The position numbers were made by a program, and so were the translations under genes. A stretch of DNA of 64,000 bases from Nemertoderma westbladi. Lineage: Eukaryota > Animalia > Xenacoelomorpha. The notes beneath the pieces are model-generated. The model made no database searches and was not told where the DNA came from. It saw only the letters and a list, made by a program, of their open reading frames with translations. Numbering within the stretch: the first letter of the stretch is position 1; each line of letters starts with the position of its first letter. The stretch is taken from NCBI GenBank assembly GCA_032718475.1, contig JAUCBJ010008926.1, positions 1-64,000 on the forward strand, in the 5' to 3' direction. Shown here piece after piece: positions 1 to 64,000 of the stretch.

Positions 1-1195
1 CAAAAATTGAGTGAGACACGTAGCTCAGATTTTCGTTTTTAGGTCGATACCTAATGCTGGAATCAGTATCATTTTATGCGGTGTCGTCTTCCGACCTAAT
101 ACAATATACAACGAGTAAGATAATGTAGAAATTATTAAGGAAATAACACAATTTTAGAGTGAGAACAAAAGTATCAATATATTACCATGAAAAAGATTAC
201 AAGTGATGAATTTTATTAAAAACATTCACTTATATATATAAATTTGCGATGTGGCATAGTCAACGAAGCATAGATGGTACGTGTCATAATCATCAACGAA
301 TAAGAAAAGAGATGGGGAGCAACGTGGATGAATGGTTGGTTGCATGAATATGAATCATAGGGTTGTGTGTAATAATCAATAATTATTATAATAAAAAAAA
401 CGCGCAGTATATAATGTTAGTGGTGGTGGTGGTGGTGGTAGCCTTTCAATATGGCACAGATGCTGCTGGATCGGTTAGCTTGAGTAACTAATATGGAAAT
501 ATTCGTATACGTGTAGCTAGAACGTGGCGGAATTTCATCACGTATCATAATAGCGTTGGTGTAGGCAGGCTGCTCGGTTGATTGGTTTGGCGACAGCGGT
601 CGTGGAGTTGGTAATCAATATAATATCTGCTGTAGTTGGTGGCCACGTTGTCAGCATATACAGTATACACTGGTTGGTTGGTTGGATAGGAAATAACTAT
701 GGAAATATTCATATACGTGTAGCCGGAAACGTGGCGGAATTTCAACACGTATCATAATAGCGTTGATTGGTTTGGCGACAGCAGTCGAAGAGTAACCGTG
801 GTGAGTTGGTAATCGATTCGATATAATAGGGTAGTGTGGGGCTAGCCACGCGATGAGAGGTTTGGGTACGCGAAGATGAATATGAGATGGTTGGTTGATG
901 CAACGACGCGAACCAATACTCGCGGGTGGTAACAGCTGTAGGAGTAAGGAGGGCATCGTGAGGTTAGGCTACGCGTAGGTGATAGGCAGCGATTGGCTGA
1001 AGGCAACGACGCGAATCAATATTGATGGTGACAGATGGTCATTAAACACCTCGATTTAGCTCCGGAATTTGGCATTTTTTAATTGCCTCCGAGATGTGGC
1101 CCGTAGCCCAGGCTAGGGAGGAGTTATTGGAGGGCTATGCTTCTCCTACTACTGATATTCCCAGGTCTACCCAACTAAAAAATCCTGGCTACGAG

Positions 1196-2160
1196 CCTGA
1201 TCCACACTTGAGTTGTAAATACATTGCATCCACTTCACCAAGGTGGAACATTTGTATTGTATTTAAGATTTATTTTCATGAGTCATATAATAACCTTTTT
1301 ACTATTGCGATCAAAATAAAAATTTTCAGATAAAACCATACTAAATTAAAACTCTATCTATGTTGTATTCGCTATATTTCGTTTGCTGACATTATTTCAT
1401 CGCGAAATTAAAAGCATCTGCTATCACTATTATTATAGTATATTACCTAAAGTAGTGACACTGAGTTGGAACAGATAGGATAATTGCACTTTGTTATGTT
1501 TTAGTTTAGTAGCTTTAACCCTAATAGTATCGGGCTATAAAATGTTGTACAAATACCGGGGGGGAGGGTCATAATGACCCTGGTCGAATCTGTGACAATC
1601 TGTGTATCCTATTTTGTGTTTACTTTTTATATTTTCCGCGAAGCGACGGCAAAAATTTAAAATTCCTGAAAATTTCTGAGTCTCAGCATACCATTAATGA
1701 CCCCTATTGCTTCTTCGTAATCAATTTGAATGTTAATCCCTAAATCCCTATATTTTTCATAAAAACCCTCAAAACTTTACAAATTTTGAAAAATCGGCTA
1801 ATATAAAAAGCCGCATAGTTTCAATAAAAATGGTACTCGAAATGTGAATACAATGCTTCCACTTCACCAAGGTGAAACCTTAACGAAAACTATCCTGATC
1901 CACACTTGAGTTGTAAATACATTGCATCCACTTCATCAAGATGGAACATTTGTATTCTATTTAAGATTTATTTTCATGAGTCACATAATAACCCCAATAC
2001 TACCGGGCTATAAAATGTTGTACAAATACCGGGGGAGGGTCATAATGACCCTGGTCGGGGTAGGGATCGAATCTGTGACATTCTGCGTATCATATTTTGT
2101 GTTTACTTTTTATAATTTCCGTGAAGCGATGGCAAAAATTTAAAATTCCTGAAAATTTCT
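1196..2160. repeat. Local direct duplications (~1196-1290 with ~1894-1990; ~1528-1680 with ~2004-2160)
   Basis: CCTGATCCACACTTGAGTTGTAAATACATTGCATCCACTTCA and CGGGCTATAAAATGTTGTACAAATACCGGGGG each occur twice. Confidence 0.8.
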
Positions 2161-2648
2161 GGGTAGAGAATTATAAATATATTTGGTGAGCACAGTGCTA
2201 CGCAAAGGCTCCGTGGCAGATGTATTTTAGCTATGGACTCGCATGTCGATTCTACTCTACTATAGCCAGACTGTCTTCGAGGTGCCCCGTTAGCCTTGGC
2301 GCCGCTAATTTGCATGAGGGCCGGCCGGCAAGCGAGATATCTCTATTGCTAATAAGCTTGAGGACCCAAATAAGGCTAACATTCATATGCTATATCCCTT
2401 AGTTATTATCGTTATATAATTACTACTGTCTCCTAACGACTTATCGCTGGGAACCCTTTAATTAAAGCCGCCTCTCGTTGAATCTGTTGTGATGTTCCCT
2501 CTGCGCCGATGCTATATAAACTGAGTTGGGCCTTCATTCGTCATCAGTTTTGAGTTCGAAAAATTTTACGTGATTTATTTTACAAGACGCTAATTTTAAA
2601 CTTCACATTTTATTTTAAACTTGATAATTTGCTAACTTATTTAACATC

Positions 2649-3063
2649 ATGGATTCCACCACCAGCACCCAGCTAGCCGCCTCCGTGACACCGGTCTCCA
2701 CCACAGCTACACCCGTCACCACCATGTCCAACGCTACCAACACAACCACAACCAGAACAAACACAACTGGCACGCAGACTACGGAGAGCAGGCCGGAGCC
2801 TATTACCGCATACCTTCAACATCTCAGAGATGAGTCTGAGGAAATGGAGTGGGACGAAGAACTGATTGAGCGGGAGCTCGCGATTCGGGAAATGAAGGAA
2901 GCGCGAGTGGAAGGCCTCCGGAGCTCAACTCAATGGTATGACCGATATCTTTATGAAGAATATGTCCAGAATGAGTTAGTGGCAGCTGAGGAACAACGTT
3001 TCCATTACCCTTTTCCCCAGGAAAACTGGGAGATCCCTGAAGACTTTAGAGAGGAACCCTGGT
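2649..3063 (+). CDS. Unidentified gene, first coding exon (Thr-rich N-terminus, acidic C-terminal part)
   Basis: ATG ORF 2649-3107; TATATAAA at ~2513-2520 and TCAGTT initiator-like motif at ~2544; GTAAGT donor at 3064-3069 where composition turns AT-rich; candidate acceptor TTTTCTCATAG at 3253-3263. No family recognised. Confidence 0.5.
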
Positions 3064-4499
3064 GTAAGTTATATTTAATACTAACATTCCTCTATAATAT
3101 GATATAATAAAATATGTTAAAGCAATATGCAGATTGAGCAGAAATTAATTTGAGTAATTACAATAATTTTAAAGTTATACGAATTACCAAGATGGTTATA
3201 AAGCAATTACTTAAATAATAAATTATTATTTAATTATAAAATAAATTATTTATTTTCTCATAGGCTAATGAGATTATATTCTATCGCTGAGGGCTCAGAG
3301 ATAGTTTTCGCTGGAGTGAGCGAGATGGGAGGATTGGGAATGCAGTTGTTCTAGAGCGGTGACAGTTGGACCTCACTGTGAAAACGAATAAATTAGTGTT
3401 ACTAATGGGGGGACTGATGAGTTATAATTCTATGGAGTGGAGAAAAAAGAGTCATAAAGAACTTTATTTGTTTAATTATTCTTTAGCTATCCATACTTAT
3501 TTTATTTGTTTCTACGATACAGGCCACCAGAAAACCCAGATTTGTACAATTGTGAACATATTTTATCAAATGTGTACCAGTGTAATGTAATGTTGTTGAA
3601 CGGGACAATTGAACATAATTGAATTGGCAACAACCAAAATTTTCCGCCAAAGGATAAAAATTAATACTTTTGAAATGTTTAGTAATCTGGAAACTCTCTA
3701 TAGTTTCCCGGGAACTGTCACTCACTATAGCTGAAAATGTGATAAGGATTTTGTTTACCTTTATTATAGTGTGCGGTTAATAGTGTCTAGTAGGCCCATA
3801 GTTAGTGAAATTAAGGCATGTTCTGGTCTTTCTCTGTGCCCTCTCAGTGTCAGACTAATGGCGTGACATCTTCCTGCACTAAATTAATTATTCAATGGTC
3901 TAGGCTCCTCCATTCACGTACCCATCCACTCCTATACACTCCATGAACCTCCATGTGGTCTTGTATGTAGTTCTCTCTCTACCAATATAGCCCATGTCCG
4001 CAATGTTCCGCCCGGGGGGCTCTCTCATCTACCCGATATAAGACATACCGGCGCACCGCACACAAAGCCTTTGTCGATCCCAGCAAGTTAGCCTCCTGCT
4101 GTGTGATCTTTTATATCCAAATAATCTCTGATGGTTGCACGTCAAAATTTTGCTTACTATTACACAATTATATTAGTATTAGGACTATTTATCCATAATA
4201 ATTATATTAGTATTATAAATGTATTTACACCCGATGATATTTATTACTATTAGGCCTATTTATTCAAGAAAATTATATGTTTTTATAATATATCTTGGAA
4301 AATTAGTCGACTAAGTGATAATTTTTAAAACTTTAAATACGGGATGAGTTATTTTATAAAGTTAAGAAGAATGAACCAATAGAGGGAGCCCGAAGTCTAA
4401 TCTCTTGGCCTTTACTCACATTAACTCCCAAGGTTGCATACTATCACTATAGCTGGGAGAGTTGAAGCTAGTGTATACAGAGTTAGCCAAGAGCGTCGC

Positions 4500-5015
4500 A
4501 CTGAGGCATAGTCTATGCCTCAGTGAGTCATAGTCTATGCCTCAGTGAGTCATAGTCTATGCCTCAATGCCTCAGTGAGGCATAGTCTATGCCTCAGTGA
4601 GGCATAGTCTATGCCTCGGCACTGAGGCATAGACTATGACTCACTGAGGCATAGACTATGACTCACTGAGGCATAGACTGTGACTCACTGAGGCATAGAC
4701 TATGCCTCACTGAGGCACTGTATGACTCACTGAGGCATAGACTATGCCTCACTGAGGCATAGTCTATGCCTCAGTGAGTCATAGTCTATGCCTCAGTGAG
4801 GCATAGTCTATGCCTCAGTGAATCATAGTCTATGCCTCAGTGCCTCAGTGAGGCATAGTCTATGCCTCAGTGAGTCACAGTCTATGCCTCAGTGAGTCAT
4901 AGTCTATGCCTCAGTGAGGCATAGTCTATGCCTCAGTGCCTCAGTGAAGCATAGACTATGCCTCAGTGAGGCATAGTCTATGCCTCAGTGAGTCATAGTC
5001 TATGCCTCAGTGCCT
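4500..5015. repeat. Palindromic ~21-bp tandem array with orientation switches
   Basis: Units built on the palindrome CACTGAGGCATAG(T/A)CTATGCCTCAGTG; forward ~4500-4620, inverted ~4620-4760, forward ~4760-5015. Confidence 0.95.
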
Positions 5016-5016
5016 A

Positions 5017-5139
5017 ACGCCCTGATTTACAACAAACTGAAGCCTCTAGAACAAAAACTGGGTTGCCAGATTCGCTGTCTCGCCGGTGACACGGATTCTC
5101 TAATGCTAAGCATAACTAATACACCACAGCTAACCTTTC
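5017..5139 (+). pseudogene. Inverted duplicate fragment of the pPolB gene (catalytic DTDS region)
   Basis: 5026-5139 is the near-exact reverse complement of ~7188-7301 (YNKLKPLEQKLGCQIRCLAGDTDSLMLS); the preceding ACGCCCTGATTTA matches 7355-7367 on the + strand. Confidence 0.9.
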
Positions 5140-5379
5140 AGATGCGAGTACAGTGGTAAAGCCCATCCATAGTGAGATAACGTCGCACTAGCTCTCAAGG
5201 ATAGTTATACTCACCATTCAAATATCCCTCGCAAACCAGATTCCCCCAACATCTAAAGTACTCCACTTCAATGCAAAATATATAATGCAATATAACTCGA
5301 ATATTTCTGTTTTTTATAATATAAATAATAATTGTAACATAAATTTATAATTTAACATAAATATAATGTGAACATTCAC

Positions 5380-6150
5380 TTTAACATAGAGTAACTAAAC
5401 TAAACATGAAATAGGATAAACAGATGGTCATAGGTTCGACCCGTACTCATATCCATTTTATGGAAAATATAAAAAGTAAACATAGAATAACTAGAGTAAC
5501 TAAACTAAACATAAAATAGGATAAACAGGTGGTCACATGTTCGACCCCTTCTCGTATCCCGTTTTATGGAAAATATAAAAAGTAAACACAAAATAGGATA
5601 AACAGATGGTCACGGGTTCAATCCCTACTCGCGACCAATATACAACCAACACAAAATAAGTTAAACATAGAATAACTAGACTAAACTAAACATAAATTAG
5701 GAAAACATATGGTCACATGTTCGACCCCTACTCGTATCTGTTTTATGGAAAATATAAAAAGTAAACAGCTGGTCACGGGTTCAATCTCTACTCGTGACCA
5801 TTTTAAAACCAACACAAAATAAGTTAAACCAGGGTTCGAATCCTAGTCATGAAAATATAAAAAGTAAACATAGAATAACTAGACTAAACTAAACATAAAT
5901 TAGGAAAACATATGGTCACATGTTTGACCCCTACTCGTATCCATTTTATGGAAAATATAAAAAGTAAACACAAAATAGGAAAAACAGCTGGTCACGGGTT
6001 CAATCCCTACTCGCAACCATTATAAAACCAACACAAAATAAGTTAAACCAGGGTTCAAGTCCTACTAATGCAATTATAAAAAGTAGGTAACACGGATGGT
6101 CACGGATTCAAACCCTACTCACGGAAAAATAAAAACCAACACAAAATAAA
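5380..6150 (+). repeat. Array of ~10 B-box/tRNA T-arm-like motifs separated by repeated A-rich spacers
   Basis: GGTCAC(G/A)(G/T)GTTC(G/A)A(T/C)CCCTACTC-type motifs at ~5427, 5531, 5608, 5711, 5771, 5830, 5914, 5990, 6049, 6098. Confidence 0.8.
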
Positions 6151-6188
6151 TAATATAGTAAACTTTCATGTATACCATAGTAAATAAA

Positions 6189-6695
6189 CTAATTTAATAA
6201 TAAAGTTTGTAAAATAGATAATGATTCGGGGAATTCACCGGCAGGACACATGGAAACGATTTTATTACTATGAAATACACTGAAATATGCACGTCCTATA
6301 TATATTCTAATCGCGCAAAATAATTCGGGGGTATAGCTAATAAATATTGCTTTATTATTAATTGTATGATGTCCACATTTTTTCATTGATAATTTAAAAT
6401 TAACACTTGGAAAAATAATAGTTTGTGTTTCGGTATTAAGTTTCAAATTTTGTAATTGCATACCGATAGTTTGTTTTAAATAAAGCAATTCACTAGCTAA
6501 ATTATTGCATAGGCCTAAGATTGTTACTGCGCCGCTGGGAAATAGCATTATAGTTGAATCGTCACCTTTGTAGATAAACATGTTTGGTTTTAAGCAACTT
6601 TGACCTGTAATTTGCTGTGAAATTTTCTCTAGTTCAAATTTGGCAATGTTTTTTCCGGTAAACTGTTTATTGGTTAATTCTATTTTGTTGCTCAA
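6189..6695 (-). CDS. TATA-binding protein (TBP)-like ORF, divergent
   Basis: 168-codon stop-free ORF with two TBP-repeat-like motifs, IMLFPSGAVTILG and SYTPELFCAIRIYIGRAYFSVFHSNKIV (cf. TBP LIFxSGKxVxTG, YEPELFPGLIY); lacks an N-terminal ATG but follows an in-frame splice acceptor TTATTTTTCTAG. Confidence 0.65.
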   Translation of the reverse strand: MSNKIELTNKQFTGKNIAKFELEKISQQITGQSCLKPNMFIYKGDDSTIMLFPSGAVTILGLCNNLASELLYLKQTIGMQLQNLKLNTETQTIIFPSVNFKLSMKKCGHHTINNKAIFISYTPELFCAIRIYIGRAYFSVFHSNKIVSMCPAGEFPESLSILQTLLLN

Positions 6696-6718
6696 TTTCT
6701 TATTCTAGAAAAATAAAA

Positions 6719-9700
6719 TTAAATCCTAGTAGGGGGGGTTACTACTCGTTTCGCCGGTCTAACAAGCTTATTGCTATAGTGCCCGTATGGTTTGCTGCTA
6801 TATTTACTACTCCAATATGATTTCGTATCCCAGAGCGTTAGTACCTTCTTATAGACATGACCAGTAAAAATTTGATGCTTTCTAGAAGTGAAGGTAGAGT
6901 TATAGCGGAAGAGCATTGCTTCGTTTTCAAACAGTCTGCATAATCCTCGTGTGTTAGTTGCTTAGCGACAACCGATCTAGATACACCTTTGGCGGTTTTC
7001 TTGATTGGGGCATCGTAGGATTGAAAACTGTAGACCTTTGGTTTAAGGAAAACTCACTGTTTATTCTGCAAACCGCAGCTCTCATCTTTTACGAAGCCGA
7101 GAGCCGCTTTGTGTTTAATGGTATAGAATGGATGTGTTGTACTATAGTTGGAAGTATCTAGGAAACCACCCTCAAACATTGCCCGTAGAAAGGTTAGCTG
7201 TGGTGTATTAGTTACGCTTAGCATTAGAGAATCCGTGTCACCAGCTAGACAGCGAATCTGGCAACCCAGTTTTTGTTCTAGAGGCTTCAGTTTGTTGTAA
7301 AATAGGTCGAACATCTGTAGCTTAGATAGATCTAGTATAGTGCAACCGATGAACACGCCCTGATTTAGGCAAACAGCCTCTTTAGTGAAAGTATGACCAC
7401 TCAAGTTGGGGGTAAAGACAATGAACGATTCGTGGTTGGGCTTGGCTAAGAGCAAATCGCATTGCTCGTCACTATTGCATAACCTGAAAGAAACGCGGTC
7501 TCTAACCTTTTGGAGGCATTTCCCATACAAGGCATTGTTCATCAACTTATAAAATAGGACCTCGAATGGGTTATTTGCCGACTGTCTTTTATTTGTATTA
7601 AAACTAATGTAGTCCTTGAAAATATATTTTTGTGAAAAAGAGTAGACCCTGTGAACTTGTGTAAGTTTAAGACCGAGCTTCAAATAGAGCTGAAGTAGCT
7701 TAATATGGATACCGTATTCAACTTTATTAAACTGATGTAGTAGTAGCTTAGTACAGGTATCGTTGTATGGTCTACAGGTAGCCGTATCGGTGAGATTGTA
7801 ATGCTCCCAAAGATCTTCCATGTATTCGCTAAGAAAGGATTTAGGGACTGACATCTTCTCCGCTCCTAAAGGCAGATCGGTGGTCAAATCGTGAATTTCT
7901 TTCGGGTAATGTAGATCAACTATACAATAATAACCCAGTGTCCCCACTCGCGTCTACTGTAGCTAGGTCTATTGGGGTAGTTACGAGTGTAATATTAGCA
8001 TAGGGAAGTTTCTGGCTCAGGGCGCAGCCGTAAAGGTTATTCGCATCGATGGGAATTAGATATTTCTTGGGGAGACTGGAGTCATAGTCGGGTTTATCGG
8101 GAATATTTGCGTCTACGGAATGTGTATTCAAGAATACTAGACCACCCCTAATATTTGTTTCAAAGTCCGAGTAGATGGAAGCATCTGATAGTAATTGAAT
8201 TTCTGATTGCGTGAATTAATCCTGGGGCAGTGAAGTACATTACGGGCTCGAGTCCATAATTAGTAAGACAGAGGGATCGGAACTGCTCGAAAGTATCAAC
8301 CAATAGGGTAACGTCTAGAACCAAATAGCCAATCATATAGTCGAAGATTGTTGCGCAGTTTAATTCATCCCAAGTAGTAAGCACGCGCTGATAGTTGTCT
8401 GCGCTACATTGTTCCAATTTGAGATCATTATAGAAGCTTTCTATTGGGGGGAGTGTAGTTTCGTGTAGGTTTGAAATATTTTGAATGTAAGAATATGGGA
8501 ATACGCCCTTGTTTTTTATTGTGTTATCGCTAATGTTGGGATAGAGTTGGGTTTTAGGTTTAGTTTTAAATTCTGATTTGGTACTGTATAAAAGGCTGCC
8601 GCGCTAGCTATATGTTTCTGTGGGAGTTTAATATTGTTTGTAGGTTCTAGAATAGTTTCAATGTCGGCGTATATACAGAAAGGTGGGGATAGAGTCTTAT
8701 CGTACCGGTCAAATTTAACCAAGAGATTTTCGGGCATATACTCGAGTTGGTGTTTACCCGTATAGCAACGCTCTCGATGTTCTTCCAATGATTTGTCAGT
8801 GTAAAAGGCTCTGAGACAGCGTTCGCAGTGCGTCTTGTTGCCTTTAGAAGTAGCTTTTGTATTTATTAGTCTATCTATGCTAGTAATAGCTACGTAGTGG
8901 GCGGGTTTTTTGGATGTGGCTTCGATAAATAATAAATTTAGTATAGTTTTACCGGAACAGTGCGCGCTATCTGGTTGACTTAGAATGGAGAGTTCTTCCG
9001 TATTACTCCAATATAGAAGATTTATACAGTATACAGGGTTTGCTTTCAGAAGCTGGGGAATATTCATATTGGAAAAATCAATCATGTTTAAGAAAGGAGT
9101 ATACGTTGAAATTCTTTTGATATTATTTTTTTTTCTATCAATTTTCTTATAATTCGCGGTGGCCAATACTGTGTATTTAAAGCATTCTCCCAGCGGGCAG
9201 TCTACTCTTACGGTACATTGTTTATTTAATAATAATTTAGAATTATTGAAGCCTTGACCCTTTAAATAGGGGTTGCGCTGGGAACATGCAATCTCAATAG
9301 TTATTCGCTCGATAGCTATTATGCGCCAACCCGAGCCGAGGCAGAGAAACACACTTAATAGCTGATCGATACGATTGACGGCGCCAGAAAACCAGTTATT
9401 AAAGTCGCTATTATTTAGAATTTGATTATTGTTACCGCTAGATTTAATACATAATGATTCAATTTGAAAACCCTCGCTGGTTTCACGCTCCATTACGATA
9501 TTGATTGTAAGCCAGACTCTTAAAAAAGTTCCCAAAGCACTATGTAAATGGCTACTAACATGTTCTTGGATATGTGGAAAATTTTCATTTAAAGTTAGTT
9601 CAATGTCGAGTCTTGTTTCAGAGAGGTTATTGTTATAAGTAAACAGTCGTCCATGTGCGCTTCCATTGGAGGGAGGTTGAAAGGGATTGTTTGGGGAAAT

Positions 9701-10093
9701 AGAGTTATAATCTCGCGAAGTTGAAGGTTTGTTATTGGAGCCGCCGCCGCCGACTTGTTCTGGAGTAGAGTTGATGGGGGTTGAGTGGGAGGTAGCTGGA
9801 GTTTTGCGTTTACGTGAAAAAAGACGAGTGTAGCATTCATGCTTAGTAAAGGACGATAGGGTGAGCGAATCCCCGCAGCGACAATCGGCTGGCTCATTTA
9901 CGTAAGTAAATCCGGTGCCCCCATTGTAACATGAAGCAAGATGACCAATCATCGTCTTCTTTTCCGAGCAACAAGTTTGGCAGCAGTCGCATCTATAGTG
10001 CGCAAAATGAATTTTAATGTGGCGAGATAAATTATCGCTCCGCGTCTCTTTGTCGCAGATGGGGCAGCAAACTTTATTGGTAGACATAGGCAT
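6719..10093 (-). pseudogene. Protein-primed B-family DNA polymerase (Polinton/Maverick type), frameshifted and internally deleted, with N-terminal zinc fingers
   Basis: Motifs in order across ORF pieces: CPIC...HIKIH zinc finger, GSGW, CERC zinc finger, ExoI YADIET, KGVFPYSY...LPPIESFY, DVTLLVDTFEQFR, TAPGL, RGG, DANNLYG, KLMNNALYGK, GDTDS, KDE, LKPKVYS, KTAKGV, C-terminal PYGHY. No ExoII motif is visible between YADIET and KGVFPY. Confidence 0.92.
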
Positions 10094-10749
10094 CTTGAAT
10101 CTAGAAAAATAAGTTGATTATTTGTAAAAAATAAAAAATACTGTATACTTGCTAAAAATAAAGTAAAACAGTAGATATTAATTGGTTACTAGGCAACAAT
10201 ACTGCATTTGTACAGTTAGTGTAGTAGTGTTAGTGTACCAGCTGCCAGATAGTGGCAATAACCAAGACACAAAAGCGATGGCAGTTATTATTCGTGGAAA
10301 GAGGGTCTATAAACAGCAGTCAACAGTCAGTCAGTGCAGTAGTGCTAGTGATATAGTCTGCCAGAAGTCAGACGTATTGGTAGCGTTAACCAATACAAAT
10401 CAACGATAGGCCTAGCTAATCGCTGTGTGAGATCTCAGTTAGTCAGTAGGATATATAGTGAAAACTGCAGTATTCATTGTTGTTCAGTAGGGTCTATATC
10501 GCTACTACGATGGCATTAGGCTAACTCGAATGATCCGGTAGCGGTAGTCAGGTAGACAAGCAGATAGGCAGATGTAGGCCTATTGATCGAATGCTTCGAT
10601 CACGGTTTAGGCTATCGCTACCACTGCAGTCTGATAGTAATTAATAATGAGCCTACTGCAATACTGTTGTACCGGTAGATATTAAAAGTAAATTGTTTGC
10701 TATCGGCATCGAAAGTATAGCTAGATGGTGGAAGGCAGATTTTACTTAC

Positions 10750-11180
10750 GGTGTTAGTAAATATTCACGGAAAGATGAAATTTGGATGTTCGTTGGCAAC
10801 GAAGAAGTTGGTTGACGTGGACGACGAGAGAGTTTATTTACCGATAGAACGGAATGGTATCGGAAATTAGGTTGGAAAATATTATGCGGTTGTATGACGG
10901 ATTCGCGGAAAGTTCGTTGACGATGATGAGCGATAACACGGCGAAATGACAATAATACAACTGGATTGTTGATAGATGATAATAAATAAATATTCTTAAT
11001 AAATAATAATAAACTCGAAAACAAAATAATGGTAAATGATGTTAATCGTAACTTGCAAATGAAGTAATGACGTAATATCTTGGTGGGGACGTATTAAATA
11101 GCAATTGGTTGTTTAGGAGGCCGTTGTCTCTTAAATGAGCCAATCAGGACGGAGCAGCAGAAATGATCCCCGCTGATTGG
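10750..11180 (-). promoter_or_regulatory. Putative promoter and ATG-free leader exon of the pPolB transcript
   Basis: Minus strand: CCAAT boxes (~11105, 11140, 11178), TATTTAAT at ~11093-11100, TCATTAC initiator-like motif at ~11070, ~320 nt without ATG, GTAAGT donor at 10749-10744; acceptor TTATTTTTCTAG 7 nt upstream of the polymerase ATG. Confidence 0.55.
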
Positions 11181-11659
11181 ATGTTCGCGCAAAAGCGGTA
11201 ACCAGGGCAACTTCTCATGTTGATGATTCTATATTAGAAAACCCCTGTAGGCATCTTGACTAATTATGTTGAGTTGACTGTATAACAGAATCAGGTCTGG
11301 TGCAAAGGAATACGATTAGTAGAGAGGAATGCGTGTTTAGAGGCGCTTCATTGTTATGATACGGGATGCCTGGATATAGGAAAGGACCAAAGTGATGCCG
11401 TAGTGAGAACAAAGGATGGCCGCTGGAACATTAGCCTTGAGCGATATATGGATTTAGTGTAGACAAGGCCGTATTGGAATTATTAGTGAGTCATCAAAGG
11501 GGCTGCTAACAGCCGGGTCCACTGATTTATATTTGCCTTGGGGGTATACGTGTAGATTCAATGCATTAGAGACCGTGTCGTATCTACTTAATGAATAGCG
11601 ATGGCAGAGAAGGGGGCCCGCCGATTAGTTGCCAGTAGGGAGCCGTATACCATAGCCAT

Positions 11660-13135
11660 TATAAAGTTAAATATAGACATTATGTCATAGTGATCTCATT
11701 GGTCATATAAAAACTAATTAATCTAAAAATAGAAATCAATGTATAAAGTAAAGTTAATACAATTAATTAATTTAAAATAAAGTACAACTGAATAATTAAT
11801 TTAGAATTAAATACGAATAAATAAAGTAAAATAAAATACAAATAATTAATTAAATTAAATATAAATAAATAGGTATTAATATATAAAAGAGCCGCTGTGT
11901 CACTTATGACACCCTCTTGGGCCTCTAGGTGTACAGTTAGACAACACTGACACCATTGCGTATCGGATTGATTAATTGGGATAATCAATTAAACCCTAAT
12001 TAGGAGTCGTAAGACACCTATTAGGGTTTAATTGTACTAATTAATTGATGACATCTGTCAATTAGGGTCTAATTAGCCTAATTAGGAGGTGTCACCCAGT
12101 TCGTAGCAGGCACGGAAAATAAAGTGCGCGTAGTTTGCCGGAATCGGGATGGGTTGGTTTAAGGTTGTATTTATCGTTAACGGGAAGAGTTTGTTCGCCG
12201 AATCGAAATATAGACCAAACGAGTTGTCTTGTAGCATAAACTGATTTTCGTTGCAAACCAGATCGTTGCTTGAATAGCTGATTTCTGAATGTGCCATCGT
12301 GATTGTATGAAAAGAAAACATTTTAGAAATATCTGAAATGAAAACCTGCAGCCCTTTCAGTATACTGGTAACTCGTTTAGGAAATAAAAAATAAATAAAT
12401 ACTTTTACGAAAATAATTAAAACTTTTCAGGAAAACAAAGAGACAATGATTGGGAATATGGTGAACGGGGGCTATTATAGAGGGGGCTAGAATGGGTTAG
12501 CCAATCAGGGAACAGGAGGGAGAAAAGACTGTATAATTAAACCAATCAGAGAGCAGCTTTGATGACGTCACATCAGGCGAGATAATGATTACCCAATGTT
12601 ATTCAATGGTAGCCAGAGTGGCGGTATTGAATAATGAAGACAAAGGGGCCGCGAGAGGAAAGATTATAAAGTTAATGATATGGGATCTATAAACCATAGA
12701 GCTAAATATAGACATTATCTCATAATTACGTCATTGGTAATATAAAAACTAATTAATCTAAAAATAGAAATCAATGTATAAAGTAAAGTTAATACAATTT
12801 ATTAATTTAAATTAAAGTACAAATGAATAATTAATTTAAAATTAAATACAAATAAATAAAGTATAATAAAATACAAATAATTAACTAAAATTAAATATAA
12901 ATAAATAGGTATTAATAAATAAAAGAGCCGCGGTGTCACTTATGAAACCCTCTTGGGCCTCTAGGTGTACAGTTAGACAACACTGACACCATTGCGTATC
13001 GGATTGATTAATTGGGATAATCAATTAAACCCTAATTAGGAGTCGTAAGACACCTATTAGGGTTTAATTGTACTAATTAATTGATGACACCTGTCAATTA
13101 GGGTCTAATTAGCCTAATTAGTAGGTGTCACCCAG
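11660..13135. repeat. ~450-bp direct duplication (~11660-12099 and ~12663-13135) with AT-rich tract and hairpins
   Basis: Both copies share the AT tract, CCCTCTTGGGCCTCTAGG and the hairpin CAATTAAACCCTAATTAGG...CCTATTAGGGTTTAATTG, and both end at GGTGTCACCCAG. Confidence 0.9.
12082..12321 (-). CDS. Short unidentified ORF between the duplicated blocks, probably 3'-truncated by the duplication
   Basis: 79-aa ATG ORF after acceptor-like TTTCATTTCAG; CCAAT boxes (12501, 12542) and TGACGTCA (~12563) upstream. Confidence 0.35.
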   Translation of the reverse strand: MFSFHTITMAHSEISYSSNDLVCNENQFMLQDNSFGLYFDSANKLFPLTINTTLNQPIPIPANYAHFIFRACYELGDTS

Positions 13136-13452
13136 ACAGTCTGGCGCCAATGACACCCAATGACTGGTATGTCCGGCTGTCCGGTACATAGCCAGACAAC
13201 TGTAGCCTGTAGGCTGAGGTAAAAGTGGATGCTGGAGCGACACAACCGGTCCGTATAATATAAGCAGAATGCAAGCAAGATATGTAGGCCCGTGCCATAG
13301 ACAGTAAGGGGGAATAATGAAATAGGCCTATACTGTATATATCCATACCAACTCCCCCTTTAGGCGATTTTGTCAGATCAAAATTGTTTACAGTGAACCC
13401 CATACACCATATTATAGTTTAAAAATAATAAATGACTATTCTAGTGTAATAA

Positions 13453-16400
13453 TTAATTTTTATAGTCTCCAAATCGAACAGTAGGTTTTGTTACACGAGT
13501 GCTGCGGCGTATTACGCTCTTACTTTCAGTTTCCAACTCCGGTGTTGGAACTGTTTTCTGTTGGGTTGGGTTCGGTGGTGTTTCGAGTTCAATGACCTCG
13601 TGGTAGCGACGGAGAAAACGTCTGTTTCGCCACCATGTACGACCTGAAGGTAGTTTAACGTGGTAGTCTCGTCGTTTTCCGGCCCCAACTATAATACCGA
13701 CACGATCCCAACGTTTAGATCTGGAGTCTTGGAGGCGAACTTTTGTGCCTATTAGGAATGGTTTGAGGTCCCGCGCCGTTGAATTGTAGTGTTTGACGGC
13801 TTTCTCGCGAATAGTTTCGTGTCGTGCGTCAGCTGTCTCGGCTGACTGCTGCCACTTCGGGTCAAATGAAGTGTGATGGGCTGGTACACGCGATCGCAGG
13901 TTGCGCCCAAAAACGATCTGGCTTGGTGAGCGACCATCCGCGTGTGGTGTGTTCCGTACCTCGAGTAAACCTTCGAGGAATTCCTCAGAATTTATGTCTG
14001 AGGTTGTCGTTTTTGCCAATAGACCTTTAATGAGTTTTACGTGGCATTCCGCGTGCCCGTTACTGGACGGAAAATGCGGCGTACTAGGCGCCCATTCGAC
14101 CCCCCAACGTTGCAGGAATTTCCTAAAGTTGGATGCGGCGAATTGAGGTCCTCCATCGCTTCGAAGTTTGGTTGGAACGCCTAAGTCGACGAAACATTTC
14201 CGTAACACGCTGACGACTTGTTGTGATGTTGGGTCATTACGCCATTGACCAACGAGTGGATAGCCAGATAATAAATCTGTGTAAACAATGTAGTGTCGGC
14301 CGGCGAGAGAGAATAGGTCTGTCGATGCGTGTTCGAAGGGTCTGGTTGGCTGTGGGTCGGCAACCAACGTCTCCTTCGGCAGGCTCGGTAGTCGTTCTTG
14401 GCACTGATGACATTGCTGAACCATTTGGATTATGTCGTTGTTTATTCCCGGCCAGTAGACTGCGGACCGCGCTCTTTGTTTCGTCCGCGTCATACCCTGG
14501 TGGGCGGCGTGTAGGCGTTCTAGAATTTCGGCTCGTTTCGCACTAGGTATAACCAGGCGTGGACCATATAATACCAGGCCGTTATCTACGGAGAGTTCGT
14601 TATGTATGGATTTAAATTGCTGGACGAATCCGGAGGTGTGGTTTTCAGTTGTGAATCCGCTTAGGATTTCAGTAACTAATTGCTGATAGGCCTTATCGTT
14701 TAAGGCTACCTTCCGGATTTCCTCGATAACGGGGTCTGTTGTAGGTGGTTCTAGAACGTTTTCAGGATCTAAGTCCCGAGTATTAGTTAATGCTATCCGT
14801 ATAGCTGCTATGGTTCTTGTGACATCGTCATCTTCCTTTAATAATTCATCAGTGGTATCGGGGTCATCCACTGGAGCTCGGCTGAGACAGTCTGCAATTT
14901 TATTGTCTTTACCTTTTTGCCACACTAATTCAAATTGATATTTCGATTGCAGCTGAGCTTTAATTCGCTGGAGTTTTGTATTATCGACTTGATCCAGGGT
15001 TTGTTTATTGAAGATTGAAAGTAAAGGCCGATGGTCAGTCATAACTTTAAAACTTTCTAATCCAGCTAAATATAGGTGGCATTTACTCATTGCATATTTT
15101 ATAGCAATGGCTTCCAATTCTATTGTGGCATACCGGGTTTCGGCGTCCGATATAAATCGGCTTCCACAGGCAATGAGCTTCCATTTATTATTATTATTTT
15201 GCAGTAAATCGAAGCCAAATCCGTGCAATCGACTGGCGTCTACTTCTAACCGTGTTTCAGCGTGCGGATCGAAGGGTACCAGGATTGGAGGTTTTAGAAG
15301 TGCGTATTTAACAGCCTCGAATGCATTATCATGCATTATTTCCCATGTAAAATGGTTGCGAGTTCGTAGTAACTCGCGCAACGGAGTCGCTGCAGCGCTG
15401 ACTTCCGAGGAAAAGCAACCGAGTTGGTTAACGAGTCCCATAAAACTTCTGAGTTCACTTATGTTAGTTGGTTTGGGAAACTCAGAGATTGCCTTTACTT
15501 TGTTGGGGTCTGCCTCGATGCCGTTGTGTGAAACGATATATCCTGCGAACTTTACTCGTTCTTGAGCAAAGTTGAACTTTTCAGGATGGAGGATGATGCC
15601 AAAATCCCGACAGCGTTGTAGAACCGAACGAACGTGTTCAACGTGAGTGTCAAACTCGACATCCTCGATGAGTAGGTCGTCTACGATTTTATTTATGTTG
15701 GCCATACCCTCAAAAGCCATGTCTCCCCTATAATTATATGAGTCCCCGGTGGATATGAAGCCCATCTGGGCCTGGCAGTACCGGAACCAGCCCCACGGCG
15801 TTAAGAAGGTAGTGAGGTCTCGCGATCCTTCCGCCAACTCGACTTGCCAATAACCAGACTTAGCGTCGATTTTTGTGAAATAATGCGCATCTGGTGTGCG
15901 GTCTGAGACAACGTCGAAAGGAGTTTTGGCATTGTGTATAGTTCGTTTCACCTGATTATTTAATTTGGTAAGGTCAACCGTGATGCGAATTTCATCCGGT
16001 CGACCGGGTTTGGGGCAAACAACCATGGGATGACACCAATCTGTGGCCCGGTCACCCACCCGTTCAATGATGCCTTTGTCCAACATGTCGTTGAGTTCGG
16101 CGTGGGCTTTTTCTCTGTACGCGTAGGGTATAGAGCGGGTGGCGTAGATGCAGAAAGGTTTTGCACCTTCCTTGACTTCTATAGTCATAGGGGGACCCAG
16201 CATCGGTTTAAGTTGGCCTTTGATGGCAAAGACGTCACTAAACTCTTCCAGAAGTTTTTGTTTTATTTTGTCTACGAGTTCAGCATCTATGTTAATAGGT
16301 GCAACCACTTTATTTTCCTTCACTAAATGGAGTGGTATGGGGAATTCGTCGTGGACGATGTTGAAGGCTTTACAAGCTGTAAAGGAAAGATAAATATCTT

Positions 16401-16581
16401 TAATTCCGTCACAAATATAAACCCATTCTTTGTAACGCATGTTTTCAATCTGTAGAGTTAGTTTTAAACGTCCCATACATTTTATTGGATTGCTGTTTAT
16501 TGCTTCCAGTGGCTCGTCTAATTCTCTAAGTTTATTTATAGATATACCGAGGCGACTTAGAATACCGATTCTGCAATGCAA
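13453..16581 (-). CDS. Gypsy Pol: partial protease, reverse transcriptase, RNase H, integrase
   Basis: DAKSGYWQ, IVDD, RSFMGLVN, DAS, YATIELE, TDHRPL, HAAHQG...CHQC, SDGGPQF, SNGHAE, RNRRFLR; RT-RH-IN order. Confidence 0.95.
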   Translation of the reverse strand: MHCRIGILSRLGISINKLRELDEPLEAINSNPIKCMGRLKLTLQIENMRYKEWVYICDGIKDIYLSFTACKAFNIVHDEFPIPLHLVKENKVVAPINIDAELVDKIKQKLLEEFSDVFAIKGQLKPMLGPPMTIEVKEGAKPFCIYATRSIPYAYREKAHAELNDMLDKGIIERVGDRATDWCHPMVVCPKPGRPDEIRITVDLTKLNNQVKRTIHNAKTPFDVVSDRTPDAHYFTKIDAKSGYWQVELAEGSRDLTTFLTPWGWFRYCQAQMGFISTGDSYNYRGDMAFEGMANINKIVDDLLIEDVEFDTHVEHVRSVLQRCRDFGIILHPEKFNFAQERVKFAGYIVSHNGIEADPNKVKAISEFPKPTNISELRSFMGLVNQLGCFSSEVSAAATPLRELLRTRNHFTWEIMHDNAFEAVKYALLKPPILVPFDPHAETRLEVDASRLHGFGFDLLQNNNNKWKLIACGSRFISDAETRYATIELEAIAIKYAMSKCHLYLAGLESFKVMTDHRPLLSIFNKQTLDQVDNTKLQRIKAQLQSKYQFELVWQKGKDNKIADCLSRAPVDDPDTTDELLKEDDDVTRTIAAIRIALTNTRDLDPENVLEPPTTDPVIEEIRKVALNDKAYQQLVTEILSGFTTENHTSGFVQQFKSIHNELSVDNGLVLYGPRLVIPSAKRAEILERLHAAHQGMTRTKQRARSAVYWPGINNDIIQMVQQCHQCQERLPSLPKETLVADPQPTRPFEHASTDLFSLAGRHYIVYTDLLSGYPLVGQWRNDPTSQQVVSVLRKCFVDLGVPTKLRSDGGPQFAASNFRKFLQRWGVEWAPSTPHFPSSNGHAECHVKLIKGLLAKTTTSDINSEEFLEGLLEVRNTPHADGRSPSQIVFGRNLRSRVPAHHTSFDPKWQQSAETADARHETIREKAVKHYNSTARDLKPFLIGTKVRLQDSRSKRWDRVGIIVGAGKRRDYHVKLPSGRTWWRNRRFLRRYHEVIELETPPNPTQQKTVPTPELETESKSVIRRSTRVTKPTVRFGDYKN

Positions 16582-17604
16582 GCGCTTGTTGTTAGCAGTT
16601 TCCCCGTACCGGTATGCACGAATTGTACGGAGATGCGAGGTTTACCAGCCTCCCGGGCTAGTTCGCGTGGTTCAACGCCAATTTTCGCGAGGGAAATCGC
16701 ACCGGAAGTTGCCTTCTTTGGTTGGCGACATAGATGGGTGAAGTGGCCGATACGTTCGCATTTTTTGCATTCGCGGTCAATGGCTTTACACGGTTTATCT
16801 TTCTCGTGAGGCCAAACTCCACCACATTTCCAGCAGCGATTATTGTCTCGTATTTGTGGATGGGGTTTGAATTGTCGACCTTTACTGGAGCTCCGTTGGC
16901 TATCTGACTTACTAAAATTACGCCCTCGGTTCTGAGGTTTAACTGCGTTAACTTTGTATGTCAGTCGTTGATCTTCCCGAACAGCCAGCTCCCGATTACG
17001 GCAAAAATCGACAGTTTCATCGCGGGATAGGGCAGGCCTTTTACCCAAAAGTTCCTGGCGTACCTCCTCATCCCGTATACCGCAAACTATTAAAGTGGAG
17101 ATCCAGTCCTCCTTTGTCATAACTTCAATGTTTGCGTCATCCACCAGTTCGCACAACTGAATGTAGTAATCGTCGAACGACTGTTTGTCTTCCTGTTTAG
17201 TCCGTACCAGTTTGTAGCGGTCTACAGTTATATTCTGTTGTGCGCGGAGGTGTTCCCGTATTTTTACGAGGATTTTGTCTGTTGACAATCGGGTATCTTG
17301 AGGAATTTTGACAGCATAATGCATCCGGTTCAGGAAATCAGGGCTGCAGTATGAAAAGAACGTTGCCACCTGATCTTCCATAGGTTTGCTGTCGAGTTTT
17401 GTCACCCGGGCATAATTGCGCCATGTTGTCTCCCACCGTTTAAATGTTTTGTAGCAACCATTTTCTAAGAACCGTTGTTGCCGTTCTGTCGCTGTACTTA
17501 ATTCCGGCATTTGCGAGGTGTGCTTTAATAGTCGCCCGGTCAAGGTGTTCTATCGAAGCTGGATCAATTTCCCACGTTTCATCCTGGGTTGGGAGTTCGT
17601 CCAT
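16557..17604 (-). pseudogene. Gypsy Gag with two zinc knuckles; N-terminal 54 codons out of frame
   Basis: CWKCGG...H...C and CKKCERIGHFTHLC knuckles; the ATG at 17604 opens MDELPTQDETWEIDPASIEHLDRATIKAHLANAGIKYSDRTATTVLRKWLLQNI*, in a different frame from the Gag core. Confidence 0.85.
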
Positions 17605-18243
17605 CACGCAAATTAAATATGTTTTTTTAATGTATGAAATTTCAAATTATTAATTAGCAAGCAAATAACGTCAGAACGTGCAGACGTGCAGTCGATCGAT
17701 GATCGATCGGTGATATTGCAGTGCAGTTTATTGCGTAAGTTCAAGCGCAGCGCGGTACTGGTACTGCGCCTATCTCACTGCGCCACGGTATGTCCGGCTG
17801 TCCGGTACATAGCCAGACAACTGTAGCCTGTAGGCTGAGGTAAAAGTGGATGCTGGAGCGACACAACCGGTCCGTATAATATCAGCAGAATGCAAGTAAG
17901 ATATGTAGGCCCGTGCCATAGACAGTAAGGGGGAATAATGAAATAGGCCTATACTGATTATATCCATACCAATGACACCCATAGGTGCCATTGGGTGTCA
18001 CCCAGACAGTCTGGGGCCAGTCAGTGAGGTCTAACTGTCACCGAGCCGCACAAGACCCTACTACTAAAATCTAATCATTTGAAATAATTGAATATGTAAT
18101 TAACTACCATTTCCGGGACCGCAGAATGATATATATTTTATTTTCTCACACTACATGTAGGCCCTACTGTTCTACACAATACGGTGGGCCTGCGAAAATA
18201 AGTTATTATAAATATATAAAAACTTCATTAATTAAGGAATAAT

Positions 18244-18705
18244 ATGAACACTCAATGTGTCGTCAGAAACAATAACTTCGCCAATAATGACCACGACCGG
18301 ACCCACTGGGAACTGGAACTAGGATGTAGATAATCTAATTAATGAACGGCAGTTAATTAATTTCCTAACCGATGATCCCAGGTGGTCGACCAATACTTCA
18401 ACAATCTCGAACTTTATGACATTTCGGAAATGTCACCGGAGGATTTCGATCGCTCATCCCGAGCGTCGCAAGTTTCCGAAGAGGAGAAACCGACGGAATC
18501 GTCGCTTCGATTTAGTTTCAAGCGGAGTTCCAAACGAATTCTCGATAGTTGGCCCGGGAGGAAGAAAAGGGGAAGTTCGTGTGACGAATCGAAGAGCGAT
18601 CCATACGAGAAAACGGAAGAGAAACCAACGGTAGAGACTTACACAAACACGGCCTACAGGAATAGCAATACCTCCGTACAAGTGGGTGAGGTGGATAGTG
18701 GATAA
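18244..18705 (+). CDS. Unidentified Ser/Glu/Lys-rich ORF, possibly frameshifted at its 5' end
   Basis: GC-richer island with a 107-aa ORF (18382-18705); the upstream ATG at ~18244 hits a stop. No family recognised. Confidence 0.25.
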
Positions 18706-19555
18706 CCCACTGAGGGGCGGAGTGTTGCTTTATTCACGCACGCTCCGTAATACTGTATTGTTTGAATTAATTTAGGAAACATTGATATTTTTGAGAAACA
18801 GTGCTATTATGTGTAGAAACTTTAAGGCAGCAGATGTGTCACACTTACACTCTTACTCTCAACTTACACACTGACTCCATCTAAATGTTGTAGTCCTCAG
18901 CCACATAACCACTAATACACCCCCCCCCCCCCCCCCCATCTCTACCATCGTAGTCTGTAAATATGGCCTTGGAACTTCGATATAATGGAAGCAAGGGGAG
19001 CCTAATTGACCACAGCAGGAGGGCGCCTCATTGTCACTGCTGTTCAGCAGTGTGGGTACAGTGTACTGTGGGGAACAGCATTGAGGTTTTTACTCCACCT
19101 GTGTTCAGTCTGACAGTGTTCACAATATAGCAATGTAAAATAGGTAGGTAGCCCAATGTAATAATATAGCGATGTAAAGTAATCTTATTGAAGGGAACTG
19201 GGAGGCCGCAGGCCAAGGCCATTATGTGGTCTGATTGGACAGAGTTTGTTTAAGTCGCTGGTTATGTAATAATGGTTAATAGTCTTGTCAAATATCATAC
19301 TGTCAATTGGTTTACTATTATTTTAATATTATAGGGAGCCTACTATTATAACGTTGATAGAGTAAATAATTGTTCATGTATTTAATGTATCTATTTAAAT
19401 CTATTTTTTCAATAATTAGGGGCGGATTTAGGCATAAAGCCGAGTAGGCCGCGGCCTAGGGCCTCCCCCCAACAAGGGGGCATTGTTGATGCCATCAATG
19501 ACAGAGTATTGCCTGATAACTTTATAGAAGTAAAAGTGTCTGAGTCTGTACTCCC

Positions 19556-20460
19556 AGATATTCCCATTGGCGATAGTCCTACTGGCTCCAGAAATCAAGG
19601 AAATCCTGCCAAACCAAACTGCTGTACCAAACTGATCTAGACTTCTGATCAGAGTCACTTGAGGGAGCCCAACGGCTCCTCACTCATTAGAACAGACTGC
19701 TTCTAGTGTTGGTCTTTTTGTTAACACCAAAAAGACCAAAATTGTGACAGTTGACTTAGAAAGTTCTCAGCAAATCTCTGATCGGATGAGCAAAAGCTCA
19801 AAGGATGGTACTATGCTTGATGCGGAAGTCAGGTGAGGACCTTCGAATACGTAAGAGAAAGGCATGGACAGCATTGAATGAAGAATTTGGAAGTCACTCA
19901 GAATTGATCGGAAACTTAAGGTCCGATTATTTAGAGCAGCAGTAGTACCAGTACTCCTCTATGGGAGTTCATGCTGGGCTCTAACTGCTGAGGACACCAA
20001 ATCTCTGGATGCACATTCACAAGAATGCTACGTCGGGTTCACTGTGTCAAGTACAATGCACACATCTCCAACCAGAGACTATATAACATTGGAGGTGTCT
20101 CTATTGGTTCCCCCAAGCTTGACACTAGAACAAAGTCGCCTCCGCTTTGCAGGACATTGCTTTCGCCGTGAGGACCAGCCAGTCATAATCTTGTCTTTGG
20201 CAGCATCATGGAGAATAAGCATGGTGGACAGCCCATGACTTTAGTGAGACGCAACTTACAGGACACCGACCTTGAAGATGCGGATAATCTCGCGAAAGTC
20301 ATAGGGGATAGGGAGTTGTGGCGGTGCAACTTTGTTGATAAGCCGCCACAGCATTCCTAATGCACGCTGCATTGAGCTTGCCAATTGTGGATTGCATGGT
20401 GGTGACAAAATACTTATGTGCAGTTTCAATGCAGCAGGCCGATTACAGTAGTAGTAGACC
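19556..20460 (+). mobile_element. Degenerate 5'-truncated RTE-like LINE
   Basis: Homologous to 25900-26969 in the opposite orientation; TDLDF, KVRLFRAAVVPVLLYG, RLRFAGHCFRREDQP. Confidence 0.85.
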
Positions 20461-22627
20461 CCCACCCTACTTCCACCTTAATATGCTCCGGCTAAACCAA
20501 AGGATAGGCCTATATTTCATTAGTTAAACGAATTAAAAAGTACCTTTTTTGGTAAAAACGAACCGCCCTTTTAACACGTCCAAACACGTGGCCCGGTAAT
20601 GGAGAAGGCGCGCCTACCTACCCTAACATACACACACAGGCACCTTTCCTTGCCTCAATTTTTGCGGGCATTTGAAATAAAAATAAACAAAATATTAAAT
20701 TTTCAGGAATATGTTTAAGTTTTTCTATTTTGGAACAGGAAATTTATATTTCAACAACCTGTTCTCATGACCTACTATAGATACGACCCGCCAAGCTGCT
20801 TTAGTGGGCCAGTTATTTCTCTTAGTTAGAATTCCTGAAACAATACGTCTAGCGCGTCAATAGTACTTGTCCGTAACTAAAATTATGTCCTCTTTCAGAT
20901 GAGACAAATAAAAATTTAATAGCTCCAGTAGTTTTCGAGATAAGAGGAGTTCCTGGCACCCATCCCTTACCATATCAGCACTTTTCGGAATTGATAAAAT
21001 TACTCAAAATACATCACTCTTCAATGACTTCGGTATAACCATTAAACCATATTATGAAATTAGAATAAAATCTTCATTGTTTATTTTATAATAGACACTA
21101 AAAGAGCACCAAAATTACAAGTAGCTCGAAATTTTCAAATAGCCAGAAGTTGTAATTTGTCCTTATAGTTTGGCTACTGAGATTTTAGAATGTGCTGATT
21201 TCATTGGCAAGGTTTATAAAATTGTGGTATTTTAAAAAATGGCCAAAAATTTAGTCGAAAATTGCCAGCCAGTGCACTTCTACTGTACTTCAGTACTGTA
21301 GAATTCTGGTACTGGTCCGGTAATAATGTAGTGATTATTCATTATGTGGTATGTGCATTGCGCTGCACTACTGCGTTAGGCATTCCATTACTGATGACTG
21401 CATTATGTTGTTACGCATCAATGCCTTATTATTACATTACCTGACTTTACCTGACCTACCCATTACCATTTTCTGACAATGCATCAAATCATTTTTGGTG
21501 CTATTTTGGCCCTCCAGCTTGTACGAAGCTACGAGCTACAGTACTTATTACTAGGGTAGCTACTTATTTTTAAATAAACATAGGCCATAACGTCTTCAAC
21601 GCATTTGCACAAAAATTGTTGTTTCTTCGATCCCCATTACCATGAAAATAAATGAAGCTGATGAATAAAATAGTGATATCTGACAAAACCACATTTATTA
21701 ACGTTAATGGTTTAGAGTTAATTGGTTAAAAGTTTGTTTAGTTAATTTTGTAACGTTAATTATTTAAATTAACATAGCGTGATAGTGAATTATCTCTGAT
21801 TCATCACTAAATACAAAAGGGCATTGTCAACCTGACCATGACCATCCCGTAATTATGCATATGCATTGTTATTTTAGGTTAAATTGTAATTGTTTTAAGT
21901 ACTATTTTAAAACTTTCGTTTCTAGTCAGCATCATTGTATCATTATTAGGCCTAATGATCGTACTAGGCCTACTATAGGACAAATTGCTGAATCCAATTC
22001 TGTGACAATTCTATAAACGTAAGTTCGTTCGGATGATTCCCTATCAAGACTCACAGAGGAACGCATCTAATTTTATTCTATCTGGCGCCATTTGTGGAGG
22101 AACGGAATAATGAGTATCACAGTGTTATTAGAACTGTATTTTAGATTACAATTGCAAACTGCACAATGAGCCTAGTCATAATGAATTTATTATACCCCAC
22201 ACAGATTTAGCCCAACCAGCCTTTTAGAACCAACCTTTTTACAAAAAATTACTTACGAGCCCTTTGCTTCCTTCAAGAATAGAGAGAACATAAACAACAA
22301 TATTCCTAATTTCACCCAACCCATGTTGGGAGTTGTTAGAATTGAGTTCTGCCGCCGGCATATCAATAACTTTAATAAAATATTTCGTGAAATATTTTAT
22401 TCTTATCCAAGGAAGTTTCTCTTTAGGGTTTCTAAATTTCCTAGCTTCTTTGGAGTGTCACAGATGCACAGATTTTCAAGAAGTAATTAATTATCTTGGT
22501 AACGTTAATGTTAAAAATCAAGTTCTGTAAAAGTGAATTTAGTAGATTTTCATGACGGGATGTTTATTAATTTATTAAAATCTATGCAAGTGGTCTTAAA
22601 AACAAGATAGTGGTTCCCATGTCGTAT

Positions 22628-22806
22628 CAGACTGCCTATATCTATGTCTACTGCCTATATCTATGTCTACTGCCTATATCTATGTCTACTGCCTATGTCT
22701 GCCTGTATGGATTATCATTAGCGATGGGCACAACTAACCTGCAGTCAATGGACAATGGGAGCAAGAATCTAAGATCATGGCTAAGATCATGGCTAAGATC
22801 ATGGCC
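22628..22806 (+). repeat. Short minisatellites
   Basis: ACTGCCTATATCTATGTCT x3 and CTAAGATCATGG x3. Confidence 0.85.
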
Positions 22807-23104
22807 TAATGAATGTGAGGATAAACATTGTGCCATCCCCTCAGTACAAACAACATTCGGCAGCTGCAGCTCTCGACGACATGGAGGTCTGCAATGGATC
22901 TAACCCATCCGCTCAGATGCATGTACCAGCAGGGCAGGTCACAATGAAGGTAGCACCCTTGATTTTCCATCACACGAGGTAAACAGAACATACAATGATT
23001 GGCTTCTCAACTACCTGGAACATCCCCGTAGAGAGGCTATTGGGCGTATATCTGAAATCAGCTCTGACAATAGGATGGCGTATCGTGAAGTTCGTATCGT
23101 TAAA

Positions 23105-23500
23105 ATTAAAATAAACAAATTAATTAGAGCAATTACCTTCAGTCACTACCGGAAACATGCGGCACCACTATACAAACAATTAAATATACTATCTATAGAC
23201 AAACTACACATTCAGTACTTGAAACATCCAAATTAATGTGGGAAATATAAAACAACAAAAAACGATCTTTTATCACATCATTGTTGCAGCAAACATCCGC
23301 TTTACACACCTGTAATACTCGATCAACGGCACGCCAAAACTACCGCATACCACGGACCCGACTATCACTAACACAAAATTCACTAAAATATCACGGTGCC
23401 ATTGTCTGGAACGCACTAGACACCGACTTAAAACAAAGCAAATTTAAAAAAAAAACACTAGGTAGGAAACTAAAAAATCAATTAATTAACGATCTATAGT
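23105..23500 (+). mobile_element. 3' fragment of an L2/CR1-group LINE ORF2
   Basis: IRAITFSHYRKHAAPLYKQLNILSI and HTCNTR...SLKYHGAIVWNAL, typical post-RT tail motifs. Confidence 0.7.
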
Positions 23501-25189
23501 AATAACAGCAACATATACTGTAATATATATAAATACAAGCAAAAACCAAACCCTACTTCTCGAATAATAACGTCAAAAACATTAGTTTTTTTATGGCAGA
23601 TATCGAAGGTAAATTTTAGAATACACATGGGCTATGAATGATGCGTATTGACTATTAATATTAGCAATTAAAAATAAATAAATAAATAAAAAGAATCTCT
23701 ACTACAGCAAGTGAAAGATCTTATGTCTCCACTACATGCTATCTCACTTATTTTAAAACCAAGGTCTTCAGACCACGAACTATCCATTGGCATATGGGAA
23801 TTGTTAAAGTGTGTGAAAGAAGCTAATTTTACTGAATCCTGCAGGAAAAAGAATCCTGCAATGACACCTCAATGATAGATATGAAGAGGGAATTAAAATC
23901 AGCAATATCGGTAATCCAGACACGTATGTGCTCCGGATCGAACTACAGATCGAACTACAGAATGCTTCATTGAGGGAACAGGTTAATACACTAAGGGATG
24001 ATGTTAACAACGAGCGCCTTAGTCGAATAGCCACGGCTGGGTCAACCCAAATGATTAGAAATACCACCCCCAGCAGGTGTAAATAATACGTTCGAGGGTT
24101 CAATCAAATCAACACCCCACCCACCACCCATATCTGATGATGAAACGTAGAGTGACGACTATATCTGTATTAGCTCTATTAGTTCACCTGACTCTGACCA
24201 CACACACAGTGGTCATGCATACAATTTATCACTGAGGAACAATAACCAAATAGCCAATACTCTAAATAATCCACCAGTACCTGGGAGACATTCTCCAGAA
24301 TACCATAAGTATAAGTACTGTTCTCCCATAAGAACGTATGGTGTCCCACCATAAGTACTGTTTAGTACATTACTCAGCCTTGAGTGACACGGAAAATAGG
24401 GTGAGGAACAACAGACAACAATCAAGGCCATTCAGCAGTACCAATGGCATAATAACCTCTTCAAATGGAACCAAAGAACAGATCCTAACAAGATTGAGAC
24501 GTAATAAAATTCATCGAGTTAGTATCGATTACACAAAGGCAGAACAAACATACCGTGATCGATACGATATAATTAATTCAATACAATTCAATATAAATTT
24601 AATCCTTCTTGTTGCACGCACCCAAACACCATAAACTGTGGTTATACAGTGTAAGTAATTACGAAAAAAGATGGTATGGTGTCAGGGAAGGGGAAATGTC
24701 AGGACACGGAGGCTAGCTAATAGCAGGGCTAATAGACGCTAGCCACCGGGGGGGGGGGGGGTGGTGGGGGGGGAGGGGGTGGGGGAGGAGGGGGGGGGGG
24801 GGGGTGAGGGAGGAGGGGGGGGGGGGGGGGGTGAGGGAGGGAGGTTACATCTGAATACTCATAATTTAGGATAGTTTTTATTAGTTTCGATTTTTATTAA
24901 TTATATTTTTGAACCGTGGGACTAATCTTGTAAATAGTTACTTATTGTATGTCAATAACAAGTGAGGTAACGTGTGATGGTGATTAACGTGTGAAGGTGA
25001 TTAATATCAAACGCGAGGAAAAAGTCAGCAGGACAAACAAAAAGGGGGACCCAAATATTGATGAGGACAAATGCACCCGATGGCACACAGCCTCGACAAC
25101 TCCCATGTTTGATTCCTGCAAGCACAAACCTAAAGACTACTCTCCTAGAAGCGGAAATAATTCTGGACACTCGAGCTCTAAGTTGGAAT

Positions 25190-28100
25190 GAAAATTTCCC
25201 GGAAGCCGAAAATTCACCCCAATATATATAACAGGAATACACAGAAAATATACTGAAGATCAAGTGCTCGAACATCTTAATATCAGAGGCATAGAGACTG
25301 GCCGCATAACCACACGAATAATTGGGAATTCACAGTGTATGAAGGTTACAATTGACTTCATGAATCTCCCACAAGTATTAGATGATAGATTCTGGCCTAA
25401 AGGGATCTCCTGCAGAGAGTGGATAAATTATAGTAATAATAACTGTTGATATGGTATACCTATCAGACAGGGTACAAGAGTGTCGGGATATCACAATCGG
25501 GTTTGACGCAGAAAAAAAGAGGATGAATAACACAAGAGGAGTACGACAAGTGATAACAATGTTCTCACCAACTCGACAGAATCTAGATTGTGTGGATTTG
25601 GTACATACAACTGTCATGGATTTCAGTCCAGTGCAGATTGTGTCTCGACCCTGCTAACTGAATGTCATATACTTGGAATCAGGAGCACTGGCTCGACAAC
25701 ATTGGGTGTAAAGAGACTCTAAACGAGTTCCATAGTAACTTCTTCTGCGAATACATAACTAGCAATTTAATGCTGAATGGGTGCCGCACATGCGGTGCAG
25801 GTGGTGTTGCATTATTATTTTCCAAGGATATCATCAATAACTAGTCATGGGTCGAATCAGGAGATGACATGTCATATTAATATGACATTATTAATTGATG
25901 CCAGGCATGCTGCATTGCAGCTGCATTTTTAAGAATGCTGTGCCGGCTTGTCGACAAAATTGCGCCGCCACAACTCCCTATCACCCATGACATTTGCTAG
26001 ATCATCCGCATCTTCAAGGCCTTTATGAGTCCTTTATGATGGGTCTCAAGAAAGTCATGGGCTGTCCACCATGCTTATTCACTCCATGAGGCGAGGCTGC
26101 CAAAGTACAAGATTATGCACTGGCTGGTCGTCACGGCGAAAGCAATGTCCTGCAAAGCGGAGGCGATTTTGTTCTAGTGTTAAGCTTGGGGGAACCAATG
26201 AGACACCTCCAATGTTATATAGTGTCTGGTTGGAGATGTGTGCATTGTGCTTGACACAATGAACCCGGCGTAGCATTCTTGTGAATGTGCCATCCAGAGA
26301 TTTGGTGTCCTCAGCAGTTAGAGCCCAGCATGGACACCCATAGAGGAGTACTGGAACTACTGCTGCTCTAAATAATCGGACCTTAAGTATCCGATTAATT
26401 CTCGGTGACTTCCAAATCCTGGAAAGCCTATTCAAGGCTGCCCATGCGTATTCCAAGATCCTCACCTGACTTCCGGATCCATGATCCCAGGTAACAGAAG
26501 TCGTCCACATGCTCAAGCATACCATCCTTTGAGCTTATGCTCATCCGATCAGAGACTTGCTGAGGACTTTCAAAGTTAACTGTCAAAATTTTGGTCTTTC
26601 TGGAGTTAATAAAAAGACCAACACTAGAAGCAGCATGTTCTAATGAGCTGAGTAGCCGTTGGGCTCCCACTAGTGATTGTGAGAGTACTCCTAAGTCATC
26701 AGCAAAGTCTAGATCAGTTAGGTACTTGGCAGGATTTCCTCGACTTCTGGAGCCAGTAGGTGGAGTTATCATCACCCCATCATCATTATGATGATCTAAG
26801 GACATGCGTAGAACATAGTCAACCACAATTATGAATAAGAATGGTGCAAGCGTGTCTCCTTGGAGGACGCAACATAACACTTCAAATGGTTCTGTGTCAC
26901 CATCAACAGTAGACACAAATGTTGTAGAACCATCGTATACTGATCTGATTGCTGTAATAATTTCCCATGGGAATCCCATATAATGAATGTATGGATCGAC
27001 TTAATAGCATGGTAGAGGAGTACAGCAATGCTATCCCCATTATTCTAATGGACTCGAATGCAGATCTCGGTCCACTACAAGGTAACAGTCACTGTCGGAC
27101 TTTTTCTTCTCCCCGTGGTTTCACTTTTAATAATTTTCTAAACAGAACTGACCTCACCGCCGTTGATACATACCAATTTGTTGAAGGACCCTGCTACTCT
27201 TTCTATCGCAACACTTGTGGCATCTCTTTTATTGATCATATCTTATGTACCCAGGAGATATCGGATATGTGCATCCGAAGAGAAGTCTTCAAGCCTAATC
27301 CTGTGAGCAATTTCTCAGATCACGTCCCAATTATTGTTCAGTTGGAAATTCCATTTCCTCTTATCCAAACAACTATTCCCGTGGTAGGTGAGCATGACAT
27401 TTCAATATATTATAATACGTAATACGTTATTATTCTATAACACAAATTTTCCTGAAGTTCAACGATTTAATAATGGGAACCTCCATAAAAATTAGCTACG
27501 GACTTAAACAAGGTAGTTTATTATCTCCAAGTTTATTTAACATATACATAACAGACATATTTGAGTCTCTCGAAAGCGACGGAATTGGGTGCAGTATTGG
27601 TGATTTGTGGGTAGGATGTCTTAATTACGCAGATGACCTTCTACTACTTGCCACATCCCTGAAAGACTTTGAAACAGTGGCACAGATCATCAACACCAAG
27701 ACCAAAGAACTCAAATTGAGAGTTCCAAATCAAAGTGGATATACTCCGGCAGTCCTAGTGTCTCCCCCATGCTCCTTAATATTGGAGAAAACTTGATCCA
27801 GCGATCTGAACAAATTGAATTTCTCGGTTTTACATTACAATGTGGCAAGCTGGATGCCCTTAACTGTCGAAGCAATCACTTGTTATATTAAGCGAAACTT
27901 TCCATAGACATGGCTGGACAACTAGATATCTATACTGTGATACATTAGGACATCTATGGAATACAATAGCTGTGCCCGCTGCCCTACAGTATATAACCTT
28001 CAATTCCTAATAGGTGCATTAAATATGACGCAGCTCCATGAACTGGATGGTTTCTATCTTAAACTACAGCGCGGTCTGTGCTGCCCTGGTTCATATGTCC

Positions 28101-28705
28101 CCGGACCATCTATATATAGAATAATGAATTGCCAACCTATCTCAATTGACGAGTTCCGTGCGAATATCGGTACTCTAATACGTATATCAAATTGTCCGAA
28201 CATACCCTCTAAACATCCTTACGTCGACTAGTGTTCGCTAACAACGGCTCCTACAGATACCAAGGATTGGTGAGCGGTTTTAGACTCGCTCGAATATCAT
28301 AACCACTCCCACAACTAAACTCTATTCCCATGTACACATACTCAAAACAGAATTTACTGTCCCGTGTCACAATTGCCAGTCCATCATTAAGTGACATCCT
28401 TAACGCAGACTTCGTGACAAACTTTTTAAAAACGGGCAACATCACATTTGTGACAAATCGGCGACTGATACTGGACCATTTTAACATAATATAAGATGAT
28501 TTTAGTGATACTGGAGCTTTTTAATCTAAATTGTGATAGTTTTACTTTGAGTGTATTGTACCTTGACCTTCCATGATAATTTATATGGCTTTGTATATAA
28601 TCTGTATTTATTTTTATTGTTTGATTCGTCGATGTGTCAATATTTAGTTAATTAAGTTTGTTTCAGCCCCATCGTGCACCTTTTACAATGCTAATATAAA
28701 ATAAA
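25190..28705 (+). mobile_element. Degenerate RTEX/CR1-like LINE (ORF1 end, endonuclease, RT), interrupted by an RTE-like insertion
   Basis: ORF1-like FWPKGISCREW; endonuclease QEHWL, GGVALLF, DSNAD, IDHI, SDHVPI; RT KQGSLLSPSLFNIYI, YADD; AATAAA at ~28699. Confidence 0.8.
25900..26969 (-). mobile_element. 5'-truncated RTE-like LINE
   Basis: QGDTLAPFLF, DLDFADDL, YLGS, PVLLYG, RLRFAGHCFR. Confidence 0.9.
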
Positions 28706-30574
28706 TGCCAGCTTGACTGGTCTGCGCCCCCGAGTTATTATGTACTTCTATTGAACACAAACTTATACATGTTATCCAGCAACATGCTGTTAGCTCTTCG
28801 TCCTTAAATGGTCATAGGAACTACGCCACATCTTAGCAACCAACAACCTCGAGTTTAGTTCGAATAATCCCGAGGATATCCCGCACATTCTCCATGAGTA
28901 GTGGTGCGATCGAAACTAAGAATGGAAGTTAACTTAAAAAAGTATAACCTAGACCTAACTTGGTAACAAGATAACTATCTGGCCAGGGCTATTTTACAAT
29001 GTGATTGGCCGGGGGTCATTTTAGAAATTTTTTAGATCATGGCTCAAAAAATAAAATGTTGATAGTATAAGTGTTATCAAGGTCGCTGATCACGAAAAAA
29101 CTTGTTAAAAATATTTATTTTCTGACAGTGCAACCATCACCTTTGGTGCTATTTTGGTGCTACGAAAAGTACAAGTAAAAAAAATGCCAAACTAAACATT
29201 TTGAGTTTGGTGTTTGATAATTCCGAACGTATATGGGTTTTCGAGGTCGCTGATCATGATGAAAGTAATTATAAATATTTCTGGTATGTGCAAACCCAAT
29301 TTTGGTGCTATTCTGATGCCCCAGAACGAAAATTACAATAAGCAAAAATTTCAAACTGTTAAATTTTGTCTTTGGTTTTGTAATTCTGAAGCTATACTGG
29401 TTTTCAAAGCCGCTGATAACGATACAACTCGTTAAAAATAATTCGTGGTAACGCAACTATCGTTTTTGGTGTTTGTCTGGTGGGACGAAAAATACAAGTA
29501 GCATAAAATTTCAAACGGCAAAAATCAAATTTGGTTGGATAAAACGTCATATTCGTGATCAGCATTCCAGAAAACCCATAATGTCATAAAACCAGGTTGA
29601 TTCCGGTAATGATTTTTGATTATCTAATTTGTGCTACTTATATTTTTTGTGCCGCACATTGACATTGACACGTATTCCAAAAAGCCGTAATTAACAAGGT
29701 GCGATATTTTTCAGTGTCATATTCCTGATCAGCATCACAAATATCCACATGGTCATAAAGTCAATTTGTTTTCGTTGTAATTTTTCTTTATCATATTTCC
29801 GCTACTTGTTTTTTTCGCGCTCCAGAGGCACAAATAACAGACTAATAATTAATATAACAACATGCCTGCCTATGTTGTTATATTACACAACTCTTTGATA
29901 TGTTTGATGAAGAGGAAAAATCCTTCCCAATGAAATCGGCACATTCTAAAACCTCAGTAGCCAAACTGTATGGCCAATTTACCACTTTTGAAAAAAGTGC
30001 TACTTGTACTTTTGGTGCTTTTTTAGTATCTATTGATAAAAAAATGAAAATTTTGCTTCTAATCTCGCTTTCGATTACTAATAATGAATTCAACAAACCA
30101 AAAAAGCATAGAATGGTTTCATGGTTATACCGAAGTCTTTGAAGGGTGATGTATTTTGTGTAATTGTTTTTTTTTCTTTGTCTTTTTCTTAGGTTTCATA
30201 TTTAGTATATACCTTGAAATGGGAAAATATGTCGTTACAACAAAAAGTGCAGTAAGACCAGTAAGTACAGTAAGACCAGCTCATTCAAATGTTTGAAACT
30301 TGACCAAAATTGACTGTACAGCTACATAGATTGGTTTTAAAGTGCGCAGTAGGCGTTGTTGGTTTGGGAAAGTGTTGATTATATAATTTAAAATAAATTA
30401 AGAAGTGTATTTAATATTTTGTTACATTATGTCAACTTAACAGCGTTCTGGTGAATTACTCGGAACGCTGCAAAGTACTACTTTGCAGAGTTGCGGCCTA
30501 TAGGACGGAACGCTGCAAAGTAATAAATGATATGGAAACAACTTCAATCACCGTATTCCAGAACATATATTAAG

Positions 30575-31850
30575 AACACGAAGTGGGGCCTTCGCGCAGC
30601 ACGTGACTTAAATTTAATTTAAGTACTAATTCGAAAGTATTACTGTATTAGCAAATTTTAAGCAGATTTCGCCTAATCACTTTTTACCTCTTTCATTTCT
30701 ATTCAGACATTTCTGACTCTAGCGGTATAGTGAGAACTGAAGATGGATTAGGGTCTCCAGCCCCACAAAGACACAGCCTATGGATGAATAGTACATACGT
30801 ACATCGGCCAAGTTTCATCTTGAATAACGGATAACGAAATGAGAGACGGATCTCACTTTCAGAAATTTCGTCGTATAGCGGCAGACCGATTAAATCTCCC
30901 CCCCCCCCCCCCCCCCCCCCACAAAGACGCAGCATGTGGTCCAGAATATATGGCAAGATTCAGCTTAAACTGATTAAAATCAATGAGACGGGAGAATCTA
31001 TTCACTTTCAGGCATAAAGTAGTCCTATAGCGGGTGACTGTTGAACTGATTTTCAACAAAACAAATTTTCAACTTGGCAGCTTTAAATTCGACAAAGTTA
31101 TAAGCATGTCAATATCATAACGACGACAACGATTTCACTTTCAGACATTTGGCCCTCTAGCGGCAGACTGGAGAACTGCAGATGGATTCGCCTCCTTTGA
31201 AAGTCACAGCTAATGGTCTAATACATATCTGCCAAGTTTCAGCTTAAACGGATTAAAAGCAAAGAAATGGGAGGGCATTTAATGTTTAGACATGTGGCCC
31301 TCTAGCGGGAGACCATTGCACTGATGGTGTCTGAAAGTCTCTCAAAAATCTCAACTTTAGCTCATATTGATACCTACAAATTTTCAACTTGGCAGCTTTA
31401 AATCCGACAAAGTTATTAGCATGTCAAAATCGTAACGACGACAACGATTTCACTTTCAGACCTTTGGCCCTCTAGCGGCAGACTGGAGAACTGCAGATGG
31501 ATTCGCCTCCTTTGAAAGTCACAGCTAATGGTCTAATACAAATCTGCCAAGTTTCAGCTTAAACGGATTAAAAGCAAAGAAATGGGAGGGCATTTAATGT
31601 TTAGACATGTGGCCCTCTAGCGGGAGACCATTGCACTGATGGTGTCTGAAAGTCTCTCAAAAATCTCAACTTTTGCTCATATTGATACCTACAAATTTTC
31701 AACTTGGCAGCTTTAAATCCGACAAAGTTATTAGCATGTCAAAATCGTAACGACGACGACGACGACGACGACAACTATTTGCATAAATTGACCCACCCCC
31801 TAACAGTGTCAATTCGCTAAGGCTCCGCCAACTTCGTGGCTCGCCCCACA
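30575..31850 (-). mobile_element. Helentron-associated (HINE/DINE-1-like) non-autonomous element, copy 1
   Basis: Ends CACGAAGTGGGGC...ACTTCGTGGCTCGCCCCACA (subterminal inverted repeats); (GAC)n microsatellite; 315-bp internal subunit duplicated; no coding capacity. Confidence 0.65.
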
Positions 31851-31981
31851 TTATTTCCATTTACGTTAATTAATGAGTGCTGCTTTATTATCCAGTTTGC
31901 AGTGACAGGACTAGCTACTGTATGTAAATAATTGTTTAACGTGTACTGTAAAATCCATTATAGCGAAACCTCCACTAGAAG

Positions 31982-32974
31982 ACACGAAGTGGGGCCTTCG
32001 CGCAGCACGTGACTTAAATTTAATTTAAGTACTAATTCGAAAGTATTACTGTATTAGCAAATTTTAAGCAGATTTCGCCTAATCACTTTTTACCTCTTTC
32101 ATTTCTATTCAGACATTTCTGACTCTAGCGGTATAGTGAGAACTGAAGATGGATTAGGGTCTCCAGCCCCACAAAGACACAGCCTATGGATGAATAGTAC
32201 ATACGTACATCGGCCAAGTTTCATCTTGAATAACGGATAACGAAATGAGAGACGGATCTCACTTTCAGAAATTTCGTCGTATAGCGGCAGACCGATTAAA
32301 TCTCCCCCCCCCCCCCCCCCCCCACATAGACGCAGCATGTGGTCCAGAATATATGGCAAGATTCAGCTTAAACTGATTAAAATCAATGAGACGGGAGAAT
32401 CTATTCACTTTCAGGCATAAAGTAGTCCTATAGCGGGTGACTGTTGAACTGATTTTCAACAAAACAAATTTTCAACTTGGCAGCTTTAAATTCGACAAAG
32501 TTATAAGCATGTCAATATCATAACGACGACAACAATTTCACTTTCAGACATTTGGCCCTCTAGCGGCAGACTGGAGAACTGCAGATGGATTCGCCTCCTT
32601 TGAAAGTCACAGCTAATGGTCTAATACATATCTGCCAAGTTTCAGCTTAAACGGATTAAAAGCAAAGAAATGGGAGGGCATTTAATGTTTAGACATGTGG
32701 CCCTCTAGCGGGAGACCATTGCACTGATGGTGTCTGAAAGTCTCTCAAAAATCTCAACTTTTGCTCATATTGATACCTACAAATTTTCAACTTGGCAGCT
32801 TTAAATCCGACAAAGTTATTAGCATGTCAAAATCGTAACGACGACGACGACGACGACGACAACGACGACGACGACAACGACGACGACGACGACGACAACT
32901 ATTTGCATAAATTGACCGACCCCCTAACAGTGTCAATTCGCTAAGGCTCCGCCAACTTCGTGGCTCGCCCCACA
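31982..32974 (-). mobile_element. HINE/DINE-1-like element, copy 2 (one fewer 315-bp subunit)
   Basis: Near-identical to 30575-31850, with a longer (GAC)n tract. Confidence 0.65.
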
Positions 32975-33317
32975 CTAAAATGACTATAGAAAATGGCGAC
33001 AGTGTTCAGTAAAACTGAACTATTATTTTCAAGAAAAATTACGCGGTTCCTAAATTTGTACACTACCCGGTTAAAAAGTACGCATGTGATGGGATTAGTC
33101 CTACAATTGCGCCAATAAAAGATAAGTTATTTTCGGTAAAATAAACTTATCATTCGAGGTTAAGACCCCTAGATCCCTTCTTATAATAAAATGTATAATA
33201 ACAAACACCTCGAAAAATACAGCTTGCCAACACATTGTTACTATCAATAATCAAAAATCAGGGGCTAATAAAATGGCAGCTGTCTTTGAAATTAATACTC
33301 CATATCTCAAGAACCTG

Positions 33318-33370
33318 TGGCCTAGTGGTTGTAGTCTCGGCTTCCGCCTCGAGGTCCCAGGTTCGAATCC
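33318..33370 (+). promoter_or_regulatory. tRNA-derived internal Pol III promoter (repeated at +412, +824, +1236)
   Basis: A box TGGCCTAGTGG at 33318-33328; B box GGTTCGAATCC at 33360-33370. Confidence 0.8.
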
Positions 33371-33373
33371 GAC

Positions 33374-33416
33374 ACCACGCTGATGAGACCCAGTAAGGTC
33401 GAAACGCGTACGTGGT
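33374..33416 (+). ncRNA. Type I hammerhead ribozyme, copy 1
   Basis: Stem I ACCACG/CGTGGT; core CTGATGA; stem II GACC-CAGTAA-GGTC; GAAA; palindromic minimal stem III ACGCGT; predicted cleavage after GTA (33410). Confidence 0.92.
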
Positions 33417-33785
33417 TTGGAGAGATATGAGATATTAATTTCAAGAAAAATTACGCGATTCCTAAATTTGTACACTACCCGGTTAAAAAGTACGCATGTG
33501 ATGGGATTAGTCCTACAATTGCGCCAATAAAAGATAAGTTATTTTCGGTAAAATAAACTTATCATTCGAGGTTAAGACCCCTAGATCCCTTCTTATAATA
33601 AAATGTATAATAACAAACACCTCGAAAAATACAGCTTGCCAACACATTGTTACTATCAATAATCAAAAATCAGGGGCTAATAAAATGGCAGCTGTCTTTG
33701 AAATTAATACTCCATATCTCAAGAACCTGTGGCCTAGTGGTTGTAGTCTCGGCTTCCGCCTCGAGGTCCCAGGTTCGAATCCGAC

Positions 33786-33828
33786 ACCACGCTGATGAGA
33801 CCCAGTAAGGTCGAAACGCGTACGTGGT
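33786..33828 (+). ncRNA. Type I hammerhead ribozyme, copy 2
   Basis: Identical to 33374-33416. Confidence 0.92.
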
Positions 33829-34197
33829 TTGGAGAGATATGAGATATTAATTTCAAGAAAAATTACGCGATTCCTAAATTTGTACACTACCCGGTTAAAA
33901 AGTACGCATGTGATGGGATTAGTCCTACAATTGCGCCAATAAAAGATAAGTTATTTTCGGTAAAATAAACTTATCATTCGAGGTTAAGACCCCTAGATCC
34001 CTTCTTATAATAAAATGTATAATAACAAACACCTCGAAAAATACAGCTTGCCAACACATTGTTACTATCAATAATCAAAAATCAGGGGCTAATAAAATGG
34101 CAGCTGTCTTTGAAATTAATACTCCATATCTCAAGAACCTGTGGCCTAGTGGTTGTAGTCTCGGCTTCCGCCTCGAGGTCCCAGGTTCGAATCCGAC

Positions 34198-34240
34198 ACC
34201 ACGCTGATGAGACCCAGTAAGGTCGAAACGCGTACGTGGT
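34198..34240 (+). ncRNA. Type I hammerhead ribozyme, copy 3
   Basis: Identical to 33374-33416. Confidence 0.92.
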
Positions 34241-34609
34241 TTGGAGAGATATGAGATATTAATTTCAAGAAAAATTACGCGATTCCTAAATTTGTACACT
34301 ACCCGGTTAAAAAGTACGCATGTGATGGGATTAGTCCTACAATTGCGCCAATAAAAGATAAGTTATTTTCGGTAAAATAAACTTATCATTCGAGGTTAAG
34401 ACCCCTAGATCCCTTCTTATAATAAAATGTATAATAACAAACACCTCGAAAAATACAGCTTGCCAACACATTGTTACTATCAATAATCAAAAATCAGGGG
34501 CTAATAAAATGGCAGCTGTCTTTGAAATTAATACTCCATATCTCAAGAACCTGTGGCCTAGTGGTTGTAGTCTCGGCTTCCGCCTCGAGGTCCCAGGTTC
34601 GAATCCGAC

Positions 34610-34652
34610 ACCACGCTGATGAGACCCAGTAAGGTCGAAACGCGTACGTGGT
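34610..34652 (+). ncRNA. Type I hammerhead ribozyme, copy 4
   Basis: Identical to 33374-33416. Confidence 0.92.
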
Positions 34653-35664
34653 TTGGAGAGATATGAGATATTAATTTCAAGAAAAATTACGCGATTCCTA
34701 AATTTGTACACTACCCGGTTAAAAAGTACGCATGTGATGGGATTAGTCCTACAATTGCGCCAATAAAAGATAAGTTATTTTCGGTAAAATAAACTTATCA
34801 TTCGAGGTTAAGACCCCTAGATCCCTTCTTATAATAAAATTCAGTAAAACTGAACGGACACAGACGGTGACTAAGTTTGCGTCAGTCGACTATAGTCAAG
34901 ATGCATTAATGAATTATCACATTCAAGCAGGAGATAACTTCCAATAAACTTTAATTAGATTTAAATGTATAATTAATACTGTGTACCTGTTAATAAATTT
35001 CACTTATATTCGATATAGTACATGATTAAAATGTTTAAATGAGCATCCATAAAATCCTTTCTTCACAAACCGAATGCTGATAAGTTGACATAATGTAACA
35101 AAATTAAATACATCATTGCTTGCAAAGGTCAAAATACCCTTGTTTATTTATATCAACCTCCCTCGCTGCGCTCGCTAGGTACATAAATAAAAACTCGTGT
35201 CATAACGCTGCAAAAGTGCTACTTTGCACACAATGATGTAAATAGTTATTGTTTACTTTAGATAAAGTGCAATTAACAAGTATTATTTTGAAAACGTAAC
35301 ATTCGTATATCATTAATTATTGCTCTACACAATATTCATATTCGGTGAAGTTGATACTAATAGTAAACCAGTCAACTGCCAAGTGGAAGAAACTAGTTGA
35401 AAATTACTAATATTATTAATATTATTATATTATTAAAATTATAGAAATTTATAACCTGGGCTTGGCCTATTTATTAAGAATTCGTATTATTAAAATTCTT
35501 AATAGTTCAGAAATTTATTCGGAAATTAAATCGCAGCAAATTTTGCGGGAGACCATATTACTCTATAACCATAAGTCTCGCTGTGAAGGACATGTTGTAA
35601 AAGTAATTATTTATTACTTGGAAAAAAAAGTAGAACCTTTTGTCACTATTATCGATATATTTCA

Positions 35665-35866
35665 AGGCTGGTTTACACGTGACAACTTTTGGAGCTACTT
35701 TCTCAGCCTCTTAGTGCGCACCTCAAGTTGCCGATCAAGTTTCTCCGTGCAAACACGAAGTTGCTGTAAAAAAAACTTGCCACGTTTTCTTTGCGAACAA
35801 GCTAAGTTGTTCAAAATTAAGTTTCTGAACAAGTTGCCCAAAACGTTGCCACGTGTGAACCGGCCT
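35665..35866. mobile_element. ~200-bp MITE (possibly PIF/Harbinger-like)
   Basis: Imperfect TIRs AGGCTGGTTTACACGTGACAAC / GTTGCCACGTGTGAACCGGCCT; no exact TSD. Confidence 0.6.
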
Positions 35867-36591
35867 TGATAGATAGTATTTTAGTAACAAAGCATTTTAA
35901 TAAACATTTAAAATTTGCCATAACTTTTGAGTATATTGATTGAATTTTACTCAAATCACGTGCCAACCTTTTTTAATTCAATGCACTTGCAACACACAAA
36001 AATATTTCATATTTTATTATATTACTTTTTTCGCCCGGAAAAAAGTTAAATCAATGCAATCCTATGGGTTACTGATTTTCCTTATGGAAAAAAGTACCAA
36101 TTTGAGGGTTCAGTATATTCGGGCGAAAAGTAACAATTTAAGAAAAAAACACATTGTTCAATACTATCAACCATTAATTCCTATTTAATATAAAATACTG
36201 CACTATTTACACAACTGATAGTGTCATTAAATACAAAAATGTAGTTAAAAAAAATATCTGTTGTGCTTCAGATATTATTAAAACTGTATGTATATACTGT
36301 AAATTTCTAGTACATAATATGCGTTTAAACAAGGAAATTAAATATTTGTAAACGTTTCTTAGGGTTTTCCAAATGCCATAGATGGCGTTATAACTTTTGT
36401 TGGGCACAGCTTTGCCAAGTAGGCAATGACGTCCCGTCCAGGTGGGATCGTTCTGGTGACCTACGGTTTGGAAGTCTGACGCTCTAACCATTCAACTAGC
36501 AGTTCAGGTAAAATTAGACTTGGAAAACCACCTGATACCGTGTATGTACCCACGCAATTTACCTCCTCATGGCATCCCATCGGTCAATTGG

Positions 36592-37440
36592 CATGCCCAT
36601 GCCGCCCATGCCCATACTCATTCCCATGCCGCCCATGCCCATACTCATTCCCATGCCGCCCATGCCCATACTCATTCCCATGCCGCCCATGCCCATACTC
36701 ATTCCCATGCCGCCCATGCCCATACTCATTCCCATGCCGCCCATGCCCATACTCATTCCCATGTCGCCCATGCCCATACTCATTCCCATGCCGCCCATGC
36801 CCATACTCATTCCCATGCCGCCCATGCCCATACTCATTCCCATGCCGCCCATGCCCATACTCATTCCCATGCCGCCCATGCCCATACTCATGCCCATGCC
36901 GCCCATGCCCATACTCATGCCCATGCCGCCCATGCCCATACTCATGCCCATGCCGCCCATGCCCATACTCATTCCCATGCCGCCCATGCCCATACTCATT
37001 CCCATGCCGCCCATGCCCATACTCATGCCCATGCCGCCCATGCCCATACTCATGCCCATGCCGCCCATGCCCATACTCATGCCCATGCCGCCCATGCCCA
37101 TACTCATGCCCATGCCGCCCATGCCCATACTCATTCCCATGCCGCCCATGCCCATACTCATTCCCATGCCGCCCATGCCCATACTCATTCCCATGCCGCC
37201 CATGCCCATACTCATTCCCATGCCGCCCATGCCCATACTCATTCCCATGCCGCCCATGCCCATACTCATTCCCATGCCGCCCATGCCCATACTCATTCCC
37301 ATGCCGCCCATGCCCATACTCATTCCCATGCCGCCCATGCCCATACTCATTCCCATGCCGCCCATGCCCATACTCATTCCCATGCCGCCCATGCCCATAC
37401 TCATTCCCATGCCGCCCATGCCCATACTCATTCCCATGTC
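36592..37440. repeat. 27-bp minisatellite, ~31 copies
   Basis: Unit CATGCCGCCCATGCCCATACTCAT(T/G)CC. Confidence 0.97.
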
Positions 37441-38089
37441 AACGTATTCTTTGAATTTTATTGGGAGAACTAGATGGAATAACATTTTGATTAACCGCCA
37501 AAGACAATTATGTGGGATTTTGTTCCAGTTAAATATGCCCTCTTTAGCAGTGGATCCAATCACAGATTAGATTCTGGCATTGGCCAATCGTATTGTATTA
37601 TCAATATGATATCTTAGCAACGGTTGCCAGGAAATAGTACACACCAATATCAGCTATTAACTGTCAGTTCTACCATAAATGATTGTTTCTCTTTTAATAA
37701 TACTATTTTGGTATTGTTATGTTTAAGTATTTTTTCCGCTTGCTTAATGTACTACAATGCAGGAGGTGTGTTGTGTTCCAAGAGACGATTGATCCGTAAG
37801 AGGAATTTACTTTTATTAATGTTTTAACATTTATTAACTTTTATTTAAACTTATTATTAAACTAATAAATTAAATTCAAAATTCATTATTAAACTTTTAT
37901 TAATTTTAAATTATTAAATAGAATTTACTGTCTTAAAACAATATTCATGGGATGTTCAATTGGACGAGATTATTCTCCAATAATTGGAAATCTATGTAAA
38001 ACCCCAATTAAATAATAACCCGCACTATATTGTGAACCCTACATGAACCATAAAGTAAACCACTGACATTGGTGGAATGCTAGAATCGG

Positions 38090-38420
38090 CCTGCTACAGT
38101 ACATTGAAACTGCATATTTAGATGCTACGCCAGCTTAACAAAAAAATTTGTCACCACTATGCAATCCAGAATCCCAATGCAGCGTGCATTAAGAATGCTA
38201 TGAGGGCTTATCAACAAAGTTTCAACGCCACAATTCTCTATCCCCCATGGCTTTCGCGAAATTATCCACATTTCAAGGCCAGCACCCTTAGGAGGCATCT
38301 CACGAAAGTTGTGGGCTGTTTACCATGGTTATTTTCTCCACGGGCTGCCAAATCACAATATGTGCACAGGCTGGTCCTCTCGGCGAAAACAATGTCCTGC
38401 AAAGCGGAGGCGGCGACCAT
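38090..38420 (-). mobile_element. Degenerate 3' fragment of the RTE-like LINE family
   Basis: CAATGTCCTGCAAAGCGGAGGCG (RLRFAGHC antisense) shared with ~26143-26165. Confidence 0.7.
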
Positions 38421-38704
38421 CCATAACTGCCATACTACTCCATAACATGAACCAGTTGGCTCTCGGGGTGGGCACCAAACCCTGGTTTACCAGTCCAATA
38501 CTTTCAACTACAGTATAGTGTGTACATCATAGTATAGTGTAATATATTAATGTTTGGTATATTTATATTAGTGCCTACTGTACCTAAGTTTGTACGAAAC
38601 TAATCATAATTATTATAATAGTAGGCCTAATTAAACAATAATTATATCATACTGTAGTAGCATAATATACAAATCACGCTGAATATTAAATCCTTTCAAC
38701 AATC

Positions 38705-41700
38705 ATGGTTGTCAAACGCTGCATCTGCGAAATATGTAACTGCGGGTAAGTTGATGTAAATATAAAAAATTTTTAATTTAACTACCGGTATTAAAATTAT
38801 TTGGAATTTAAGGAGGGGGGGGGGGGGGGGGGGGGGGGGGGTACACCATTTTGGTCCAAAATGTGTAGAGATTATTTTTATGATCTATTATAATGAACGA
38901 TTAAATGGAGTTTCCAAATCTGAAAACCGCTATTTAATAGCTCTTTTAGTTTATAACAGTTATGTAAATTTCCATTTAGGGATTCCTATTGAAATTACTA
39001 TTACTATGTGTAATTAAAGGTCGATTATCTACAAATATTTTTTTATGAAATTGTCAACTTCAAAACCCTACTGCTACTACTTCTACAATTTTTGAGCTGA
39101 AAAGTAGTCTGAAAATTTCTGTGGTGTCTACATAGCCACCCTGCATAAAATGTAATAATAAAAAAAATGTAATACTATTTATAACAAACCTAAAAAATTA
39201 GCATCAATTTGCAGTGCCACCTAGCGGTGCAGAATTATTTTTTCAAAATTTCGCCTGATAGTTATGTTGCCCCATCTTAGATCTATCATATAAAAAACTT
39301 TCATGTGATTAGATTCAGAACTGTAAAAGCCTTGGCGGCTTTAAGCGCAACCAAGTTTTTTTTATTGTTAACTAGTATTAACTAATATTAAATTTATTTA
39401 TTAATTAAATTAATTAAATTAATTGATATGGCCCCAATAGCTCAGTTGGCAGAGCGTGGGACTTGGAATCTCTAGGTACCGAATTCAATCCCCTATTCCG
39501 GTGAATGTTTTTTTATTGGTAGTAAGCCTTTCAAGGAGACATTTCATGCGTTAGTAGACGCGGACCTTTGCGCGATTTCGCGCTTGTTATAATTTAAATG
39601 CATCGATACTTTACAGTGGCATATTACACGAACGAACGTAATGAGTGAGTGTAGATAAGTTACGTGAATCAGCCCACTGTAAAGTTCTTTAGAATACCCT
39701 TGTTTGTAGATTTATTCCATAACTGTAACATAATAACTGGTATGCCAAAGTACGTTAGCTGTTATAAGGTTTACCTGGAATATTTTTCGGAATATTTATT
39801 AATAGTATCAGCCTTTGTTGCAGTAACCTCGACGATTTCAAGTTTCAGGTTCAGTTCCATTGTAAAGAAATGAAACTGACCTGGAGTTGTAAATTCTACT
39901 TTACTTCGCTATTTAATCTGTATATGTAATGTTGTCATCTTTATTAGTTACAATATGTTTCATAACTCACTAGAACTCGCTAATGATGGCGTCAAGTAAT
40001 ATTTAAAAATCGTGGTAATAACTATTTACATACTCATTTACCCCACCCCAACAGACATTTACATACTTGTGTGTAAAGTAGCACTTTACAGTGTGAGAAC
40101 GTAGTGAGTGAGTGAAAATAAAGCCACGAGGATCAGAACACTGTAAAGTACTTTGCAACAAGTATGTATGTAGTTTTATTCCAAATTTTAACATTACGAA
40201 ATGATTTTACATATACATTATATATTATTTATGGTGACGTTTGGAGCCATGTTATAATAATATAGCTAGGCCCTACTGGTTATTGTTATTAATAGCTATA
40301 CCCTGCCTACCGGTAGGTAATGCAGTAGGCCTATCTGGCTGTCAGGCAAATTTCCACCTACATTGTTTACGTGGTATCCAATGACGGCGTTAAGTAATGT
40401 TCCCATATTGGACATTACTTAACGCCGCCATGGGTTACCACGTAAACAATAACACCAAATACAATACTAAATGTACAGGCCAATACAATGCTGTAATGTC
40501 CTCTAAAGTTGTAAAATGCTAAAAACAACTCGCTGTTAGTTAATACTAACGGCGTTGAGTAATGTTACTATTTTGGAATAATAACTATTTACATCATTGT
40601 TTGTAAAGTAGCACTTTGTAGCACTTTGCAGTTATGACCGAGTTTATTTATGTACCGAGCGAGCGCAGCGAGGGTGGTTTACATCAATAAACAAGGGTCT
40701 TTAACGCTAAAAGGTGACCTTTGCAAGCAATGATGGATGTAATTTTGTTACATTATCTAAACTTATCAGCGTTCGGTATGTGAAGAAAGGATTTTATGGA
40801 TACTCATTTATACATTTTAATCATGTACTATATCGAATATAAGTGAAATTTATTAACAGGTACAAAGTATTAATTATACATTTATATCTAATTAAAGTTT
40901 ATTGGAAGTTATCTCCTATATGGATGTGATAATCATTAATCCATCTTGACTATAGTCGACTGAAGCAAACGTAGTCACCGTCTGTGTCCGTACAGTTTTA
41001 CTGAACACTGTCGTCACTTTCTTTGGTCATTTTCTCTAAGTGTCTTCTATTGGACGTTTCGCCACAATGGATTACAGTACACGTTAAACAATTATTTACA
41101 TACATTAGCTAGTCCCGTCACTGCAAACTGGATAATAAAGCAGCACTCATTAACATAAATGGAAATAATACATTCTGGAATACGGTAATTGAAGTTGTTT
41201 CCATGTCATTGATTACTTTGCAGCGTTCCGTCCTATAGGCCGCAACGCTGCAAAGTAGTACAGTACTTTGCAGCGTTATGAGTAATTCACCAGAACGCTG
41301 TTAAGTTGACATAATGTAACAAAATATATATTTATTATATTGTATATGAATTATCCAATAATTCATATAATGAATGTAAAAATAACAATTCAAATAATAT
41401 TGCAGCCATTAGCTTAATTTATAATGTAAATGAATTTTCACAACGGTGTTGCTAGGCGACTACAGTAATTAAACATTTTATCGATCTGTGTTTTTGTTCA
41501 TAGCTAATTTGTATTTTAATTTCTAGCGCTGGCAGCTTTTACTTAACTACAAACCCTGTATGCGATAATAGTCGAGGCGTACTTATTTACCATTAATTAA
41601 TTTTGCATACTAATTTTTATCACAATATCGTGTTCTTAAATCAAGACGTTTATCGTTGGATTCAATTAAAATTTATTGAGCATTTTAAATTAGTTTTTGA

Positions 41701-44700
41701 AATTTTGGAACGATTTTTAAAACATACAAAAATAAATTGTGTATTTAAAAATTAATTTGTTGAGTTATGACTGCAGTATATCATAATATTTGTACCGTTA
41801 ACCCAGACACGGTAGCTAAAAGAACAGTGGAAAAAATGTCTTGAGGTACAATAATTATTTGAAACTATCATGTCAAGAAATATTTAGCTAAGTTAGCAGC
41901 AATAGGCTGATGAATATGCTGGTACATAGCATTACTGTGACCCTGGGGGATGAGCTTATTAAACTGTCAGAATGCGAGAGAGCCTGGGACTGGTTTTAAT
42001 AATAATCATACCCTAGTGCAGTGCCATATGCTGACAGTCTCATGTCACTCCAAGTAAGCTAAGTGGGAGTGTAAGCAAGCTACCTAAGCTATATTGCAAT
42101 ATTATTATTATTATTAAACAGAAAATGTAATCAAACTGCTTGAATTACATATTATTGTATTATGCATACAGTAAAACCAAATTGTAGGCCTACATGGACT
42201 ACACACTGTACTAATAGGGTGGTCTAACCGTTAGACTAGGGTACATAGCGTATATTGACTATTTGATTAATTTTTTTAATAATAACATAATAATTTTTAA
42301 TAGTTTAATAACACGAAGCAAAACTAAAATTATTGTTCGTAAAAAGTCCGGCGTTATTCCAAATTTAATCTAAAATAATTGGCAATTATGGTAATCCGAC
42401 GTTGTATTTGTGAAATTTGTACATGCGGGTAAGTGATATTAATAGCGATAAAATCATAGAATTATCTATGTATTATTTCATATAAAATTTAATATTATCT
42501 GATTTAGTTGTTATGAGTATAGTGTATATTATTGTGATTTGTTTTTATGATTATTTGTTTTTATTTGTTTTTGTGTTTTGATATTGTTATAAAATCAATC
42601 AATAAATTCTGTCCATAACTATCCAATTTGGTACACTCCACTTTGTTACATTTTATCTGAATATACTTTTTAAAAAGCAAATTTTTGAATTCTTTTTGGA
42701 AATATACTTGAACTTGTTAGAGTTTATCTATTTCAATTAAAATGATATTCTATAGATTAATTATTTTTTGTAAATATGGGAGCCAATATGTATTATATTA
42801 TATTATCACGTGTTATTAATTATCTTACCGACTTTACGAGTAAATTCTGTGCGGTTGGACAGCTTGCGGTGCTAAATTATTTATAATAGTGTGTTGTCAA
42901 TAAATATCTATCTATATTCTATCTATTGAGTTCGGGTTTGGGTTACGGTTAGGATTAGGGTTAGGTTTGCTAATATAAAAAAATAAATTGAAAAATATGT
43001 GAAAAATAGTTTAATTTAATTTAGCTAACATAATATGAACTACAGTAAACCAGTTTCAAAAATAATTATACTGAATATTACGTGTATATATAACGTAGAA
43101 CATTTTTTATATTCTCGAGGCATTTTATTTACCGAGCGCCAGCGCGGGTAATAAACAGGTCGATCGGGAAATAACAAAACGAGGGCCCTAAAAGCTTTAA
43201 AGTGCTTTATGAACAATGGCGAATCTAATATTATTTATTTGTGTGGAAGAATTTGTCATTATCCATATATTATTTAAATATTCTAGAACATCCTTTTAAC
43301 TTGAAAGCACGACTGACATTTTAATTATAAATACTTTCTTATCATGCGAAGTTAGCGTAGTGGGTAACACGTTTGGTTATGAATATAATGGTCTTAGGTT
43401 CGATTCTTAGTAAATCAATTTTTGTAAGTTTTAGAATTGTAAAATATTTATAGTGTGTAGGCCTATTGCCTATTCAGATGAAGTCATGTGATTATATTTA
43501 GAATGACGCGGTGACATACTGGAAATATATAGTAAATGAATGGCGTAGGAGAGGGGGATACTGATAAATATCTCGCACTGCGATATAAAGTCGATTATAC
43601 TAATGGGGATTCGTTAGTGCGAAGTTAATTCCAAACAAATAAATAAAAATGTTCTACATCACCTTTTTTTCCCTAGTAATACGTAATTTTGTTCTTAAAT
43701 TGGTACATTTTTGTTGCTCAATTATTTAATAAAGGATAGAACGATATAGTGTTAGACGAGGTGAGGCAATCGCGCGGCACGTGACATAAAGCGTCTTATG
43801 TTAAGTGTCAACTCGAATGAATTATAAGCTATAGCTAAGCATATATACCAATAAGCTAAGCATATATCCCCCAATCACTTTACCACCAAGAGGCAGACAA
43901 AAATACGAAAGAGCTTCGAACGTTTTCAATTCAGATATTTTTAAAATGATTTCTTTTCAGCTCACTGGCGGTACAGCCTGGAGAACTGAAGAGGGATTAC
44001 TGTCCCAACAAAAACGAAGCCTGTGTCTACAGTCTAACATGTAGGACTAGGCCTACATCTCCCAAGTTTCAACTTGAACGGATAACAAAATTACGAAATA
44101 AGATAAGGTTTTCACTTTGAGATATTTCAACCTCTAGCAGCAAACTTTAGAAGTCTAGATGGAGTGCCGACCCATAAAGAAGCAGCCATTTTTCTAGTAT
44201 ATGCCAAGATTCAGCTTAAGCGAATTAATATCAAGAGGAGAAGGTTATCACTTTCGTACACTTCGACCTCTATCGTCAGACTGGAGATAAGGTAATCGGC
44301 AGACCGATTACCGACCGCACAAAGAAGATGTGTTCTAGTACATATCTGACCAGTTTCAGCTTGAACGGATCATAAATAACGGAATGGGTAAAGGCTTTCA
44401 CTTTGAGACTTTTCGCCCAATAGCGGCAGACTAGAGAACTGCAGACGAATGACCCTCCTTTGAATGGCACAGTAAATGAAATAGAACAATTCTGCCAAAT
44501 TTCAGCTTGAACGGATTAAAAGCAAATAAATGGAAGGACATTTAGCGTTTTGACATGTAGGCCTAGCCCTCTGCGGGAGACTGTTACACTGATGGTGTCT
44601 GAAAGTCTCTAAAAATCTCTACCTGTTCAACTTATTGATGCCTACAAATTTTCAAACGACAACGACAACAAAAATTAACCCACCCCCCTATCAGTGTCAA

Positions 44701-45339
44701 CTCCGCCAACTTCGTCGCTCACCCCACAAAATAAGTTGACTATATTGCTTCCATAGTTACTGCTATTCAAATTATTGTACTCTTCAACTCTCGATGTTGC
44801 CTTACTCAATGTTAAAATAGTTTTGTGTTCTCGAATATTTATTACGTAACTAAAGAGCCGCTTAACTACCGACATAACACAATATTGGATATTGAGTTCC
44901 GTGCAATAACTTTTGAATGTTTGAATGGATTTTGCTCAAATTACTTGAATCTACTCCGATGCTCTTTCAAAAACATGTAATAAAATTTAGGAAATTCCAC
45001 CAAAAATATTTTATTTTATTTTACTTTTTTCGCCGAAAAAAAAAGTAAATTGTATGCAATCCTATAGGTTACTTTTTCCCTAGGGAAAAATGTACTTCTT
45101 TCTTCCGATTTTGGGTCGATATTCGGTCGAAAAAGTACAATTATTTAAGAATAAAATTCCTAAAACATTTCCTAAAAAGTAGCAAAAACTACCGGGTAGC
45201 AATAAAAACTGCCAAGTGGAGTTCACCACATTCCCTCAAATTCCATTAAAGAATTTTGCTTGTGGGGCGAGCCACGAAGTTGGCGGAGCCTTAGCGAATT
45301 GACACTGTTAGGGGGTGGGTCAATTTATGCAAATAGTTG

Positions 45340-45371
<32 letters not shown>

Positions 45372-48300
45372 GTCGTCGTCGTTACGATTTTGACATGCTA
45401 ATAACTTTGTCGGATTTAAAGCTGCCAAGTTGAAAATTTGTAGGTATCAATATGAGCAAAAGTTGAGATTTTTGAGAGACTTTCAGACACCATCAGTGCA
45501 ATGGTCTCCCGCTAGAGGGCCACATGTCTAAACATTAAATGCCCTCCCATTTCTTTGCTTTTAATCCGTTTAAGCTGAAACTTGGCAGATATGTATTAGA
45601 CCATTAGCTGTGACTTTCAAAGGAGGCGAATCCATCTGCAGTTCTCCAGTCTGCCGCTAGAGGGCCAAAGGTCTGAAAGTGAAATCGTTGTCGTCGTTAC
45701 GATTTTGACATGCTAATAACTTTGTCGGATTTAAAGCTGCCAAGTTGAAAATTTGTAGGTATCAATATGAGCTAAAGTTGAGATTTTTGAGAGACTTTCA
45801 GACACCATCAGTGCAATGGTCTCCCGCTAGAGGGCCACATGTCTAAACATTAAATGCCCTCCCATTTCTTTGCTTTTAATCCGTTTAAGCTGAAACTTGG
45901 CAGATATGTATTAGACCATTAGCTGTGACTTTCAAAGGAGGCGAATCCATCTGCAGTTCTCCAGTCTGCCGCTAGAGGGCCAAATGTCTGAAAGTGAAAT
46001 CGTTGTCGTCGTTACGATTTTGACATGCTTATAACTTTGTCGAATTTAAAGCTGCCAAGTTGAAAATTTGTTTTGTTGAAAATCAGTTCAACAGTCACCC
46101 GCTATAGGACTACTTTATGCCTGAAAGTGAATAGATTCTCCCGTCTCATTGATTTTAATCAGTTTAAGCTGAATCTTGCCATATATTCTGGACCACATGC
46201 TGCGTCTTTGTGGGGGGGGGGGGGGGGGGGGGGAGATTTAATCGGTCTGCCGCTATACGACGAAATTTCTGAAAGTGAGATCCGTCTCTCATTTCGTTAT
46301 CCGTTATTCAAGATGAAACTTGGCCGATGTACGTATGTACTATTCATCCATAGGCTGTGTCTTTGTGGGGCTGGAGACCCTAATCCATCTTCCGTTCTCA
46401 CTATACCGCTAGAGTCAGAAATGTCTGAATAGAAATGAAAGAGGTAAAAAGTGATTAGGCGAAATCTGCTTAAAATTTGCTAATACAGTAATACTTTCGA
46501 ATTAGTACTTAAATTAAATTTAAGTCACGTGCTGCGCGAAGGCCCCACTTCGTGTTTAACTATATTTTATTATTAATACTATTTAATGACGTGACATTTG
46601 TTGCCTTCTAGACGCCACCGCTGCCCACTGCATCCCAAGGCCGCTATTAAACCATCCGGAGAGGTTTGCAAATACACCGAATATGTAGACAAGTACAAAG
46701 CCTACCCAGGGATAATGCCGCCTCCGTCGATGAGGCCGAAGAAAGACTTAGCTAAGTCCGACGCTCCAATGGAAGGAGATACAACCTCCAGGTCGGTGTC
46801 AATGATTCTACATTGTCATTTCTGGAAACTTGTAAACACCATGTACAGTACAGGGGTACACGTACAGTCAGTACCCCAATAATATTAATTCAATTGTATG
46901 GAAGGATTGAAAAAATATTAGATAATGTAGGGAGAAACAATATTCTAGAACATGATAATTAATGTTCTAGATCATAATTTTGAAAAATTTCTATAATATT
47001 AATTTAGAGAAAATTTCATTTAATATTATAGATATGATTCATTTTATAATTAAGCGATTTTAATAGAATAAAAAGTCAAAAGAAAAAATATTGTGAACAA
47101 TATTTTTGTTTTGACTTTTTATTCTATTTAAATCGCTCTAAAATTGTTCTAAGTCTAGAACTCTAGACTTAGAACAATTTTTAGAATCCGAAGAGCATAC
47201 ATGTCGGGCTCATTCCATGAAAAGGTCTCACATATATTCATCCTTTGGAATGAAATGTATGTTAGCCATGTAAAGTCCCATACTTTACCAAAAATAGTGA
47301 CATTTTTAGTTTATTCACAGAGAAGTAACTCAGCCTAAAGACCCAATGGAATGCAAAGAACGTTGCGTCATCTTAAATAACAATTAATTGCTTAATTACA
47401 AAATGTTTTTATATCTTTTTCAACACTTTTATTTTAGATAAAAATAATCTAATGAATTTATCAATTAAAATAAAATGTTTTGTTTACATAAAATATAATA
47501 ATATAAATATCACCTTTATACTATTAATTTCCGTTGGGTGAGTTTAAATCTCCCGCCATCAGTTTCAGCCTCATATCGAGGTCGTACGGGTCGTCCTCGA
47601 TACTAGCTGATTCCTGATTGGTTGGCTCCAGGGCAACCTTCTCCATGGTGATGAGTCTTCGCGACATGTGACGACTGAGTATCTGTTCGTTGTTTGCGAT
47701 CAGTCGGAGGCCAGGGTGTCTGGGGATCTGGGCTGGGGAGTAGGTGGGGCGATACACCGGTAGCCAGTAGACCAGACGACCTCCCGGCACCAGGGTCGCG
47801 TAGGATAGATTGAGGAGCGAAACGAGGATGGAAGACAGCGAGAAACGAACCTAAATAATAAATAGTACAATAAGAAGGAAATGTTAAGGGGGTGAAGGGA
47901 TATAAACTCAATGTTTATTTACTTTATTTTATTTACTTGATATATAAAGTGCTAAAATACGAAAATTGCAATTTTATTCGAAAATGTAAGGATTTAATTT
48001 ATTGCGATATGATTTTTAAATAAATGGAAAGTGGTTCATAAATAAATGAAATTGTAACTAATAATATAATTAAATTGGTTTATAAACTCAATTAGTTATT
48101 ATTGTTGTCAACTTTGTCCCGGATTTAATTATTGGTCTTTTTCTCCGACGGAATTATTATGTTCTAAATTAAACAAATTCCTTTTAAATAATTAATCATT
48201 CTCTTCTCTTCCTTTTAATTTAGTTTATTATTTAAAATTTTAATGTTAAAAATTCAATTTCCTTATTATTCCCCTTTGGTAGTTGAGCAGTATACAGAGA

Positions 48301-51300
48301 GTGCTGCGTTATCACAATAATTCCTGTATATCATTAAGAAAACGTATTGAGAGAAGGCATACCGGTAATGTGTGTGGGTCTACTGTTAGATACAGTATAC
48401 AGATTGACGGCGTGATATGGAGTTATACATTCTCACCCGATTTCTAAAGTATTCTCAACTACCGCATAAAGTATTCTCACCCGCAGAATAAAGTATTCCT
48501 TCACGTCGGAAAAAGCATTGTAAGACGGCGTATAAAGTTATCTCACTCGCCGAATAGAGTACTCTAAGCGGATGTATACAGCATTATAACCAGCCAAATA
48601 AAGCATTTTAAACCGCCGTATAAAACAATATTACACGACAAATAAAATATACGCACCCACAGTAAAAATCATTCTACGCGGCTGTATAAAGCATTCTCAT
48701 ATGCCGAATAAAGTTTTATCGCTGCCGTATAAAGTTAGGCATTTTATAGACCCACCCGCACCCGCTCTATCCGATTATGAGTTACATAATATTTCCAATT
48801 TCGAATGAAATATGGAAATAAAGTAAAATTACCTTACTGGCGTAGCTCGCTGGTTTATCGATGTCGGAGACCCCGGTTCCGATCCGTTCCGATCGCCCGG
48901 GTCCGACTCCGATTCGAGCCGTCGGTTCCCGGACGCCGTACGGCGGGTCGGCGATCACCGCGTCGAACATCCCCGCGAGGGGCGCCCTCACACCGAGCCG
49001 AGCCACGTCGGCGACGACGAGATCGAGCAACCGCCCCTCGATCCCGTAGTCCCGCATACACGTGGCGAGTCGCTCGTCCGGGGGCCTGCGACGCGGCGCG
49101 CCGCTCCGGGTCGCCGCTAGAGGCGCGCCGTGGACGGCGTTGTACGAGAGATCGGCACCGCAGACCGCGGCGCCCCAATGCGCGGCCGGGATCAGCAACC
49201 CGCCGGTTCCGACGAACGGATCGAATACCAACCGCGAGGAGTCGGCGAGTCCGAGGTTCGAAGCGATAAACCCTAGTTCCGGGTCCATCGACGTCGTCCC
49301 GATGAAACTACGAGTTTTCAGAGAGTAACGAGTTAGCAACGAGCGTCGACAACTCTCCCCTAGCAACCGACCGAAGAAAACTCGTTTAGATCGCCCACTA
49401 GCGGCTACAGGGTGATACTCGATCCATACGAACCGAGTTGTTGCATTGTTTAAATCCACAGATCCCTCTAGAGGAAGGAATATAAGAAGCGATTCAACAG
49501 TCTTTAGTTTCTCTTCCGCTGTCAATCGTTTGCCCACGGCGAAAACGTCTATAGCGAAACTGGAAGCCTCGTGGTACAATCTAAGGAAGTTTTCGTTATT
49601 AAGGGTTTCTCGTATTTTATTTAGAACTTCGTTATTCGAACTTCCTTCAGCTATTATCTCGTAGGCGTGTTTCAATAGAATTGTTCTAGATAGAATTAAC
49701 TGAATATTTTTAATCCATTTTTCTCGTCCGGTGCATGTCAACATCAAGAAGGGGCATTTATCGTCTTCTTTATCCCTGGATATCTCAACGGGTGAATTTA
49801 AGTTGAATAATTTAAGTATCGATTCCAGTTCGCTAATGTAAAAGTCGCAGTGGTTCCCGCAGTAATGAAGTAACGCTTTCATACTTCGGTTTGAGTTGAT
49901 ACCGGTATTCCTTGTGACCCCGCTCGCGGTTTTTCCTACTATTTGGCTAATATTACGGGAGTGGAATAATGGGATAAAATGGCGTAAGAAGACTACGTTC
50001 CACATCTAATTATTGATATTATTCCTTTACTTTATTAAAATTAAATATACATGAATAGGCTCTCCGGCATGTAATGTGGAACTTCACTATTATTTGAAAA
50101 TCCCGCTAATTACTAATATATGAAAACTAAAGCTGATTGGCCTGGAGTGTAGCAGCCCTTGTGTTTCCATGTGAAAACATTTAAGGGCATTAAAATATAG
50201 TTCACATCCGCAATGGAAGGTTTCTTATATCTGGTCACTAAGTTTAAATTAAATTAAATAATTTGCTGTAATTATAAGGAAATAATAATTAAATAACCTA
50301 CGTAAACATAGAGGTAGGCATAAATAACTGAGCATTTTTGAAGGATCTCGGATAAACAGTAAAAAATTAATAATCTTTCAGTTTTGATGAATATTATATA
50401 CCACCTTAAATAATTTAGGTGGCCAATCAGTTAAGTAAGACATCATTAACTTTTTGAGTTTTATTAAATAACCACTTTAGTGAAATAATATTTCCAAAGA
50501 TACACCAAATTACAAATTTACGATGATGTATGTGACACTGCTCCTTCATATTATCAAACATAATATTTGGAATAACCCAAATATTATTTAAATTGTCAAA
50601 ACAATAAAATTTAAATTGTGAAAAAATTTCATCGCGATTTGTGAATACCCCCCAGGAAACTGATTGTATTTCTCAAAAAATACAATCTTAACACACAAAA
50701 TCAATATTTCACCCAAATTTGACATATCCATCAAGGTGTTGTTCGTGATATTGACGTTACAAACATTGAGCGGTTGAACCACAGGGACAGCTGTACTGAG
50801 GGGCTAGGTGCATATGTATATGGACTAGGAATTAGGGTATGTACATTATTTACAATGTAGATAATGTTATTATGTTTCAACCCTACCGCATGGGCTAATG
50901 GGGACAATAACCTCCAAACCAAACACAAACCACCAGCGCACCAGGTTGGATTCTTGTACGGACTGTATAGTAGCTCAGCAACACGTTTCAACTCCTTGAT
51001 TGAAATGAAGCAGCGAAACCCTCAATAAAGTCAAATTCAAAATAGCCAACTTCTTTAACCCCCTAGATGCGTTCGGCTAATAAAATATTGCTCTGGATGC
51101 AAATTTGGTAAAAAATGTTGAGGTGACCCAATGCGCCCAAATCAACCACTGCCTTTCGAATAGCCGATACGGGATACTATTGAGTGAGTACAGCCGCTCT
51201 TCTTGTGCATCTTAAGAACTAATAACTCCACTCCTATTTTTGATGTTGTCTACCCCCAATAAAACGAAGTTTGCGAATCTGAGGCGGTCTGTAGCCTACG

Positions 51301-51878
51301 ATTTACAAAAGTATAATAATGTAGAATGGCTTCGTTGTACAAATATGACTGCGATCGATATGGGTGAACATGTTAGTCAGTAACTGGCAGTGAGTGGTTA
51401 ACTACAATATTGTTTTCCAAAATTTCACACATCTAGGGTGAAAGAGGATAAATATATGAACTTGAAATTTTTAGGGCCACCCTATTTACAAGATATACCC
51501 ACCCATCTAGACTCACATCTCACACTGGTTGTTTAAAATTAGGAACCAAGTTTACTGGGAAACAGAATGGAGGTGTGTACTGTGGAAGATCAAAGATCAC
51601 CCACGGTGGTGAACATGCGAATGAGTCTAAGATTATCCTAAGCAAACATTATTAGTGCTTAAACTTATTACATAGGCTGGATTACATCAGACACCCGCAA
51701 AGTCTACGTCCGGTTGCCAGACAACAGGATTATTCTAGACCAATGGGGGACATGGATCTACTGACCTCGTACGACAGAGATTATACCGAGAAGAGGGGCG
51801 GCCGCGCTGAGATTATAACTCACGCAGAAGGTCTACGGAAAACGGATATTCCATTCGTAGCTGAACCGACTTATATGT
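38705..51878 (+). CDS. SAXO: Stabilizer of axonemal microtubules (SAXO/FAM154 family); exons 38705-38745, 46612-46791, 51676-51878; 3' exons not located
   Basis: GT-AG, phase-compatible splicing gives MVVKRCICEICNCG-RHRCPLHP...TEYVDKY...PMEGDTTSR-LDYIRHP...GDMDLLTSYDRDY...PTY, matching the SAXO1/2 N-terminal CICExCxCGRHxCP signature and Mn-repeat motifs; GTGAGT donor at 51879. Confidence 0.88.
39430..39503 (+). pseudogene. tRNA-derived pseudogene or SINE head
   Basis: TAGCTCAGTTGGCAGAGC D-arm/A box; CTTGGAA anticodon-like loop; degenerate T arm (GAATTCAATCC); acceptor stem pairs poorly. Confidence 0.55.
40581..41325. mobile_element. Uninterrupted copy of the dispersed repeat at 30416-35250 (inverted)
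   Basis: Collinear reverse-complement match lacking all three insertions. Confidence 0.85.
43900..44730 (-). mobile_element. Older diverged relative of the HINE-like element
   Basis: Shares subunits (CTGATGGTGTCTGAAAGTCTCT) and the end CCGCCAACTTCGTCGCTCACCCCACA; left boundary approximate. Confidence 0.6.
45261..46556 (+). mobile_element. HINE/DINE-1-like element, copy 3, in SAXO intron 1
   Basis: Reverse complement of 30575-31850; TGTGGGGCGAGCCACGAAG...(GTC)n...GCCCCACTTCGTGTT, T-rich flanks. Confidence 0.65.
47524..49882 (-). CDS. TRMT11: tRNA (guanine(10)-N2)-methyltransferase; exons 49882-48833 and 47850-47524 (~458 aa)
   Basis: YSLKTRSFIGTTSMDPEL, DPFVGTG, FDAVIADPPYGVRE, GGRLVYWLP, SRRLITMEK; phase-0 GT-AG intron 48832-47851. 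Start chosen at MKALLHY; an upstream in-frame ATG exists at 50005. Confidence 0.93.
48425..48740. repeat. Degenerate ~23-bp tandem repeat in the TRMT11 intron
   Basis: Recurrent ATAAAG(T/C)ATTCTCA...CCGC motifs. Confidence 0.6.
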
Positions 51879-52965
51879 GTGAGTATCTTTTAATTATATT
51901 TAACATAAATAGCAAGTAGTAACGTAAGCAAGTAACGAAAAAACCTGAGATTAAACTGAAATCCAAAAGTAAGTAAAATTATTTAGCAAACGAACAACTT
52001 TAATAAATTATTGAAATTAGTTGGAAATCTCAAACTGAAGTTATTTTTTTTACAATTTTTTTATACATTTAATATAATATGCAAAGAAAAAAAGCGTAAA
52101 ACTTTTCCAAGATTCAAAAATATATCATTAACATATCAGCAGATTTTTTGCGACAAAGAAATGTGCAATTACTTAATAGGATAACATAACAACACTCTTT
52201 ATATTTTATATTCCTTTATTATTCGTATCGCTTCGTTTTGCATCGCATAATCACTTAATCGTACAAAAAAGTATCTGTACACAAAAACGCAATAGAAATA
52301 ATTAATATAGGCATTATAGCTTTTCCTTGGGGAAATTCATTTCAGTTTTAATAAAACAAAAACATAATTTGAAGGGAAAAGGAATCATGTAACATTATAT
52401 TCGAATAAGAACCAAATAGCAACAAAACGATATAGGTAATATAACATATAACATACACCAGCCATTATATCACAACATTAGTTAGCAATTGCCACAGCAT
52501 GATAGACTGCAGGTCCAAATATTAGGTAAACATCTACAACCAAAATCTTACATATAGCAGTAAATAGCACTTTATGGAATACAATAGGAAGCATACATTT
52601 TTGTATATTTTACCATCAATAGGCCATTAATAGATATTATAAATGAATGTTAGCTTGGCAGTCCTCCATAAAAACGTCCTCTTCACAGCTTCAGGGTTTA
52701 CAATATCTATATGATCTTGTATAGATGCATTACAATAACCCAAACAGAATTGGCGAGTTGTCGGCCACTTAACTGCCGAATTTTTCAACTACATACGATT
52801 AAAATCATCAGAACTATCCATTAATCCATACCAGAACCGAATGCGCGCTATGTAACTAAAACGTTGAAAGTTATTTATCAGTCTACCTTATTGAATTAAT
52901 TCGCGCTGAAAAGTTCATTTACGAAATAATTTAGCGATTTTGCATCTTTTTAAACTAGTAAATTT

Positions 52966-53265
52966 CTACTCGAATTTTCCTAGAATGTCACCATCTCGGA
53001 AAATAAAATATTCTTCATTTTTAATCTCTATTTTGGTTCCTCCGTACTCCGGGAGTAGCACGTTGTCCCCGGGTTTCACACTGCAGGGTATCACAGTGTC
53101 CGATTGGTGACTCCGGGACCCCGGCCCGGTAGCTACAACCTCAGCTTCCAGCACTTTCCCCTGCGCTTTATCCGGAATCAGAATTCCGCCTTTTGATTTT
53201 GTCTCCGGGTTGAATCGTCGGACCAGAACTCGATCGAACAGAGGTTTTATCATTCTTCCAGACAT
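52966..53265 (-). CDS. HSPE1: 10 kDa chaperonin (Hsp10/Cpn10), intronless
   Basis: PLFDRVLV, KGGILIP, VVATGPG, VLLPEYGGTK, FRDGDILGK; complete 99-aa ORF. Confidence 0.96.
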   Translation of the reverse strand: MSGRMIKPLFDRVLVRRFNPETKSKGGILIPDKAQGKVLEAEVVATGPGSRSHQSDTVIPCSVKPGDNVLLPEYGGTKIEIKNEEYFIFRDGDILGKFE

Positions 53266-55083
53266 TATTTAATTCCGAATAATACGAAAATACAGCAGGT
53301 TTTAAACAGTCAAGAGTTCCAGAATCTGTCAAATCGGCCTAGCGTGATACTATACTGTAGGCCTAATCTGCTAATATAGAAAACAATTAACTGATTAACA
53401 AGGAAAGACACGTCTAGACGTTGCCTATCAATAGAGTCTAGAGTAATCAGGCAATAGCATAGACCAGTAGGCAGATAGGCCTCTCCCAGTATCCTGCTAA
53501 GTGCTATGATTTTCTTAATTTTTTATTGATAATTGCTTTGGTAAACTGTAAATTAACCGTTACCGGTCAGTTAGCAAAGCCAAACTAAACTATGATATGT
53601 GATTTACAAATAATGCTGTAATGTGAGTTGCATTGCGTTGCTTTATACTGTTATATTGGGTTGGTTCGTTACCGGTACTACTGTTTCGGTTAGTAAAGCC
53701 AAACTATGATACCTGCTATAACCAGATAACTGTATAAGCCTATGTCATGTCAGAGTCAGTTATGTACCTGTAGCTGTACAGCTGTACCAGTAGTACATAC
53801 AGACATAGTACTGTAGTACCGGTACCGACCGCGACAAAGTACAGATGTTAGGAATACTGCTGCACTGCAGCACTGGCTGACTGGCAGACTGGTTACTTTG
53901 ACAGTCTGGCTGGCAGCTGGAGCTCGCTAAAAATTGTAACAGGCAGACAGCGAGACAGGACACATTGACGCTGTAATTCACGTTTTCGGACATACCGGTA
54001 ATCAGATAATGTGACCGATTTTCATTTTTAATATTAAAGATAGGCCTACGGTCTGACGCCTGACGGTAGTTATCCAGTTATCCCAACAGCTGAACAGTGC
54101 AGCAGTGCACAGTGTGACAGTGAGATTCTAATTCCCAAGTAAATTTATGCGGAATGTTATGGCGACTCTATTCTACAGATTCTAATGCAGTAATGGCATA
54201 ATTCAGTAATTTTTAGAATGCCAATAGGTCTATAAAAATTGAAAATGTCACTGCCAGATTTCAAATGAAATTTAGCATTGTTTTCTATTGAGAAATTTCA
54301 CTCTGCGTCTGAGAGCGTTTACCTGTTTTCCGCGGATACATTCTGGGTGTAATGTAAATTGGACGAATTGTGACCAGTGTTCCAGAGTCCTGAGCCGGCA
54401 GCCTGACTGTGTAGTCCTACTGTCCTAACCCACAGACCCAGCAGCCCAGTAACTGGTAACCGTGAACCGGTACTGCTGTACTGTAAATTTAAACACACGA
54501 ACACTGGAACACACACAGTCGCCAGTTCTGCAATACACCAATAGCTGAATAGCCTCCACCGCCAGCCTAGGCCTACAGGCTACAGCTTGCAGCTGTACAG
54601 CATTACAGGCCCTTCCCTACCGTACCTGCCTACTGCCCTACATTACAAAGTATAATACTGTAATAAGCCAAAGCCACTCTTGCTGACAATTTTATTGTCT
54701 GATTACTGTTCTTTATTCTTGCTGTATTCAGGCAGTCAGGTATTATTATTAGCGCTTGTGGTACAGGCTTAGTGGTAGAGCAGAAGAGTAGTGCAGTAGT
54801 GCGGTACGTTTGTCAGTCTGTGTGATTTGCATTGCGTTGCGTTTGAGTCCTGTTGGCCTACAGCTGTACGTACAGCTACAGTAGCATCATACAGGTATAC
54901 TGGCAGACTGGGAATAAAGAATTATGCAGAATGAATAGAATGTTTGGTGATGGTGGTATATTTAAAAATAAACAGAATATATAAAGACTCACGATTCAAA
55001 ACTCATCAATAATTTATACCGAATAAACCGAACTGCACACTGTTCTCTAGGTTGTTCTTTTTGTTACGTAACAGTAAGCAAAA

Positions 55084-55506
55084 TACACTTTTTTTCTTTA
55101 TAAGAACCAGTAGAATTTTGCCGAGCCTCATGTTCTTAAAATATCTCGAACTTTCAGCCTCAAATGTTCTTAAACTGTTCTTGCATTACAGTAGGCATAC
55201 TGTACTGTACCATAAGTATCAAACATTGTCTGATTATAGTTGTACCGATTTGACTTATTTTGTTGCAGTAAACAATTGTACAGTAGCTGTAGCCTACTGT
55301 ATACTTATAGGCAAATGTTGATTTGTATATTTAGTTTGCTATTAAAATTTCGAAATCTGATTTATCTGCATCTGGAGCTTATCGATTTTACTTAACTCAC
55401 TTTGTAGAATCTGAGCCTCAAGTTGTTCTTGGAAACGTTCTTAATTTTTTCGCGAATTCGAGCCTCGTGTTCTAATAAACTGTGTTCTTATAAAAAAAAA
55501 AGTGTA
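55084..55506. mobile_element. ~420-bp MITE
   Basis: TIRs TACACTTTTTTTCTTTATAAGAAC / GTTCTTATAAAAAAAAAAGTGTA. Confidence 0.65.
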
Positions 55507-55596
55507 TCTTATTCCATGTACGCTACAGTACTTACTTAGTATGCTTTCCTGGTGGGGTGCATGTACAGTAACATCAGATAATCGGGTATCTTCTGC

Positions 55597-56480
55597 AGCC
55601 CATGAGACATTGTTGTCTCATGGGCTATTTTTTTTTCAGAAAAAAAATAGATTTTTCATTTTCAATCCCCCTGGTGCAGATTTTTATGAGGATTTCAAAA
55701 CTGCAAACCGTTTGGTAATAGCTAATGTCGTTCAAAATTCATGAGTGATAATGTTAACCTTACTCAGAGTAAATATCTGTAAAAACTGTCTGTCTGGGAT
55801 TGTTTTTCTGACGGTTTGTCCGTCACAATATAACAATGGGGGTTATGTTATGGGGGTTTTCCTGGTCACTGATTTCATTCCAAACGTTAGTTGTTTTCAC
55901 TTTTAACGAAAACTATTATGTCTAGCTATATCTGTCTGTCCGACAATCTGGCTGTCTGTCAAAATATAAGGAGTTCATACCACCTAGCTAAAACTGGTTT
56001 CGATTTAGGTTTTATTGTTCGCTGATTTCATTTCTGAAGTCAGGTTTTATATTAGTAAAGTCTATTATGTCTGATTGTCGGTCTGTCTGTATGTCCGTCT
56101 GTCAGTCTGTCAAAATATAAGGAAAGCATTCCAACAAGGTAAAAGTTTTGTTATGGGGGTTATTCTTGTTGCTGATTTCATTTACGACGTCAGTGTTTAC
56201 TTTTAACAAAACCTACTATGTCTGTATCACTGTATGTCTGCCTGTGTGTTTTTCTGTCTGTCCAGCGATCTGTGTTATTTTGTTATGGGGTTTTCATGGT
56301 TGGTGATTTCATTTCCGATGTCAGTTTTCATATTTGATGTCATCAATCTGTTTGTCTGTTCAGCTGTAGGTTTTTGACGGCCAGACCGACAGCAATGACA
56401 GACAGACATGACTCTGTTAAATGAGTAAACTGAGTTTAGAAATGAAATCGCCGACCTGGAAAACCCCTGCAACAAAATTT
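55597..56480. repeat. Degenerate element with a terminal hairpin and ~120-bp subunits containing (GTCT)n
   Basis: Hairpin AGCCCATGAGACA-TTGT-TGTCTCATGGGCT at 55597-55626; repeated GCTGATTTCATT and TGTCTGTC blocks. Confidence 0.55.
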
Positions 56481-56795
56481 TCATCTGGGTTGTGTGCATT
56501 CTAGCATTTCAATGGACATAATTACCGTTGCTGTAAACTTTAAATGCGCTTTCTGAAGAATGCAAATTTTAAATTTCAAAATGCAAAGGATTTTCTAAAA
56601 ATGAACGAATTTGTGTGAAATTTAGCACAAATTATGACTGGGTGCTGCTTAACACCTCCTATGACAACTTTTTCGATTTTCATTGTTGTAGCAGAAATAT
56701 TTAACCAAATGTGTGAATTTTTGGTCAAAAATTGCAAAATCTGTAAAAATTTGGCAAAAATGGGTTTTTTATTAAATTAATTTTTAAAGATGTTA

Positions 56796-57145
56796 GGACA
56801 ATTGCGACCTGGGCAATTGCGACCCGGATAATTGCGACCCGGACAATTGCGACCCATGATTTTGGTAAAAATTTATGGGTCGCAATTGTCCGGGTCGCAA
56901 TTGTCAGGGTCGCAATTGTCAGGGTCGCAATTGTCCGGGTCGCAATTGTCAATGATATACAATGATACAACGATATTTATCAATGTTGTACATTACATCT
57001 TTTTATCTGGCTCCGGACAATTGCGACCCGGACAATTGCGACCCATGATTTTGGTAAAAATTTATGGGTCGCAATTGTCCGGGTCGCAATTGTCCGGGTC
57101 GCAATTGTTCGGGTCGCAATTGTCCGGGTCGCAATTGTCCGGACT
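56796..57145. repeat. Two foldback MITE-like units made of inverted 15-bp repeats
   Basis: (GGACAATTGCGACCC)n - ATGATTTTGGTAAAAATTTAT - (GGGTCGCAATTGTCC)n at ~56796-56950 and ~57012-57145. Confidence 0.85.
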
Positions 57146-57847
57146 CCATTTTTAAACATAAGCATTTATCAAAATTCTGGTAATAGGATCGATTGACGAT
57201 ATCATTGTGCACAAATGATGAAATTTTGGTCACCAGTAGAAATTAATAATTTCTAAAAATGTGTCAATAAATTTGGGTAGGCCCCTAAATCGAAGTCTCC
57301 TAAATAAGGGAACGAAAGTTTTAATTAATTAGCCCCCCCCCCCCCCCCCCCCTTGCCCTTAAGCAACAGTACAGACTAGAAGGTGTTTTTTAACCCCTCC
57401 CATCCTTTTAACCTCCCATAGATTATTTTAATGCATACCATTATTCTTCTGGCTGTAGATCACCTAATCCAAGATCCTGCTGGCGGCGCAGGTTCAATCC
57501 CAAGTATACAGTACTGTATATTTGCACTACTGTTAGTGCCCTTTTCTAGGCTATGCACTTACTGTAGACACTAGCCGCAGTGTAAAGTAGGGTCTGTTCA
57601 ATTCTACGATGACAATCACCGGCAAGTCTTATTGTCGTTCCTGTAGGGTTGTGCTGGGTTTGGGCAATTCTCGGTCACAAGCTAAATAGTACAATAACCT
57701 GTTTGTTAAATGAACATTGTATTTTGTATTTTATGCCATAAAACTACTGTAAATGATTGGTTGTTATTATTTGAAAGGCGAAATACAATATACAGTAGCT
57801 TTTGTTATAAATACAAAATAATACTAATATGTAATTTTGTAAATCCA

Positions 57848-58720
57848 TTAACATACGGTAATTCCATATTTTTGATAAGTTTGCCATAAACCCCAACCCT
57901 TTAAGGTATTTTTAAATCTATTGGAACTCATAAGACCGATATGCGAGAATAGAGGGGGTATAACAGCATACTGTTTCCCTATTGGACGTTGCCTAGCAAC
58001 AAAGTCATCGATCGATAAATCAACCGCTTTTTCCCCAGTACAACCCGCGTTGGACAAATGTTTTACTAAAGGGGTAACCATTCGTAACGGGTAGAGGACC
58101 GCTGGTATGCAGCATTCGTAAGCAGGGGTCACCCTATATCCATTGTATGGCAGAAAGTTCTCCACGAAATGAAACTGGTAGGCATTTTGTCTTCCCATTA
58201 ACAGAGTAATAATTAGGGAACATATCGAGACACTAGCGATGAATCTCAACCATTGGATGTCCATATGCCAGTATTGGGTTAGAATGAATGTTATGCATAC
58301 GGCGAACAAGGTATATACTGCTGTACATTTGAGCAATTCGTTAATTCGGAACAGGTCAAATCCGAATCCTTGCCAGTAGGTAGGCCAGTAGAGTTTGATA
58401 AGGTGCCACTCCGGCCCTTCCTCAAGGTCACCTCTGCGGATCATTTGGTTCACTTTGAAATCTAGAATGTGATCAAGTTTATTGAAAATATTATCTTTGG
58501 CCAGTGCATCATCCTCTAGTACTATCACATATTCAGCCGCGTAATCTAGTGATTGGTTAAGACAGGAGTAGTAATCGATGTTTTGTTGTTTATTGTAGTT
58601 ATCGAGTTGTGTTTGCGAGGTTATATTTATTACGTTGACTGATTTTGAGACAAGTTTGATGTGATCTTCTGTGCTTCCTGCATCGCATACGGTTAGCTTC
58701 GTGTCGTTTCTTTGTTTCAC
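57848..58720 (-). CDS. PGAP4: GPI GalNAc transferase PGAP4/TMEM246-like, terminal exon (5' exon not located)
   Basis: YVIVLEDDA, KLYWPTYWQGF, two hydrophobic segments, CCIPAVLYP, PPLFSHIGLMSS; begins at acceptor TATCCACAG/G. Confidence 0.85.
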   Translation of the reverse strand: MKQRNDTKLTVCDAGSTEDHIKLVSKSVNVINITSQTQLDNYNKQQNIDYYSCLNQSLDYAAEYVIVLEDDALAKDNIFNKLDHILDFKVNQMIRRGDLEEGPEWHLIKLYWPTYWQGFGFDLFRINELLKCTAVYTLFAVCITFILTQYWHMDIQWLRFIASVSICSLIITLLMGRQNAYQFHFVENFLPYNGYRVTPAYECCIPAVLYPLRMVTPLVKHLSNAGCTGEKAVDLSIDDFVARQRPIGKQYAVIPPLFSHIGLMSSNRFKNTLKGWGLWQTYQKYGITVC

Positions 58721-59061
58721 CTGTGGATAAATATGTTTTAGTGGAAAAGGGAATTCTTTTATAGGCCTACAGTACTGTAGTACAGTACACGTTCGTGGAG
58801 CCTTCGCGCAGCACGAGGCCCAGTTATGAGATACAAATTAAAATTGTGCGACTGTATCACAAAATCAGGTTATGAGAGATTAACCCACACCACCAATTAA
58901 TCAAAGAAAGGGGGACAGTACGTGTTCACCCCTTTTAATCTGCACCCCCCCCCCCCCCCCCCTCCCCCACCCACCAATACATAACCGCGACATCTACCAC
59001 CCACGGAAGGGTAGCACGAACTTATTTCCAAACGCACGTTCAATATGCAAAGCCAGGTGGT

Positions 59062-59520
59062 TTATAGGAATATAATCAATGCAGTACTCGTCTTCATTAT
59101 AAGCCTCTTTGCGTTCGACCTGCTTTGTATTAAAATATATTTATTAAACGCAGGCTGACGCTCTTTATAATAATAATACCTAGGGATGCCAGCTTCCAGA
59201 CTTTCAATCTTTACTGCCACGCAAACCCCGCAGAGGAAGTTTTGGTTTGAGAGATCAAGCCCATCGGCAATTGGTGTTTCAATTTCGGTCCAGGAACTCT
59301 GACAATGGGAGCATTCAATCTTAGCTGTGGTCCATTCCCGTGGTTTCGGCTTCCTTTTCTTCGTCCCAATGACAGATTCTTCTGAAGACGTTCGATTCGC
59401 TTTCAGTTTATTGTTGGCGTTTGTGTTTTGAAGTTGTATTCGAGTGGACAGTCGCGCCGGTTTCGAGGTAACCATACCGACCTGTGATAAGCGTTGGTTT
59501 TGTTGAGTGCCGGTATTCAT
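59062..59520 (-). mobile_element. 5' fragment of a LINE-like ORF1 (PHD-like Cys motif)
   Basis: KIECSHC...FLCGVC followed by a short coiled-coil-like KIESLE, then abrupt loss of coding character. Confidence 0.45.
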
Positions 59521-59761
59521 CTTCTCTCACCTCTTCAATGTCAGATGTTGCAAATACTGATAACACGAATAACGGTATATATTTCAATACTTGTCAATAG
59601 TAATATATATAATTTAGATAACTATTTTATATCTGTACTGTTGAGCAAACTCTACATAAATTTCAACCTGTGTATCGCCGGTAGTGCTGTTGCTGTGCAA
59701 GTGCTGAAGTGCTAGTTGCCACCGGTCACGCGGTCAGCCGGTACCGGTAGTAGGGTGGTAC

Positions 59762-61848
59762 CATGGCCTACTACACACAGGCCATGACAAGGACTTGCCG
59801 TGAAATTAGCGTAGGCTGACTGATGAATTATCAAATATTATATTTTCCACGAATGCAGGGTCCATATTTAAAAGAAGATGACTAGATTTTCGTAAAGAAT
59901 TTAATTGAAACAGTATTTAATAATTAATAAATTAATTATCGCTCGAGTTCCTGCAGCTTTTATTCGTTTGTGGCTGCCTCTGGCTATGTTTGTGGCAGGA
60001 ATGTTTGAACGCTAATAAGTCGGTCAATCATGGATGAAATGGAACCAAACTTGGTACTCATGTAGTCTATAAAAAATTTAGAAATTCTACACACAGACAG
60101 ACTTCTACAGTTCCCCGGTCTGCCGCTAGGGGGCGAATTAACAGAAACGTAAAAATAGCTGTAATTATAGAACCAACGATCAGATTCATCTGAAATTTAG
60201 TAGTAGTTACCTAAGAGCATTGCTTAATTAGAAATTCTACAGAGACTTTTACAGTTCCTGTCTGCCGCTAGTGGGGAATTGTTAGAGCTCCAGTTCAACG
60301 TGCTTAGCACGGTTTAATAAACAATCAATTAATTATTTTATTCAATACAGTAATTATAACAGTAAAATGCAATGTATTCTATTTTTTAGTGAAATCAAGA
60401 GGCAGGATGGGGGTGGGACTGGACGCAAATCCCATCTTGGCGAATTAATATCCCGCCTCAAGGTTATCGTTCATATGCGTACCTCTGGCAAAAGAAGCAG
60501 GTTACAGTGGTGGTGTTTTCTAACCAAAACAATAAACTAATCTCCATTACTTAATTAACGGAAAGGAGCAGGTTACAGTGGTGGGCTTTTCTAACCAAAA
60601 CAATAAACAATATCTCAATAACATAGGGTATTTCATACTTATAGTCTTATTTTTGCAATACGAAAATACCAGAGGTATGCATATGAACTATAACTCGCCT
60701 CAATATTAATTTCTCAATTTTGGGAAAGGAGCAGGTTACAGTGGCACGTTATTTTAACCAAAACAATAAAGTAAACACAATAGAACAGGTTACAGTTTTA
60801 TTTTTGAGAGTAATCACCTGTTGTTATTTGCGTCCAATTTCCCCTGGAGAGGGATGAATTTTTATTGCGTCCAGTCCCCCCCCCCCCCCCCCCTATCTTG
60901 AAATCAAATACCAAAAATATATTTATTATATGAACAATCTATTTGGAAATTGTAAGTTCGGCCTATATCTTTACCATAAGCTCAGTATCTTTATCTGGTG
61001 TGTTTTTATTATTTTACCAATTATTTAATATGTTTGATAGAATTGAACAACACCGCCCAACACAACCAACTCTCTATCCGCCTCGAGCATCGAGAATACG
61101 AGAAACTCGATCGAAATACCTGCTTATCCCAGTAGTATCCGTCCGTAGTCACCGGACCGCTGTGGTTTACTCCCGTAGAACAGTAGAATTCCCGCAGCTT
61201 CCGACCCAATTCGACAACGAATTCGCTTCACACTTTCGCGTCACAGAGAACGTAATCCAGTGCGATAACGTCTGCCCAACGTTCAACCATTTCCCCCAGG
61301 CGATCCCAGGATCCGGGCCGCCGCTAAACCCAGATCGCAATCCTCGTCGATTCGTCCAGTCGTCGACGTATGTCAGTAAGTGGGATTCTTCCCACCGCAC
61401 TCCAAGGTGGGTGACCGGAGTGAGGCATGAGGAACTTGGCAGTGGCCCGCATTACGATCTGAACGACCGCCGTATTCCCAGTGTCTGAGTGTAGTAAATA
61501 CCCAAATATAATCGTACTGACAAACAAGCAATTCCGTAGTATTCCCCCGTTAATCACCTCTTGAAGCAACTCGGCTGCTCGAGTCCAGATACATCGGACT
61601 GTCGGGAGCGTTTCAGACAGTAATGGAGCGGCATTTGCGAATATTTCCAATGGTTTTATAATAAATAAGGGGATTCAACAGTTCAATGCTAAAACAAATG
61701 GATTATTCCTAACCCCACCCCAATACAGCAATATACCTAACAGTATATAGCTTAGGTACCACAGTCTGACAGTACCATAATCAGCACAGTCAGCCTACGC
61801 TAATTTCACAGCAAAGTCCTTGTCATGGCCTGTGTGTAGTAGGCCATG
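59762..61848. mobile_element. Non-autonomous DNA transposon with ~60-bp TIRs and 8-bp TSD (P-element-like)
   Basis: TIR CATGGCCTACTACACACAGGCCATGACAAGGACTT...GTAGGCTGACTG, inverted at ~61788-61848; TSD GGTGGTAC at 59754-59761 and 61849-61856. Confidence 0.85.
61021..61650 (-). pseudogene. Unidentified ~209-codon frame with two in-frame stops, inside the P-like element
   Basis: ORFs 61324-61650 and 61021-61209 are the same frame, joined by *RRPGSWDRLGEMVERWADVIALDYVLCDAKV*SEFVVEL; GC-richer than flanks. Confidence 0.45.
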
Positions 61849-63346
61849 GGTGGTACCTACGGTACGCACTACAACGGCAGTACAGCAATACGGCTGTACG
61901 GTGTACCGTGCCAATGACTGAATGATTAGCGGTAACTATCTAAACTATTACTGTATTATATTATTATTACCGGTGCCGGTACTGGGCTAATTAGGCCTAA
62001 ACTATAATCACCGCAAGGGTTATTGCTGTTCGCGCTTTCAGACTTTTGGCAGTTTAACCCACCAAATTAAGATGTCTTCTAGATATTAAATCAGTTTTTA
62101 GTCTATGACAAGTATTTGATTCACTACACTAGTCGAAACCAATCCGTGCGCGACCATTCACCCGCTGGAGATTCCCGGGAGATTGGGTTCGACGGTTTAA
62201 TTTTATTGCTATGTAAGCCTAATGTATTATTCGACTGACAGTATTATATAATCTCTGACAATATTATTCACCTTCGGGAATATTAACAGTTCCTTTAGGA
62301 CGTGGCGCTTTATCTATATAAACAGAGTTATGACTTAAACTACTCACAACGATATGGCTTAATTATAATTCACATATATGGCGCATTCTTTAGGAATTGC
62401 TTCTTTAACAGACTCGCTCATACGCAATGCTGCACAATACTGCACACTAATCTGCCAATCTTCACTGATTTTAGTCACATATAAAAGGAACACAGACTGA
62501 CTCATGTAGGGTCTATCAAATAACATTAGATTCACTTCAAACCACTTTAACATAAGTCACAATCGTTATTGGTAACCTTTCTCTCTTACCTTAGGTATAT
62601 CAAGAATATTGGGTATCGGGGTTATTTCTCGTTATTCCAATATAATAATTCATCAACCATATTATGAAGAACTGACAGTAAATAGCAGTATAACAATATA
62701 AAAGTATGCACAGGTTGTTTGATTAGGTATGATATGTCAGCAGTCCATATTGATCATCAGTCAGCATGTATGCCGGTCCGCAGGTTAAAGGATATATGTC
62801 CTTGTAATTAAACCTACTAGTGTAAGACTAAAAACAGTAAAGCACAAAATACTTCCAAGCCGTTCTTTCTTTGGCTCAGGACTGAATGTAAACACTGCAC
62901 AGTGCACATAGGCATTGCGTCATTTCTCGGAAATTTTCTGTACAAGGAGCCACAAAAACGCTCTAATTGGCTGACTGAACTGAGAGACGCCGTAGAACAA
63001 AGGAAATCAACACGTATGAATGTCAGCTGTTAACCGTAGTCATAGTAACTACTGTTCAAGAGTAGCTATCACCCCTTTGCGTCACGAATTGCCATAGAAT
63101 CATAAAATATGCCTTTCACAGTACACATACGGAGGAAATAGGTCTTAGATCCTCTAAAAACACCGATACAGCAATAATACGGTCTCTTACACTTATTAAA
63201 TCAACTACAGAGTATTTTAATGTAAAAGATAATAAAAATAACGGGGCAATTCAGCAAAGGCTTTTACACCGCTACCAGAAAATGGGATTTTCAGTCTATA
63301 AAATATAAAAATCACAGTTTCTAAAACATAAAGATACTCTAAACAG

Positions 63347-64000
63347 TTAGTCTTTCTTGCGCGGACGGCGTTTACGCAGTTTCTTAAGATTAACAAGAGT
63401 CCTTTTCTCTTTGGGGCGAGCCACTTTACGAGGAGGGCTGTAGCTCCTAGGCGAAGGGTGCAATATAATTGCATCAGAGGGTGCAGGGTTACGATCGGTA
63501 TACCCGCCGGTCGAAGTACCTGGTTGAGTAATATCAATCTCAGGGGAGTGAGGTCTAACGGCCTTTAGAGCGCGTCTCAAGACAGCAGCTCCTACGGGTC
63601 CTTGACGGATCGTCTGGACAATAGCGGTGGGTGGACCGTGAGTGGTGAGGAACTTTCTCGGTTTAATGGTTCTCTCCAGCTCGCGTTCTCAGGTTCGGTA
63701 TTCATATGGGCGCCGAGATACTTCCTGGAGTTCAGGATGCGAGTTCACGAAAATGTCGCCATACTCAGGGTCCGTACGGATAAAATTGATCAGGTGATAT
63801 GTGGTTATATCATTAGGGTTAACGTTTCTAAGGTATTTCCTGACAAACTTGGTGGAAATACACTCACCAACACGCTTCATTAACTCGTAACTTGGTACGC
63901 GTGTTTTCTGTTCAATCGACGCGAATAGATAAGGATGGAACGCGTAAACTCCCTCGTAAGCTCGTCCAGGGTAATAGCGATGTCTGGATTCGCAATGTAA
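63347..64000 (-). pseudogene. Unidentified reading frame running off the window edge, with an internal stop and a basic C-terminal tail
   Basis: Frame open from 64000 to a TGA at 63689-63691; the same frame resumes to 63347, ending KKLRKRRPRKKD*. Confidence 0.5.

What the first reader, a model, noticed from the sequence alone, without database searches (positions are those of the whole stretch)
33005..34855. tRNA-headed hammerhead retrozyme inserted as a ~4.4-mer with a target-site duplication
Seen: 412-bp units, each with A/B boxes fused directly to a complete type I hammerhead; a 15-16-bp direct repeat flanks the whole array; the paralogous host repeat at ~40990-41006 shows the empty site. 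Both array ends fall inside a unit rather than at the GUA cleavage site. Known: metazoan non-LTR retrozymes and the schistosome Sm-alpha repeat combine tandem type I hammerheads (Sm-alpha with Pol III boxes), and retrozymes form circular RNAs. Inference: the array arrived in one event, by rolling reverse transcription of a 412-nt circular RNA by a non-LTR RT. This may be an undescribed, recently active family.
Basis: partly seen in the sequence, partly recalled or inferred. Interest (0 to 1): 0.88.

Follow-up and report, generated by a model that had tools for sequence, protein, structure and literature searches.

The report
tRNA-headed self-cutting RNA jumping repeat
An animal genome holds 4.4 near-identical 412-base units between two copies of a 16-base target sequence, each unit with a tRNA-like start and a hammerhead motif predicted to cut itself; it is likely a young member of a known kind of ribozyme-carrying jumping element (like blood-fluke Sm-alpha) that would be copied from a circular RNA, which has not been shown.

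Summary
In detail: 4.42 units of 412 bp (33021-34839), a perfect 16-bp target-site duplication, an empty site in a paralogous host repeat, and four copies of Pol III A/B boxes followed by a canonical type I hammerhead. Sequencing runs show a very abundant family. All units of this array share letters that are in the minority in the family, so they come from one template; one of these letters is common in one sample and nearly absent in two others, which suggests a young sub-lineage. The design (tRNA-derived promoter, hammerhead, tandem copies) is that of schistosome Sm-alpha within the non-LTR retrozymes; Penelope-like elements are the published candidate helper. Circle, cleavage, Pol III transcription and helper were not shown. 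Against a clean one-event circle: the 5'-most partial unit carries the family-majority letter at 33046 while the four other passes do not, and a T4 stop lies between promoter and next ribozyme. Additions: a related fusion in a metagenome contig places the hammerhead core exactly behind a tRNA CCA end; copy ends look biased to A-tracts; the duplicated target is a hairpin. Verdict: new member of a known kind.

The parts
33005..33020 (+). Left target-site duplication, 16 bp; with 33004 it forms a 7-bp DNA hairpin
33021..34839 (+). Tandem array, 4.42 units of 412 bp, 39% G+C, no ORF of 120 aa
34840..34855 (+). Right target-site duplication; its first T also matches the next letter of the unit (1-nt overlap)
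33311..33377 (+). tRNA-like head of unit 1: A box from 33318, anticodon-like arm 33336-33353, B box 33360-33370, ACCA at 33374-33377; repeated at +412, +824, +1236
   Evidence: not called by ARAGORN or Rfam tRNA
33374..33416 (+). Type I hammerhead 1, predicted cut after 33410
33786..33828 (+). Type I hammerhead 2, predicted cut after 33822
34198..34240 (+). Type I hammerhead 3, predicted cut after 34234
34610..34652 (+). Type I hammerhead 4, predicted cut after 34646
33411..33822 (+). First of three predicted cut-to-cut monomers (412 nt), strongly self-paired as a line or a circle
   Evidence: z -4.4; circular, z -4.8, 0 of 60 shuffles as low
33422..33444 (+). Arm of a 23-nt long-range stem; partner 33286-33308 (33698-33720 inside the monomer), which lies upstream of the head, so it forms only in unit-length RNA
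33542..33545 (+). Only T4 run of the unit: possible Pol III stop between promoter and next ribozyme
33046..33046 (+). Discordant site: G in the 5'-most pass (as in the family majority), A in the four later passes
34831..34839 (+). A-tract at which the array's 3' end falls (monomer position 193)
32977..33020 (+). Host repeat, piece left of the array (earlier pieces 30414-30563 and 31850-31985, split by two other insertions)
34840..35253 (+). Host repeat, piece right of the array, 88% like the paralog
40577..41327 (-). Uninterrupted paralog of the host repeat; empty site at 40990-41005

Best explanation
This is a 4.4-unit tandem insertion with a 16-bp target duplication, each unit holding tRNA-type promoter boxes and a type I hammerhead motif, and it is likely a young non-autonomous retroelement of the Sm-alpha/non-LTR retrozyme kind that would be copied from a 412-nt circular RNA by a borrowed, probably Penelope-type, reverse transcriptase. 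Steps: (1, inferred) Pol III starts at one head and must read through one T4, or Pol II reads in from outside; (2, predicted) successive hammerheads, probably as dimers through the palindromic helix III, release a 412-nt monomer whose promoter now sits at its 3' end; (3, by analogy with published retrozymes) an RtcB-type ligase closes the circle; (4, inferred) the RT starts at a nicked target on an A-tract of the RNA and runs more than once round, which puts a promoter back upstream of a whole unit; (5, shown as its product) second-strand nicking 16 bp away leaves the duplication.
For: TSD and empty site. More than one unit with both ends inside a unit: a linear cut-to-cut monomer cannot give this. 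All passes share letters at 33181, 33283, 33346 (and 33252) where 89-99%, 74-98%, 93-100% (and 70%, 66% in X1, X3; 5% in X5) of summed contig depth reads otherwise: one template. The array's letter at 33346 holds about 6.7% of depth in X1, 0.01% in X3 and none in X5: a sample-restricted, probably young sub-lineage (depth is a rough share, not a copy number). 4378, 1872 and 190 contigs laid in X1, X3, X5. Canonical hammerhead; helices I and II form in the circular fold with pair probabilities 0.76-1.0; helix III letters are self-complementary, duplex -9.5 kcal/mol for the 10-mer. Long stem needs unit-length RNA. Loose ends behind the A-tract at 33251 (22 contigs in X3, 4 in X5; agreement 0.39 and 0.54) look like those at a known element end at 32974 (agreement 0.36-0.45). 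L006 keeps tRNA 3' half plus hammerhead with a different but fully paired helix I. Published model and PLE link: PMC7229834, PMC7761336, bioRxiv 10.64898/2026.07.22.740005.
Against: Site 33046: one search lists no other letter there and the X4 contig agrees with G, so the 5'-most pass has the majority letter while the four others have A; one circle predicts identical passes (an allele under the 5% listing limit would not show, so whether A is private is open). A T4 lies between promoter and next ribozyme, and T-runs are not depleted against shuffles (P 0.51). The head is not a recognisable tRNA and its T-stem is broken. Helix III is only 2 bp; 8 of 9 Xenopus retrozyme dimers tested by Li et al. 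did not cleave. Only 1 nt of overlap between unit and target at the 3' junction. No Penelope-like ORF among the 11 window frames scanned and no similarity of the unit to the window's LINE fragments, so the helper is taken from the literature.
Confidence: 0.5

Rival explanations
1. Same element, but the template was a linear, uncleaved multimeric transcript of a source array; no circle is needed for movement.
For: Weak helix III favours uncleaved multimers; multimeric RNAs are seen in axolotl and proposed as PLE templates. A mixed source array would explain site 33046 without a second event.
Against: Needs a 1.8-kb transcript that survives four ribozymes and four or five T4 runs from a source array with no other internal difference.
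Confidence: 0.2
2. A 1.4-unit copy was inserted by reverse transcription and then expanded in place by unequal exchange between its 172-bp terminal repeats.
For: Li et al. favour local amplification after a PLE-derived seed.
Against: Needs three expansions with no later mutation, all crossing over downstream of 33046. Even the 1.4-mer needs a circular or multimeric template.
Confidence: 0.2
3. The insertion is real but its unit number is wrong, inflated or collapsed by the assembler.
For: Internal units are letter-identical, so only long reads can count them.
Against: An assembler would not make a 16-bp duplication at an otherwise continuous host repeat, and the units keep minority letters rather than the family majority.
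Confidence: 0.07
4. A satellite DNA that moved as a DNA circle; ribozyme and tRNA boxes are inherited relics.
For: Reintegration of DNA circles has been discussed for schistosome W-elements.
Against: A clean 16-bp TSD, an A-tract end, an intact core and a unit-length RNA fold fit target-primed reverse transcription better.
Confidence: 0.03

Closest known systems
Sm-alpha / Sj-alpha SINE-like hammerhead retroposons of Schistosoma (PMC6765202, PMC8490949, PMC2770079: passages; the original Ferbeyre 1998 paper was not held and not seen)
   Same: tRNA-derived Pol III promoter followed by a type I hammerhead; tandem copies; promoter left at the 3' end of the cleaved monomer so that two or more units are needed to propagate; very high copy number.
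   Different: 412 bp against about 335 bp; Sm-alpha is tRNA-Gln-TTG-like, here the anticodon position reads TCC (parent tRNA not established); GUA rather than the Rfam consensus GUC; host is an animal of undetermined phylum; direct sequence comparison with Sm-alpha was not run.
Metazoan non-LTR retrozymes (Cervera and de la Pena 2020, PMC7229834: Results and Discussion read; review PMC7761336, passages)
   Same: 150-450-bp tandem units with type I hammerhead, G+C under 50%, no ORF, TSD longer than 4 bp, self-paired predicted circle, rolling reverse transcription proposed, PLE proposed as helper.
   Different: The review states that metazoan retrozymes seem to lack promoters; this unit has A/B boxes. 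Circles were shown for coral, mussel and axolotl, not here.
Penelope-like elements and their pseudo-LTRs (PMC4209133 part 1 of 4; bioRxiv 10.1101/2021.04.23.441226 passages; bioRxiv 10.64898/2026.07.22.740005 parts 1-3 of 5)
   Same: Type I hammerhead, partial-tandem insertions, variable TSD.
   Different: No RT or GIY-YIG ORF; the hammerhead has the canonical 6/4/2-bp helices, not the PLE minimal form with a 7-8-bp helix II; no homology to a PLE could be tested.
Ordinary tRNA-derived SINEs (defining features recalled)
   Same: A/B-box head, A-rich end, TSD of 16 bp.
   Different: Insertion starts and ends inside the unit, is multimeric and carries a ribozyme; no LINE-derived tail found against the window's LINE fragments.

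Membership tests
Non-LTR retrozymes | Tandem units of 150-450 bp, each with a type I hammerhead | tested here: met
   412 bp, 4 complete motifs; meets the two-consecutive-units and -5 kcal/mol rule of Li et al.
Non-LTR retrozymes | Non-coding, G+C under 50%, no LTR-plus-internal layout | tested here: met
   161 of 412 G+C; no ORF of 120 aa; plain tandem
Non-LTR retrozymes | TSD longer than 4 bp when present | tested here: met
   16 bp with empty site
Non-LTR retrozymes | Stable self-paired fold of the unit circle with the hammerhead free to form | tested here: met
   prediction only: z -4.8, helix I and II formed
Non-LTR retrozymes | Self-cleavage in vitro | not testable with these tools
   needs bench assay
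Non-LTR retrozymes | Abundant unit-length circular RNA in tissues | not testable with these tools
   only assembled contigs were available; they cannot show strand, ends or circularity
Non-LTR retrozymes | Co-occurrence with, or homology to, an autonomous PLE | not testable with these tools
   no whole genome held; none among 11 window frames scanned
Sm-alpha type | tRNA-derived type 2 Pol III promoter directly before the hammerhead | tested here: met
   A/B boxes at tRNA spacing in 4 of 4 full units; tRNA register kept more fully in L006; motif level only (negative)
Sm-alpha type | Transcription by Pol III through a whole unit | tested here: inconclusive
   one T4 in the path; no T-run depletion
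Sm-alpha family proper | Sequence homology to Sm-alpha outside the ribozyme core | not tested
   no Sm-alpha sequence was on hand; Hammerhead_1 match is below gathering score
Penelope-like element (autonomous) | RT and GIY-YIG ORF between pseudo-LTRs | tested here: not met
   no ORF in the array
Canonical tRNA SINE | Monomer that begins at the tRNA head and ends in a tail | tested here: not met
   array begins at monomer position 23, about 290 nt before the head, and holds 4.4 units

The most novel reading that the evidence does not exclude
A widespread, unrecognised class of self-promoting retrozymes born when a reverse transcriptase fused the CCA end of a mature tRNA to a hammerhead core, so that the CCA itself forms helix I. 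They make their own Pol III circles, are copied by rolling reverse transcription that starts on A-tracts of the circle, and insert at DNA hairpins cut at their base. Sm-alpha would be one outlier of this class.
Probability: 0.2. Interest if true: 0.7.

Novelty: new member of a known kind. Interest (0 to 1): 0.42.

Why it matters
Rolling reverse transcription of retrozyme circles is assumed in the literature but has not been shown in the papers read here. A very young multimer with an intact TSD, an empty site, one private haplotype and a sample-restricted sub-lineage is the kind of locus on which a genome-wide census can separate circle, linear multimer and local expansion. It would also extend the promoter-bearing Sm-alpha design beyond blood flukes and give a compact natural Pol III-plus-hammerhead cassette for making RNA circles. 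The kind itself is known, which caps the interest.

Tried and rejected
No RNA holder listed. X4 is only guessed to be RNA; its single 441-nt contig covers the unit and loops back 412, which a tandem DNA array gives as well as an RNA circle, so it was not used as evidence of expression; the lack of cover on the neighbouring repeat in X4 was not used either. No piece listed (32 of 1117 shown, the longest kept) spans the 34839/34840 junction in X1, X2, X3 or X5; a hole proves nothing, so neither polymorphism nor artefact is concluded. No loose-end row at the cut site among the 18 of 617 shown: too truncated to use. Loose ends at 34834-34838 (agreement 0.43-0.63) mix family read-through, diverged copies and true ends and cannot be separated. 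T-run depletion as a sign of Pol III read-through: rejected (1 observed, 1.6 expected, P 0.51); A-runs are enriched (8 against 3.5, P 0.009). tRNA identity by ARAGORN and Rfam: negative. B-box-plus-core pattern: 0 in viral contigs, 1 of 6 real in metagenome contigs, 0 of 9 in prokaryote genomes; exact-core pattern 0 in viral contigs; CCA-plus-core pattern 1 of 12 completes a hammerhead and is unrelated. Shared tail with a LINE or match to the target's paralog: none at E under 0.2. Taxon: Trm11 is 35-38% identical to its best hits, which include fish, fly, tunicate and tardigrade proteins, so the phylum is undetermined. Earlier findings by sequence or place: none. Paper searches returned no description of this family or of a tRNA CCA end forming helix I; subscription journals, Repbase/Dfam and bioRxiv supplements were not searchable, and PMC3531059 passages added nothing.

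Full report
Observation. The array runs 33021-34839 with period 412 and 4.42 units. The units are identical except for two letters in the first 26 bp, at 33026 and 33046. A perfect 16-bp repeat flanks it (33005-33020, 34840-34855) and occurs nowhere else in the window. The flanks are pieces of one host repeat whose uninterrupted paralog lies at 40577-41327 on the minus strand and holds the 16-mer once, 15 of 16 letters alike. Contigs from three samples read through the empty site too (21, 10 and 11 contigs). The duplication is therefore a real target-site duplication. The same host copy has taken two other insertions (30562-31850, 31982-32977).

Anatomy of the unit. Each of the four complete heads has an A box (33318) and a B box (33360) at tRNA spacing; a regex finds one other such pair in 64 kb. 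ARAGORN and the Rfam tRNA model do not call it, so 'tRNA-derived' rests on motifs and register. The hammerhead (33374-33416) has every core letter, a 6-bp helix I, a 4-bp helix II with a 6-nt loop and a 2-bp helix III with a palindromic cap. That is the canonical metazoan type I form described in PMC4209133 (part 1 of 4 read), which often needs a dimer. Rfam Hammerhead_1 scores 26.0 bits, E 3.4e-5, under its gathering score of 34. The cut-to-cut 412-nt monomer folds far better than shuffles as a line (z -4.4, 0 of 100) or a circle (z -4.8, 0 of 60), with helices I and II formed. Its main 23-nt stem pairs sequence just after the cut with sequence upstream of the next head, so it exists only in unit-length RNA. 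One T4 lies between promoter and next ribozyme; T-runs are not depleted. That T4 can stop metazoan Pol III is recalled, not from a call.

The family. Six of 12 listed runs hold half or more of the unit's words, five of them labelled organism A, from three studies. Laid at 85% likeness, 4378, 1872 and 190 contigs fall on the stretch in X1, X3 and X5. At 33181, 33283 and 33346 most summed depth in all three reads another letter than this array (89-99%, 74-98%, 93-100%); at 33252 this holds in X1 and X3 (70%, 66%) but not X5 (5%). Every pass of the array has the same minority letters, so all units descend from one template. The array's letter at 33346 holds about 6.7% of depth in X1, 0.01% in X3 and none in X5, which suggests a young, sample-restricted sub-lineage; depth is a rough share, not a copy number. 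Among the 18 of 617 loose-end rows shown, those behind 33251 (22 contigs in X3, 4 in X5, low agreement, long tails) have the signature seen at a known element end (32974). That place is an A-tract, as is this array's own 3' end. The tentative reading is that 3' ends prefer A-tracts and are not freely permuted.

A result against the simplest model. At 33046 one search lists no other letter and the X4 contig matches, so G is the family majority. Only the 5'-most pass has G; the four later passes have A. One circle copied 4.4 times gives identical passes. The pattern fits a template switch near the 5' end, a linear transcript of a mixed source array, or a 1.4-unit insertion later expanded by unequal exchange. 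An allele under 5% would not be listed, so I cannot tell whether A is private to this array. I put 0.5 on circle-templated rolling RT, 0.2 each on the linear and local-expansion rivals.

A relative elsewhere. A B-box-plus-core pattern gave 6 matches in metagenome contigs, of which 1 (L006) forms helices I and II; 0 of 9 prokaryote matches do. L006 matches the window's core at 33 of 37 letters, scores 29.9 bits on Hammerhead_1 and has a different but fully paired helix I. It is a single copy on a 1140-bp contig cut off at the head. Counted in tRNA register it shows T-loop, 5-nt T-stem strand, 7-nt acceptor strand, discriminator, CCA, and then the core with no spacer. In the window's unit the 7-nt strand is missing and ACCA plus two letters precede the core. 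Eukaryotic tRNA genes do not encode CCA (recalled), so this hints that the element arose by fusing a mature tRNA end to a hammerhead. The Rfam consensus also has 'cca' one letter before the core. This rests on one well-registered case and is a hypothesis.

Target. The duplicated 16-mer is 16 of the 17 letters of a 7-bp DNA hairpin; 113 of 63978 window positions do as well (0.18%; 0.57% for 6 bp). One site, noticed after the fact, so a lead only. Overlap between unit and target at the 3' junction is 1 nt.

Comparison. Sm-alpha is described as a promoter followed by a hammerhead, apparently Pol III-transcribed, with the promoter left at the 3' end of cleaved monomers so that tandem copies are needed (PMC6765202 passages); it is tRNA-Gln-derived with more than 38,000 ribozyme matches (PMC2770079 passages) and about 335 bp (PMC8490949 passages). 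Non-LTR retrozymes are 150-450-bp tandem units with TSDs longer than 4 bp, shown as circles in coral, mussel and axolotl, ligated in vitro by RtcB, with rolling RT by a PLE proposed (PMC7229834, parts 2-4 of 6; PMC7761336 passages, which says they seem to lack promoters). A 2026 preprint links them to PLE pseudo-LTRs, favours local amplification, and found cleavage in 1 of 9 dimers (parts 1-3 of 5; supplements not seen). This element meets every testable retrozyme feature and the Sm-alpha layout. Cleavage, circle, Pol III and helper were not testable. The host is an animal of undetermined phylum. Eight paper searches found no description of this family. An earlier unchecked note of this scan reports the same design in a probable mollusc; it is a lead, not support.

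Verdict. Real, well preserved, probably young; a new member of a known kind. Interest 0.42, carried by its use as a test case for rolling reverse transcription and by the CCA-fusion lead.

Noticed in passing
L017:548-767 (viral contig): A type I-like hammerhead sits between tRNA-Gln(TTG) 548-624 and tRNA-His(GTG) 693-767 in a phage tRNA cluster. The Gln CCA end is part of helix I and the predicted cut after 691 falls right before the G at 692, the -1 position that tRNA-His needs (recalled). Possible ribozyme-made tRNA end; reminiscent of theta ribozymes (search listing only)..
   Followed up: partly
L006:1-81: tRNA 3' half with CCA fused without spacer to a near-identical hammerhead in another, unidentified organism; telomere-like repeats at 830-871.
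   Followed up: yes
window 30562-31850, 31982-32977 and 45261-46568: Three copies (91-99% alike) of a 1.0-1.3-kb non-coding element with 315-bp internal repeats and short imperfect terminal inverted repeats; two are nested in the same host repeat as the array; its 3' end at 32974 has many different flanks.
   Followed up: partly
window 34838 equivalent, run X5: One contig leaves the unit's A-tract and shows a second CTGATGAG hammerhead-core start 9 letters later; could be a PLE terminal repeat or chance.
   Followed up: no
window 33119/33175 and other joints: An inverted joint present in both X1 and X3, plus internally deleted variants of the unit; inverted 5' pieces are a PLE trait. One contig per run.
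   Followed up: no
window 34840-34875: A host-repeat variant in X1, X2 and X3 goes back 36 bp to exactly 34840, the same position as the array's junction.
   Followed up: no
window 43353-43405: Another A/B-box pair, AT-rich and decayed, no hammerhead; probably an old SINE.
   Followed up: no
window 6189-10117, 13453-17549, 26079-27796: Protein-primed polymerase B pieces (Polinton-like), a Gypsy-type gag-pol region and LINE RT/endonuclease fragments.
   Followed up: partly
window 48782-50005 (-): Single long frame for a TRMT11-like tRNA methyltransferase, 35-38% identical to its best hits, with an abruptly G+C-rich second half.
   Followed up: partly
window 36592-37438 and 4498-5013: A 27-bp minisatellite (31 copies, 99% alike) open in several frames, and a palindromic 22-bp array.
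   Followed up: no
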